A stretch of 42,445 nucleotides of DNA from an uncultured bacterium (GTDB lineage: Bacteria > Armatimonadota > HRBIN16). Positions 1 to 42,445 of the stretch are shown piece by piece (positions within the stretch are counted from its first letter, which is position 1; each line of letters starts with the position of its first letter). Below the pieces are notes generated by a model. It was not told the origin of the DNA. It worked only from the letters and a program-made list of their open reading frames with translations, and searched no databases. Position numbers and translations under genes: made by a program. The stretch lies in assembly GCA_937132045.1 (NCBI GenBank), contig CAKZNX010000069.1, forward strand, positions 1 to 42,445, in the 5' to 3' direction.

Positions 1-2
1 GT

Positions 3-128
3 GGCGAGTGGTTGCTTCGGGAGTATGCTGGGGCAGATGGGGTGGTCCGTCTGGAGAGCGTGGCGGTGGAACTGCCGGTCGCGCTGGTGTATGAGGGTGT
101 TGCTCTCGCCGAAGCCTCTCAGGAATGA
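3..128 (+). CDS. 3' end of Uma2-family (DUF820) PD-(D/E)XK endonuclease-like protein, partial
   Basis: Frame +3 reads GEWLLREYAGADGVVRLESVAVELPVALVYEGVALAEASQE then TGA at 126-128. The W-L-EY...l.l.Sv...LP...vYEgV pattern is typical of the Uma2 C-terminus. Confidence 0.65.
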   Translation, partial: GEWLLREYAGADGVVRLESVAVELPVALVYEGVALAEASQE

Positions 129-191
129 ACCAGTCATGATGCACTTGTGATACAGTGAACATATCTCACTTACCCGAGAAGGAGGGCGTTC

Positions 192-2435
192 GTGGAGTAT
201 CCGACGTTTGGTTGGTTTCACCCGCTTCTGTTCGTGCTGTTTCTGCTACTCTTTGCCTCTCTTGCAATTGCAGAGGGGGAGCGCGACACCCCGTTCATTC
301 AGGAAACCGCAGAACGTTACTCGCTCGGCTCGGAGGATGCCAACGATGTGCGCGGTATCGCCGTAGACCGGCAGGGCAACGTGTGGGCAGCGACGCGCGC
401 CGGTATCTACCGACTGAGCCGTTCACAGAACCGCTGGGAAGCCATGATGTCCGCCGAACAGGCAGGACCGGGCTTCTGCGCTTACACCGACCGTGAGGGC
501 ATGGTGTGGATGGGCGCGTGGAACGGGCTGTACCGTGCGGAACAGGACGGCATACGCCGCGTGCAGGGCATCTCCGAACCGGTCTCCGCGCTCTGTGAGG
601 TGGAAGACGAGCTGCAGGCGTTCGGTCCCGATGGGATGTGGCGTATTCGTGGTGATACAGTGACCCATCAGCAGCTGCCCTCGGCGCGAAGTGTGCGTGC
701 CGTACTCGCTGACAGGCAGGGAGGGGTATGGATTGGCACCGACGTCGGACTGTTCCACCACACTGCCAGCGGAAGCTCGTGGTGGAACGATGAGGACTAT
801 TTGCTGAGTGCATCGGTGCGTGGGCTGGCGTACGCCAGCGATGGAGCACTCTGGATAGGCGGTCTGGGCGGTATCACCATACACCGCGAGGGCAAGCGTG
901 TTGGGCATTTCACCACTGCCGATGGCTTGCCCAGCGTGGAGGTGCAGTGTGTGCGCCCTGCCCCGGACGACAGGATGTGGATCGGCACGCCAAAGGGGGT
1001 GGTGCGCACAGACGGCAAGAGCTGGTCACTGCGTCACAGCCTGCGGTGGCTACCCAGCGATGATGTACGCGATGTGGCGTTCGATGCGGATGGCACGGCG
1101 TGGATAGCCACAGCGGGGGGTGTCTCCGCCGTCCGGCGCCGGTCAATCACCCTCGCTGAAAAGGCGCAACACTACCTGAGTATCTGCATGGCGAGGCACG
1201 TCCGTGAGCCCGGACTGGTGGAGAAATGCCTGCTGGAGACGCCGGGCGATGTGAACACATGGAGACCGCGTGATGACGACAACGATGGCGAATACACAGG
1301 AATGTATCTGGCGATGGAGAGCTTCCGCTTCGCGGCGACGAAAGACCCATCTGCACAGGCGAATGCGCGCAGAGCTTTTGGGGCGTCACGTTTCCTCCAA
1401 ACAGTCACCGGCACCAGCGGCTTCGTGGCGCGAACGGTCATCCCGTCAGATTGGAAGCCCTTGAACGACCCCAACCGCACATATACTGATGCGGAATGGG
1501 CAGACGAACGGGTGGCTGACCCACGTCACAAGCGAGTGCACGAGCGATGGCGTCTCAGCGCCGACGGTAAGTGGTTGTGGAAGGGCGATACCAGCAGCGA
1601 TGAGATTACCGGGCACTTCTACGGCTACCTGCATTTCTACGACCTCGCCGCCGACGAAGCCGATAAGCAAGCGGTGCGGGAGCATGTGCGCCGTGTGATG
1701 GACTACATTATCGACTGCGGGTATGTGTTGAAGGATATCGATGGCGCACACACTCGCTGGGCGGTGTGGTCGCCGGAGAAGCTCAATGGCGATCCTGACT
1801 GGGCGCCCGAGCGCGGCATCAACTCGGTGGAGATACTCTCTTTCCTCAAAGCGACCTACCATATCACCGGCGAGGAGAAGTACCAGCGCGAGTACCGCAA
1901 TTTGCTGGATGAACACGGCTACCGCGAGAACGTTAAACGGGCAAAGACCTTCAATTCGGCATGGCGAACGCATATCGACGACGAGCTGCTGGCACTTGCC
2001 TTTCCGGCTCTGTTGCTTTACGAGACCGACCCCGATTTGAAGCGCCTCTATCGGCAGGCGCTGGACACATGGTACGAAGGGGTGAGGCGTGACCAGAACC
2101 CCTGGTTCCATTACCTCTACGCATCGCTAACCGGTACTGCACCCGAGAGGCACGACTCGCTGATGTTCCTTCGGGATGCGCCGCTGGACCTCGTAAGGTG
2201 GACGGTGGACAACACCCGCCGGGAAGACCTGAAGCTGGTTCGCTACCCGGAGATTGACCGCTGGCAGACCGACCGACTGCCTCCACCGAGCGAGCGCGGT
2301 GTGATGCGCTGGGATGATAACCCCTGGACGGCTGTACAGGGGGACGGCGGACACACCGAAAGCGATGGGGTATTCTGGCTGTTGCCCTACTGGATGGGGC
2401 GCTATTACGGTTACATCGAATCCCCAGACAAATAA
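192..2435 (+). CDS. Secreted protein with N-terminal beta-propeller (two-component-regulator propeller-like repeats) and C-terminal predicted helical-barrel domain; function unknown
   Basis: Signal peptide (LLFVLFLLLFASLAIA), repeated DxxGxxW(I/M)G(T) blades, C-terminal DDDNDG / WKGDTSSDE motifs. AAGGAGG SD upstream of the GTG. Confidence 0.7.
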   Translation: MEYPTFGWFHPLLFVLFLLLFASLAIAEGERDTPFIQETAERYSLGSEDANDVRGIAVDRQGNVWAATRAGIYRLSRSQNRWEAMMSAEQAGPGFCAYTDREGMVWMGAWNGLYRAEQDGIRRVQGISEPVSALCEVEDELQAFGPDGMWRIRGDTVTHQQLPSARSVRAVLADRQGGVWIGTDVGLFHHTASGSSWWNDEDYLLSASVRGLAYASDGALWIGGLGGITIHREGKRVGHFTTADGLPSVEVQCVRPAPDDRMWIGTPKGVVRTDGKSWSLRHSLRWLPSDDVRDVAFDADGTAWIATAGGVSAVRRRSITLAEKAQHYLSICMARHVREPGLVEKCLLETPGDVNTWRPRDDDNDGEYTGMYLAMESFRFAATKDPSAQANARRAFGASRFLQTVTGTSGFVARTVIPSDWKPLNDPNRTYTDAEWADERVADPRHKRVHERWRLSADGKWLWKGDTSSDEITGHFYGYLHFYDLAADEADKQAVREHVRRVMDYIIDCGYVLKDIDGAHTRWAVWSPEKLNGDPDWAPERGINSVEILSFLKATYHITGEEKYQREYRNLLDEHGYRENVKRAKTFNSAWRTHIDDELLALAFPALLLYETDPDLKRLYRQALDTWYEGVRRDQNPWFHYLYASLTGTAPERHDSLMFLRDAPLDLVRWTVDNTRREDLKLVRYPEIDRWQTDRLPPPSERGVMRWDDNPWTAVQGDGGHTESDGVFWLLPYWMGRYYGYIESPDK

Positions 2436-2444
2436 GAGCTATCG

Positions 2445-2471
2445 TAACCTTGCACCTCGTGGAACAGTCTA
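2445..2471 (+). promoter_or_regulatory. Putative ECF-sigma promoter (TAAC-N18-GTCTA)
   Basis: TAAC at 2445-2448 and GTCTA at 2467-2471, about 30 nt before the start at 2502/2505. Resembles the motif upstream of the ECF sigma gene in this window. Confidence 0.4.
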
Positions 2472-2501
2472 AATAGTGTATGTGAACGAAGGGAGGGCAC
2501 C

Positions 2502-3563
2502 GTGATGAAAACCTCTGTCTCCCGCTGGAGTTTGCTGATCGCCGCAGTGGTACTTGCGATGGCAGTGACGATGCCTGCCTCTGCGGACGACCTCGGCAAG
2601 CTGTTCAAGAAGACCGAGAGCGGTAAGAGCAAGTCCGATGATCGCTCCTCGCCGAGCAAGAGCGATGGACGCAACACACCCTCAGTCTCGCCCAGCAACA
2701 ACAATACAGACAACAACGACCTGTTCCGCAAAAAGGGCGATCGTGCCCCGGCGCCTGCGCCAAGCCGTCAGCCTGCGCCTGCTCCAGCTACATCCGGTAA
2801 CCGCCCGCAGCCGAGTGGGCGTAATCAGCCGTCGGTAGGACCGGGCGAATACTGGGTCTACCCGTCTGAGGTGCAAACACCCTTTGGAAACCGCCCGCGT
2901 CCGTCCGCTAACGGCATGATCAACCTGGCTCGGCGTACCGGCGAGTGGCAGCCGAACATATACTTCCCGCCGATCAACGACAACTATCGTCGCCACTATC
3001 CACGTGGGGTGGCTTACGGTTTCTATGTACGCACGTACGAGCCGTATCGCGTGTGCCCATCGGTGTACGTGTTCTACACCACCATGCCCGCTTACATCTC
3101 CACCGAGCGAATCGTCGTGGTGGAACGTCCGGTATTCGTGGAGGTGCCGGTCTTCGTCTATCGTGAGGGCTACTACCTGGAGCGAAGCCTGCCCACCCGG
3201 CTGGACGCTACCATTGGCGACATCCAGCGTGCGTGGCGCTACAACAGCCCTGATCTGATCCGGCGTCATCTGCGCTTCGATATGTTCGTGGCGGTGTACC
3301 TGCGCGGCAAGTACGCCTACTCGGTACCTGCTGAGGACTACTTCACAATGACGCTGGACGCCATGCGCAACACCCGTACCATGCGCTTCGCCTTCGACGA
3401 GATCCGCAAGCGCACCAACGATGCGTACGTGCTTTACGGGCAACATGTGTATCAGGACGAGGACGGTCAGGTGCGCACCACCTACATCAGCTATACGGTG
3501 GAGCGCATTGGCAGTGAGTGGATTGTCACCGAGGTGGGTTCCAGTCCAGAGCCTCTGCCCTGA
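2502..3563 (+). CDS. Secreted hypothetical protein with Pro/Ser/Asn-rich linker and globular C-terminal domain (possibly NTF2-like)
   Basis: Signal peptide ending PASA, low-complexity middle, Tyr/Arg-rich segment and folded-looking C-terminus. GGGAGG SD; start is GTG 2502 or ATG 2505. Confidence 0.65.
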   Translation: MMKTSVSRWSLLIAAVVLAMAVTMPASADDLGKLFKKTESGKSKSDDRSSPSKSDGRNTPSVSPSNNNTDNNDLFRKKGDRAPAPAPSRQPAPAPATSGNRPQPSGRNQPSVGPGEYWVYPSEVQTPFGNRPRPSANGMINLARRTGEWQPNIYFPPINDNYRRHYPRGVAYGFYVRTYEPYRVCPSVYVFYTTMPAYISTERIVVVERPVFVEVPVFVYREGYYLERSLPTRLDATIGDIQRAWRYNSPDLIRRHLRFDMFVAVYLRGKYAYSVPAEDYFTMTLDAMRNTRTMRFAFDEIRKRTNDAYVLYGQHVYQDEDGQVRTTYISYTVERIGSEWIVTEVGSSPEPLP

Positions 3564-3619
3564 GTGAGTTCAGCCGCATGGGGCTGAGGCTCAATCACAG
3601 CCTGTGCTAAAGCACCAGA

Positions 3620-3654
3620 GAGGGACGGAAGCACGACATCCGTCCCTCGTTTTT
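3620..3654 (+). terminator. Intrinsic terminator after the 2502-3563 gene
   Basis: Perfect 10-bp stem GAGGGACGGA (3620-3629) / TCCGTCCCTC (3639-3648) followed by GTTTTT. Confidence 0.7.
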
Positions 3655-3662
3655 GGTACAAT
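3654..3662 (+). promoter_or_regulatory. Extended -10 sigma70-type promoter for rtcB
   Basis: TGgTACAAT immediately after the terminator and 26 nt before the ATG at 3689. Confidence 0.55.
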
Positions 3663-3688
3663 ATCGGTGCTGAGGGGAGGTGAAAGCA

Positions 3689-5158
3689 ATGAGCGAGAAA
3701 TGGGAGGGCAAGCTGGAGCGCATCGACAGCAACCGCTGGCGCATTCCGAAAGACTACAAGAAGGGAATGCGTGTGGATGGCATCATCTACGCCAGCGCGC
3801 GGTTGATAGAGCAGATTGTGCAGGACCAGTCGCCGGAGCAGGTCGCCAACGTCGCCACCCTGCCGGGCATTCAGCAGTACTCCATTGCCATGCCGGATAT
3901 TCACTGGGGATACGGCTTCCCGATAGGAGGGGTGGCGGCAATGGACATCAAGGAGGGCGTGGTTTCGCCCGGTGGCGTGGGTTTCGATATCAACTGTGGG
4001 GTGCGCATGTTACGCACCGACCTCACCGTCGGGCAGGTTCAGCCCAAAATCAAGGAGCTGGTCGACCAGATTTTCCGCGATGTGCCAGCTGGACTGAAAG
4101 GTGAGGGGCTGATCAAAGTGAACCCACAGGAGCTTCGCGAGGTGATGCGCAAAGGCGCTCAGTGGATGATTGAGCACGGCTACGGCTGGGAGGAAGACAT
4201 CGAGCGCAGCGAGCAAAGCACCACGCTGACCGGTCTGTTGCCTCCGGAACCCTCCAACATCTCCAACCGCGCCATCGAGCGGGGTAAGACGCAACTCGGT
4301 ACGCTGGGCGGCGGCAACCACTTCCTGGAAGTGCAGGTGGTGGACGAAATCTACGACCACAAGGTCGCCGAGGTGTTTGGCATCACGCAGGTTGGGCAGA
4401 TTACAGTGATGATACACACCGGTTCGCGCGGGTTCGGACACCAGACCTGTGACGACTATCTGGATGTGATGCAGAGGGCGCAGAAGAAATACGGCATCGA
4501 ACTGCCCGACCGACAGCTTGCCTGTGCACCTATCTCCTCCGAAGAGGGTGAGGACTACCTGACTGCGATGGCGTGTGCCGCGAACTTCGCCTGGGCGAAC
4601 CGACAGGCGATCGCTCACTGGGTGCGACAGGCGTTTGCCAAAGTGTTCGGGGCAAAGCCACACGACCTCGGGATGCACCAGATATACGACGTAGCGCACA
4701 ACATTGCCAAGATCGAGGAGCATGTGATCGATGGCAAGCCGCGCACGGTGTGCGTGCATCGGAAAGGAGCCACGCGTGCGTTCGGTCCGGGACACCCTGC
4801 TGTACCTAAGTGCTACCGCGAGGTGGGACAGCCGGTGTTGATCCCCGGCGACATGGGGCGCTACTCGTTCATTCTGGTGGGTACCGTCACTGCGATGCGA
4901 GAGACGTTTGGTTCCACCTGTCACGGCGCAGGTCGCATGATGAGCCGCCATGGCGCCATGCGCGAGGCGCAGGGACGCAACATCGCTCAGGAATTGGCTG
5001 ATAAAGGCATCTACGTACGGGCACAGAACAAAGCCACCCTGGCTGAGGAAGCCTCCTACGCCTACAAGGACGTGGCGAATGTGGTCGATGTGTGCGAAGG
5101 AGTGGGCATCTCGCGCAAAGTGGCTCGCCTGCGCCCCATCGGAGTGGTGAAAGGCTGA
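3689..5158 (+). CDS. rtcB: RNA-splicing/repair ligase RtcB (long, archaeal-like type)
   Basis: Motifs MPDIHWGYGFPIGG, GFDINCG, GNHFLE, HTGSRG, HRKGAT, STCHGAGR, EEAxxAYK. GGAGGTG SD favours ATG 3689. Confidence 0.95.
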   Translation: MSEKWEGKLERIDSNRWRIPKDYKKGMRVDGIIYASARLIEQIVQDQSPEQVANVATLPGIQQYSIAMPDIHWGYGFPIGGVAAMDIKEGVVSPGGVGFDINCGVRMLRTDLTVGQVQPKIKELVDQIFRDVPAGLKGEGLIKVNPQELREVMRKGAQWMIEHGYGWEEDIERSEQSTTLTGLLPPEPSNISNRAIERGKTQLGTLGGGNHFLEVQVVDEIYDHKVAEVFGITQVGQITVMIHTGSRGFGHQTCDDYLDVMQRAQKKYGIELPDRQLACAPISSEEGEDYLTAMACAANFAWANRQAIAHWVRQAFAKVFGAKPHDLGMHQIYDVAHNIAKIEEHVIDGKPRTVCVHRKGATRAFGPGHPAVPKCYREVGQPVLIPGDMGRYSFILVGTVTAMRETFGSTCHGAGRMMSRHGAMREAQGRNIAQELADKGIYVRAQNKATLAEEASYAYKDVANVVDVCEGVGISRKVARLRPIGVVKG

Positions 5159-5321
5159 GTAATTGGGGCTGCGCCGTTCTCGGGAACCTTCGGCTGCCCA
5201 GCTTCTGTTTTCCGATGGCGACCCTATGAGGAGGGCATCAGCCGTGTACGCTCCCAGATGGGGTATACTCAAAGCCGTACTGCTAGTGCCCCTATCTATT
5301 CTGCGGGCAGTCGGAGGTAAC

Positions 5322-7526
5322 ATGCCACAAGATTCCGGTGACGTGTTCGCGGCTCTGCAACGCTGTCATGTGGTTTGGGATAGCCCCTCAGCGGACAGCT
5401 CGGGATCGATGCCGCTGGGCAACGGGGATGTAGGGGTGAACCTCTGGGTTGAGCCGAACGGCGACCTCGTCTTCTATCTGAGCAAAACCGACGCCTGGAG
5501 CGAGAACAACCGTCTGCTGAAACTGGGCAGGATACGGGTGTCAGTGCAGCCTTCTCTGTTCAGCTGGGGAGGCTTTTGCCGGCAGGAACTGCGCCTGTTA
5601 AGCGGCGAGATCGTGGTGCAGGCTGGCGATCCCCGCAAGCCTGCGCTTCTGCGGGTGTGGGTGGATGCGAACCGTCCCGTGGTCTGGGTGGATGTGGAGA
5701 GCCCAGAGCCAGTGCATGTGCAGGCCCAGCTGGAGGTGTGGCGCACCAGAGACCGAAGGCTGGAAGGACGCGAGCTATTCAGCGCATACGGCATGATGGA
5801 ATCGCCATTCCCTGTGATCGAACATGCCGATACGGTACTGGAAACACCGAAAGATGCGCTTATCTGGTATCATCGCAATTCCACCTCGATCTACGAACTG
5901 ACCCTGCGTCACCAGGGACTGCAGAGCCTGATTGGAAAGCTTCCGGATCCCCTGCTGCACCGCACTTTCGGCGGGATGATACGTGGCAAAGGGCTGACGC
6001 GAACGGACCGGCACACCTTACGCAGCACCTCGCCGGGAAAGCGGTTTTCTGTGGCGGTGCATGTGCTGACGGCGCAAACGCCGACCGTGGAAGAATGGCT
6101 TCACCAGCTGCAGGCTCAGGCAAAAAAGGTGGAGTCTATGGCGCGCACGCAGGCGCGCGCTGCCCATCAGCGCTGGTGGCAGAGCTTCTGGCGACGCAGC
6201 TGGATCGTGGTGACCGGAAGCCCAGAGGCAGAGGTGGTAACTCAGGGCTACACGCTGCAGAGATTCGTCAATGCCTGCGCGGGGCGTGGGGCGTATCCCA
6301 TCAAGTTCAATGGTTCTATATTCACCGTCGACTCGCGTGAGCCGGATGAACAGTTCGATGCCGATTACCGCCGATGGGGCGGAGAGTACTGGCTCCAGAA
6401 CACCCGATTGCTTTACTGGACGATGTTACCTGCAGGCGATTTCGATATGATGCGCCCCCTGTTCGAGATGTATCGCAAAGCGCTTCCTCTGGCTCGGGAG
6501 AGGACAAAGACATATTTTGGGCATGAAGGGGCTTATTTCCCCGAGACCATCACCTCGTGGGGCACCTACGCCAACGTCAACTACGGCTGTAACCGCGAGA
6601 ACAAACCGGTCTCTCACATCGACAACCCCTACATCCGTTACTATTACTCCTGCAACCTGGAACTGCTGGCGCTGGCTCTGGACTATTTCCTCCACACCGG
6701 CGACAAGCGGTTCCTGAATGAGACTCTTCTGCCTTTTGCCGATGCCTTCGTCACCTTTTACGACCGACACTTTCCGCGTGACGAAAACGGCAAGCTCCTG
6801 TTCAAACCCTCGCAGGCTCTGGAGACGTATCCGAGCACCATCAATCCCCTGCCCGACATCGCGGGACTGCAGTGGGTGCTGGATGGGCTGTTGCGATTGC
6901 CGCTGGGAGCGGAGGGGGCAGACCGGCGCAACCAGTGGCGGCGGCTGCTGGGACAGCTTCCACCTTTGCCGATGAAAACGGAAGGCAACGCGACCTACTT
7001 TGTGCCTGCGCGGGAGATCCTCGCGGACCCCATCAATTCGGAAAACCCCGAGCTGTATGCGGTGTTCCCTTACCGGTTGTACGGCGTGGAGAAGCCCGAC
7101 CTGGACATGGCGCGTCGAACGTACGCACGCAGAGTCTACAAGGGCAACGAAGGCTGGCGTCAGGACCCCATCTGGGCGGCTCTGCTGGGCTTAATCGATG
7201 AGGCGAAAGCGATGGTATCTCAGCGCTTCGCCACCAAACACGCAGGCAGCCGTTTCCCTGCCTTCTGGGGACCGAACTACGACTGGATACCCGATCAGGA
7301 CCACGGCTGTGGGGGGATGATCGCCCTGCAGGCAATGCTGATGCAGACCAGTGGCGACCGCATCCTGCTCTTTCCTGCATGGCCCCGTGACTGGGATGTT
7401 TCGTTCCGACTGCACGCGCCTGGCAAGACAGTGGTAGAGGGCGAACTGCGCGGCGGCAAACTGCGTGCTCTGAAGGTAACGCCCGCAAACAAAGAGAAAG
7501 ATGTTACCGTGTTCGAGCCACAATAG
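5322..7526 (+). CDS. DUF5703 / GH95-like glycoside hydrolase with (alpha/alpha)6 barrel
   Basis: SMPLGNGD N-terminus, [37 protein letters not shown], LFPAWPxDW. GGAGG SD before ATG 5322. Confidence 0.75.
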
Positions 7527-7540
7527 CTGAAGGGGGAACC

Positions 7541-8488
7541 ATGCCGCGCGCAATAGTGACAGGTGGAGCGGGCTTTTTGGGGTCGCATCTGGTAGATCGC
7601 CTGCTGGCGGAGGGCTACGAGGTTATTGCGCTGGACAACCTCATTACAGGCACGGTGGAGAACATTGTGCACCTCGCAGGAAACGAGCGTTTTCGCTTCA
7701 TCAAACAGGATGTCACCGAGTACCTGTACATCGATGGACCGGTAGACATCATCTTTCACTTTGCCTCACCTGCCAGCCCTGTGGACTTCGCCAACAGACC
7801 CATCCAGATACTGAAGGTGAACTCGCTGGGAACTCACAAAACCCTAGGGCTGGCGAAGGCGAAGGGGGCGCGCTACGTGCTGGCGTCCACCTCGGAGGTA
7901 TACGGCGATCCGCTGGTTCACCCCCAGCCGGAAGAGTATTCGGGTAACGTGAACCCCGTAGGCGTTCGTGGCGCATACGACGAAGGCAAGCGCTTTGCCG
8001 AAGCAATTACCATGGCATACCACCGTCATCATGGGCTGGACACGCGCATTGTGCGTATCTTCAACACGTTTGGTGAACGGATGCGCCTCGACGACGGCAG
8101 AATGATCCCGAACTTCATTGGGCAGGCGTTGCGCGGCGAGCCGATCACGGTGTATGGGGACGGGCAACAGACGCGCAGCTTCTGCTATGTGTCCGACCTG
8201 ATCGAGGGCATCTGGAGGTTGTCCCAGCTGCCCAACTATCACGAACCGGTGAACATCGGCAACCCGGACGAGCGAACGGTTCTGGACGTGGCGTCTCTGG
8301 TGAAGGAACTGTCGGGTAGCGCCAGCGAGATTGTCTTCCGCCCGCTGTTTTCACCGGACGAGCCGCGCCGACGCAAGCCGGACATTACCCGCGCGAGGCA
8401 GCTGCTGGGCTGGCAGCCGCAGGTGACGCTGGAGGAGGGGCTGAGGCGCACCATCGACTACTTCCGGGCGCGCCTGCCTGTTCCCTAA
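7541..8488 (+). CDS. UDP-glucuronate decarboxylase (UDP-xylose synthase), extended SDR
   Basis: [42 protein letters not shown] motifs. Confidence 0.88.
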
Positions 8489-8952
8489 TCCTGTTTCTGC
8501 GCTTCCTCTTCTGCTGCAACCGCCTCGAGGAAAGCGTCTACCCCTGCCTGCGCCACAATACGGTCCTGTTCGATAGTGCCTGAGCTGACGCCTACCGCGC
8601 CGATGACCTGCCCGTTGACTATAATGGGCAGCCCTCCACCGAAAATCATAAAACGCCCCTGATTGCTGACATGAATGCCGTAGGCAGGACCGCCCTGTGG
8701 CGAAGCGATGGTGGCATATTCGTGCGTGCCGCGTCGCGTGCCGGCTGCGGTGAACGCCTTGTTGATGGCGATGTCGATGCTGGTGATGCGCGCGTTGTCC
8801 ATCCGGCAGAAGGCTATCAGGTTCCCGCCGTCGTCCACTACGGCGATGTCCATGTCCTGTCCCAGTTCGCGCGATTTCTCCTCGCACGCGTGAACGATGA
8901 ACTTTGCACCCTCCAGTGTCAGTTTGATACGATTCTTATGCACCAGTGCCAT
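8485..8952 (-). CDS. GlcG/HbpS family heme-binding protein
   Basis: [40 protein letters not shown] motifs. GGAGG SD before ATG 8952. Confidence 0.88.
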
Positions 8953-9006
8953 AACACCCCGCCTCCATCGTTCGGAATAGTTGGCTTGCTGACAATCGAC
9001 GTTCTC

Positions 9007-9036
9007 AGTATACCACTTCGCGCAACGGGCAAGCAA
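9007..9036 (-). promoter_or_regulatory. sigma70-type promoter for the GlcG-family gene
   Basis: Minus strand TTGCTT-N18-TATACT with extended TG (TGgTATACT). Confidence 0.5.
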
Positions 9037-9121
9037 CGGGAGCACCGACGTCACGGTTACCGGGTGCCTGCCAAAGCCCCGAAATACCCGCGTGGAGTGG
9101 GGTATGCTGGACAGCGACCGG

Positions 9122-9154
9122 CTTAAAAGTACCTTAACAATTGCGCGATATGAT
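9122..9154 (+). promoter_or_regulatory. Pho box (PhoP/PhoB-type direct repeats) plus -10 element of the pstS promoter
   Basis: CTTAAAA (9122) and CTTAACA (9133) repeat at exactly 11 bp, followed by TATGAT at 9149-9154, upstream of pstS. Confidence 0.65.
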
Positions 9155-9203
9155 ACCAGCGGTGGGGATTCGACGTCTATTGCTGGATGGAGGAGTGATT
9201 ACG

Positions 9204-10262
9204 ATGCTTCGCAAAGGCGCGACTTTCTGGAGTGTGCTGGTTCTTGCCAGCTCGCTAGTCATCGCAGGGTGCGCTCCGAAGAAGGAGTCAACAACCACAA
9301 CCGGCGCCCCGACAAAGATACAAATCACGGGAGCCGGATCCACGTTTGTGAACCCGATTATGTCTCGCTGGTCGTCCGAGTACGAGAAGCTTGCCGGCGT
9401 GCAGGTGAATTACCAGAGTATCGGTAGCGGTGGTGGTATTCAGCAGTTCAAAGAAGGCACCATCGACTTCGGCGCGACCGACGTCACGGTTTCCGAAGAG
9501 GAAGAGAAGAGTTTTACCCGCTCGTTCGTTCAGTTCCCCGTCGTAGCGGGTACGGTGGCGATAGTGTACAATCTGCCCGGTTTTACCGAGAACCTGAAAC
9601 TGACCCCGGCAGTGCTGGTGGATATCTTTCTGGGCAAGATTAAGAAGTGGAACGACCCACGCCTCTCTCTGCTGAACCCGGGCGTGAATCTCCCGAACAT
9701 GGACATCGTGGTGGTGCACCGCTCGGATGGGAGCGGAACCACCTATATCCTGACCGACTATCTCAGCACGGTCAGCGAGGAGTGGAAGCAGAAGGTGGGG
9801 CGTGGCAAGTCGGTCAGCTGGCCCGTGGGCGTTGGGGGTAAAGGTAACGAGGGCGTCACTGGACAGGTGAAGCAGCTGCCCGGCGCCGTTGGCTATGTGG
9901 AACTGAACTACGCGCGGCAGAACAACCTGACCTTTGCAGCCATTCAGAACACGGCGGGTACATTCGTCCTGCCCAGCCAGGAGACCGGTGCGGAAGCCAC
10001 CCGCGTGGCGGTGGAGCGGCTCAAGACGGATATCCGAAGCAGTGTGGTGAACATGCCCGGCGGCAACAGCTATCCCATCACCGGCTTCGTGTACGTGCTG
10101 GTGGACAAACAGCCGAAGGATGCCGCCAAAGGCGCAGAAGTCAAGAAGTTCTTCGAGTGGGTACTGAAGGAAGGACAGAAGATGGCTGGTGAGCTGGACT
10201 ACGTACCGCTCGCCGACGAAGCTGTCCAGATGTCGCTGGCAAAGCTTGCTGAGGTACCGTAA
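9204..10262 (+). CDS. pstS: Phosphate ABC transporter substrate-binding lipoprotein
   Basis: Lipobox IAGC; GAGST, YQSIGSGGG, HRSDGSGTT, GKGNEGV. GGAGG SD before ATG 9204. Confidence 0.95.
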   Translation: MLRKGATFWSVLVLASSLVIAGCAPKKESTTTTGAPTKIQITGAGSTFVNPIMSRWSSEYEKLAGVQVNYQSIGSGGGIQQFKEGTIDFGATDVTVSEEEEKSFTRSFVQFPVVAGTVAIVYNLPGFTENLKLTPAVLVDIFLGKIKKWNDPRLSLLNPGVNLPNMDIVVVHRSDGSGTTYILTDYLSTVSEEWKQKVGRGKSVSWPVGVGGKGNEGVTGQVKQLPGAVGYVELNYARQNNLTFAAIQNTAGTFVLPSQETGAEATRVAVERLKTDIRSSVVNMPGGNSYPITGFVYVLVDKQPKDAAKGAEVKKFFEWVLKEGQKMAGELDYVPLADEAVQMSLAKLAEVP

Positions 10263-10267
10263 CGGCG

Positions 10268-11242
10268 ATGAACGAGCCAGCCACGGAAGCGGCTACAGCA
10301 CCGGAGAGGCGCGCACGCCGCGGGGCAGCCACGTTCTGGTCAGACCGTCTGTTTCGGGTAACCGCTGTGGTGTGCGCCTCCGTGCTGGGGTTTCTGGTGC
10401 TGTTCTTCGGCTACGAGCTGTGGCAATCGTCTACCTTGAGCATTCGCACCTTCGGGTGGCGGTTCTGGATATCTCAGGAGTGGGACCCGGTACGAGAGCG
10501 TTACGGCGCGCTACCCTTTATCTGGGGAACGCTCGTCACCTCGATTGCTGCGCTGCTCCTCGCCGTGCCTCTCAGTCTTGGTACTGCCATTTTCATCGCG
10601 GAGGTAGCGCCGCGCTGGCTGAGGCAACCGGTTTCCTTCGTGGTGGAGTTGCTGGCAGCCATTCCATCGGTGGTGTACGGGCTGTGGGGAGTCTTCGTGA
10701 TGGTGCCATGGCTGCGTGAGCACGTTCAGGTGCCGATAGCGCGGCGGTTCGGACAGATTCCCCTGTTTGAAGGTCCTGCCTTCGGTGTGAGCATGATGTC
10801 GGCAATCCTCATCCTCGCCGTGATGATTATCCCCTACATCACTGCCGTCTCGCGGGAGGTGATTTTGGCGGTGCCGCAGTCGCAGCGTGAAGCCTCGTAT
10901 GGGCTGGGCGCTACTCGCTGGGAGACTATTCGCAGGGTGGTATTGCGCTACGCCCGGGTGGGCATCCTCGGCGGGATTATTCTGGGATACGGGCGCGCAG
11001 TGGGCGAGACAATGGCGGTGACAATGGTCATCGGAAACCGTCCGGATATTACCATGTCGCTATTGCAGCCGGGGTACACCATGGCGAGCGTCATTGCGAA
11101 CGAGTTTACTGAGGCAACCTCGCCGCTGTATCTGTCTGCCCTCACCGAATTGGGGCTTTTGCTATTCATCATCACCCTTCTCATTAACGCGCTGGCACGG
11201 TTCCTGGTGTGGCGCGTTACGCGGGGGGAGGTGCGTCACTGA
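10268..11242 (+). CDS. pstC: Phosphate ABC transporter permease PstC
   Basis: ELLAAIPSVVYGLWG, EASYGLGATRWE, GRAVGETMAV. Confidence 0.95.
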   Translation: MNEPATEAATAPERRARRGAATFWSDRLFRVTAVVCASVLGFLVLFFGYELWQSSTLSIRTFGWRFWISQEWDPVRERYGALPFIWGTLVTSIAALLLAVPLSLGTAIFIAEVAPRWLRQPVSFVVELLAAIPSVVYGLWGVFVMVPWLREHVQVPIARRFGQIPLFEGPAFGVSMMSAILILAVMIIPYITAVSREVILAVPQSQREASYGLGATRWETIRRVVLRYARVGILGGIILGYGRAVGETMAVTMVIGNRPDITMSLLQPGYTMASVIANEFTEATSPLYLSALTELGLLLFIITLLINALARFLVWRVTRGEVRH

Positions 11243-12099
11243 TGCGGCTATCGCCCCTGCATGAGCGCTGGCGTCGCGTGCTGAATGCAGTGTCGCTGGG
11301 GTTGTCCGGTGTGTGCGCCGTGGTGGTGATGGCGCCGGTGTTCATCATCCTTGCCTATCTTGTCGCCAACGGCATTCGCTCCGTGAACCTGGAGTTTCTG
11401 AGCAGCCTGCCCAAGCCCCCGGGCGAGCCGGGCGGCGGCATGGCAAACGCCATTGTGGGCAGCTTCTATATGGTCGGGCTGGCGCTCATTCTGTCGCTGC
11501 CCATCGGCGTGGGGGCGGGGGTGTATCTGGCTGAGTTCGGCAACAGCCGGTATGCGCACCTCGTTCGGTTCATCGCAGACGTATTGAACGGCGTACCCAG
11601 TATCGTGATTGGCGTATCGGTTTGGGCGCTGCTGGTGGTACCGATGCGGTCGTTTTCGGCGCTGGCTGGCGGTGTGGCGCTGTCGTTCATCATGATCCCG
11701 ATGATCACCCGCACCACCGAGGAGATGGTGCGCGCAGTGCCCAATGCCCTGCGCGAGGCGTCACTGGGGTTGGGAGCCACATACGCCCGTACTATGTGGA
11801 GCGTGGTGCTGCCAGCGGCGCGCGGCGGTATCGTGACCGGGGTGATGCTGGCGCTGGCGAGGGCTTTCGGGGAGGCAGCACCTCTGCTCTTCACAGCGCT
11901 GGGAAACCGCTTCTGGAACGTCTACCTCGACCGTCCCATGGCGAACCTGCCCACTCAAATATATGAGTATGCCAAATCGCCCTACCAGGACTGGCACCGA
12001 CAGGCGTGGGCAGCAGCGCTGGTACTGATCACAATCGTGCTGGTGCTGAACGTTGTAGCGCGTCTTTCCACACGCGAGCGGTTTCGTGCTCTGAGGTGA
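11242..12099 (+). CDS. pstA: Phosphate ABC transporter permease PstA
   Basis: [42 protein letters not shown] overlap with the pstC stop. Confidence 0.95.
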
Positions 12100-12167
12100 T
12101 AGGTATGAGAGAAGGTTATTCCTCCCTGACTGTCCAACCTGAAGTGTTGATGCAGGAGGATGCATCC

Positions 12168-12968
12168 ATGGCGACGATGGTGTTTCCGCGGCGGGATGAA
12201 GTGACGGCGCCGCCGCAACCCAAAATCAGCACGCGCAACCTGAACGTCTATTATGGCACTTTTCATGCCATCAAGGACGTGACTTTAGATATTTTGCCCA
12301 ACCAGATAACCGCACTGATCGGACCCTCAGGGTGCGGTAAGTCCACCTTCCTGCGCTGTCTGAACCGCATGAACGACCTGATCGAGGGGGCGCGCGTGGA
12401 AGGTTCCGTGCTGCTGGATGGGATAGATATCAACGATGTGCGTACGGATGTGGTGGCACTGCGCAGGCGCGTGGGAATGGTCTTCCAGCGTCCAAACCCG
12501 TTCCCTATGTCCATTTACGACAATGTGGCGTATGGTCCGCGCATCCACGGCATCCGGAAACGCAGCAGGCTGAACCAGATTGTCGAGCGCAGTCTGAAGC
12601 AGGCGGCGTTGTGGGATGAGGTGAAGGACAAACTTCGGCAGTCGGCACTGGCGCTGTCGGGAGGACAGCAGCAACGCTTGTGCATCGCTCGGGTGCTGGC
12701 GGTAGAGCCGGAGGTGTTGTTGATGGACGAGCCAGCATCTGCACTGGACCCGACGGCGACGTTTCGTATCGAGGAGCTGATGCAGGAGCTGAAAAGCCGA
12801 TACACCATCGTCATCGTCACGCACAACATGCAGCAGGCAGCGCGAGTCAGCCATTACACCGGCTTCTTCTATAAAGGCGAGCTGTACGAATTCGGCGAGA
12901 CCGCCAAGATATTCACCAACCCCGACCGCCGTGAGACGGAGGACTACATCCGCGGGCGCTTCGGCTAA
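12168..12968 (+). CDS. pstB: Phosphate ABC transporter ATPase PstB
   Basis: [31 protein letters not shown]. Start is ATG 12168 (AGGAGG SD) or 12105. Confidence 0.95.
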
Positions 12969-12991
12969 GACTATTCAGGAGGCTCAATCCC

Positions 12992-14536
12992 ATGGGACGA
13001 CGAGTGGTTCTGTATGCAATTGCGTTCAGCTGGTTCGTGTGCCTGATAGCAGCGCAGGCACAGCAGGTTGCGACCGGCGTGGTGTTCCACGACCAGAACC
13101 GGAACGGTTCGCGCGACGCGGGGGAACGTGGCATTCCCAACGTGCTGGTCTCCAACGGGCGCGACGTGTTGCGCACCGACAAGCAGGGACGATACCGCCT
13201 GAATGTCACTGACGACACGGTTATCTTTGTCATCAAACCGCGCGGATGGCAGGTTCCCCTGAACGAACACAATCTGCCCCAGCATTCCTACGTACACAAA
13301 CCGAACGGCTCGCCAAAACTGCGCTTCGCGGGCGTGCCTCCGACCGGACCCCTGCCGGTATCGGTGGATTTCGCTCTCGTACCCAGCAAAGAGTCCGACC
13401 GGTTCACGACGATTTTCATGGGTGATACCCAGCCGCGAGACCTGAAAGAGGTCGGTTACATCGCGCGGGATGTGGTGCGAGAGCTGTCCACCCTGAAGGG
13501 CATCACCTTTGCCACCGTGCTGGGCGACATCGTGTTCGACGACTTAACCGTTTTCGACCCGCTCAACCGTGTGCTGGGGCGAATCGGGGTGCCCTGGTAT
13601 CCGGTTATCGGCAATCACGATCTGAACTTCGATACTCAGGAGGATCGCTATTCAGACGAGACGGTTGAGCGCGTTTACGGAGCGCCTTACTATGCCTTCG
13701 AGTACGGCAGAGTGAGCTTCATCGTGCTGGAGAACATCCTGTGGAAGGGTGACGGTTACACCGCCGGGCTCGGTGAATCGCAGGTGGAGTTCGTGCGCAA
13801 CTACCTGCGCCATGTGCCACGAAGTAACCTTGTGGTGCTGATGATGCATATTCCGCTCAATCAGCTGCCCGATGGCGAACGCCGTGCTTTGTTCGAAGCG
13901 CTCGCTCCATTCCCACACACGCTCTCGTTCTCGGCGCATACGCATATCCAGCAGCATCTATTCTTCAGGAAGGAAGACGGTTGGCTGCGCGATGAGCCTC
14001 ATCATCATGTGAACGCGGTGACCGCCTGCGGCAGCTGGTGGACTGGCGTGCCCGACCCGGTTGGCATTCCGCACACGACCATGCGCGACGGCGCCCCCAA
14101 CGGGTACCTGATTGTGGAGTTCCGCGGCAACCGCTACTCCATCGGGTACAAAGCCACGCGCCGACCACCCGAATACCAGATGAACATCTACATGCCCGAC
14201 ATCATCTCTATTGGTGACGTGCCGCAAACTCGCGTGCTGGTGAATGTGTTCTTCGGTTCGGAGAAGTCGCGTGTGGAGATGCGCCTCGGCGACGAGGGAG
14301 ATTGGATACCGATGACGCGCGTACAGGAACCTGACCCTGCCTATGCCGAAATGAAGAAGCTGGAGGAGCAGTACACCCTGCCCGGCAGGAGACTGCCCGG
14401 ACTGATGAACTCGCCACACCTGTGGGCGGCAAATCTGCCAGCGAAGCTGCCGCGGGGCAGTCACGTGCTCACCGTGCGAACCGTTGACATGTTCGGGCAG
14501 GAGTGGGTGGACCGTCATATCTTCGTCGTGCGTTAA
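12992..14536 (+). CDS. Secreted calcineurin-like metallophosphoesterase (MetallophosN/C flanked)
   Basis: Signal peptide; GVVFHDQNRNG N-domain; GDTQ, LGD, GNHD, HIP, AHTH metal motifs; CGSWW and DGAPNGY. Confidence 0.88.
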   Translation: MGRRVVLYAIAFSWFVCLIAAQAQQVATGVVFHDQNRNGSRDAGERGIPNVLVSNGRDVLRTDKQGRYRLNVTDDTVIFVIKPRGWQVPLNEHNLPQHSYVHKPNGSPKLRFAGVPPTGPLPVSVDFALVPSKESDRFTTIFMGDTQPRDLKEVGYIARDVVRELSTLKGITFATVLGDIVFDDLTVFDPLNRVLGRIGVPWYPVIGNHDLNFDTQEDRYSDETVERVYGAPYYAFEYGRVSFIVLENILWKGDGYTAGLGESQVEFVRNYLRHVPRSNLVVLMMHIPLNQLPDGERRALFEALAPFPHTLSFSAHTHIQQHLFFRKEDGWLRDEPHHHVNAVTACGSWWTGVPDPVGIPHTTMRDGAPNGYLIVEFRGNRYSIGYKATRRPPEYQMNIYMPDIISIGDVPQTRVLVNVFFGSEKSRVEMRLGDEGDWIPMTRVQEPDPAYAEMKKLEEQYTLPGRRLPGLMNSPHLWAANLPAKLPRGSHVLTVRTVDMFGQEWVDRHIFVVR

Positions 14537-14586
14537 TTTTCAATTTCCCGTAACTTTGGCGCCTCCTGCAACTGTATGGAATAATG

Positions 14587-14592
14587 TATAAT
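14587..14592 (+). promoter_or_regulatory. Consensus -10 (TATAAT) upstream of phoU
   Basis: TATAAT in an AT-rich intergenic patch 40 nt before the phoU ATG. Confidence 0.45.
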
Positions 14593-14632
14593 GATACCAC
14601 TGATACAGTGCAGGAAGGAGACCGAGTCAGCG

Positions 14633-15343
14633 ATGACCGTCGTACGCCATGCTTTTGACGAGGAACTTCAGCTGCTCCAAAACGAGCTGCTGGCGATGGG
14701 CAGCTACGTGGAGCAGATGCTGGATCATGCTGTGCAGTCTCTGTGTCAGCGCGATGAAGACCTGGCAAAGGACATCGTGCGTCGCGATGATGAAGTGGAC
14801 GAGATGGACGTGAACATCGAGATGCACTGTTTGCGCCTGCTAGCTCTGCAACAGCCTATGGCGCGAGACCTGCGCCTGATCGGCACGGTACTGAAAACCA
14901 TCACCGACCTGGAGCGCATCGGCGACCATTCGGTGGACATCGCGAAAGCAGCAATCAAGCTGAAGGACTACCCCAGTGTGGTCAATCTGGTGGACGTGCC
15001 CCTGATGAAGCAAAAGGTCTGCGGGATGATCCGAGGCGGGCTCGACTCGTTCACGCAACACAACCTCGAACTGGCGTACGACGTGTGCGACATGGATAAC
15101 GAGGTAGACAAGCTCTACCGGCGAATGCGGCGGGCGATTGTCACCGCCATGCAGATCAACCCCAGCAACCTGGAAGCCTGTACACTGATGTTGCTGGTCA
15201 TCTACTATCTGGAGCGCTGTGCCGACCATGCTGTGAACGTGGCGGAGCGCGTGGTGTTCGTGGAGACCGGTGTTCTGCGCCAGCTTGCTGCCAGCCACAG
15301 CGGTGTATGGGTTCCGGAAGAGAACAACGAGAACGATTTCTAG
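14633..15343 (+). CDS. phoU: Phosphate signalling complex protein PhoU
   Basis: QQPMARDLR, DLERIGDH, LERCADHAVNVAE. Confidence 0.95.
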   Translation: MTVVRHAFDEELQLLQNELLAMGSYVEQMLDHAVQSLCQRDEDLAKDIVRRDDEVDEMDVNIEMHCLRLLALQQPMARDLRLIGTVLKTITDLERIGDHSVDIAKAAIKLKDYPSVVNLVDVPLMKQKVCGMIRGGLDSFTQHNLELAYDVCDMDNEVDKLYRRMRRAIVTAMQINPSNLEACTLMLLVIYYLERCADHAVNVAERVVFVETGVLRQLAASHSGVWVPEENNENDF

Positions 15344-15346
15344 GTC

Positions 15347-16024
15347 ATGGGCGTGGATATCGCGCGCAACGTGGCTGAGGTTCGGGAGCGAATCGCCAGC
15401 GCCTGTGCTCGCGCAGGGCGTAAGTCAGACGAGATTGTGCTGATTGCGGTGGCGAAAACGGTGGACGTTGCGCGAATCAGACAGGCAATCTCCGCAGGAA
15501 TCGAGCACTTCGGCGAGAACTATTATCAGGAAGCGCGCGAGAAAATCCCGGCAGTCGAATCTCCCGTGCACTGGCACTTCATCGGGCACCTGCAGAAGAA
15601 CAAAGTGCGGGGCGTAGTGCCCCTTTTTGCATGGATTCATACCGTGGATGATGAGGAGCTGGCAGAGGAGATTGACCGCCGCGCGCAAGCGATGGGCAAA
15701 CATCAGCGCGTGTTGATTGAGGTGAACATCGCCCGCGAACCGCAGAAGTTCGGCGCTGCTCCCGAACAGGTACTGGCTCTGGCGGAGCGCATCGCTGCCC
15801 TGCCGAATGTGCGCCTCGAAGGACTGATGGGCATGGCACCCATGGTGGAGCGGGCGGAAGAGGCGCGCCCTTACTTTGCAGAACTGCGTCGCCTGTTCGA
15901 AAGGCTGCCTGAGGCGCACCGTGTGCATCTCTCGATGGGAATGACGCAGGACTACGAAGTGGCTATCGAGGAAGGCGCCACGATGGTGCGGATCGGCACG
16001 GCAATCTTCGGTCCGCGGGGCTGA
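15347..16024 (+). CDS. yggS: YggS/PLPBP pyridoxal-phosphate homeostasis protein
   Basis: AVAKT, GENY, WHFIGHLQxNK, LSMGMTQD, GATMVRIGTAIFG. Confidence 0.93.
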   Translation: MGVDIARNVAEVRERIASACARAGRKSDEIVLIAVAKTVDVARIRQAISAGIEHFGENYYQEAREKIPAVESPVHWHFIGHLQKNKVRGVVPLFAWIHTVDDEELAEEIDRRAQAMGKHQRVLIEVNIAREPQKFGAAPEQVLALAERIAALPNVRLEGLMGMAPMVERAEEARPYFAELRRLFERLPEAHRVHLSMGMTQDYEVAIEEGATMVRIGTAIFGPRG

Positions 16025-16038
16025 AGGAGGGTGAATCG

Positions 16039-16443
16039 GTGCAGGAACCTTTTGAGGAAGAAGGTCGGTCGTGGTGGGCAAAGCTGCGCGAGCGGCTGTT
16101 TGGTGCGGTGGAGGAAGAGGAGGATACTGGCGCCACCGTGATTCGGCTCCACTCCCGCGCGGCGCAGCGGGTGAACGTGCTGTATGCTCGCACAATGGAG
16201 GACGCCCGACGGGCAGCGGACGGGCTGAAAGCCGGTAACCAGCAGCTGGTGAACTTTCAGTATGCAGACCCCCGCCTTCGCGAGCGGGTGGTGGACTTCC
16301 TGATGGGTGTGGTGTACGCGCTGGAGGGTACCGTAGAACGGGTGCACGAGCAGGTGTTTCTGTTTGCCCCTGCGAATGTGCAGGTGGATACCACCAACGT
16401 GGAGGACTTTCATAACGGATCATGGAGTGAGCGCGGAGGGTGA
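16039..16443 (+). CDS. sepF: Cell division protein SepF
   Basis: RVVDFLMGVVYALEG...VFLFAPANV; sits between yggS and proC, a conserved context. Confidence 0.88.
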   Translation: MQEPFEEEGRSWWAKLRERLFGAVEEEEDTGATVIRLHSRAAQRVNVLYARTMEDARRAADGLKAGNQQLVNFQYADPRLRERVVDFLMGVVYALEGTVERVHEQVFLFAPANVQVDTTNVEDFHNGSWSERGG

Positions 16444-17252
16444 GCCTTCAGGGGAAAACCATAGCCGTTATCGGCACGGGGGCGATGGGTTCGGCGACCT
16501 GCCGCGGGTTGCTGAAAGCGAACGCGGTCGCACCCGATCAGATTATCGCCGCGGACGTGCACCACGAGAAGGTGGGCGTACTGGTAAGAGAGCTGGGCAT
16601 ACGCTCGGCGGCGACGAACGTGGAGGCAGCACGGCAAGCAGACATTATCCTGCTGTGCGTCAAGCCCTACCTGATTCACGACGTGGTGGAACAGATCGCT
16701 GCTGTGGTCACCCCGGACAAGCTGATTATTTCCATCGCGGCAGGCGTGCCGATTTCCCGAATTGAAGACCTTCTGCCACCGAGCACACCGGTCATACGCG
16801 CCATGCCTAATACCTGCGCCATTGTAGGGGCGGGCGCTGCTGCCTACTCGCGGGGACGGTATGCTACGGCAGAACACGCTGCTGCCGCTCACGAAATCTT
16901 CACCTCCTTCGGCGAGGCGGTGGAGGTGGAGGAACATCTGTTGAACGCCGTCACCGCTATCAGCGGAAGCGGTCCGGCTTACGCCTATCTGATGATCGAA
17001 GCGCTATCTGATGGGGGCGTGCGGGCGGGACTGCCGCGCGACATAGCCACCTTCCTCGCCGCGCAGACGCTGCTGGGCGCCGCCAAGATGGTGCTGGAGA
17101 CGGGAATGCACCCTGCTCAGCTGAAGGACATGGTGACCACGCCGGCTGGCACCACCATCGCCGCGCTGGTGGTCATGGAGCGGGCAGGCGTGCGTTCCGC
17201 GCTGATCGAGGCGGTAGCCGCAGCCATCGAGCGAGCGGACGAGCTCTCTTAG
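16440..17252 (+). CDS. proC: Pyrroline-5-carboxylate reductase
   Basis: IGTGAMG, RAMPN, SGSGPAY, VTTPAGTT. Confidence 0.95.
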   Translation: MSLQGKTIAVIGTGAMGSATCRGLLKANAVAPDQIIAADVHHEKVGVLVRELGIRSAATNVEAARQADIILLCVKPYLIHDVVEQIAAVVTPDKLIISIAAGVPISRIEDLLPPSTPVIRAMPNTCAIVGAGAAAYSRGRYATAEHAAAAHEIFTSFGEAVEVEEHLLNAVTAISGSGPAYAYLMIEALSDGGVRAGLPRDIATFLAAQTLLGAAKMVLETGMHPAQLKDMVTTPAGTTIAALVVMERAGVRSALIEAVAAAIERADELS

Positions 17253-18208
17253 TTCAGCGGCGGCAACGCGCTTGCTTCGTCCAGTATCGCTTTCTCCTCC
17301 GGCGGTAACAGCCCGCTCCAGTTGTTCAGGATCAGGTTCAGCTGCTCCATGTTACGTGCGCCGATGATGGCGCTGGTCACCGCCGGGTGGCTTAAGGTCC
17401 ACGCGATGGCGGTCTGGACAAGCGGGCGGTCAAACTGTTTCAGTACCTCGACAATGCGCTGTGCCCTTTCAATGTTATGCGGTTTGGCGCGTCGTTCCAA
17501 AAACCACTGGTTCTCCGCGGCGCGAGTGCCCGGTGGAGGAGGCTCGCCGGGACGATACTTGCCGGTGAGGATGCCTCCCGCCAGCGGACTGTACACCATC
17601 ACACCCACACCCTCCGCCCGACACAGGGGCAGAATCTCCATCTCCACCACGCGGTCGATCAGGTTGTAGCGGGGCTGGATGCTGTCGAAGCGCGACCAGC
17701 CCTGTTTATCGCTGATCCACAGCGCCTTGCACAGCTGCCATGCGCTGAAGTTGGAACAGCCGATGTAGCGCACTTTGCCCTGACGGACAAGGTCGTTGAG
17801 GGCGCTCAGTGTTTCTTCCAGAGGGGTGGTCTCGTCCCAGGAATGCACCTGATACAGGTCGATATGGTCGGTTTGCAGGCGACGCAGACTGCGCTCCGCC
17901 TCGCGCAGGATGTGGTAGCGTGACAGCCCCTCGTTGTTCGGTCCCTCGCCGACGGGCGCCCGCACCTTGGTGGCGATGACCACGTTGTCTCGGTGTGCCT
18001 TCAGTGCTTTGCCGAGTATTTCTTCCGAGCGTCCGCGGGTATACACGTTCGCCGTGTCGAAGAAGTTGATGCCCGCCTCCAGACACCGCTCCACCATGGC
18101 GATGGAGGTTACCTCATCCGCCTCTCCGCCAAAGGTCATGCAGCCCATGCACAGTTCCGACACCCACAGTCCCGTTCTGCCCAGACGTTGATAACGCACT
18201 TGTGGCAC
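17249..18208 (-). CDS. Aldo/keto reductase
   Basis: GINFFDTANVY, IATK, DLYQVH, YIGCSNF, YSPLAGG. Confidence 0.93.
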   Translation of the reverse strand: MPQVRYQRLGRTGLWVSELCMGCMTFGGEADEVTSIAMVERCLEAGINFFDTANVYTRGRSEEILGKALKAHRDNVVIATKVRAPVGEGPNNEGLSRYHILREAERSLRRLQTDHIDLYQVHSWDETTPLEETLSALNDLVRQGKVRYIGCSNFSAWQLCKALWISDKQGWSRFDSIQPRYNLIDRVVEMEILPLCRAEGVGVMVYSPLAGGILTGKYRPGEPPPPGTRAAENQWFLERRAKPHNIERAQRIVEVLKQFDRPLVQTAIAWTLSHPAVTSAIIGARNMEQLNLILNNWSGLLPPEEKAILDEASALPPLN

Positions 18209-18228
18209 CTCGTTGTTTCCTGATCTTT

Positions 18229-18792
18229 TCAGGGTCTTCTAGCCCGCCCTGGTATTGGACGGGAAGAGTAGGCAGGCTGGCTCCAATCTGGGTCGTCATC
18301 GAAGAGTGACGGCGTGGTTGCTCTTCGCAGTTCGGATTCGGTCTGACAAGTCCCATCCCTCCGAATATGAACCGCATCGATACCATAGTGGTCAAATAGA
18401 TGTCTGGCTATCAGCAGACGACGGTGGCAATGCTTAGGGTCTTCTTCGGCACACATCAGGGCAACTCGTCTCTCTTGACCGAGCACGTCCAGAACTTTCT
18501 GGATACCTTGCTTGAACACGCTGGTATTGCTGAAGGCATCATAGTTAGCGTAACCGCGCTGGTCGTAAAGGTCATCCCCATCCAGTCTGCCTCCCAGAAG
18601 ATTACCCATGTAGCAGTAAATGATGCCTGTCGCACCCAGAGCCGACTCGAGGCTTGCCCTGTCAAACTGAGTATGCCAGCGCGATGTTGGAACAGACCGA
18701 ACGTCAATGAGCGTGTCCACTGTGTGCATGCGGAGCAACTCGATGAATCGCTCAATCTGGTGGTTGGAGTGCCCTATTGTAAACAGTGGCAT
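18229..18792 (-). CDS. DUF488 family protein (HisSer-type N-terminus)
   Basis: FTIGHS, IDVRSxP, LGGR, ALMCAE-x4-CHR motifs. GGGGAG SD. Confidence 0.88.
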   Translation of the reverse strand: MPLFTIGHSNHQIERFIELLRMHTVDTLIDVRSVPTSRWHTQFDRASLESALGATGIIYCYMGNLLGGRLDGDDLYDQRGYANYDAFSNTSVFKQGIQKVLDVLGQERRVALMCAEEDPKHCHRRLLIARHLFDHYGIDAVHIRRDGTCQTESELRRATTPSLFDDDPDWSQPAYSSRPIPGRARRP

Positions 18793-18829
18793 GTGTGCTC
18801 TCCCCTGTGTTGACGTGCTCTACTACCAG

Positions 18830-18838
18830 ATTATAGCA
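18830..18838 (-). promoter_or_regulatory. Extended -10 promoter inside the DUF488 cassette
   Basis: Minus strand TGcTATAAT, a perfect extended -10, in the 52-nt gap before the 18229-18792 gene. Confidence 0.55.
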
Positions 18839-18844
18839 TGTTTC

Positions 18845-19561
18845 TTATGGCGCAGCATCAAGCCCTCGTTCATCTTTGCCGTTCTGGGTTAAGGCTGGTT
18901 TGCCATAGTATTGGGACACCTGAAGGTAGCATACCGGTTCGACACCCTGAGTCCTGCTCCACCAGCGGGCTAATGACAGACGAAGCAGACCGCCAGCCGG
19001 AATCACGTCAACCTCCAGCGGGGCTTCGGCAATGTAGGGTACAACAATGTTGCGGTATTCTGAACGCAGGCGGATTTTGCCTTCGGTAGTGCGCCAGACT
19101 TCCAGTTCGTGCGGTGGTATCCAGAAACAGGTGCTAAAGCTCGGAACACCTGTTCGCCGTTCAATAAATCGTGAACCGGTTTCTGAACTCACCTGCAAGA
19201 GTCCCTCAAACACGGTGTCAATGCTACCCCTATACAGGGGCACAACAGAGTTTTGTGTGATAATCTGCATCAGCCTATCGGCTATGGGTGGTGCTAGCGT
19301 GCCTGCGAGGCGCAGATGTTGAACACGGCAGTCTTCCGTGTGAGGGGGGCGTATGTTTGGGCTGGGAAGATATTCCAGCTCCAATATCTGCCCGACCTTG
19401 AAGGCAAATTCCTCGGCGTGATAAAAGGCTCCGTCCGCCTTGTGAAGGCGGAGGTTGCGTATTGGCGTGTAGCCAGTTGATGTTTGTTCCAGCTCAAGTG
19501 CCCCCACGCACTTTCGCCCTTCGCGCATCCGGGTTACTGCTACGATAGCAGCAAGACTCAT
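18845..19561 (-). CDS. Dual-OB-fold (DuOB-like) domain protein
   Basis: TRM-x4-CVG, xxRL, PPHTED, LRLSLAR, CYLQV pattern. ATG 19561 overlaps the upstream TGA (ATGA coupling). Confidence 0.7.
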   Translation of the reverse strand: MSLAAIVAVTRMREGRKCVGALELEQTSTGYTPIRNLRLHKADGAFYHAEEFAFKVGQILELEYLPSPNIRPPHTEDCRVQHLRLAGTLAPPIADRLMQIITQNSVVPLYRGSIDTVFEGLLQVSSETGSRFIERRTGVPSFSTCFWIPPHELEVWRTTEGKIRLRSEYRNIVVPYIAEAPLEVDVIPAGGLLRLSLARWWSRTQGVEPVCYLQVSQYYGKPALTQNGKDERGLDAAP

Positions 19562-20061
19562 GGGCGCAAATGTACGACCTCCAGTGCCAGCTTCTGCGAG
19601 AGAAAGTCCGCGAGAATAGACCGGTGGCACGCCTCTGGTTCGCGCTCCACGCACAGTAACGCAACCACGCTTGCTCTCGGATGAATACTATCGAGAAACG
19701 AAGCGTCAGAGGCGCTATGCTGTATCTGCTGCGTGTAGACTTCGACGAATTCGGGAGATAGATGCGTTCTGTTTCGCTTGCGAATCTTGCCATCCTTGTC
19801 CTTTTGCTTTTGTATGAGACGAATTTCCTGGGTCGGTGCCAGTTGCTTGAGATGGATATACTCTATTCCGTTTTGATGCAAAAGGTCGCTAAGCGCCTTA
19901 GCATTGGCGAAGCGATAGGAGCTTCCGCGAACACCTCTGCGCTGCCTCACGTCCACAACCACTTCCACTTGATGCTCCCTGAGGTCCGCGACAAAACGCT
20001 CTTCAGTCCACCCGTAAACGCCTATCGTGACGATTCGCTTCAAGGACTGACAATATACCAA
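19558..20061 (-). CDS. DUF488 family protein (second subtype)
   Basis: VTIGVYG, VDVR, YIHLKQLAP, LLCVE-x4-CHR. TTG start with AAGGAGG SD upstream. Confidence 0.85.
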   Translation of the reverse strand: MVYCQSLKRIVTIGVYGWTEERFVADLREHQVEVVVDVRQRRGVRGSSYRFANAKALSDLLHQNGIEYIHLKQLAPTQEIRLIQKQKDKDGKIRKRNRTHLSPEFVEVYTQQIQHSASDASFLDSIHPRASVVALLCVEREPEACHRSILADFLSQKLALEVVHLRP

Positions 20062-20096
20062 CCTCCACGACCTCCTTTGTCATGCCATTTCTGCGC

Positions 20097-21401
20097 TCAG
20101 CTTACCTTGCCCGGCGCATTGAAACGGCGCGCCGCCTCGTCCAGCACCAGCACCCAGTCTCCCCCGTCGTCTGCGGGTGGAGGAAGAAACTCCTGAACCC
20201 CGCGCGTGGCGAATGTACCGATACGCCGTGCCTTGCCGCTGCGCGGGTCAAACCACCACGCTACCGCCTGCCGTCCTGCTACCCTGCTCAGGTGCAACTG
20301 TACCGGCTTTACGCGTGGCACGTACACCATCACGTAGCTTCCATCGTCTGACCGGGTCGCTGAGATGTGTTCGCCACCCTCTCCCGCTTCGCAGGCGAGG
20401 ATACTCTGGTCGGGGACACGGCGGAGAAACGGCCGCGACAAGAGCAGCCGTCGCACGAAGGGCACCTGTGTGGCGCCGGGCAGTTTCAGCGACTCGTACC
20501 AGGGCTGGCGGGCGTGAATAACCGGCGCACGCCCCGGCGCCCACATCTGCCAGATGTTGTTACAGCCGTAGGTGTGTCCGTGCGCTCCGGCAAACAGCGC
20601 CCAGTAGGCGAACTTGCGCACATCGTACGCCTGCAGATAACCGTTCTTCGGGTCAAAATCCGACGGGATGTCTTCGTATCCGGGTTCCCCGTCCATGCAG
20701 GGCTTCGCTGGCGTTCGGGCATAGTCGGACGCAATGCGACGCCAATTGTCACGGTTTGCGCTGTGCCCGGACTGCAGCATGTTGAAGTCCAGCCAGTCGT
20801 CGTTGTGGAAGAACTCCGCGCTGGAGCGCCCACCCCAGGGATGATAGGTGATGAGCTGGCTGCGCCCAACCTGCGAACGAATGCCCTGCGCCATCGCGCG
20901 GATGATGGCGTAGTGTTCGTCGGTCTCGGGGCAGCGGTCGCCGCCCAGGATCCAGATAATGTTGCGCTGACGGTATCGGTGGGCAATCCATGCGCCATAC
21001 GCGCGGGCGTTTTCAGGGTTGAAGATGCTGGGACCCACGCCCCATTTGGGATGCCACTTGTCGCCCCAGGTGGGCAGCATTCCGATGAACAATCCCAGCT
21101 GGTTTGCCTTCTCCACCAGAAAGTCTACATGCTTCCAGTATTCCTCGTTCGGCTTTGTCGGGTCGTTGTTGACCAGAGGAGTGTGTCCGTAGGGGTTAGG
21201 GGTGTTCAGTCCGTCCAGCTCGGCAAGCGCCACTGCCTGAATCACGGTGAATCCCTTGGCAGCACGGTCGCGCAGGTACCTCTCCCCCTCTTCGCGGTTC
21301 AATCGGTGGAAAAGTTCCCAGGCGGTATCGCCCATGAAGAAGAAGGGTTGCCCGTCATCCCGTATCAGGAACCGCCGGTTATCACTGATTGCCAAACCCA
21401 T
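20097..21401 (-). CDS. DUF4038 / GH140 (apiosidase-like) glycoside hydrolase with C-terminal putative collagen-binding domain
   Basis: PFFFMGDTAWEL, LPTWG, WILGGD, MLQSGH, DGEPGYE, GHTYG, WFDPRSG, DWVLVL. Confidence 0.85.
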   Translation of the reverse strand: MGLAISDNRRFLIRDDGQPFFFMGDTAWELFHRLNREEGERYLRDRAAKGFTVIQAVALAELDGLNTPNPYGHTPLVNNDPTKPNEEYWKHVDFLVEKANQLGLFIGMLPTWGDKWHPKWGVGPSIFNPENARAYGAWIAHRYRQRNIIWILGGDRCPETDEHYAIIRAMAQGIRSQVGRSQLITYHPWGGRSSAEFFHNDDWLDFNMLQSGHSANRDNWRRIASDYARTPAKPCMDGEPGYEDIPSDFDPKNGYLQAYDVRKFAYWALFAGAHGHTYGCNNIWQMWAPGRAPVIHARQPWYESLKLPGATQVPFVRRLLLSRPFLRRVPDQSILACEAGEGGEHISATRSDDGSYVMVYVPRVKPVQLHLSRVAGRQAVAWWFDPRSGKARRIGTFATRGVQEFLPPPADDGGDWVLVLDEAARRFNAPGKVS

Positions 21402-21421
21402 TATCCTGACCTCCCGCCAGA

Positions 21422-22378
21422 TTACTCGTATTGCCCATCTGCAAGCCATTCCACCTGTTTAGGGCGGAGCGCAATGTCCGCTGCAGCCATACATTCACGC
21501 AGATGATCGAGCCTGCCCGTCGCAAAGATGGGAATGGTTGTCGGTTTCTGGTGGAGCAGCCAAGCCAGCGCCACCTGCGTGGGCGTGCAACCAATCTGCC
21601 GGGCAAGCTGTTCGGCGCGTTCGCGGCGTTTGGCGTTGAGCGGATGACCGAAGTGTTGCTCACCCCGTTCGATGCGAGCAAAGTAACCGAGAGCAGTGGA
21701 AGTGTACGCCGCAACAGGGACGTTGTTTTGCCAGTACCACTCGGCGTCCGCTTCTGTCACGTAGCGCGTGGTGGGGTCATCGCCGATTTGCCAGCTGGGT
21801 GTAGCGAGGCTCCACTGCACCTGTGAAATCACAAAGCCCTGCAGACCGTTTGCGGAGGCGTACCGATTTGCCTGCTCGATGCGCTCCACGCTCCAGTTGC
21901 TGGCTCCCAGCGCACACACTCTGCCTTCTTGAATATGGTGGTTGAGCGAATCGATAATCTCGTCCACGGGTATACGCGGGTCGTCGCGGTGCAGGTAGTA
22001 GATGTCCACTGTGTCCATCTGCAGGCGTTCCAGACTCTCCGAGAGGTCCTGTGCCACCTGTTCAGGAGCCATGTAGCGGTCGGGGCGAGGATAGACGTCT
22101 CCACCGCTGGGGTGTCCGCCCTTCGTGGCGATGACCACCTGCTCACGACAGCCGAGTTCACGGATGACTCTGCCCAGTTCGCGCTCGCTGCATCCTGCGC
22201 CCTCAGGCAGCCAGAAGGCGTAGCAGTGTGCCGTGTCTATGAAATTGCCGCCCAGTTCCAGATACTCGGCGATAAGCTGCGTGGCGTTCTTGCCCCGGAT
22301 ATGTGCCCCCAGCTCTCCCGTGCCAAGGCAGAGGGCGGAAACCGTCATGTCCGCGTGCGGAATCTGCAACCTGCGCAT
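21422..22378 (-). CDS. Aldo/keto reductase
   Basis: GGNFIDTAHCY, IATKGGHP, DIYYLHRDD, GASNW. Confidence 0.9.
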   Translation of the reverse strand: MRRLQIPHADMTVSALCLGTGELGAHIRGKNATQLIAEYLELGGNFIDTAHCYAFWLPEGAGCSERELGRVIRELGCREQVVIATKGGHPSGGDVYPRPDRYMAPEQVAQDLSESLERLQMDTVDIYYLHRDDPRIPVDEIIDSLNHHIQEGRVCALGASNWSVERIEQANRYASANGLQGFVISQVQWSLATPSWQIGDDPTTRYVTEADAEWYWQNNVPVAAYTSTALGYFARIERGEQHFGHPLNAKRRERAEQLARQIGCTPTQVALAWLLHQKPTTIPIFATGRLDHLRECMAAADIALRPKQVEWLADGQYE

Positions 22379-22466
22379 CCGACCACCCCGTAGGAAATAT
22401 TACTCGTCAGAAGCTTCTTTGGCGCGGGCGGATGCGATTCCTGCCCTTTATGCAACGCGGGGCAGG

Positions 22467-23591
22467 TTAAGGTGCGGAAGACCTCTCGCCGAGCTGTACA
22501 CTCACTTTCAGTCGGTTCTTGCCGCGCACGACATCGATCTCCACGCGGTCACCCGGTTTCATCCGGCGCAGGAAGGCTGTCACATCGGCGGCGCGGCGCA
22601 CGGGCGTCCGGTTCAGCGCAACGACAACATCGCCCAGCCGGATACCGCCACGCGCTGCAGGGCTGTTCGGCACCACCCGAACGACTTCTGCACCTTCACC
22701 GTCGTGGTCTGCGGGCATGATGCCCAGAAAAGGACGTCGCAGTTTGCCTGCTCGCATATCGTCCAGCACAGCGCGCACGTCGTTGATGGGCACCGCCAGC
22801 GCACCACCTGTCGTGCCGAACATCGACATCTCCAGCGAGGTGCCGAGACTTGGTACCGCACTGCCTCGGGCGGTACTCGGCGGACTGAAAACCATTCCAG
22901 GCGCAATGCTGGCGACAATCACGCCCACCACCTCGCCACGGCTGTTGACCACCGGCGCCCCACTGCTCCCTGCGCCAATCGGAGCGCTGATCTGCAGCAG
23001 GTTGGACAGAAACTGTTGCTGTCCCAGCGCGCCGGTACGCTCGCGCCCTGAGACGATGCCCAGCACCACCGAGCGCTCGAATCCCCCCAGCGTGCCCACA
23101 CACAGCACCAGGCCGCCGGGCTCCACCCTGTCGGAGTCGCCCAGCGTCAGTGGCGGAGGGGTCGACTCGGAGCAGAGAATAAGGGCAAGGTTGGTGACGT
23201 CGTCCACACTCACCACCCGGGCTGAAGCTCGCTGTCCATTAGCGAAGCGCACGGTGCAGGTTTCCGCCCCCCGCACGATGTCGGCGCTGGTGAGTATCGA
23301 GCCGTCGCGATCGACGATGAAGCCGGTGCCTTTGCGCGAGATGGGGCTGGGCAGATTCAGCAAGCGCATCGCTTCCAGCCAGCGACGGGCGGTTTCGTTC
23401 TGCGGAGGCACCAGACCGGTTGACGGTATCGAGCCGGGCGATACCAGCGCTCCTCCCTCCACTGCCACCACGCCCGTCTGCACCTTGCGGGTTAGCGCTG
23501 TAATCTCCCGTTCCAGCGATTCCAGCAGGCTCTGTGCGCTGGCTGGCAGAACAATCAGCAGAAGGCACACGAGCGTTGCTATGATACGCAT
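22467..23591 (-). CDS. HtrA/DegP-like trypsin (S1C) + PDZ protein with degenerate catalytic triad
   Basis: Signal peptide; GTGFIV; ILTSADIV (canonical LTNxHVV); TNLALI (canonical DLA); GSSGAP (canonical GNSGGP); RPFLGI PDZ. AGGAGG SD before ATG 23591. Confidence 0.85.
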   Translation of the reverse strand: MRIIATLVCLLLIVLPASAQSLLESLEREITALTRKVQTGVVAVEGGALVSPGSIPSTGLVPPQNETARRWLEAMRLLNLPSPISRKGTGFIVDRDGSILTSADIVRGAETCTVRFANGQRASARVVSVDDVTNLALILCSESTPPPLTLGDSDRVEPGGLVLCVGTLGGFERSVVLGIVSGRERTGALGQQQFLSNLLQISAPIGAGSSGAPVVNSRGEVVGVIVASIAPGMVFSPPSTARGSAVPSLGTSLEMSMFGTTGGALAVPINDVRAVLDDMRAGKLRRPFLGIMPADHDGEGAEVVRVVPNSPAARGGIRLGDVVVALNRTPVRRAADVTAFLRRMKPGDRVEIDVVRGKNRLKVSVQLGERSSAP

Positions 23592-23604
23592 CGGGTATCG
23601 CCTC

Positions 23605-24345
23605 CTATTCCACGGCACCTGCTGTGGCTGGATAAGCAGCCTGCATGACGTAGGTTTCGGGTACCGGAGTGGATGCTACCGGATGCGCCTCGGACACCAC
23701 CGGCTGAACCGGCACCAGCGGCTCCGACGAAGCGGTTCCCACAGCCTCTTCGTGAGACGTCCCAACAGGCTGAGGCGTCGGTTGGGCTGCCACCACAATG
23801 CGCCTTGGTGGTTGATGTGCGGGCGCTGGCGTCCGCTGAGGCGCCTTCTCGGGTCTGGCTTGCGCCGGTGGAGCGGGTTTATCGAGCTGAGAGGGCTTCG
23901 CTTTGACGTCCTCGCTGGCAGGGGCGGCCGGCTTCCTGATTTGCGAAGGCGCAACGGGTTGTGTCTCTCGCTGGGCAAGCTGGGGAGCCGTCTGCAGAGG
24001 TTTGCCGACGTGGTCAACAGGCGCGGTGCCTCGCAACCACAGCGACAAGCCGATGACCACCGCCACAACCCCTGTCATCGAGGCGAGAGCGACCTGAAGT
24101 GGAAAAGTGCGCTGTTTGACCGCCGTGCTCACCTGCAGAGGTTGCCATCCCGCGGGTGGCGAGCTCGGCAGAAGGCGCGCGTACTGCCGCAGTGCCTGAT
24201 GCGTTCGGCGGTAGTGCAGAGCCTGCACCTGGCAGCGCGAGCAGGTCTTGAGGTGGCGTCGCACCCAATTGGGCAGACTGCCCTCTATGTCATCCTCGCA
24301 CAGCGCGAGGAAGTATTCGGCGAGTCGGCACATGAGCCGCTTCAT
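23605..24345 (-). CDS. Zinc-finger (ZAS) membrane anti-sigma factor with Pro-rich extracytoplasmic tail
   Basis: HLKTCSRC (HxxxCxxC), one TM helix, Pro/Ala/Gln-rich C-terminus. ATGA-coupled to the ECF sigma. Confidence 0.8.
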   Translation of the reverse strand: MKRLMCRLAEYFLALCEDDIEGSLPNWVRRHLKTCSRCQVQALHYRRTHQALRQYARLLPSSPPAGWQPLQVSTAVKQRTFPLQVALASMTGVVAVVIGLSLWLRGTAPVDHVGKPLQTAPQLAQRETQPVAPSQIRKPAAPASEDVKAKPSQLDKPAPPAQARPEKAPQRTPAPAHQPPRRIVVAAQPTPQPVGTSHEEAVGTASSEPLVPVQPVVSEAHPVASTPVPETYVMQAAYPATAGAVE

Positions 24346-24944
24346 GGTGATCCCCCCAAAAGCACTTCCAGACGTTGTTTAAGCAATCGGCGGGCGCGGA
24401 ACAGACGCAGCTTCACGCTTCCGACACTGCATCCCAGCGCCTTTGCCATTTCCGCATAGTCCATCCCTTCGATATCTCGCAACACAATCACCGCACGATG
24501 GTGTGGAGGCAGGGCGTCGATGGCTTTGCGCACCGTTTCCCGCAGCTCGTTGAGTTCGGCGGCGGTGTGGGGATCGATGTCCGCGTGAGAACCGCCAACG
24601 TCCCAGTCCAGCGATACCTCAGGATGCGCGTGCTTGCGCTTCACGTGGTCTATTGCCAGGTGCACGCCGATGCGGATCAGCCAAGTGCGCAGTTGCGCCT
24701 CTCCGCGGAAGCTGTCCAGCGCACGGTATGCACGCAGAAACGCCTCCTGAGTGAGGTCTTCAGCATCCTGGGTATTGCCCACCACGCCGAGTATACTGCG
24801 AAACACCGCAGAGCGATGCTGCTCCCACAGTGTGCCGAAAGCCTCCATATCGCCCGATCGGCAGCGTTCAATCAGCTGTCGCTCGCTGTCCTGTCGGGGG
24901 TGCTCTCCAGTTGCCACACGCCACTCCCAAACTTGCGCATCCAT
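24342..24944 (-). CDS. ECF-family RNA polymerase sigma factor
   Basis: DAEDLTQEAFLRA, TWLIRI, LRDIEGMDYAEMA, GSVKLRLFRAR. Confidence 0.93.
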   Translation of the reverse strand: MDAQVWEWRVATGEHPRQDSERQLIERCRSGDMEAFGTLWEQHRSAVFRSILGVVGNTQDAEDLTQEAFLRAYRALDSFRGEAQLRTWLIRIGVHLAIDHVKRKHAHPEVSLDWDVGGSHADIDPHTAAELNELRETVRKAIDALPPHHRAVIVLRDIEGMDYAEMAKALGCSVGSVKLRLFRARRLLKQRLEVLLGGSP

Positions 24945-25096
24945 CGCGTCGCTCCTTCATCGATTCGGTGCGAGCACCTTAGGCTCCCCCTCGCGCCAAC
25001 CCACACTGCGGAGAGACAGCTGGTGCCCGCACCGTCGTCTGCTCTTGCTGGCGGGCGTGTATCCCTCCGCAAGTCCTCCGAACCACACCAACATAA

Positions 25097-25124
25097 TAGA
25101 CGATGCCTGTCCTTATCTGTTATC
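25097..25124 (-). promoter_or_regulatory. Putative autoregulatory ECF promoter (GATAAC-N16-CGTCTA)
   Basis: Minus strand AAC at -35 and CGT at -10 with a 16-nt spacer, the usual ECF architecture, about 150 nt upstream of the sigma ATG. Confidence 0.55.
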
Positions 25125-25133
25125 ATGGTGTAT

Positions 25134-25985
25134 ATGAGCCAGATCATCACCCTGCTAACCGACTTCGGCACAGAAGACACCTACGTGGGTGTGATGAAGG
25201 GTGTTATCGCCTCCATCTGCCCTTCGGCTCTGGTGGTTGACCTCACGCATGAAGTGCCCCCGCAGGACGTTGCTACAGGAGCGTTTCTGCTGGACGTTTC
25301 GGTGGACTACTTCCCTCAGGACACGGTGCATGTGGCGGTGGTCGATCCCGGCGTGGGCACCGCGCGCAAACCCGTAGCCATCCGGACGGAACAGGCGTAT
25401 TACGTTGGTCCGGATAACGGCATTTTCACGCTGGTGCTGCAGCGCCACCGGATGCGCAGGGCGGTGTGTCTGGATAATCCACAGTATCACCTGCCTGAAA
25501 AGAGCACGACGTTTCACGGCAGGGACGTATTCGCTCCGGTGGCGGCGCATCTTGCCTGCGGGGTGCCCTTCGAGCAGCTTGGTACGCCTGTTTCCAGTCT
25601 CCAGCGTCTGCCACTGCCGCGCGTGCGGGTAGACTGGCATGGCATTCGCGCCACTGTGGTGCATATCGACCGCTTCGGCAACGCCATCACCAACCTGACA
25701 CGCTCGGATTACGAGGCGTGGTGCCGCCGCTGGGACGTGAAAGAGAATCTGGCTCGGGTGGAGTGCGCAGGCGTTCGGCTATCTATATGCCAGACGTATG
25801 GCGAGGTGCCCGACGGACAACCGCTGGCGCTGTTCGGCAGCAGTAAAAGGCTGGAAGTGGCGGTGAACAGGGGCAATGCAGCGCAGGTATTCCGGTTGAA
25901 ACGCGGCGACACTATCAGGGTACTGCGTCAGGAAACCGCCCCACCGCCGCGCCCGCAGAGGTCGCTGAATCTGGGTTTGAAGTGA
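25134..25985 (+). CDS. SAM-dependent chlorinase/fluorinase family (DUF62, SAM hydroxide adenosyltransferase)
   Basis: ITLLTDFG, VVDPGVGT, GPDNG, TFHGRDVFAP, IDRFGNAITN, LEVAVNRG. Confidence 0.92.
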   Translation: MSQIITLLTDFGTEDTYVGVMKGVIASICPSALVVDLTHEVPPQDVATGAFLLDVSVDYFPQDTVHVAVVDPGVGTARKPVAIRTEQAYYVGPDNGIFTLVLQRHRMRRAVCLDNPQYHLPEKSTTFHGRDVFAPVAAHLACGVPFEQLGTPVSSLQRLPLPRVRVDWHGIRATVVHIDRFGNAITNLTRSDYEAWCRRWDVKENLARVECAGVRLSICQTYGEVPDGQPLALFGSSKRLEVAVNRGNAAQVFRLKRGDTIRVLRQETAPPPRPQRSLNLGLK

Positions 25986-26105
25986 ACAGAAGGAAACGCC
26001 CCCGCGATTGGCGCTGGCAGATGGCGTGCTGTCCCGGGCAGGAGAAAGGAGGGGCGCATCGCGAACAGGGAAAGCGTCCACCCAACTGTTCAACGGAGGA
26101 GGAGT

Positions 26106-27086
26106 ATGCATCGACTGGTTATCACCTTCACTCTGCTGGCAGGAGTGCTTTTGCTGTTCTCCGCCTGCGCGAAGCGTCAGGAGGCGTCGGGTCCTGCTCC
26201 GTCCGCGAAGCTGCGCATCGCGGTGGTGCCCAAGGGCACCGCACATTCGTTCTGGCTGACCGTGAAGGCGGGCGCGGAACAGGCAGGACAGGAAGAGGGC
26301 GTGCAGATTCTGTGGAAAGGTCCTGCGGAAGAGACCGACGTGGAGGGTCAGCAGCGCATTCTGGAGGACTTCATCAACCAGAAGGTCGACGCAATTGTGA
26401 TGGCGGCTTGTGACGCCGACGGAATGGTACCTATTGTCAAGCAGGCAATGGATGCCGGTATTCCGGTGATTACCATCGACTCGGGGGTGAATTCCGACCT
26501 TCCGCTCAGCTTCGTGGCAACCGACAATGTCGCCGCGGCGGCGAAGGCAGCGGAGGTGCTGTGCGAGCTGGTTGGTGGAAAGGGCAAGGTCGGTATGGTC
26601 CCCTTCATCAAAGGGGCTGCCTCCTCGGAACAGCGCGAGCAGGGCTTCCGCGAGGGCATCAAAAACTGCACCGGCGTGACGCTGGGACCGGTTCTCTATT
26701 CGCAAAGCCAGGTGGAGCGAGCGATGCAGGTGACCGAGGACATGCTGACCGCCAATCCCGACCTGGTGGGCATCTTTGCCGCGAACGAACCGGGTGCAGT
26801 GGGCGCAGCGACAGTGCTGGAACAGCGCGAGCTGGCGGGCAAGGTGAAGCTGGTAGCCTTCGATGCGGCGCAGCCGGAAATCGACGCCCTCAGGCGAGGC
26901 ACCATTCAGGCGCTCATCGTGCAGAACCCCTTCAAGATGGGCTATGAGGGAGTGAAGCTGGCCGTGCAGGCAGTGAAAGGCGATCGCGCCAGCATCCCGA
27001 AGCGCGTGGATACCGGCGTAACGGTGGTCACGCGGGACAATCTGGACACCCCTGAAGTGCAGGAGCTCCTGAAAGAGCGCAGATAG
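26106..27086 (+). CDS. Sugar ABC transporter substrate-binding lipoprotein (RbsB/periplasmic binding protein type I)
   Basis: Lipobox FSAC; VVPKG..FW, VATDN, GIFAANE, VAFD, VQNPFKMGY. Confidence 0.9.
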   Translation: MHRLVITFTLLAGVLLLFSACAKRQEASGPAPSAKLRIAVVPKGTAHSFWLTVKAGAEQAGQEEGVQILWKGPAEETDVEGQQRILEDFINQKVDAIVMAACDADGMVPIVKQAMDAGIPVITIDSGVNSDLPLSFVATDNVAAAAKAAEVLCELVGGKGKVGMVPFIKGAASSEQREQGFREGIKNCTGVTLGPVLYSQSQVERAMQVTEDMLTANPDLVGIFAANEPGAVGAATVLEQRELAGKVKLVAFDAAQPEIDALRRGTIQALIVQNPFKMGYEGVKLAVQAVKGDRASIPKRVDTGVTVVTRDNLDTPEVQELLKERR

Positions 27087-27095
27087 AGCAGCCGG

Positions 27096-28304
27096 ATGGT
27101 CAGCGTTGAACGGATAGAGGAGGCACGTCGGGCGGCACAGGGAATCGTTCAGCATACGCCCCTGTTCCCTGCCCGCATGTTGAGTGAGCTGGCGGGGGTG
27201 CCGGTGTGGCTGAAGGTGGAGAGTTTCCAGCGCACCGGCTCCTTCAAGATACGGGGCGCCTATGAGTTCCTGCGCCGCCTGCCGGAGTCGGTGCGGGCGC
27301 GCGGGGTGGTCACCGGTTCGGCGGGAAACCATGCGCAGGGCCTGGCGCTCGCTGCGAAGATGTTCGGCGTGCCAGCTACCATCTTCATGCCGGTGTTTGG
27401 TTCCATCGCCAAGATGCAGGCGGCAAAGGGGTATGGAGCGCAGGTCATTCTGCAGGGCGAGGGCTTTGCCGAGGCGGTGGAGGCGGCACAACGCTATGCG
27501 CAGGAGACGGGCGCGACCTACGTCCCCGCCTACGACCACGACGACATCATCTGCGGGCAGGGCACCTGCGGGCTGGAGATTCTGGAAGACCTGCCGGAGG
27601 TGGAGCAGATTGTGGTGCCGGTGGGTGGCGGAGGGCTTTTCTCCGGCATCGCGGCGGCGGTGAAGGCGCGCAAGCCCGATGTGTCGCTGATCGGAGTTCA
27701 ATCCGAGGGAGCGGATACGGCAGTGCGCTCATGGCGGGAGGGCAGACTGGTGAGCGATCCGGTGGTTCGTTACACTCTTGCCGACGGCATCGCGGTGAAA
27801 ACGCCAACCGAGCGAACTTTCGAGTACATCCGGCACTATGCTGACGAAATGGTAACGGTGGACGACCGCAGCATCGCGCGAGCAGTACTCTGGCTGATGG
27901 AGCGCAAGAAAGTGGTGGTAGAGGGCGCTGGAGCCGTCGGGGTGGCGGCGGTACAGAGCGGACGGGTGCGCCTGCACGGGACAACGGTGATCGTGGTCTC
28001 GGGCGGAAACATCGACACCAAGACCCTGTCCGACCTGATCGAACGGGAGATGCTGCAAGCCAGCCGGTACTACCAGTTCTTCACTGCCGTGCCCGATCGC
28101 CCGGGCGGTCTGGCGGCGCTGTTGCAGCTGGTGGCTCAGGCGCAGGGCAACATTATGACGGTCCACCACAACAGGATACACCCCTCCGTGCCGCACGGAT
28201 GGACGGGGGTAGAGCTGCTGCTGGAGGTGCGCGACGCCGAACACATCGCACAGATACACAGTGTCCTGCGCGCCGCGGGCTACGAGGTGAGGGTACTGGC
28301 ATGA
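27096..28304 (+). CDS. ilvA: Threonine ammonia-lyase with a single C-terminal ACT domain
   Basis: GSFKIRGA (PLP Lys), SAGNHAQG, PVGGGGL, SGGNID, PDRPGGL ACT domain. Confidence 0.9.
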   Translation: MVSVERIEEARRAAQGIVQHTPLFPARMLSELAGVPVWLKVESFQRTGSFKIRGAYEFLRRLPESVRARGVVTGSAGNHAQGLALAAKMFGVPATIFMPVFGSIAKMQAAKGYGAQVILQGEGFAEAVEAAQRYAQETGATYVPAYDHDDIICGQGTCGLEILEDLPEVEQIVVPVGGGGLFSGIAAAVKARKPDVSLIGVQSEGADTAVRSWREGRLVSDPVVRYTLADGIAVKTPTERTFEYIRHYADEMVTVDDRSIARAVLWLMERKKVVVEGAGAVGVAAVQSGRVRLHGTTVIVVSGGNIDTKTLSDLIEREMLQASRYYQFFTAVPDRPGGLAALLQLVAQAQGNIMTVHHNRIHPSVPHGWTGVELLLEVRDAEHIAQIHSVLRAAGYEVRVLA

Positions 28305-29098
28305 GAATGCTCTATGGAGCCGTCGCTGTATTCGCGGTGTTGCTGTCGATTCAGCCCGCGTGGGCGCAGGAGTGGCAGGTTCGCCGGCGGGGGACGATAC
28401 TGGAGATTGGCTACGGCAGCGGAACGAACTATCCCCAGTATGCCGCCCTGCATCTGGATAGCAGTTACTTCCGCATGGTGTACTCTACGCAGGCGGGGTG
28501 GGGCACCTCCGTGATCCTGATGCCTGCGTTCTGGTCACAGGGCAGGTACTATCAGGGTGCTCCCGTCACCGCGACGTGGCGTACAGAGGGCAAAGAGCTG
28601 GTGCTGTCCCTGTCGGGTGATATCTCCTCCCTGCGCGTGTCGCTGGAGGTGAGACTGCAACCGCCCGATGGGATGAGCTTTGTGGCGCGGGTGCGCACTG
28701 TATCTGTCACCGGAACCGTTCCGCTGGACAACCGTCCGGGCGAGGCGTTCAAGCCAGTTATGCTCTCCTCCATGCGCATCTCTGCCACACAGTGGGACGC
28801 ACGCGCTGCCTACACCGGAACCCGACTGGTGAACCTGCCTTCCAGTGGCTGGGTGCTGAACCCGCCGGTGACGGTTGGGCGCTTCGGGCTGATCGGCGGC
28901 ACCTCCAGCTGGAAGACGAACGCTCCCACCATGGAGGTGGTGCTGAGGCAACCGCGCTCTTTGCAGGTTACCGGTTGGATCACTTTCAGTACCAATCCCA
29001 ACGACGACAACGTGGGTTTCTGGGCAGCGTCTGCCCAGCTGCTGCGTTCGTGGCAGTACACGCTCCGATGCACTGCCACCCATCCACTTGGAAGATAG
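28301..29098 (+). CDS. Secreted hypothetical protein, all-beta and Trp-rich
   Basis: Signal peptide ending PAWA; ATGA overlap with the ilvA stop; no family recognised. Confidence 0.6.
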   Translation: MRMLYGAVAVFAVLLSIQPAWAQEWQVRRRGTILEIGYGSGTNYPQYAALHLDSSYFRMVYSTQAGWGTSVILMPAFWSQGRYYQGAPVTATWRTEGKELVLSLSGDISSLRVSLEVRLQPPDGMSFVARVRTVSVTGTVPLDNRPGEAFKPVMLSSMRISATQWDARAAYTGTRLVNLPSSGWVLNPPVTVGRFGLIGGTSSWKTNAPTMEVVLRQPRSLQVTGWITFSTNPNDDNVGFWAASAQLLRSWQYTLRCTATHPLGR

Positions 29099-29101
29099 AC
29101 G

Positions 29102-31141
29102 CTACCGCGTCGCCTGCAGTCGTATTTGAGCGGCTCGCAGATTGACCTCTCGCATCCGGCGAAGCATCTCCCATTTGGGACGGTCGCAGAAATCCACCAG
29201 CCCGAAGGCGAAGTGCTCGCCGATTACCAGCATGTTGCCCCTGCCGGGACCGCGCCCTGTGAGTGGCTGGTCGCGATACTGGAACCACATCACCCCCACG
29301 CAGGCAGGATGACGTGCGGCGTCGGTCACCCAGCGACGATACAGTTCGCCCGATTCCGCCTCGTCCTTCGCCCAGGTGGGATATCTGCCGTAGGCACGTG
29401 CGCCGTCGTACCACGCGGGAAACGAGAACTCCCCGCACAGAACGGGCTTGTCGATGCGCTCGATGAGCCGTTTCATCCACTCGTCGGCGAAGTCGGGGGC
29501 GTAGCGGTCGTAGCCCAGCACGTCGCAATGGCGTGCACTCAGCGTCCAGTCTTCTTCGTTTTCCCACCAGCCCGGCACGATCCAGAAGCCGAAGTACAGA
29601 TGGTTGGGGTCGAGCTCCTTGACCGTGCGGTAGACCCAGCTGTAGTAGCGTTCGGCATAGTAGCGACGGAGTGGTTCGATATCCTCGTCGCGAGGCGTAA
29701 GAGTCGCGCTATACAGGGCGCTTCGGTCACGCGCGTCCACCCTCCACGCTCGCGCCATTTCGGAAATCTGGTTTCTGTACAGGTTTTCCAATGCATAGTC
29801 TATCAGGGCGCGTTTGCCGGCGGGCGCACCCGGCAGGCGAAGTATCTGTGCAATCTCGTCGCGAGTGAAAATCTCGTCATACTCGTTGCCGAGCGACCAT
29901 CCCAGCACCCAGGGGCTGTTGCGGAACGGCTCGATTTGCCGGCGCAGGTGTTCACGCAGCTGTGCCTGTACCGCCGGGTCAAAGATGTCGGGGTGGCGTA
30001 CCAGGTTGGGGATTTCCCATCGTCCGAGCACCGGCGCGAAGGGAAAGCCGTCAATCCGGTCCCATTTGCCGCCGCCAGAAAACCCCCATGTAAGCAACCT
30101 TTGCTTTGCAAGTTGTATACTTTGTGCCTTCCAGTCCTCGCCGAAGCGGCGCATCAGGTTCACTGCGTGCAGGCACACGTAGTCGGTATTGGCACGTTCG
30201 CCCCACACGTCCTTGCGCCATACCTCAGCGGTCCTACCCTCTCTGGGGGGAAGCCACTCGAACACGGCTTCGCGTTCCGAGACAGGGGTCATTTCCCATG
30301 TCAATGCGGGCACGGAGCATACGCCCACGTAGAAACACGGGTTGCCCTCCGGGGTGATGAGCCACCAGTTTCTTCCCCTGCGCACCACGCGGTAGAAACC
30401 GGTAGCCTGCTCGCGCCAGCCTGCCTTCAGGTAGCCACCGTAGGGGTCAAAGTCGCGCGGAAGCCCCCACTGCGCCAGAGTGCGTTTCTCCTCCTCGAGA
30501 CTGCGTCGCAGGTCGTCGTCGGTTTGCACCCTGTTCGGGGAGCGTACATAGCGACATTGCCCGAAGCGGTCGATGTAGGGCTGGTAGCGCTTCCAGTCGG
30601 GCATGGGCACCAAACGGAAATTAGCCTCGATGTTCAGGGGAAGGTCCACCGCGAATGGAGTCCGCCGGATGGGTTTGCCCCACAGGGTTTCTATATTGAA
30701 CATTCGCACAGGTTCGGGAATGTCTTCGCGCGTCTCCAGTGAGAACTCCTGCTGGCTTCGCCTGCCCATGGTGATGCTTACGCGGTGGCGAGTCGGGCGA
30801 TAGTTCGTCTGTCCGCTGGCGAATGAGGGCACAGTTGCCACTTCCAGGGAGCCTCCGTGAGGAGCAAACCTGCCCTCGCTCTTGCCCAGAAGCGTGTTGT
30901 TCAGCCACAGTTCCGCTCCCGATGCGGTGATGCGTGCCACGAGGCGATACGGCTTGTTCCACTCCCATTTCGGTGTGGCGACGATGAAACGCCACGAGTT
31001 CCCGTCGGCAACGCCCAGCGCAATCTTTAGCGTCTCCAGAGGGCATACAGGGTCAGGCGTCTCGTTCTCGAAGCTCAGGTAAAAGCCTTTTCTGCCCTGC
31101 CAGTCATGCTGGGAAGCGAAGTAGTAGCGGTGAGCAGCCAT
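29102..31141 (-). CDS. GH50 (beta-agarase-like) glycoside hydrolase with N-terminal beta-sandwich
   Basis: ATGFYRV..WWLITPEG, GWSLGNE, LCGEFSF, WFQYRDQPLTGR...FGLVD..D.P, resembling GH50 clan-A motifs. AAGGGAG SD before ATG 31141. Confidence 0.72.
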   Translation of the reverse strand: MAAHRYYFASQHDWQGRKGFYLSFENETPDPVCPLETLKIALGVADGNSWRFIVATPKWEWNKPYRLVARITASGAELWLNNTLLGKSEGRFAPHGGSLEVATVPSFASGQTNYRPTRHRVSITMGRRSQQEFSLETREDIPEPVRMFNIETLWGKPIRRTPFAVDLPLNIEANFRLVPMPDWKRYQPYIDRFGQCRYVRSPNRVQTDDDLRRSLEEEKRTLAQWGLPRDFDPYGGYLKAGWREQATGFYRVVRRGRNWWLITPEGNPCFYVGVCSVPALTWEMTPVSEREAVFEWLPPREGRTAEVWRKDVWGERANTDYVCLHAVNLMRRFGEDWKAQSIQLAKQRLLTWGFSGGGKWDRIDGFPFAPVLGRWEIPNLVRHPDIFDPAVQAQLREHLRRQIEPFRNSPWVLGWSLGNEYDEIFTRDEIAQILRLPGAPAGKRALIDYALENLYRNQISEMARAWRVDARDRSALYSATLTPRDEDIEPLRRYYAERYYSWVYRTVKELDPNHLYFGFWIVPGWWENEEDWTLSARHCDVLGYDRYAPDFADEWMKRLIERIDKPVLCGEFSFPAWYDGARAYGRYPTWAKDEAESGELYRRWVTDAARHPACVGVMWFQYRDQPLTGRGPGRGNMLVIGEHFAFGLVDFCDRPKWEMLRRMREVNLRAAQIRLQATR

Positions 31142-31201
31142 CTCCGTTCTCCCTTCAGGTAATTCTACGGGCTGAGTTAGATGCAGTCGCGTCGCTTTCC
31201 T

Positions 31202-31209
31202 GCCGATAA
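31202..31209 (+). promoter_or_regulatory. sigma28 (FliA) -10 element
   Basis: Perfect GCCGATAA, 23 nt before a gene leading into fliD-fliS. The -35 match is weak. Confidence 0.6.
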
Positions 31210-31232
31210 TAAGCGGTGAGGAGGTTGGTAGC

Positions 31233-31658
31233 ATGGGGTATCCGGTGCAGCGTATTACCATCACGGGCATCGACATAGACAGCGTGGAGAAAGATCCCTC
31301 GTTCGCCACAGCGTACGCCTTCACCATGCAATTGTCGGAGGCGCCCAACGAGGCGTGGACGCTCGCCTTCAGCGAGGAATGGAAAGCAATCATCGCCGCA
31401 CGCAAACTGCAGCTCGATGTCGTGGGCGACCGTCTTCGCTGTATTGTGTCGGAGGGCGATGACCTGCGCCGGGTGGTGCGGTTCGCTTACGAGTTCGTGG
31501 AGCGCATCAACCAGCGGGTTCCGCACTACTGCGCCCAGCTGGAGCAACGTGACCGGCGCGAGCAGGCGTACCGCCGCGAGGTGGAGGAGCATATCGCATA
31601 CCTGCGTGCACGCTTGCAGGCACTTGTTGAGGAGTTTGAGGGCAACAAGGCGGCGTAG
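31233..31658 (+). CDS. Hypothetical protein with C-terminal coiled coil, first gene of the fliD unit
   Basis: Strong GAGGAGG SD, plausible composition, no FlaG motif. Confidence 0.7.
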   Translation: MGYPVQRITITGIDIDSVEKDPSFATAYAFTMQLSEAPNEAWTLAFSEEWKAIIAARKLQLDVVGDRLRCIVSEGDDLRRVVRFAYEFVERINQRVPHYCAQLEQRDRREQAYRREVEEHIAYLRARLQALVEEFEGNKAA

Positions 31659-31692
31659 TGATGAAGCATAGCGCAACAAGGGAAAGGCAGGT

Positions 31693-33978
31693 GTGGGGAC
31701 GTTGAGCACGAGCGGTATCAACTTCTCTGGTCTCATCTCCGGCATGGACACCGAGGGGCTGATCCAGCAGATCATCAAGGTGGAGAGCCGGCGCAAGACC
31801 ATCTGGGCGACACAGCAGTCGCAGCTCACCCAGCGGCTTTCTGGACTGCAGGCGCTTCAGGCGCAGTTGCTGGGGTTTCAGTCCGCCATTTCTCAGGTAA
31901 CCATTCAGTCTGCGTTCAAAGCGGTCAGCGCTACCAGCAGTGCCGAGAGCGTGGCTCGCGTGAGCGTCTCCACCGATGCGGTACCAGGAACCTACCTGCT
32001 GGAGGTGTCGCAGCTCGCCACCAACCACAAGATTGCCACCACCGCCCGCACCTCCGCCGATGACGCACTGGGGTTAGACGGTTCGTTTATCGTCAACGGC
32101 AAGCAGGTGACCGTCGTTGCCAGCGACAACCTGCGCGACATCGCCGCCCGTATCAACAACGCCAAGGCAGGCGTCACCGCGTCGGTGCTGAGCGCGAGCA
32201 GTGGTGAGCATTATCTCGTGCTGACGGCGCACAACACCGGTAAAGCGAACGCCATCAGCCTGAACGACCTGGGCTCCGGCAATGTTTTGCAGTCGCTGGG
32301 GCTGGTCAATACCACCACCACACTGAAGAACCCCATCACCAACGGCGCGCAGTCCGACAAATTCGCCGATACCAGCACCGCTATCGGCACGCTGATGACG
32401 CTGAGCAACGCGCCATCAGGTACGATACGGATCAACGGCGTGGATGTCGCTATCGACCTCGCAACCGACTCGCTGAACGCGATTGCCAGCAAGATCAACG
32501 ACGCTGGCGCCGGGGTCACCGCCTCAGTTGTCACAGTGAACGACAATGGCACCACCAGGTACCGACTGAGCATTACCGGTAGCAGTACACCTGCCTTCAC
32601 CGACGACCAGCACATTCTCGAGACACTGGGCATCCTGAAATCAGGCTACGGTAATGAGCTGGTGCAGGCAAAGGACGCACAGTTCAAGATTGACAACATG
32701 AGCCTCACCAGCAGCACCAACGTGTTGACCAACATCGTGCAGGGCGTTGCCATCACCCTGACGGACGCAGACGCTACCAGCCCCAAAAAGACTACCATCA
32801 CCATCACGCGCGATACCGGTAGCATTAAGAGCGCTATTGAGGGATTTGTGAAGGCGTACAACGACACCGTCGACCTGATCAAGAAGTACGACTACTTTGA
32901 CAAGGAAACCTACGACACCGGACCGCTGTTCGGCAACCCCACTGTCAACGCGCTAAAGTCGGAGCTGATGGGACTGCTGTCTGACACCGTCGCAGGTACC
33001 CCGTCAGATATGAGCATGCTGGCACAGGTGGGTATCACACTGGACCCATCACGCTCGGGCAAGCTGCTGCTGAAGAGCACCGAGCTGGAAGAGGCTCTGA
33101 ACAATCGGCTGGCGGACGTGGAGAGGATTTTCCGGGTGGTGGGTTCCACCAGCGACCCGCGCCTGACATACGTCATCGCGACCAGCAAGACGAAAGCCAC
33201 CGGCGTGCCGTTGACGGTGGAAATCACACAGGTGGCAACGCAAGCACGGGCGGTGGCAACAGTTGCGCAGACGCAAGCAAGCGCCACGGCAGAGCGCCTG
33301 ACCTTCAGCGGTGGAATATTCGGGAGCAATGAGTACAGCATCACCCTGAACGCAGGCAACACCATCGACGACACCATCGCTCAGATAAACTCGGATGCCA
33401 ATCTGGCGCGATACCTTGTGGCGTCCAAAGACGAGAACGGGCACCTGGTGTTGACCTCCAGGCAGTACGGCTCTCGCGCAGCGTTCAACGTGGTGAGCAA
33501 CCAGGAAGCTGCCGGTAACAACAGCGGTATCGGCACTACGCGCCTGGAAGTGCAGGGGCAGACCGTGGCTGGCACCATCAATGGCGAGCCAGCGACAGGC
33601 GATGGACAGTTCCTTACTGGCAACGCTGGAAACGCCACTACGGACGGCTTGCAGGTGCGAGTGACTGCCACCACGACAGGCATCATCGGCACCGTGACGG
33701 TCACACGGGGCATAGCAGACCAGGTGTTCCAGATGATCCAGCGGTTTACCGACTCGATTAACGGAGCACTGACGGATGAGACGAAGACCATCCAGCAGCA
33801 AATCGACGAGATCAAGGGGCGCATATCGGCGTTTGATGAAGCGATGCAGCGCAGGGCGGAGTTCTTGCGGGCGCAGTTCACCCGCATGGAGTCTGCTCTG
33901 AACAAGATGCGGAACGAATCGATGCGTTTAGCCGCCGTTTTGGGACAGGGCAATCTGTTCAGTAATCTGGGTGCTTAG
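31693..33978 (+). CDS. fliD: Flagellar filament cap protein FliD (long form)
   Basis: FSGLISGMDT N-terminus, GTYLLEVSQLA, repeated IN motifs, FVKAYN, QFTRMES C-terminus. Confidence 0.93.
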   Translation: MGTLSTSGINFSGLISGMDTEGLIQQIIKVESRRKTIWATQQSQLTQRLSGLQALQAQLLGFQSAISQVTIQSAFKAVSATSSAESVARVSVSTDAVPGTYLLEVSQLATNHKIATTARTSADDALGLDGSFIVNGKQVTVVASDNLRDIAARINNAKAGVTASVLSASSGEHYLVLTAHNTGKANAISLNDLGSGNVLQSLGLVNTTTTLKNPITNGAQSDKFADTSTAIGTLMTLSNAPSGTIRINGVDVAIDLATDSLNAIASKINDAGAGVTASVVTVNDNGTTRYRLSITGSSTPAFTDDQHILETLGILKSGYGNELVQAKDAQFKIDNMSLTSSTNVLTNIVQGVAITLTDADATSPKKTTITITRDTGSIKSAIEGFVKAYNDTVDLIKKYDYFDKETYDTGPLFGNPTVNALKSELMGLLSDTVAGTPSDMSMLAQVGITLDPSRSGKLLLKSTELEEALNNRLADVERIFRVVGSTSDPRLTYVIATSKTKATGVPLTVEITQVATQARAVATVAQTQASATAERLTFSGGIFGSNEYSITLNAGNTIDDTIAQINSDANLARYLVASKDENGHLVLTSRQYGSRAAFNVVSNQEAAGNNSGIGTTRLEVQGQTVAGTINGEPATGDGQFLTGNAGNATTDGLQVRVTATTTGIIGTVTVTRGIADQVFQMIQRFTDSINGALTDETKTIQQQIDEIKGRISAFDEAMQRRAEFLRAQFTRMESALNKMRNESMRLAAVLGQGNLFSNLGA

Positions 33979-33995
33979 GAGAGGACAGGAGTGGT

Positions 33996-34424
33996 ATGGC
34001 GCTGACAAGCCCGTATGACGTGTATCAGCGAATGCAGGTGGACACCGCGTCTCCTGCCAAGCTGGTGGTGATGTTGTATGATGGGGCGATCCGTTTTCTC
34101 AAGCAGGGTCAGGATGCCATGCAAAGGGGAGACAGGGAGAAACAGAATCACTATCTGGTGCGCGCCCAGCGCATCATCGCCGAGCTGACCAGTTCGCTGG
34201 ACGTGGAGGCAGGCGGGGAGATCGCGGTGAACCTGATGGCGCTGTATCAGTTCATGCACGAGCAGCTGGTGCTGGCGAACCTCGAGGACGACCTGCAGAA
34301 AGTGCAGAAGGTGCGCGAGATGCTGGAGAGCCTGCGTGAGGCGTGGGTGCAGGTGGAGGCGATGGCGCGGGAGGCGCTGGGACAGTCTGCCTCGTCGGGA
34401 GCCGAGGTACCACATGCAGCCTGA
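33996..34424 (+). CDS. fliS: Flagellin export chaperone FliS
   Basis: TASPAKLVVMLYDGAI, GGEIAVNL..LY, LREAW. Confidence 0.95.
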   Translation: MALTSPYDVYQRMQVDTASPAKLVVMLYDGAIRFLKQGQDAMQRGDREKQNHYLVRAQRIIAELTSSLDVEAGGEIAVNLMALYQFMHEQLVLANLEDDLQKVQKVREMLESLREAWVQVEAMAREALGQSASSGAEVPHAA

Positions 34425-34770
34425 CGCTTACTGGCAGAAGTGGCTGGTCACGCATGGCGAGCGGGTGCGCATCCTGCAGGCACTGCAGGAAGAGGCAATT
34501 GCCAGCGAGCAGTGGGATACGCTTCAGCAGTTGTTGCAGGAACAGGAGGAGCTGCTGCGGGATGTATGGCAAGCCGCTCCTCCCGACCTGCCCACTGACG
34601 TGCTTGCCTTCCTGCACGAGGTCAGACAGGAGAACATGCGGCTTCAGCAGAAGCTGGAGGCTCGGCTGAACGCGCTGCGCACGGAGATGGCTGAGGTAAA
34701 CCGGTCACGCAGCGCCCTGCAGTATTACACAGGCACCCCGTCCGGTAGCCTCGAGGACCGCGCGGCGTAA
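34414..34770 (+). CDS. FliT-like flagellar chaperone (helical)
   Basis: 118-aa helical protein directly after fliS, with an AI-x3-W-x2-L-x2-LL pattern and C-terminal Tyr. Confidence 0.55.
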   Translation: MQPDAYWQKWLVTHGERVRILQALQEEAIASEQWDTLQQLLQEQEELLRDVWQAAPPDLPTDVLAFLHEVRQENMRLQQKLEARLNALRTEMAEVNRSRSALQYYTGTPSGSLEDRAA

Positions 34771-34839
34771 GTTGCCGCAAGCAGGAAGCACCCCGCCCCC
34801 TACCGAAACATCTTCCACACGAATAGCAGGAGGTGGAGG

Positions 34840-35613
34840 ATGCCTGGTCTGGTAGAGGGCAGGAATGCTCTCGTGCTGGGTGTCGCCAGCGAGCGCAGTA
34901 TCGCGTGGGCAATCGCGCAGAGACTGGCTCAGGAAGGGGCGCACCTGGCTTTAACATATCAAAACGAACGGCTTGAGAAGAACGTCCGTCCCCTCGCTGA
35001 AACCGTCCCCGGAACGCTCGTGCTGCCCTGCGACGTATCCGACGATGAGCAGGTCGCTGCGCTGATACAGTCGCTGCAGGCGCAGTGCGGCAGGGTCGAC
35101 ATTCTGGTACACAGCGTCGCCTTTGCGAAGAAGGAGGAACTGTCCGGGCGATATGTGGACACCTCGCGCGAGGGTTTTCGCATTGCGATGGACGTGAGTG
35201 TGTACTCTCTGGTGGCGCTGTGTCGGGCGCTGGAGCCGCTCATGAGCGCGGGGGGAAGCGTGGTCACCCTGACCTACATCGGCAGCGAACGGGTGGTACC
35301 CAACTACAACGTGATGGGCGTTGCTAAGGCAGCGCTGGAGGCGAGTGTGCGTTATTTGGCGTCAGACCTGGGACCGCAGGGCATCCGGGTGAACGCGGTG
35401 TCGGCAGGTCCGATCAGCACACTGGCGGCGCGAGCCATCGCCGGCTTTACCACCATGCTGGGACGTGTGCGCGAAGTGGCTCCATTGCGCCGCAACACCG
35501 AAGCGGAGGAAGTCGCCGATGTGGCGCTGTTTCTGCTGAGCGATCTCGCCCGAGGCGTCACCGGCGAGGTGGTTTACGTGGATAGCGGCTACCACCTCAT
35601 GGGCATGGTGTAA
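34840..35613 (+). CDS. fabI: Enoyl-ACP reductase FabI
   Basis: GVASERSIAW, YNVMGVAKAALE, SAGPISTLA. Confidence 0.93.
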   Translation: MPGLVEGRNALVLGVASERSIAWAIAQRLAQEGAHLALTYQNERLEKNVRPLAETVPGTLVLPCDVSDDEQVAALIQSLQAQCGRVDILVHSVAFAKKEELSGRYVDTSREGFRIAMDVSVYSLVALCRALEPLMSAGGSVVTLTYIGSERVVPNYNVMGVAKAALEASVRYLASDLGPQGIRVNAVSAGPISTLAARAIAGFTTMLGRVREVAPLRRNTEAEEVADVALFLLSDLARGVTGEVVYVDSGYHLMGMV

Positions 35614-35636
35614 CACGATACAGCAGGGAGGTAGAG

Positions 35637-36029
35637 ATGAGAAGAGTAGTGCTGATTGCGCTGAGTGTGCTGTTCGGTGCGGTATGCATGGGATGGGTGC
35701 AGGGAGAGCCGCCCGCCGAGGTGACCGTTGGCGGGGAGCTGATCCTGCGCATCCGTTTCAGTGCGGGCGGAATGACTCCTCAGCAACGCGCAGATGCCAT
35801 CACCATGCGCCTGCGCACCATTCTGCAGGACCCCGACATCCAGCCTGCGGACGTGGTGGTCAAGCCCATCGCTGGCGGTGAGGCAGGTATCTACGTCAAA
35901 GACCAGCTACTCATCACCGTGGACAGACGCCATGCGGAGTTCCACAAGACCACGCCGCTGAAGCTGGGTGAAATCTGGGCGAAACACCTGCGCGAAGTGA
36001 TTCCGCAGGTGAATGTGAAGCCAAGGTAG
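35637..36029 (+). CDS. Small secreted hypothetical protein
   Basis: Signal peptide; LRIR..AGG.TPQQRA..I..RL motif; GGAGG SD. Confidence 0.65.
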   Translation: MRRVVLIALSVLFGAVCMGWVQGEPPAEVTVGGELILRIRFSAGGMTPQQRADAITMRLRTILQDPDIQPADVVVKPIAGGEAGIYVKDQLLITVDRRHAEFHKTTPLKLGEIWAKHLREVIPQVNVKPR

Positions 36030-36171
36030 CGGGCGCACTCGCAGAAGAGAACGTCGTTCCGAGCGGTAAGCGATGCTGCGATGGGTCGCCACCGCTCGGA
36101 GTGACCGGTGAATTGAGCCTGTGTTGTTGTTTCTGACACGCACGCATCGCAGGGGTTGTGTGGAGGGCGGA

Positions 36172-39165
36172 ATGGGTCGCAGGGGCTTCGCGCTTCTTGG
36201 TGTGCTTCTCATCATGGCGTGTACACCACTTGTGGAGGGTCAGATGTCCGCAGATGTCCCCGAGAACGTCTACCGCGCCGAGCTGGTCAGCTATCCCGGC
36301 GCGTACGGTTTCGAAATCGGCAAGTCGGCAATCATCCTCGTGAGCGATATGGAGCTTGAAGCGCTATCCGACCCTGATCGCAAGCTCAACCTCACACTCA
36401 CCTTCGAACCGCAGGAAATGAGCCTGCGCGAGGTCTGCGAGCGAGCGAAACAGTCTGGGCACCGCACAATGATTATTGCCTTCGACCACTTTTTCAGCCA
36501 GTACCGCCCTGGTCAGGCAGGACCGCGTCGCTACACTCCGGACACCGACGGCTACATCGAGCGCCTTGCCCCGATCGCCAGATTTGCGCAGGGATATGGT
36601 CTGGGGTTGGAACTCAGCCTACTGTCGCCACTGGAAATCGGTCCCGGTTATCGCGCCAAAACCGGCGAGAGCGGGATGTGGATGCAGTATCGCAAGGGCC
36701 TGCGCGACCCGCAGACGGGCGCGTTCAGCGTGCAGATGTGGCGGCACAGGCGCTGGGCGAACAACAAGGGCGTGGTGGAGCTCGAGGACGCGGGGGTACG
36801 GGTGTTCGCCTTCCGGGAGCAGTCCATCGCAGGCACGCCGTACCGTGTTGTCAATCCCGATAGCATCGTGGAAATCACCGAAGCGGCGAAGGTAGAGGTC
36901 TTCCCCGGAGCGCAGGCTCGCGCGGGCGACTTCGCTGCAGTGCGCATCCGCGTGTACGGAACAGGACGAACCGATGTCGGTGCGCTCAACCGCGTGCTGG
37001 TGGTGCAGATGTACCGGTCGCCCGAGATGGACTACTTCAGTCCCAGGGCGCTTCCCTTCCTGAAGGAGCTGATCGACAAATACGCCGACGCCGGTATCAG
37101 GCTGAACGCCCTCTATTCTGACGAGATGCACATCCAGCAGGACTGGGCGTACTTCAACCACCACGATCACGGCGATTTCGCCATGCGCTATGTGACCGAC
37201 AGCCTGGCGCACCGGTACGCGCAGCTCTACGGCGACCGCTACCGCGACTTGGCGAAGTATCTGCTCTATTTCGTGTATGCGCAGGAGGACTTCGCGTCCG
37301 ACCTCACAGCGCGGCAGCCGATCATGCATGTGTTTGGCGCTTCACCGGAAGCGATACGCGAGACGGCTCTGTTCCGCTCGCGATATTACCGCCTTCTGCA
37401 GGATGGGGTAGTGGAACTGTTCACCGCAGCCAAACGCTACGCCGAGCAGAAGATGGGCTACAAGCTGGAGTCGCGTGCTCATGCCACATGGGCGGAAAGT
37501 CCCACGGTTGACTACTGGAACACCGGGCAGGAGAACATGAACCGGCACAAGTACGAGTACACGTCCAATTTCGTCTGGTCGGTGACGGTGCATCAGGCGG
37601 CGTCTGCCTGTCATGACTATTTCCGCTGGGGCGACTTTCTGACGGGCAACGGCAACGACCACGCGGAAGGTGGCTGGCTCGACCGCAACTACTACGGCTT
37701 GGCGCTTGGTTGTTCCACCGGTATCCTGAACGAGGTGCCGTACTCCTACGCGGCGCACTGGGGCTCTCCCGCCGAGATTTCCCAGCGACACTGGTGGCTG
37801 CAGTGTGCCTTTGGCACGGCGGGGGCATACCACGGTCGGGTACAGGGGATGCAACATCGCGCGGTGGAGGTGCTGATGCTGTATCCGCTGGATCTGGTGG
37901 CGGTAGAAGAGCGCTTCGGCAGCTGGATGACGCAGTACGGCTACACCAACTATATCACGCAGTGGAAACTGCTGGAACAGGGCAGGCTCGAGGGCGGCGC
38001 GATACGCATTGGGGACTACCGCTTCACGACACTCGTGGCGCTTTTCGAGCCTTTCCCCGCGCGTGCCATGCTGGAGCTGATGAAGCGCATGGTGGAAGCA
38101 GGGGGCAAGGTGGTGTGGTCAGGACCGCCGCCCGTGCTGACCGCCGAGGGAGAGCCGGCGCAGCCGCTGTGGCAGGAGATATTCGGCGTGCGTTACGCAC
38201 CTGGGCAGATGGAAGGGATTGCCGCGCCGGGAAGGGTGGTGACTTTCAGCGGCACTCTGGGCGGAGTGACGCCCCAGACCATTCTCACCGACTTCCTCGT
38301 GGACCACATCTACCCGGTGACGCCCGAAACGAGCACCGAAGCAGTGGCTCAGGTGGGCGAAGCAGTGGTGGGCACGGTGCGCCGTACTCCGAATGGCGGT
38401 ATCGCTGTCTTCCTTGGCTATCGCCCGCGCGACGATCAGTCTCGCAGTCTGGGGTACGATGCGCGCAACTGGTTTGACGTGCTGAGCGCACTGGGGGCAT
38501 ATCCGCCCACCGGTAAGTTCGCTGACCTCAACGACAACACGGAGCATCTCTCGCGGACGGGCGAGTATCTGGTCACCCGCTTCCCCAACGGCGCGATATC
38601 GATGGCGCCGCACATACGCGGTATCGTGGAAGACTGGGGCGGCGGCTTCGCCCGCAACCGGCAAGAGGACGAGAAGGTGCTTCAGAGGCTGAAGCTGCCC
38701 TCCGACCGGGTGCAGGTGAAAGACCTCGCCGTAAAAGGGCATCGGGTAAGTGTGGACGCGCGCGGTGCAGTGAGCTTTCGTGTGAATGAAAAAGGCGACA
38801 TGGTAGCCTTTTGCGGTTTCGATTGCACAGAGATTGAGATAGACGGCAGACGCCATCGGTTTGCCGAGCGGATTGGCGAGCATCCTGTGGCGCTGGTGGT
38901 GTGGGCGCCTGTTGCTAAGGAGCGCAGGGTAGCGGGCGGTGCGGTGATGGAGATACAGGTGCACGGAGCGGCGCGGCTCGTACTGCCCGAGAACCTGTTT
39001 CCGGCAGAGTTTCAGATGTTTCTCGAAGGTGCAACGCCGGGTAGCAGGGGGCGCGAGGTCCCGTTCCGCCGAGAGGGGGGCAACGTGCTGGTGGAGGCGC
39101 TTCCCGAGCTGTCTGGCAGGTGGATATACGTAGTGCCGGCTGGTCAGGCAACTATTGACAACTGA
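36172..39165 (+). CDS. Large secreted hypothetical protein, possibly a TIM-barrel glycoside hydrolase
   Basis: Signal peptide, ~997 aa, YSDEMH motif, aromatic-rich core and a trimerisation-like domain (GGKVVW). Confidence 0.6.
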   Translation: MGRRGFALLGVLLIMACTPLVEGQMSADVPENVYRAELVSYPGAYGFEIGKSAIILVSDMELEALSDPDRKLNLTLTFEPQEMSLREVCERAKQSGHRTMIIAFDHFFSQYRPGQAGPRRYTPDTDGYIERLAPIARFAQGYGLGLELSLLSPLEIGPGYRAKTGESGMWMQYRKGLRDPQTGAFSVQMWRHRRWANNKGVVELEDAGVRVFAFREQSIAGTPYRVVNPDSIVEITEAAKVEVFPGAQARAGDFAAVRIRVYGTGRTDVGALNRVLVVQMYRSPEMDYFSPRALPFLKELIDKYADAGIRLNALYSDEMHIQQDWAYFNHHDHGDFAMRYVTDSLAHRYAQLYGDRYRDLAKYLLYFVYAQEDFASDLTARQPIMHVFGASPEAIRETALFRSRYYRLLQDGVVELFTAAKRYAEQKMGYKLESRAHATWAESPTVDYWNTGQENMNRHKYEYTSNFVWSVTVHQAASACHDYFRWGDFLTGNGNDHAEGGWLDRNYYGLALGCSTGILNEVPYSYAAHWGSPAEISQRHWWLQCAFGTAGAYHGRVQGMQHRAVEVLMLYPLDLVAVEERFGSWMTQYGYTNYITQWKLLEQGRLEGGAIRIGDYRFTTLVALFEPFPARAMLELMKRMVEAGGKVVWSGPPPVLTAEGEPAQPLWQEIFGVRYAPGQMEGIAAPGRVVTFSGTLGGVTPQTILTDFLVDHIYPVTPETSTEAVAQVGEAVVGTVRRTPNGGIAVFLGYRPRDDQSRSLGYDARNWFDVLSALGAYPPTGKFADLNDNTEHLSRTGEYLVTRFPNGAISMAPHIRGIVEDWGGGFARNRQEDEKVLQRLKLPSDRVQVKDLAVKGHRVSVDARGAVSFRVNEKGDMVAFCGFDCTEIEIDGRRHRFAERIGEHPVALVVWAPVAKERRVAGGAVMEIQVHGAARLVLPENLFPAEFQMFLEGATPGSRGREVPFRREGGNVLVEALPELSGRWIYVVPAGQATIDN

Positions 39166-39184
39166 CCATATTCTCGGATAGAAT
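39155..39184 (+). promoter_or_regulatory. sigma70 promoter of the infC operon
   Basis: TTGACA (39155-39160)-N18-TAGAAT (39179-39184). Confidence 0.7.
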
Positions 39185-39228
39185 AAATCGCGTTGGTTTG
39201 CGCAAAACTTGGTCTGAGGTGAGGAAAC

Positions 39229-39747
39229 ATCAGAACGGATCTGCGGATCAACGAGCGCATCCGGGCACGCGAGGTGCGCGTCGTGGATGAGAACGGCGTG
39301 CAATTGGGCATCCTGCCCACCCGCGAAGCGCTGCAAATTGCGCAGGAACGCGGATTGGACTTAATCGAAGTCGCTCCTCAGGCTAACCCTCCCGTGTGTC
39401 GCATCATGGACTACGGGAAGTTCAAGTACCAGCAGGCGAAACGGGAGAAGGAAGCACAAAAGAAGCAGCATGTCACGGAAGTGAAAGCCATCCGGGTGCG
39501 CCCTGGGACGGACGATCACGACCTGGACTTCAAGCTAAATAATTGCATCAAGTTTCTCAAAGAGGGCGACAAGGTCAAGATTACGGTGCTCTTCCGCAGC
39601 CGTGAGATTACCCGTCCCGAAATGGGGCAGAAGGTGATGGAGTTCTTCTCCAACGGCTGTGGCGAAGTGGGTGTGGTGGAGAAGGCTCCGACGATGGAAG
39701 GGCGCACGATGACGATGGTGCTGGCTCCGAAGCCAAAAGGCAAGTAA
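39229..39747 (+). CDS. infC: Translation initiation factor IF-3 (non-canonical ATC start)
   Basis: In-frame ATC AGA ACG GAT CTG CGG ATC AAC GAG (IRTDLRINE) after a GAGGTGAGG SD; PPVCRIMDYGKFKY; KVKITVLFRSRE. Confidence 0.93.
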   Translation: MRTDLRINERIRAREVRVVDENGVQLGILPTREALQIAQERGLDLIEVAPQANPPVCRIMDYGKFKYQQAKREKEAQKKQHVTEVKAIRVRPGTDDHDLDFKLNNCIKFLKEGDKVKITVLFRSREITRPEMGQKVMEFFSNGCGEVGVVEKAPTMEGRTMTMVLAPKPKGK

Positions 39748-39830
39748 CGAGCAGACCAGTGGTCGCGCAATTCGCAATGGGGGAATACTCCCCCATTTTT
39801 CACGCAATAATCTGGTGAGGAGATGGTCGT

Positions 39831-40025
39831 ATGCCGAAGATGAAGACGCACAAAACGGCGGCGAAGCGCTTTGCCCGTAGCGGCAAAGGTCGGCTGATTT
39901 GTCGAAACGCCGCCAATAGCCACATGTTTCTTCACAAGAGCGGCTCGCGCAAGCGTCGGTTGGAGATCGAGAAAGAGGTTGACAAAGGCAGCCGCTGGCG
40001 CATGAAGCGCCTGCTGGGAATCTGA
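39831..40025 (+). CDS. rpmI: 50S ribosomal protein L35
   Basis: MPKMKTHK..AKRF; position after infC. Confidence 0.95.
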   Translation: MPKMKTHKTAAKRFARSGKGRLICRNAANSHMFLHKSGSRKRRLEIEKEVDKGSRWRMKRLLGI

Positions 40026-40045
40026 GCGAAGGGGGATGATGAATT

Positions 40046-40417
40046 ATGCCTCGTGTGAAACGCGGCACAATGACCCATAAACGGCACAAGAAGACTATCG
40101 AGCGCGCCGAAGGCTACTGGGGGCGGAAGAAAAACGTTTTCCGCCGCGCCAACGAGCAGGTGATGAAGAGCCTGCAGTACGCCTATCGTGACCGTCGCGT
40201 GCGCAAGCGGCAGTTCCGCAGGCTCTGGATCACGCGCATCTCCGCCGCCTGCCGCGCCGAGGGCTTGCCCTACAATCGCTTCATCGAGGGGCTGACAAAA
40301 GCGGGTGTGGTGCTGGATCGCAAGGTAATGGCGGATATGGCGGTGAACCAGCCAGAAGCCTTCCGCGAGCTGATTCAGATCGCCCGACAACACGCCACAT
40401 TAGCGACGGTGGGGTAG
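40046..40417 (+). CDS. rplT: 50S ribosomal protein L20
   Basis: MPRVKRG, YAYRDRR.RKR.FR.LWITRI. Confidence 0.97.
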   Translation: MPRVKRGTMTHKRHKKTIERAEGYWGRKKNVFRRANEQVMKSLQYAYRDRRVRKRQFRRLWITRISAACRAEGLPYNRFIEGLTKAGVVLDRKVMADMAVNQPEAFRELIQIARQHATLATVG

Positions 40418-40418
40418 C

Positions 40419-41408
40419 GTGGAAGAGCGTGTTCACGCGCTGGTAGAGGAAGCCTCTCAAGCCATCCTCTCTGCCAGCACCACGGCGGAACTGGAACAGC
40501 TGGAGACCCGTTACCTGGGGCGCAAAGGGCAGGTGACCGAGCTGCTTCGCGCACTGCCGACCCTGTCCCCCGAGGAGCGACCACGCTTCGGACAGATGCT
40601 GAACTCGGTGAAGGCGCAACTGCAGGCGCAGATCGACGCGCGTCGCGCCGAGTTACAGGGGCAGGAGCGCGAAGAGCGCCTCCGCGCCGAACGGGTGGAC
40701 ATCACCCTGCCTCCGCGTCCCCTGCGCGTCGGGCTGAAACACCCGCTCACCCAGACGATGGAGCGCGTGCGCGCCGCGCTCATCGGTCTCGGCTTCGAGT
40801 TTGTGGACAGCCCCGAACTGGACGACTACCGCTACAACTTCGCTGCGCTGAATTACCCCGACGATCACCCGGCGATGGACGAGCAGATGTCGTTCTACAT
40901 CTCCGACACCCGCCTGCTGCGCACGCAGACCACCAGCGTGCAGGGGCGAGTGATGGAAAAGCGCAAGCCGCCGTTCCGTATCGCCGTCATCGGAAGGTGC
41001 TTCCGCAACGAGACGGTGGATGCCACCCACCATCACACCTTCCATCAGGTGGACGCCTTCATGGTGGATAGGGGTATTAGCATGGCAGACCTGAAGGGGG
41101 TGCTGGCGGCGTTCGCGAGGCAGATGTTCGGGGAAGATGTGCAGGTGCGCTTCCGTCCGGACTTCTTCCCGTTCGTGGAGCCGGGAGTGGACTACGCCAT
41201 TTACTGGCAGGGTGGCTGGCTGGAGCTGGGCGGCGCGGGGCTGATCCATCCCAACATCCTGCGCGCGCACGGCATTGACCCCGAGGAGTGGACCGGTTTC
41301 GCTTTTGGACTGGGCATCGAGCGCATCCCGATGATCCAGTATCAGATTGATGACCTGCGATTGTTCCTGGAGAACGACCTGCGTTTCCTGCAAAGATATG
41401 GGGCGTAA
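40419..41408 (+). CDS. pheS: Phenylalanine--tRNA ligase alpha subunit
   Basis: HPL, GRCFRNE..DATH, FPFVEP, GFAFGLGIER, DDLRLF.ENDLRFL. Confidence 0.95.
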   Translation: MEERVHALVEEASQAILSASTTAELEQLETRYLGRKGQVTELLRALPTLSPEERPRFGQMLNSVKAQLQAQIDARRAELQGQEREERLRAERVDITLPPRPLRVGLKHPLTQTMERVRAALIGLGFEFVDSPELDDYRYNFAALNYPDDHPAMDEQMSFYISDTRLLRTQTTSVQGRVMEKRKPPFRIAVIGRCFRNETVDATHHHTFHQVDAFMVDRGISMADLKGVLAAFARQMFGEDVQVRFRPDFFPFVEPGVDYAIYWQGGWLELGGAGLIHPNILRAHGIDPEEWTGFAFGLGIERIPMIQYQIDDLRLFLENDLRFLQRYGA

Positions 41409-41411
41409 GCG

Positions 41412-42445
41412 ATGCGTGTGCCGATAGAGTGGCTGAAGGAATATGTAGAGGTTCCGACATCGCCGGAGGAGCTGTCTCATCGCCTGACGATGGCTGGACT
41501 GGAGGTAGAGGCGATCGAGCACGATGAAGGCGAGCCTGTGCTGAACGTCAAGGTGACCCCCAACCGGGGCGACTGCCTCTCGATGGTAGGGGTAGCGCGC
41601 GAGGTGGCGGCGCTGTATGGGCTGTTTCTGCGTCATCCCATGCCCTCCGCCCGCACCTGTGTGCCGAGTGAGGCAGCTCAGTTCGCGCACATTGAAATCG
41701 TCGACGACGACCTGTGTCCCCGTTACGCCGCGCGGGTGGTGCGCAACGTTCGCATCGCCCCCTCGCCCGAGTGGATGCAGAAACGCCTGATCGCAGCGGG
41801 AATGCGCCCGATTAACAACGTGGTGGACGCGACCAACTACGTGATGCTGGAGATGGGGCAACCGCTGCACGCCTTTGACCTCGACCTCCTCCCGGAGGGG
41901 CGTATCGTTGTTCGGCGGGCGAAGCCGGGCGAGAGGATTGTCACCCTGGACGGCGTCGAGCGCGACCTGCAGCCCGACATGCTGATGATTTGCGACGCCA
42001 CGCATCCGGTGGCGGTAGCCGGTGTGATGGGCGGCGGCGAGACGGAAGTGACCCCCAGCACGCGCAACGTTCTGCTGGAGTCGGCGCATTTCCATCCCAC
42101 CTCCATCCGGCGTACCTCCCAGCGACTGCAGCTGTCCACGGAGGCGTCCTATCGTTTCGAGCGCGTCGTAGACCCGGGCGGTGTGGTCGCGGCGCTGGAT
42201 CGCGCGTGTGACCTGCTCGAGCAAATCGGTGCCGGTGAGCCGGTACCAGGCGCGGTGGATGTGTACCCTCGTCCGGTTCCGGAACGTACCGTCACCCTGC
42301 GTCCCGAGCGATGCAACCTGTTGCTTGGCTTGAATCTCGATGCGCAGACTATGGTGGACTGCCTGTGGCGACTGCAGCTGGCGGCGCACCTGCAGGATGG
42401 CGTCATCCATGTGCAGGTTCCCACCTTCCGCCCCGACCTGAACAT
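41412..42445 (+). CDS. pheT: Phenylalanine--tRNA ligase beta subunit, partial (runs off the window), lacking the B2 OB domain
   Basis: ATG 41412 gives MRVPIEWLKEYV...LTMAGLEVE, TPNRGDCLS, RPINNVVDATNYVMLEMGQPLHAFD, LLESAHF, VPTFRPDL. Absent from the ORF track because there is no stop. Confidence 0.95.
   Translation, partial: MRVPIEWLKEYVEVPTSPEELSHRLTMAGLEVEAIEHDEGEPVLNVKVTPNRGDCLSMVGVAREVAALYGLFLRHPMPSARTCVPSEAAQFAHIEIVDDDLCPRYAARVVRNVRIAPSPEWMQKRLIAAGMRPINNVVDATNYVMLEMGQPLHAFDLDLLPEGRIVVRRAKPGERIVTLDGVERDLQPDMLMICDATHPVAVAGVMGGGETEVTPSTRNVLLESAHFHPTSIRRTSQRLQLSTEASYRFERVVDPGGVVAALDRACDLLEQIGAGEPVPGAVDVYPRPVPERTVTLRPERCNLLLGLNLDAQTMVDCLWRLQLAAHLQDGVIHVQVPTFRPDLN

Follow-up and report, generated by a model that had tools for sequence, protein, structure and literature searches.

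The window, the whole 42,445-nucleotide stretch of DNA analyzed here from an uncultured bacterium of the Armatimonadota, carries at positions 18229–20061 a cassette of three intact genes, all on the minus strand, that encode DUF488, DuOB and DUF488 proteins. The cassette is a rearranged version of a three-gene unit that recurs across many phyla, and its composition and its distribution among relatives support horizontal acquisition. The reading that we favor, with a confidence that falls a little short of an even balance, is that this permuted, horizontally acquired module would carry out accessory processing of single-stranded DNA ends or gaps.

Layout and surroundings of the cassette

The features discussed below are listed by their positions in the window.

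Gene A, 19558–20061, minus strand: 167 aa, short DUF488, predicted p2-class ortholog
Gene B, 18845–19561, minus strand: 238 aa from the ATG at 19561, DuOB
Gene C, 18229–18792, minus strand: 187 aa, long DUF488, predicted p1-class ortholog
B–C spacer, 18793–18844, minus strand: 52 nt, with an extended −10-like element, TGCTATAAT
Disordered C-terminal tail of C, 18232–18312, minus strand: residues 161–187, an apparently diverged form of the two-part p1 tail
Low-coordinate insert junction, 18209–18228, no strand: between the start of an aldo/keto reductase (AKR) gene and the stop of C
High-coordinate insert junction, 20062–20096, no strand: 35 nt from the stop of an apiosidase gene to the start of A

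The boundaries given for the cassette in the original prediction were all borne out, as was the coupling of its first two genes: the minus strand reads ATGA at 19561–19558, where the stop codon of A overlaps the start codon of B. Gene A begins with a TTG codon 9 nt after the sequence AAGGAGG, and this ribosome binding site lies within the 35-nt gap that separates A from the apiosidase gene. That gap is too short to hold a promoter as well, and transcription of A and B may therefore be read-through from the apiosidase gene.

The cassette has a GC fraction of 0.535, whereas the genome averages 0.611 (z = −4.06); this places it within the lowest 0.32% of 9,373 genome windows of the same size; this dip is far beyond chance. 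Third codon positions follow the same pattern, with GC3 values of 0.54–0.59 in the cassette genes versus 0.69–0.76 in the three flanking genes. A lower GC content than that of the flanks had been proposed from hand counts on two lines of sequence, and those counts (26/60 at 19801–19860 and 40/60 at 20461–20520) are exact.

Pfam identifies the flanking genes as an AKR, an apiosidase-like glycoside hydrolase and a second AKR. The remaining genes of the window, which encode 31 other proteins, are housekeeping genes of a core region, and no defense or mobile genes were found among them, so that a defense-island setting is not what surrounds this cassette. An RtcB gene present in the window lies 13 kb from the cassette and is unlinked to it.

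A clean insertion between two core genes

DuOB was not found in any of 12 congeneric species genomes or in any of 5 other genomes of the same family, and of 300 other genomes in the phylum only 4 contain full-length relatives. The empty site is kept in two congeners (G010 and G002), in which the AKR and apiosidase genes are directly adjacent and 67–98 nt apart. Neither terminal repeats nor a target-site duplication were found at the edges of the insert. The cassette is a clean insertion between two core genes, and its absence from all 12 congeners, the two empty sites and the deviation in GC content support its horizontal acquisition, as had been proposed together with the presence/absence comparison that we report here.

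The one syntenic relative that has the same gene order as the window, locus L097, differs from it more within the cassette (60–64% protein identity) than in the flanking proteins (73–85%). The reading frames of all three genes are intact in both despite this protein divergence of 36–40%. On a broader scale, the module is patchy and has been transferred across phyla.

A canonical DuOB protein (from L030), used as the single query and thus with limited sensitivity, matched none of 50,697 phage records and 1 of 72,556 plasmids. Three loci, all canonical, were recovered from a viral contig collection with profile patterns whose fixed form limits sensitivity. A first metagenome scan with B alone as query found nothing, and a second with a four-sequence alignment as query returned 3 loci. 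A search of sequencing runs listed one DNA run, containing 0.25 of the words and labelled as a hot springs metagenome, and no RNA run; this listing says nothing about habitat or expression.

Identity of the three proteins

Both outer genes encode proteins that match DUF488 (PF04343) well above its gathering cut-off of 22.2 bits (A, 73.1 bits, 4e-20; C, 84.6 bits, 1.1e-23). They part on the DUF488-N3a model (PF22751, cut-off 27 bits), which A passes at 35.8 bits and C does not reach at 24.9 bits; the same model is matched by 59 of 62 p2-class proteins (E<=1e-3) but by only 10 of 62 p1-class proteins. Profiles built for the two classes score A at 200.7 bits as p2 versus 45.2 bits as p1, and C at 158.4 bits as p1 versus 50.4 bits as p2. 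By these scores, A is the predicted ortholog of p2, the second gene of the canonical operon, and C that of p1, its first gene.

The cysteine motif reads CVEREPEACHR in A (residues 137–147) and CAEEDPKHCHR in C (residues 114–124). The original prediction had recognized an intact motif in both paralogs but gave its second interval as four residues; the correct form in both proteins is C-x-E-x5-C-H-R. None of its residues C, E, C, H and R varies in the alignments of 62 sequences made for each of the p1 and p2 classes, so that the motif is kept here and across both ortholog classes. A also contains an arginine-rich loop, RQRRGVRG.

B scores 23.2 bits (E 7.9e-5) against the DuOB model (PF22557), under the cut-off of 27 bits, and a family search of the window's own genome with that model misses it. 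PF22557 is carried by 12 of the 13 non-self homologs of B, with E-values down to 2e-73, and B aligns end to end with 72 relatives while keeping all 10 invariant columns of the family (C18, R38, P73-H74-x-E76, W147, R194, S196, L197 and S216). A DuOB profile found 996 cluster representatives; against PDB sequences it found nothing meaningful (best E 0.31).

The AF2 model of B (pLDDT 93.8) resembles OB folds in both halves: residues 1–106 match those of BRCA2, RPA, SSB, RecO and PriB (Z 5.7–6.8), and residues 106–236 match Stn1/Ten1 and the RPA core (Z 5.5–5.6), all modest values that lie below the structure-comparison tool's own caution line of 8. The best Foldseek matches are likewise DNA binders with tandem OB folds. 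RPA, Thermus/Deinococcus SSB, telomere-end binding proteins and HIN-200 domains, the closest structures overall, share with B a succession of two OB folds, yet at TM scores of only 0.25–0.30 and Z below 7, and are not known to share the invariant residues of DuOB. The model and the homologs that carry PF22557 agree with the earlier description of the middle protein, and B is, at these modest match scores, a predicted dual-OB (tandem OB-fold) protein.

The AF2 model of C (pLDDT 87.6, falling below 50 at residues 161–174) matches cysteine phosphatases and the N-domains of tetrapyrrole methylases at Z values of 8–10, including KAP (9.7), laforin (9.2) and a Sulfolobus PTP (8.9); Foldseek likewise matches it to cysteine-dependent phosphatases. 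Somewhat lower values were obtained with two PTP/DSP-fold polynucleotide phosphatases, the baculovirus RNA 5′-phosphatase (1yn9, Z 7.8) and PIR1 (4mbb, Z 7.0). These enzymes resemble C in its predicted fold and in an essential-looking Cys/Arg motif, but have a Cx5R P-loop in place of the DUF488 motif and no sequence-level relation to C at E below 0.1 (nothing meaningful among PDB sequences, best E 0.16). The likeness, as modeled, is one of fold only and does not imply a shared substrate.

Relation to described families

The module is already represented in Pfam (DuOB and DUF488-N3a) and in PADLOC (PDC-M45B/C) and is not a new kind of system; to present it as a novel candidate overstates what it is. 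DUF488/DuOB systems were reportedly defined by computation by Burroughs and Aravind in 2023 in NAR Genom Bioinform, where cysteine-dependent rhodanese-phosphatase-fold enzymes are said to be predicted to act in novel DNA-end processing in conflict systems. The anatomy of the window's cassette matches that reported prediction. The three protein families are those of the Pfam-defined systems, with A passing the N3a model; the window differs in that B and C both fall under their cut-offs and in its order p2–DuOB–p1. To our knowledge, no biochemical activity has been established for the large DUF488 family.

In PADLOC-DB v2.0.0, C matches PDC-M45B (8.1e-47) and A matches PDC-M45C (1.2e-14), as canonical p1 and p2 proteins also do, while the best PADLOC match of A is PDC-M19A (3.1e-16). 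For the third component, neither B nor any of 19 further DuOB proteins (0/14 and 0/5) gave a match to a PADLOC model. In NCBIfam, neither A, B and C nor a canonical DuOB is covered by a model. Our literature search on DUF488, DuOB and PDC-M45 found no experimental study of activity, binding or phenotype; the available text of a ParB-CTPase preprint and of a paper on Methanoperedens plasmids does no more than mention the DUF488 domain.

A trio conserved across phyla

The p1, p2 and DuOB genes occur together in 73 of 80 DuOB loci, which represent at least 11 phyla. A strict test for the same-strand order p1–p2–DuOB is passed by 71 of the 80, and L036 and L050 also hold all three genes. The co-conservation required by the original prediction is thus present, but its picture of two DUF488 genes flanking an OB gene, true in the window, is the exception elsewhere, where the usual order is long DUF488 (p1), short DUF488 (p2), DuOB. 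The window keeps the adjacency of the canonical operon and not its order; L097 has the same permutation, and in the sister loci L098 and L099 the p1 gene is divergent from p2–DuOB. One locus in a genome of the same phylum has the canonical order. The commonest spacing between p2 and DuOB is the 4-nt overlap also found in the window (17/71), followed by a 1-nt overlap (11/71). No further gene family recurs in more than 5 of the 80 loci. These counts show that the three genes are an obligate trio across many phyla and a self-contained unit.

The neighbors in 40 related loci, counted with no matched control, are of mobile or defense type in about 8, and the rest are housekeeping genes such as those for enolase, PheRS, Rho, SufB and FtsH. 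Locus L031 is embedded in a type I restriction-modification (R-M) system, between HsdS/REase-ARP and HsdR; L019, L046 and L043 adjoin integrase, Mob or IS91 genes; and L047, L027 and L048 adjoin AAA_15/21 or SocA genes. Four simple phylum-specific LexA-box patterns, which would miss weak or divergent boxes, matched nothing in the regions preceding p1 at 71 loci, and there is accordingly no sign of general SOS control.

The tail and putative promoter of gene C

A motif of the clamp-binding type is present in 62 of 71 canonical p1 tails, compared with a mean of 5.0 and a maximum of 12 in shuffled tails and with 1 of 71 p2 tails. SRKxY comes 5–8 residues after it in 63 of 71 p1 tails, against a shuffled mean of 0.33 and none of the 71 p2 tails. 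The tail of C (TPSLFDDDPDW...SSRPIP) fits neither motif as written, since the clamp-motif glutamine is missing and SSRPIP stands where SRKxY is expected. It aligns with the intermediate tails of L098 and L099 (LSMF/PSLF followed by TSRK/TSSK) and appears from this alignment to be a diverged or degenerate form of the two-part p1 tail. Clamp tethering may therefore not apply to the window's version.

The −10-like element in the B–C spacer is a consensus match only; a two-hexamer promoter scan did not recover it, and a promoter/terminator scan of the minus strand at 17900–20600 found nothing above shuffled expectation. The sequence TGCTATAATCT..GTAGTA is common to the window's spacer and the region upstream of the p1 gene in L097. 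In the permuted arrangement, the spacer probably holds a putative promoter of gene C's own.

Fusions of DuOB to helicases

Eight of the 80 DuOB genes, all in one clade, are long fusion ORFs, and RecQ helicase domains are present in all five of these that were scanned. We also scanned 26 unusually long relatives, chosen for their length out of the top 150 matches, and found five full RecQ fusions, three RecQ fragments and one fusion to a Pif1/RecD-like (SF1) helicase; the RecQ fusions carry RQC/HRDC domains. One locus has genes for a Prim-Pol and a P-loop kinase-like protein inserted within the operon. These DuOB–helicase fusions support the proposal that the module acts on nucleic acids. Further fusions of DuOB join it in one case to Hsp70-like ATPases and in another to a domain named in Pfam after 'TOTE conflict systems'.

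Chloroflexota operons of the form DUF488–DUF488–(DuOB-RecQ fusion) share their p1 and p2 genes and their DuOB domain with the window, but the window's DuOB stands alone and branches away from 24 of the 25 Chloroflexota rows. Within the window's phylum, genome G022 has p1, p2 and then a DuOB ORF of more than 700 aa. RQC/RecQ models gave no hit in the window's genome, which is 99% complete, so that this organism shows no evident helicase partner of the proposed kind.

A proposed role at DNA ends and gaps

In the scheme that we favor, DuOB would bind single-stranded DNA through its tandem OB folds, and the two cysteine-phosphatase-fold paralogs, probably as a pair, would act at a DNA end or gap, either taking off a terminal phosphate or phosphoester group or transferring it. 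The disordered p1 tail would, in most versions of the module, tether the complex to the beta sliding clamp, placing it at primer-template junctions, gaps or stalled forks, where it would work with RecQ-type unwinding, RecQ being fused to DuOB in one clade. In the window's organism it would provide an accessory DNA-gap or DNA-end processing function. A more specific version of this scheme, to which we give only tentative credence and which we would place on the doubtful side, describes the trio as an undescribed bacterial DNA end/gap machine, composed of a single-stranded DNA reader and a heteromeric phosphatase-fold pair, held at the replisome by its tail and coupled to RecQ, with a loosened clamp tether and a p1 gene under its own promoter in the window's clade.

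The same biochemistry could equally act against phage replication intermediates. A role in anti-phage defense of the PDC-M45 type is a serious rival, though one that we judge rather unlikely. In such a role, DuOB would detect the single-stranded DNA or the replication intermediates of a phage, and the two DUF488 proteins would then halt phage replication or set off abortive infection by modifying or blocking the ends of DNA or RNA. This reading draws on the PADLOC matches of C and A and on the criterion by which, in the available part of the source, PADLOC candidates were chosen, namely homologs embedded in BREX, DISARM and type I R-M systems (Payne et al. 2024, 10.1101/2024.01.29.577857), although the main text of that source contains no test of an M45/DUF488 system and none of the terms 'M45', 'PDC-M45' or 'DUF488'. 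Gene lists for P2 hotspots name 'DUF488 + hypothetical' 12 times (Rousset et al. 2022, supplement file 5). The locus within type I R-M, those near integrase, Mob, IS91, AAA_15/21 and SocA genes, the patchy transfer of the module across phyla and the faster divergence of the cassette proteins relative to their flanks also speak for defense. Against it, none of the DuOB proteins tried matched a PADLOC model, the neighbors in 40 loci are mostly housekeeping genes, the window is a core region with no defense or mobile genes, and the trio has no obvious toxic effector (nuclease, pore or NADase); a clamp tail and an ordinary RecQ architecture are moreover more typical of replication and repair clients. 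The transfer-prone spread, the R-M-embedded locus, the loci in mobilizable elements and the PADLOC listing fit conflict as well as they fit repair and count against a repair reading, and the Hsp70-like ATPase and TOTE-domain fusions also point to conflict.

It is improbable that the module is directed at RNA, with DuOB binding RNA and the DUF488 pair acting as RNA-end phosphatases that heal or remodel RNA termini. B does match the OB folds of aspartyl/asparaginyl-tRNA synthetases, RNase R and editosome proteins (Z 5.2–6.2), and the fold matches of C include RNA 5′-phosphatases (baculovirus BVP, PIR1 and a capping enzyme). The C-terminal domain of RapZ, which Burroughs and Aravind reportedly placed in the clade of DUF488 in 2023, binds a small RNA. 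All informative fusions and insertions are nevertheless DNA enzymes (RecQ with RQC/HRDC, the Pif1/RecD-like helicase and Prim-Pol), the motif found in p1 tails is of the DNA-clamp type, the 80 loci show no recurrent gene for an RNA ligase, cyclase or kinase beside the trio, and the window's own RtcB is distant and unlinked.

Reversal of an NAD- or ADP-ribose-linked nucleic-acid modification, a role like that of DarG, is very unlikely. DUF4326 and other rhodanese-phosphatase-fold domains adjoin ADP-ribose-processing domains in virus–host conflict systems, according to the available part of PMC9503650, but the association with DarT/DarG loci stated in the original prediction is not seen: DarT, Macro, NADAR, Nudix and ADP-ribosyltransferase genes are absent among 141 neighbor proteins of 40 loci and in the window, and none is recurrent in the 80 loci. 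We give equally little weight to the view that the cassette is inert cargo, which would be decaying and no longer functional in this bacterium, since the degenerate tail motifs of C, the divergence of the cassette beyond its flanks and the position of B under its Pfam cut-off are set against frames that stay intact in the window and L097, invariant residues retained in all three families, and conservation of both the translational coupling and the spacer element.

As a place to look for the biochemistry of DUF488, the trio is unusually well defined: a fixed set of three proteins, a predicted reader of single-stranded DNA, fusions to RecQ and SF1 helicases, and a replisome-type tail. The window's own value is smaller, as a clean and datable insertion of a horizontal module into a core locus. 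As a rearranged sub-clade, it marks the trio, the p2–DuOB coupling and the cysteine motifs as indispensable, and gene order and the exact tail motifs as dispensable. If DNA termini are indeed processed by this module at gaps or forks, it would constitute a new accessory DNA-repair or anti-phage pathway and provide the first function for the DUF488 clade.

Results

The cassette comprises three intact genes, all on the minus strand of the window, which encode a short DUF488 protein (A), a DuOB protein (B) and a long DUF488 protein (C):

19558-20061, minus strand: A, 167 aa; TTG start, 9 nt after AAGGAGG
18845-19561, minus strand: B, 238 aa; ATG start at 19561
18793-18844, minus strand: B-C spacer; perfect extended -10 (TGCTATAAT)
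18229-18792, minus strand: C, 187 aa

The ATGA overlap of A and B is present, as described, at 19561-19558. Both A and C match DUF488 in Pfam (4e-20 and 1.1e-23, respectively), and A additionally scores above the cut-off for the 'active DUF488-N3' subfamily (35.8 bits versus 27). The cysteine motif described for both proteins in the original prediction is real, but its spacing is C-x-E-x5-C-H-R, and not x4.

B scores only 23.2 bits against the Pfam DuOB model, under the cut-off of 27. The corresponding domain (PF22557) is nonetheless present in 12 of 13 non-self homologues, and B contains all ten invariant columns of a 73-sequence DuOB alignment. Its AlphaFold model (pLDDT 93.8) displays two OB-type barrels. 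Structural matches to the first (residues 1-106) are the OB folds with which BRCA2, RPA, SSB, RecO and PriB bind ssDNA (Z 5.7-6.8), and those to the second (residues 106-236) are Stn1/Ten1 and the RPA core (Z 5.5-5.6); these scores are modest, and the comparison tool cautions on Z < 8. Every one of the top Foldseek matches is a DNA-binding protein with tandem OB folds (HIN-200 domains, Thermus and Deinococcus SSB, telomere-end binding proteins and RPA), at TM scores of only 0.25-0.30. We therefore conclude that B is a genuine DuOB protein, and that the middle gene indeed encodes a dual-OB fold. The family also displays invariant or near-invariant cysteine, histidine and acidic residues (C18, H74, E76, D77 and C211 in B; alignment A3) that a plain OB-fold binder would not usually have and that may form a metal or catalytic site.

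One genome from each of 185,579 species was scanned by pattern, which returned 239 DuOB-encoding stretches; the best 80 of these were examined. By a strict test, 71 of these 80 loci carry, on the same strand, a long DUF488 gene (p1, ~183 aa), a short DUF488 gene (p2, ~160 aa) and a DuOB gene; all three are also found in L036 (with a split DuOB) and L050 (with an over-long ORF call), and the trio is thus co-conserved, as had been anticipated. A single DUF488 ORF is present in L027, L033, L067 and L082, and none lies inside 6 kb of the DuOB gene in L051; the L075 contig is 1.5 kb long and holds fragments, and L054 begins at the edge of its contig. Since no other gene family is common to more than five of the best 80 loci, the module is self-contained. 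The DuOB family is small: out of 1.84 billion proteins, clustering at 50% identity leaves 996 representatives with E<=1e-3, of which 483 have E<=1e-30.

The model of C (pLDDT 87.6) resembles cysteine-dependent phosphatases of the PTP/dual-specificity fold (KAP, Z 9.7; laforin, 9.2; Sulfolobus PTP, 8.9; PRL, 8.5), the polynucleotide 5'-phosphatases BVP (Z 7.8) and PIR1 (Z 7.0), and the tetrapyrrole methylase N-domain (Z 10.1). The phosphatase matches agree with the rhodanese-phosphatase superfamily, in which Burroughs and Aravind reportedly placed DUF488 in 2023. The C, E, C, H and R of the motif are invariant in each of the p1 and p2 classes, and both paralogues therefore look enzymatically active.

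The window departs from the canonical operon order, p1-p2-DuOB. A belongs to the p2 class (200.7 versus 45.2 bits for the p2 and p1 profiles) and C to the p1 class (158.4 versus 50.4 bits for p1 and p2), so that its order is p2-DuOB-p1. The coupling of p2 to DuOB is retained (the two genes overlap by 4 nt in 17 of the 71 canonical loci and by 1 nt in 11), whereas p1 has been relocated downstream, past the 52-nt spacer. The sequence TGCTATAATCT..GTAGTA is conserved in L097 (5724-5745), a syntenic relative, though the adjacent proteins are only ~64% identical; this spacer element is probably an internal promoter that arose from the operon rearrangement. In the sister loci L098 and L099, whose DuOB proteins are 41-42% identical, p1 is divergent and lies upstream of p2-DuOB. 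The DuOB tree joins the window with L097 (support 96) and then with L098 and L099 (support 99). The long branch that holds them sits between rows of Acidobacteriota, Planctomycetota, Deinococcota and Alphaproteobacteria, away from 24 of 25 Chloroflexota rows.

Phyla are mostly clustered in that tree (17 label changes versus 39.6 when shuffled), with several cross-phylum near-neighbours. Near-identical branches join Flavobacterium and Agrobacterium (L032 and L053) and Saprospiraceae and Limnohabitans (L007 and L015), and a Methylococcales branch (L008) lies inside Bacteroidota; the explanation is either that genes were recently transferred between phyla or that MAG contigs were binned wrongly. 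Adjoining a Chloroflexia DuOB locus (L040, 2043-4703) is a SpoVR-like gene with an intein that contains a LAGLIDADG homing-endonuclease domain.

A beta-clamp-binding-type motif (Q-x-x-[LMFI]-[FL], or the Bacteroidota form x-D-L-F-G) is found within the last 45 residues of 62 of 71 canonical p1 proteins, versus a mean of 5.0 (maximum 12) for shuffled tails and 1 of 71 for p2 tails. S-R-K-x-Y follows 5-8 residues past that motif in 63 of 71 p1 tails (shuffled mean 0.33; p2 tails 0 of 71). The tails counted here are the C-termini of the first DUF488 gene in loci from L003 to L082. The first part of this putative clamp-binding tail matches the consensus QL[SD]LF. The tail of C is disordered (pLDDT < 50 at residues 161-174), and the sequences of the window (TPSLFDDDPDW...SSRPIP) and L097 (TGSLFEDDPEW...SSRPIP) match neither p1 tail pattern as written. 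Those of L098 and L099 are intermediate (LSMF/PSLF ... TSRK/TSSK), and the window clade therefore appears to keep a diverged version.

Horizontal acquisition of the cassette, as originally proposed, is borne out by composition and by comparison with relatives. The earlier hand counts of GC were exact on recount. Cassette GC is 0.535 versus a genome mean of 0.611 (z = -4.06), which places it in the bottom 0.32% when the 3.53-Mb assembly is divided into 9,373 windows of that size; GC3 of its genes is 0.54-0.59 versus 0.69-0.76 for flanking genes, the lowest among credible genes of the window. Searches of 12 congeneric species genomes and five further genomes of the family detected no DuOB. Among 300 other genomes of the phylum, the family profile detected full-length relatives in only four (in nine more, the first OB alone was matched, weakly and in part). 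A whole-locus DNA search aligned the flanks with congeners at 76-84% identity and returned no match to the cassette. The gap between the aldo/keto reductase (AKR) and apiosidase genes is only 67-98 nt in the congeners G010 and G002, which represent the empty site, and this comparison proves insertion into a core locus. The remaining window genes include ordinary core functions (RtcB, the Pst/PhoU phosphate system, YggS, SepF, ProC, an HtrA-like protease, FliD, FabI and IF3), with no mobile or defence genes among them. No terminal repeats or target duplications were found at the insert edges.

L097, a metagenome contig, is syntenic with the window (apiosidase 85%, second AKR 76% and protease 73% identical) and carries its cassette in the same place and gene order, with all reading frames intact in both and cassette proteins only 60-64% identical. 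The shared site and order of these diverged cassettes show that the insertion is not very recent. Among congeners, the second AKR gene comes immediately after the first in G006 and G003, and other DNA replaces the apiosidase-like gene in G007, G005 and G008; because that gene is variable, the site is a small hotspot of gene turnover.

Four large window ORFs (585-1014 aa, genome-typical GC3) had no Pfam match at E<=1e-5:

25779-27701, minus strand: large ORF
29102-31405, minus strand: large ORF
36121-39165, plus strand: large ORF
40653-42410, minus strand: large ORF

A further ORF (24375-25985) contains a SAM hydroxide adenosyltransferase domain preceded by ~250 residues that lack assignment.

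Discussion

We tentatively favor an accessory replication or repair function in processing DNA ends or gaps, a reading that we place slightly short of an even chance. Pointing to repair are the clamp-type p1 tail, fusions to RecQ and other helicases, and a Prim-Pol insertion. Long DuOB ORFs (587-1054 aa) occur in 8 of the best 80 loci, in one Chloroflexota clade; four of five scanned encode a complete RecQ helicase (DEAD, Helicase_C, RecQ Zn-binding, RQC and HRDC) with DuOB at the N-terminus, and the fifth, which is shorter, only the helicase core. Among 26 longer-than-usual proteins, chosen by length from the top 150 DuOB representatives, were five full RecQ fusions, three RecQ fragments, one SF1 helicase of the Pif1/RecD-like type that carries a 'TBP-TOTE' domain, and two Hsp70-like ATPase fusions, the remainder being DuOB alone. 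In L007 (4635-5997; a Saprospiraceae MAG), P-loop kinase-like (AAA_18/AAA_33) and Prim-Pol genes lie between p2 and DuOB. Counting against repair, four simple patterns for LexA-type boxes gave no matches in 71 loci, and no RQC match was found in the window's genome.

Inserts of similar size to that of L007 are seen at the p2-DuOB junction in L015 and L059. Representatives P0044, P0080, P0054 and P0150 comprise the two Hsp70-like fusions, the SF1 helicase (its domain is named by Pfam for the 'TBP-TOTE conflict system') and a RecQ fusion with a C-terminal Siphovirus Gp157 domain.

That the cassette is an anti-phage defense system is to us the less likely reading, but a serious alternative. Two of its proteins match PADLOC candidates, C the model PDC-M45B (8.1e-47) and A the models PDC-M45C and PDC-M19A. 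Such candidates were selected on the grounds that their homologues occur inside BREX, DISARM or type I restriction-modification systems (Payne et al. 2024 preprint). Type I restriction-modification genes likewise surround L031; L019, L046 and L043 adjoin integrase, mobilisation or IS91 genes, and L047, L027 and L048 adjoin AAA_15/21 or SocA genes. In the supplementary file 5 lists of P2 hotspots, 'DUF488 + hypothetical' appears 12 times, the hypothetical partner being only a putative DuOB (Rousset et al. 2022). Other findings speak against defense or are neutral: the DuOB proteins tried matched no PADLOC model, phage and plasmid records seldom carry the module, and no toxic effector is evident in the trio. 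Most of the 141 neighbor proteins surveyed in 40 loci, with no matched control, are housekeeping, and a few have replication or repair roles (PriA, DnaG plus Pif1, AlkZ and nucleases). Repair and defense are compatible readings, since one chemistry could support either role.

Computational resources already describe this kind of module, Pfam with its DuOB and DUF488-N3a models and PADLOC with PDC-M45B/C; our literature search found no experimental study of it. To that record the window adds a rearranged sub-clade, in which the order is p2-DuOB-p1, the spacer is promoter-like and conserved, and the tail has diverged, together with a clean empty-site comparison for insertion of the module at a core locus.
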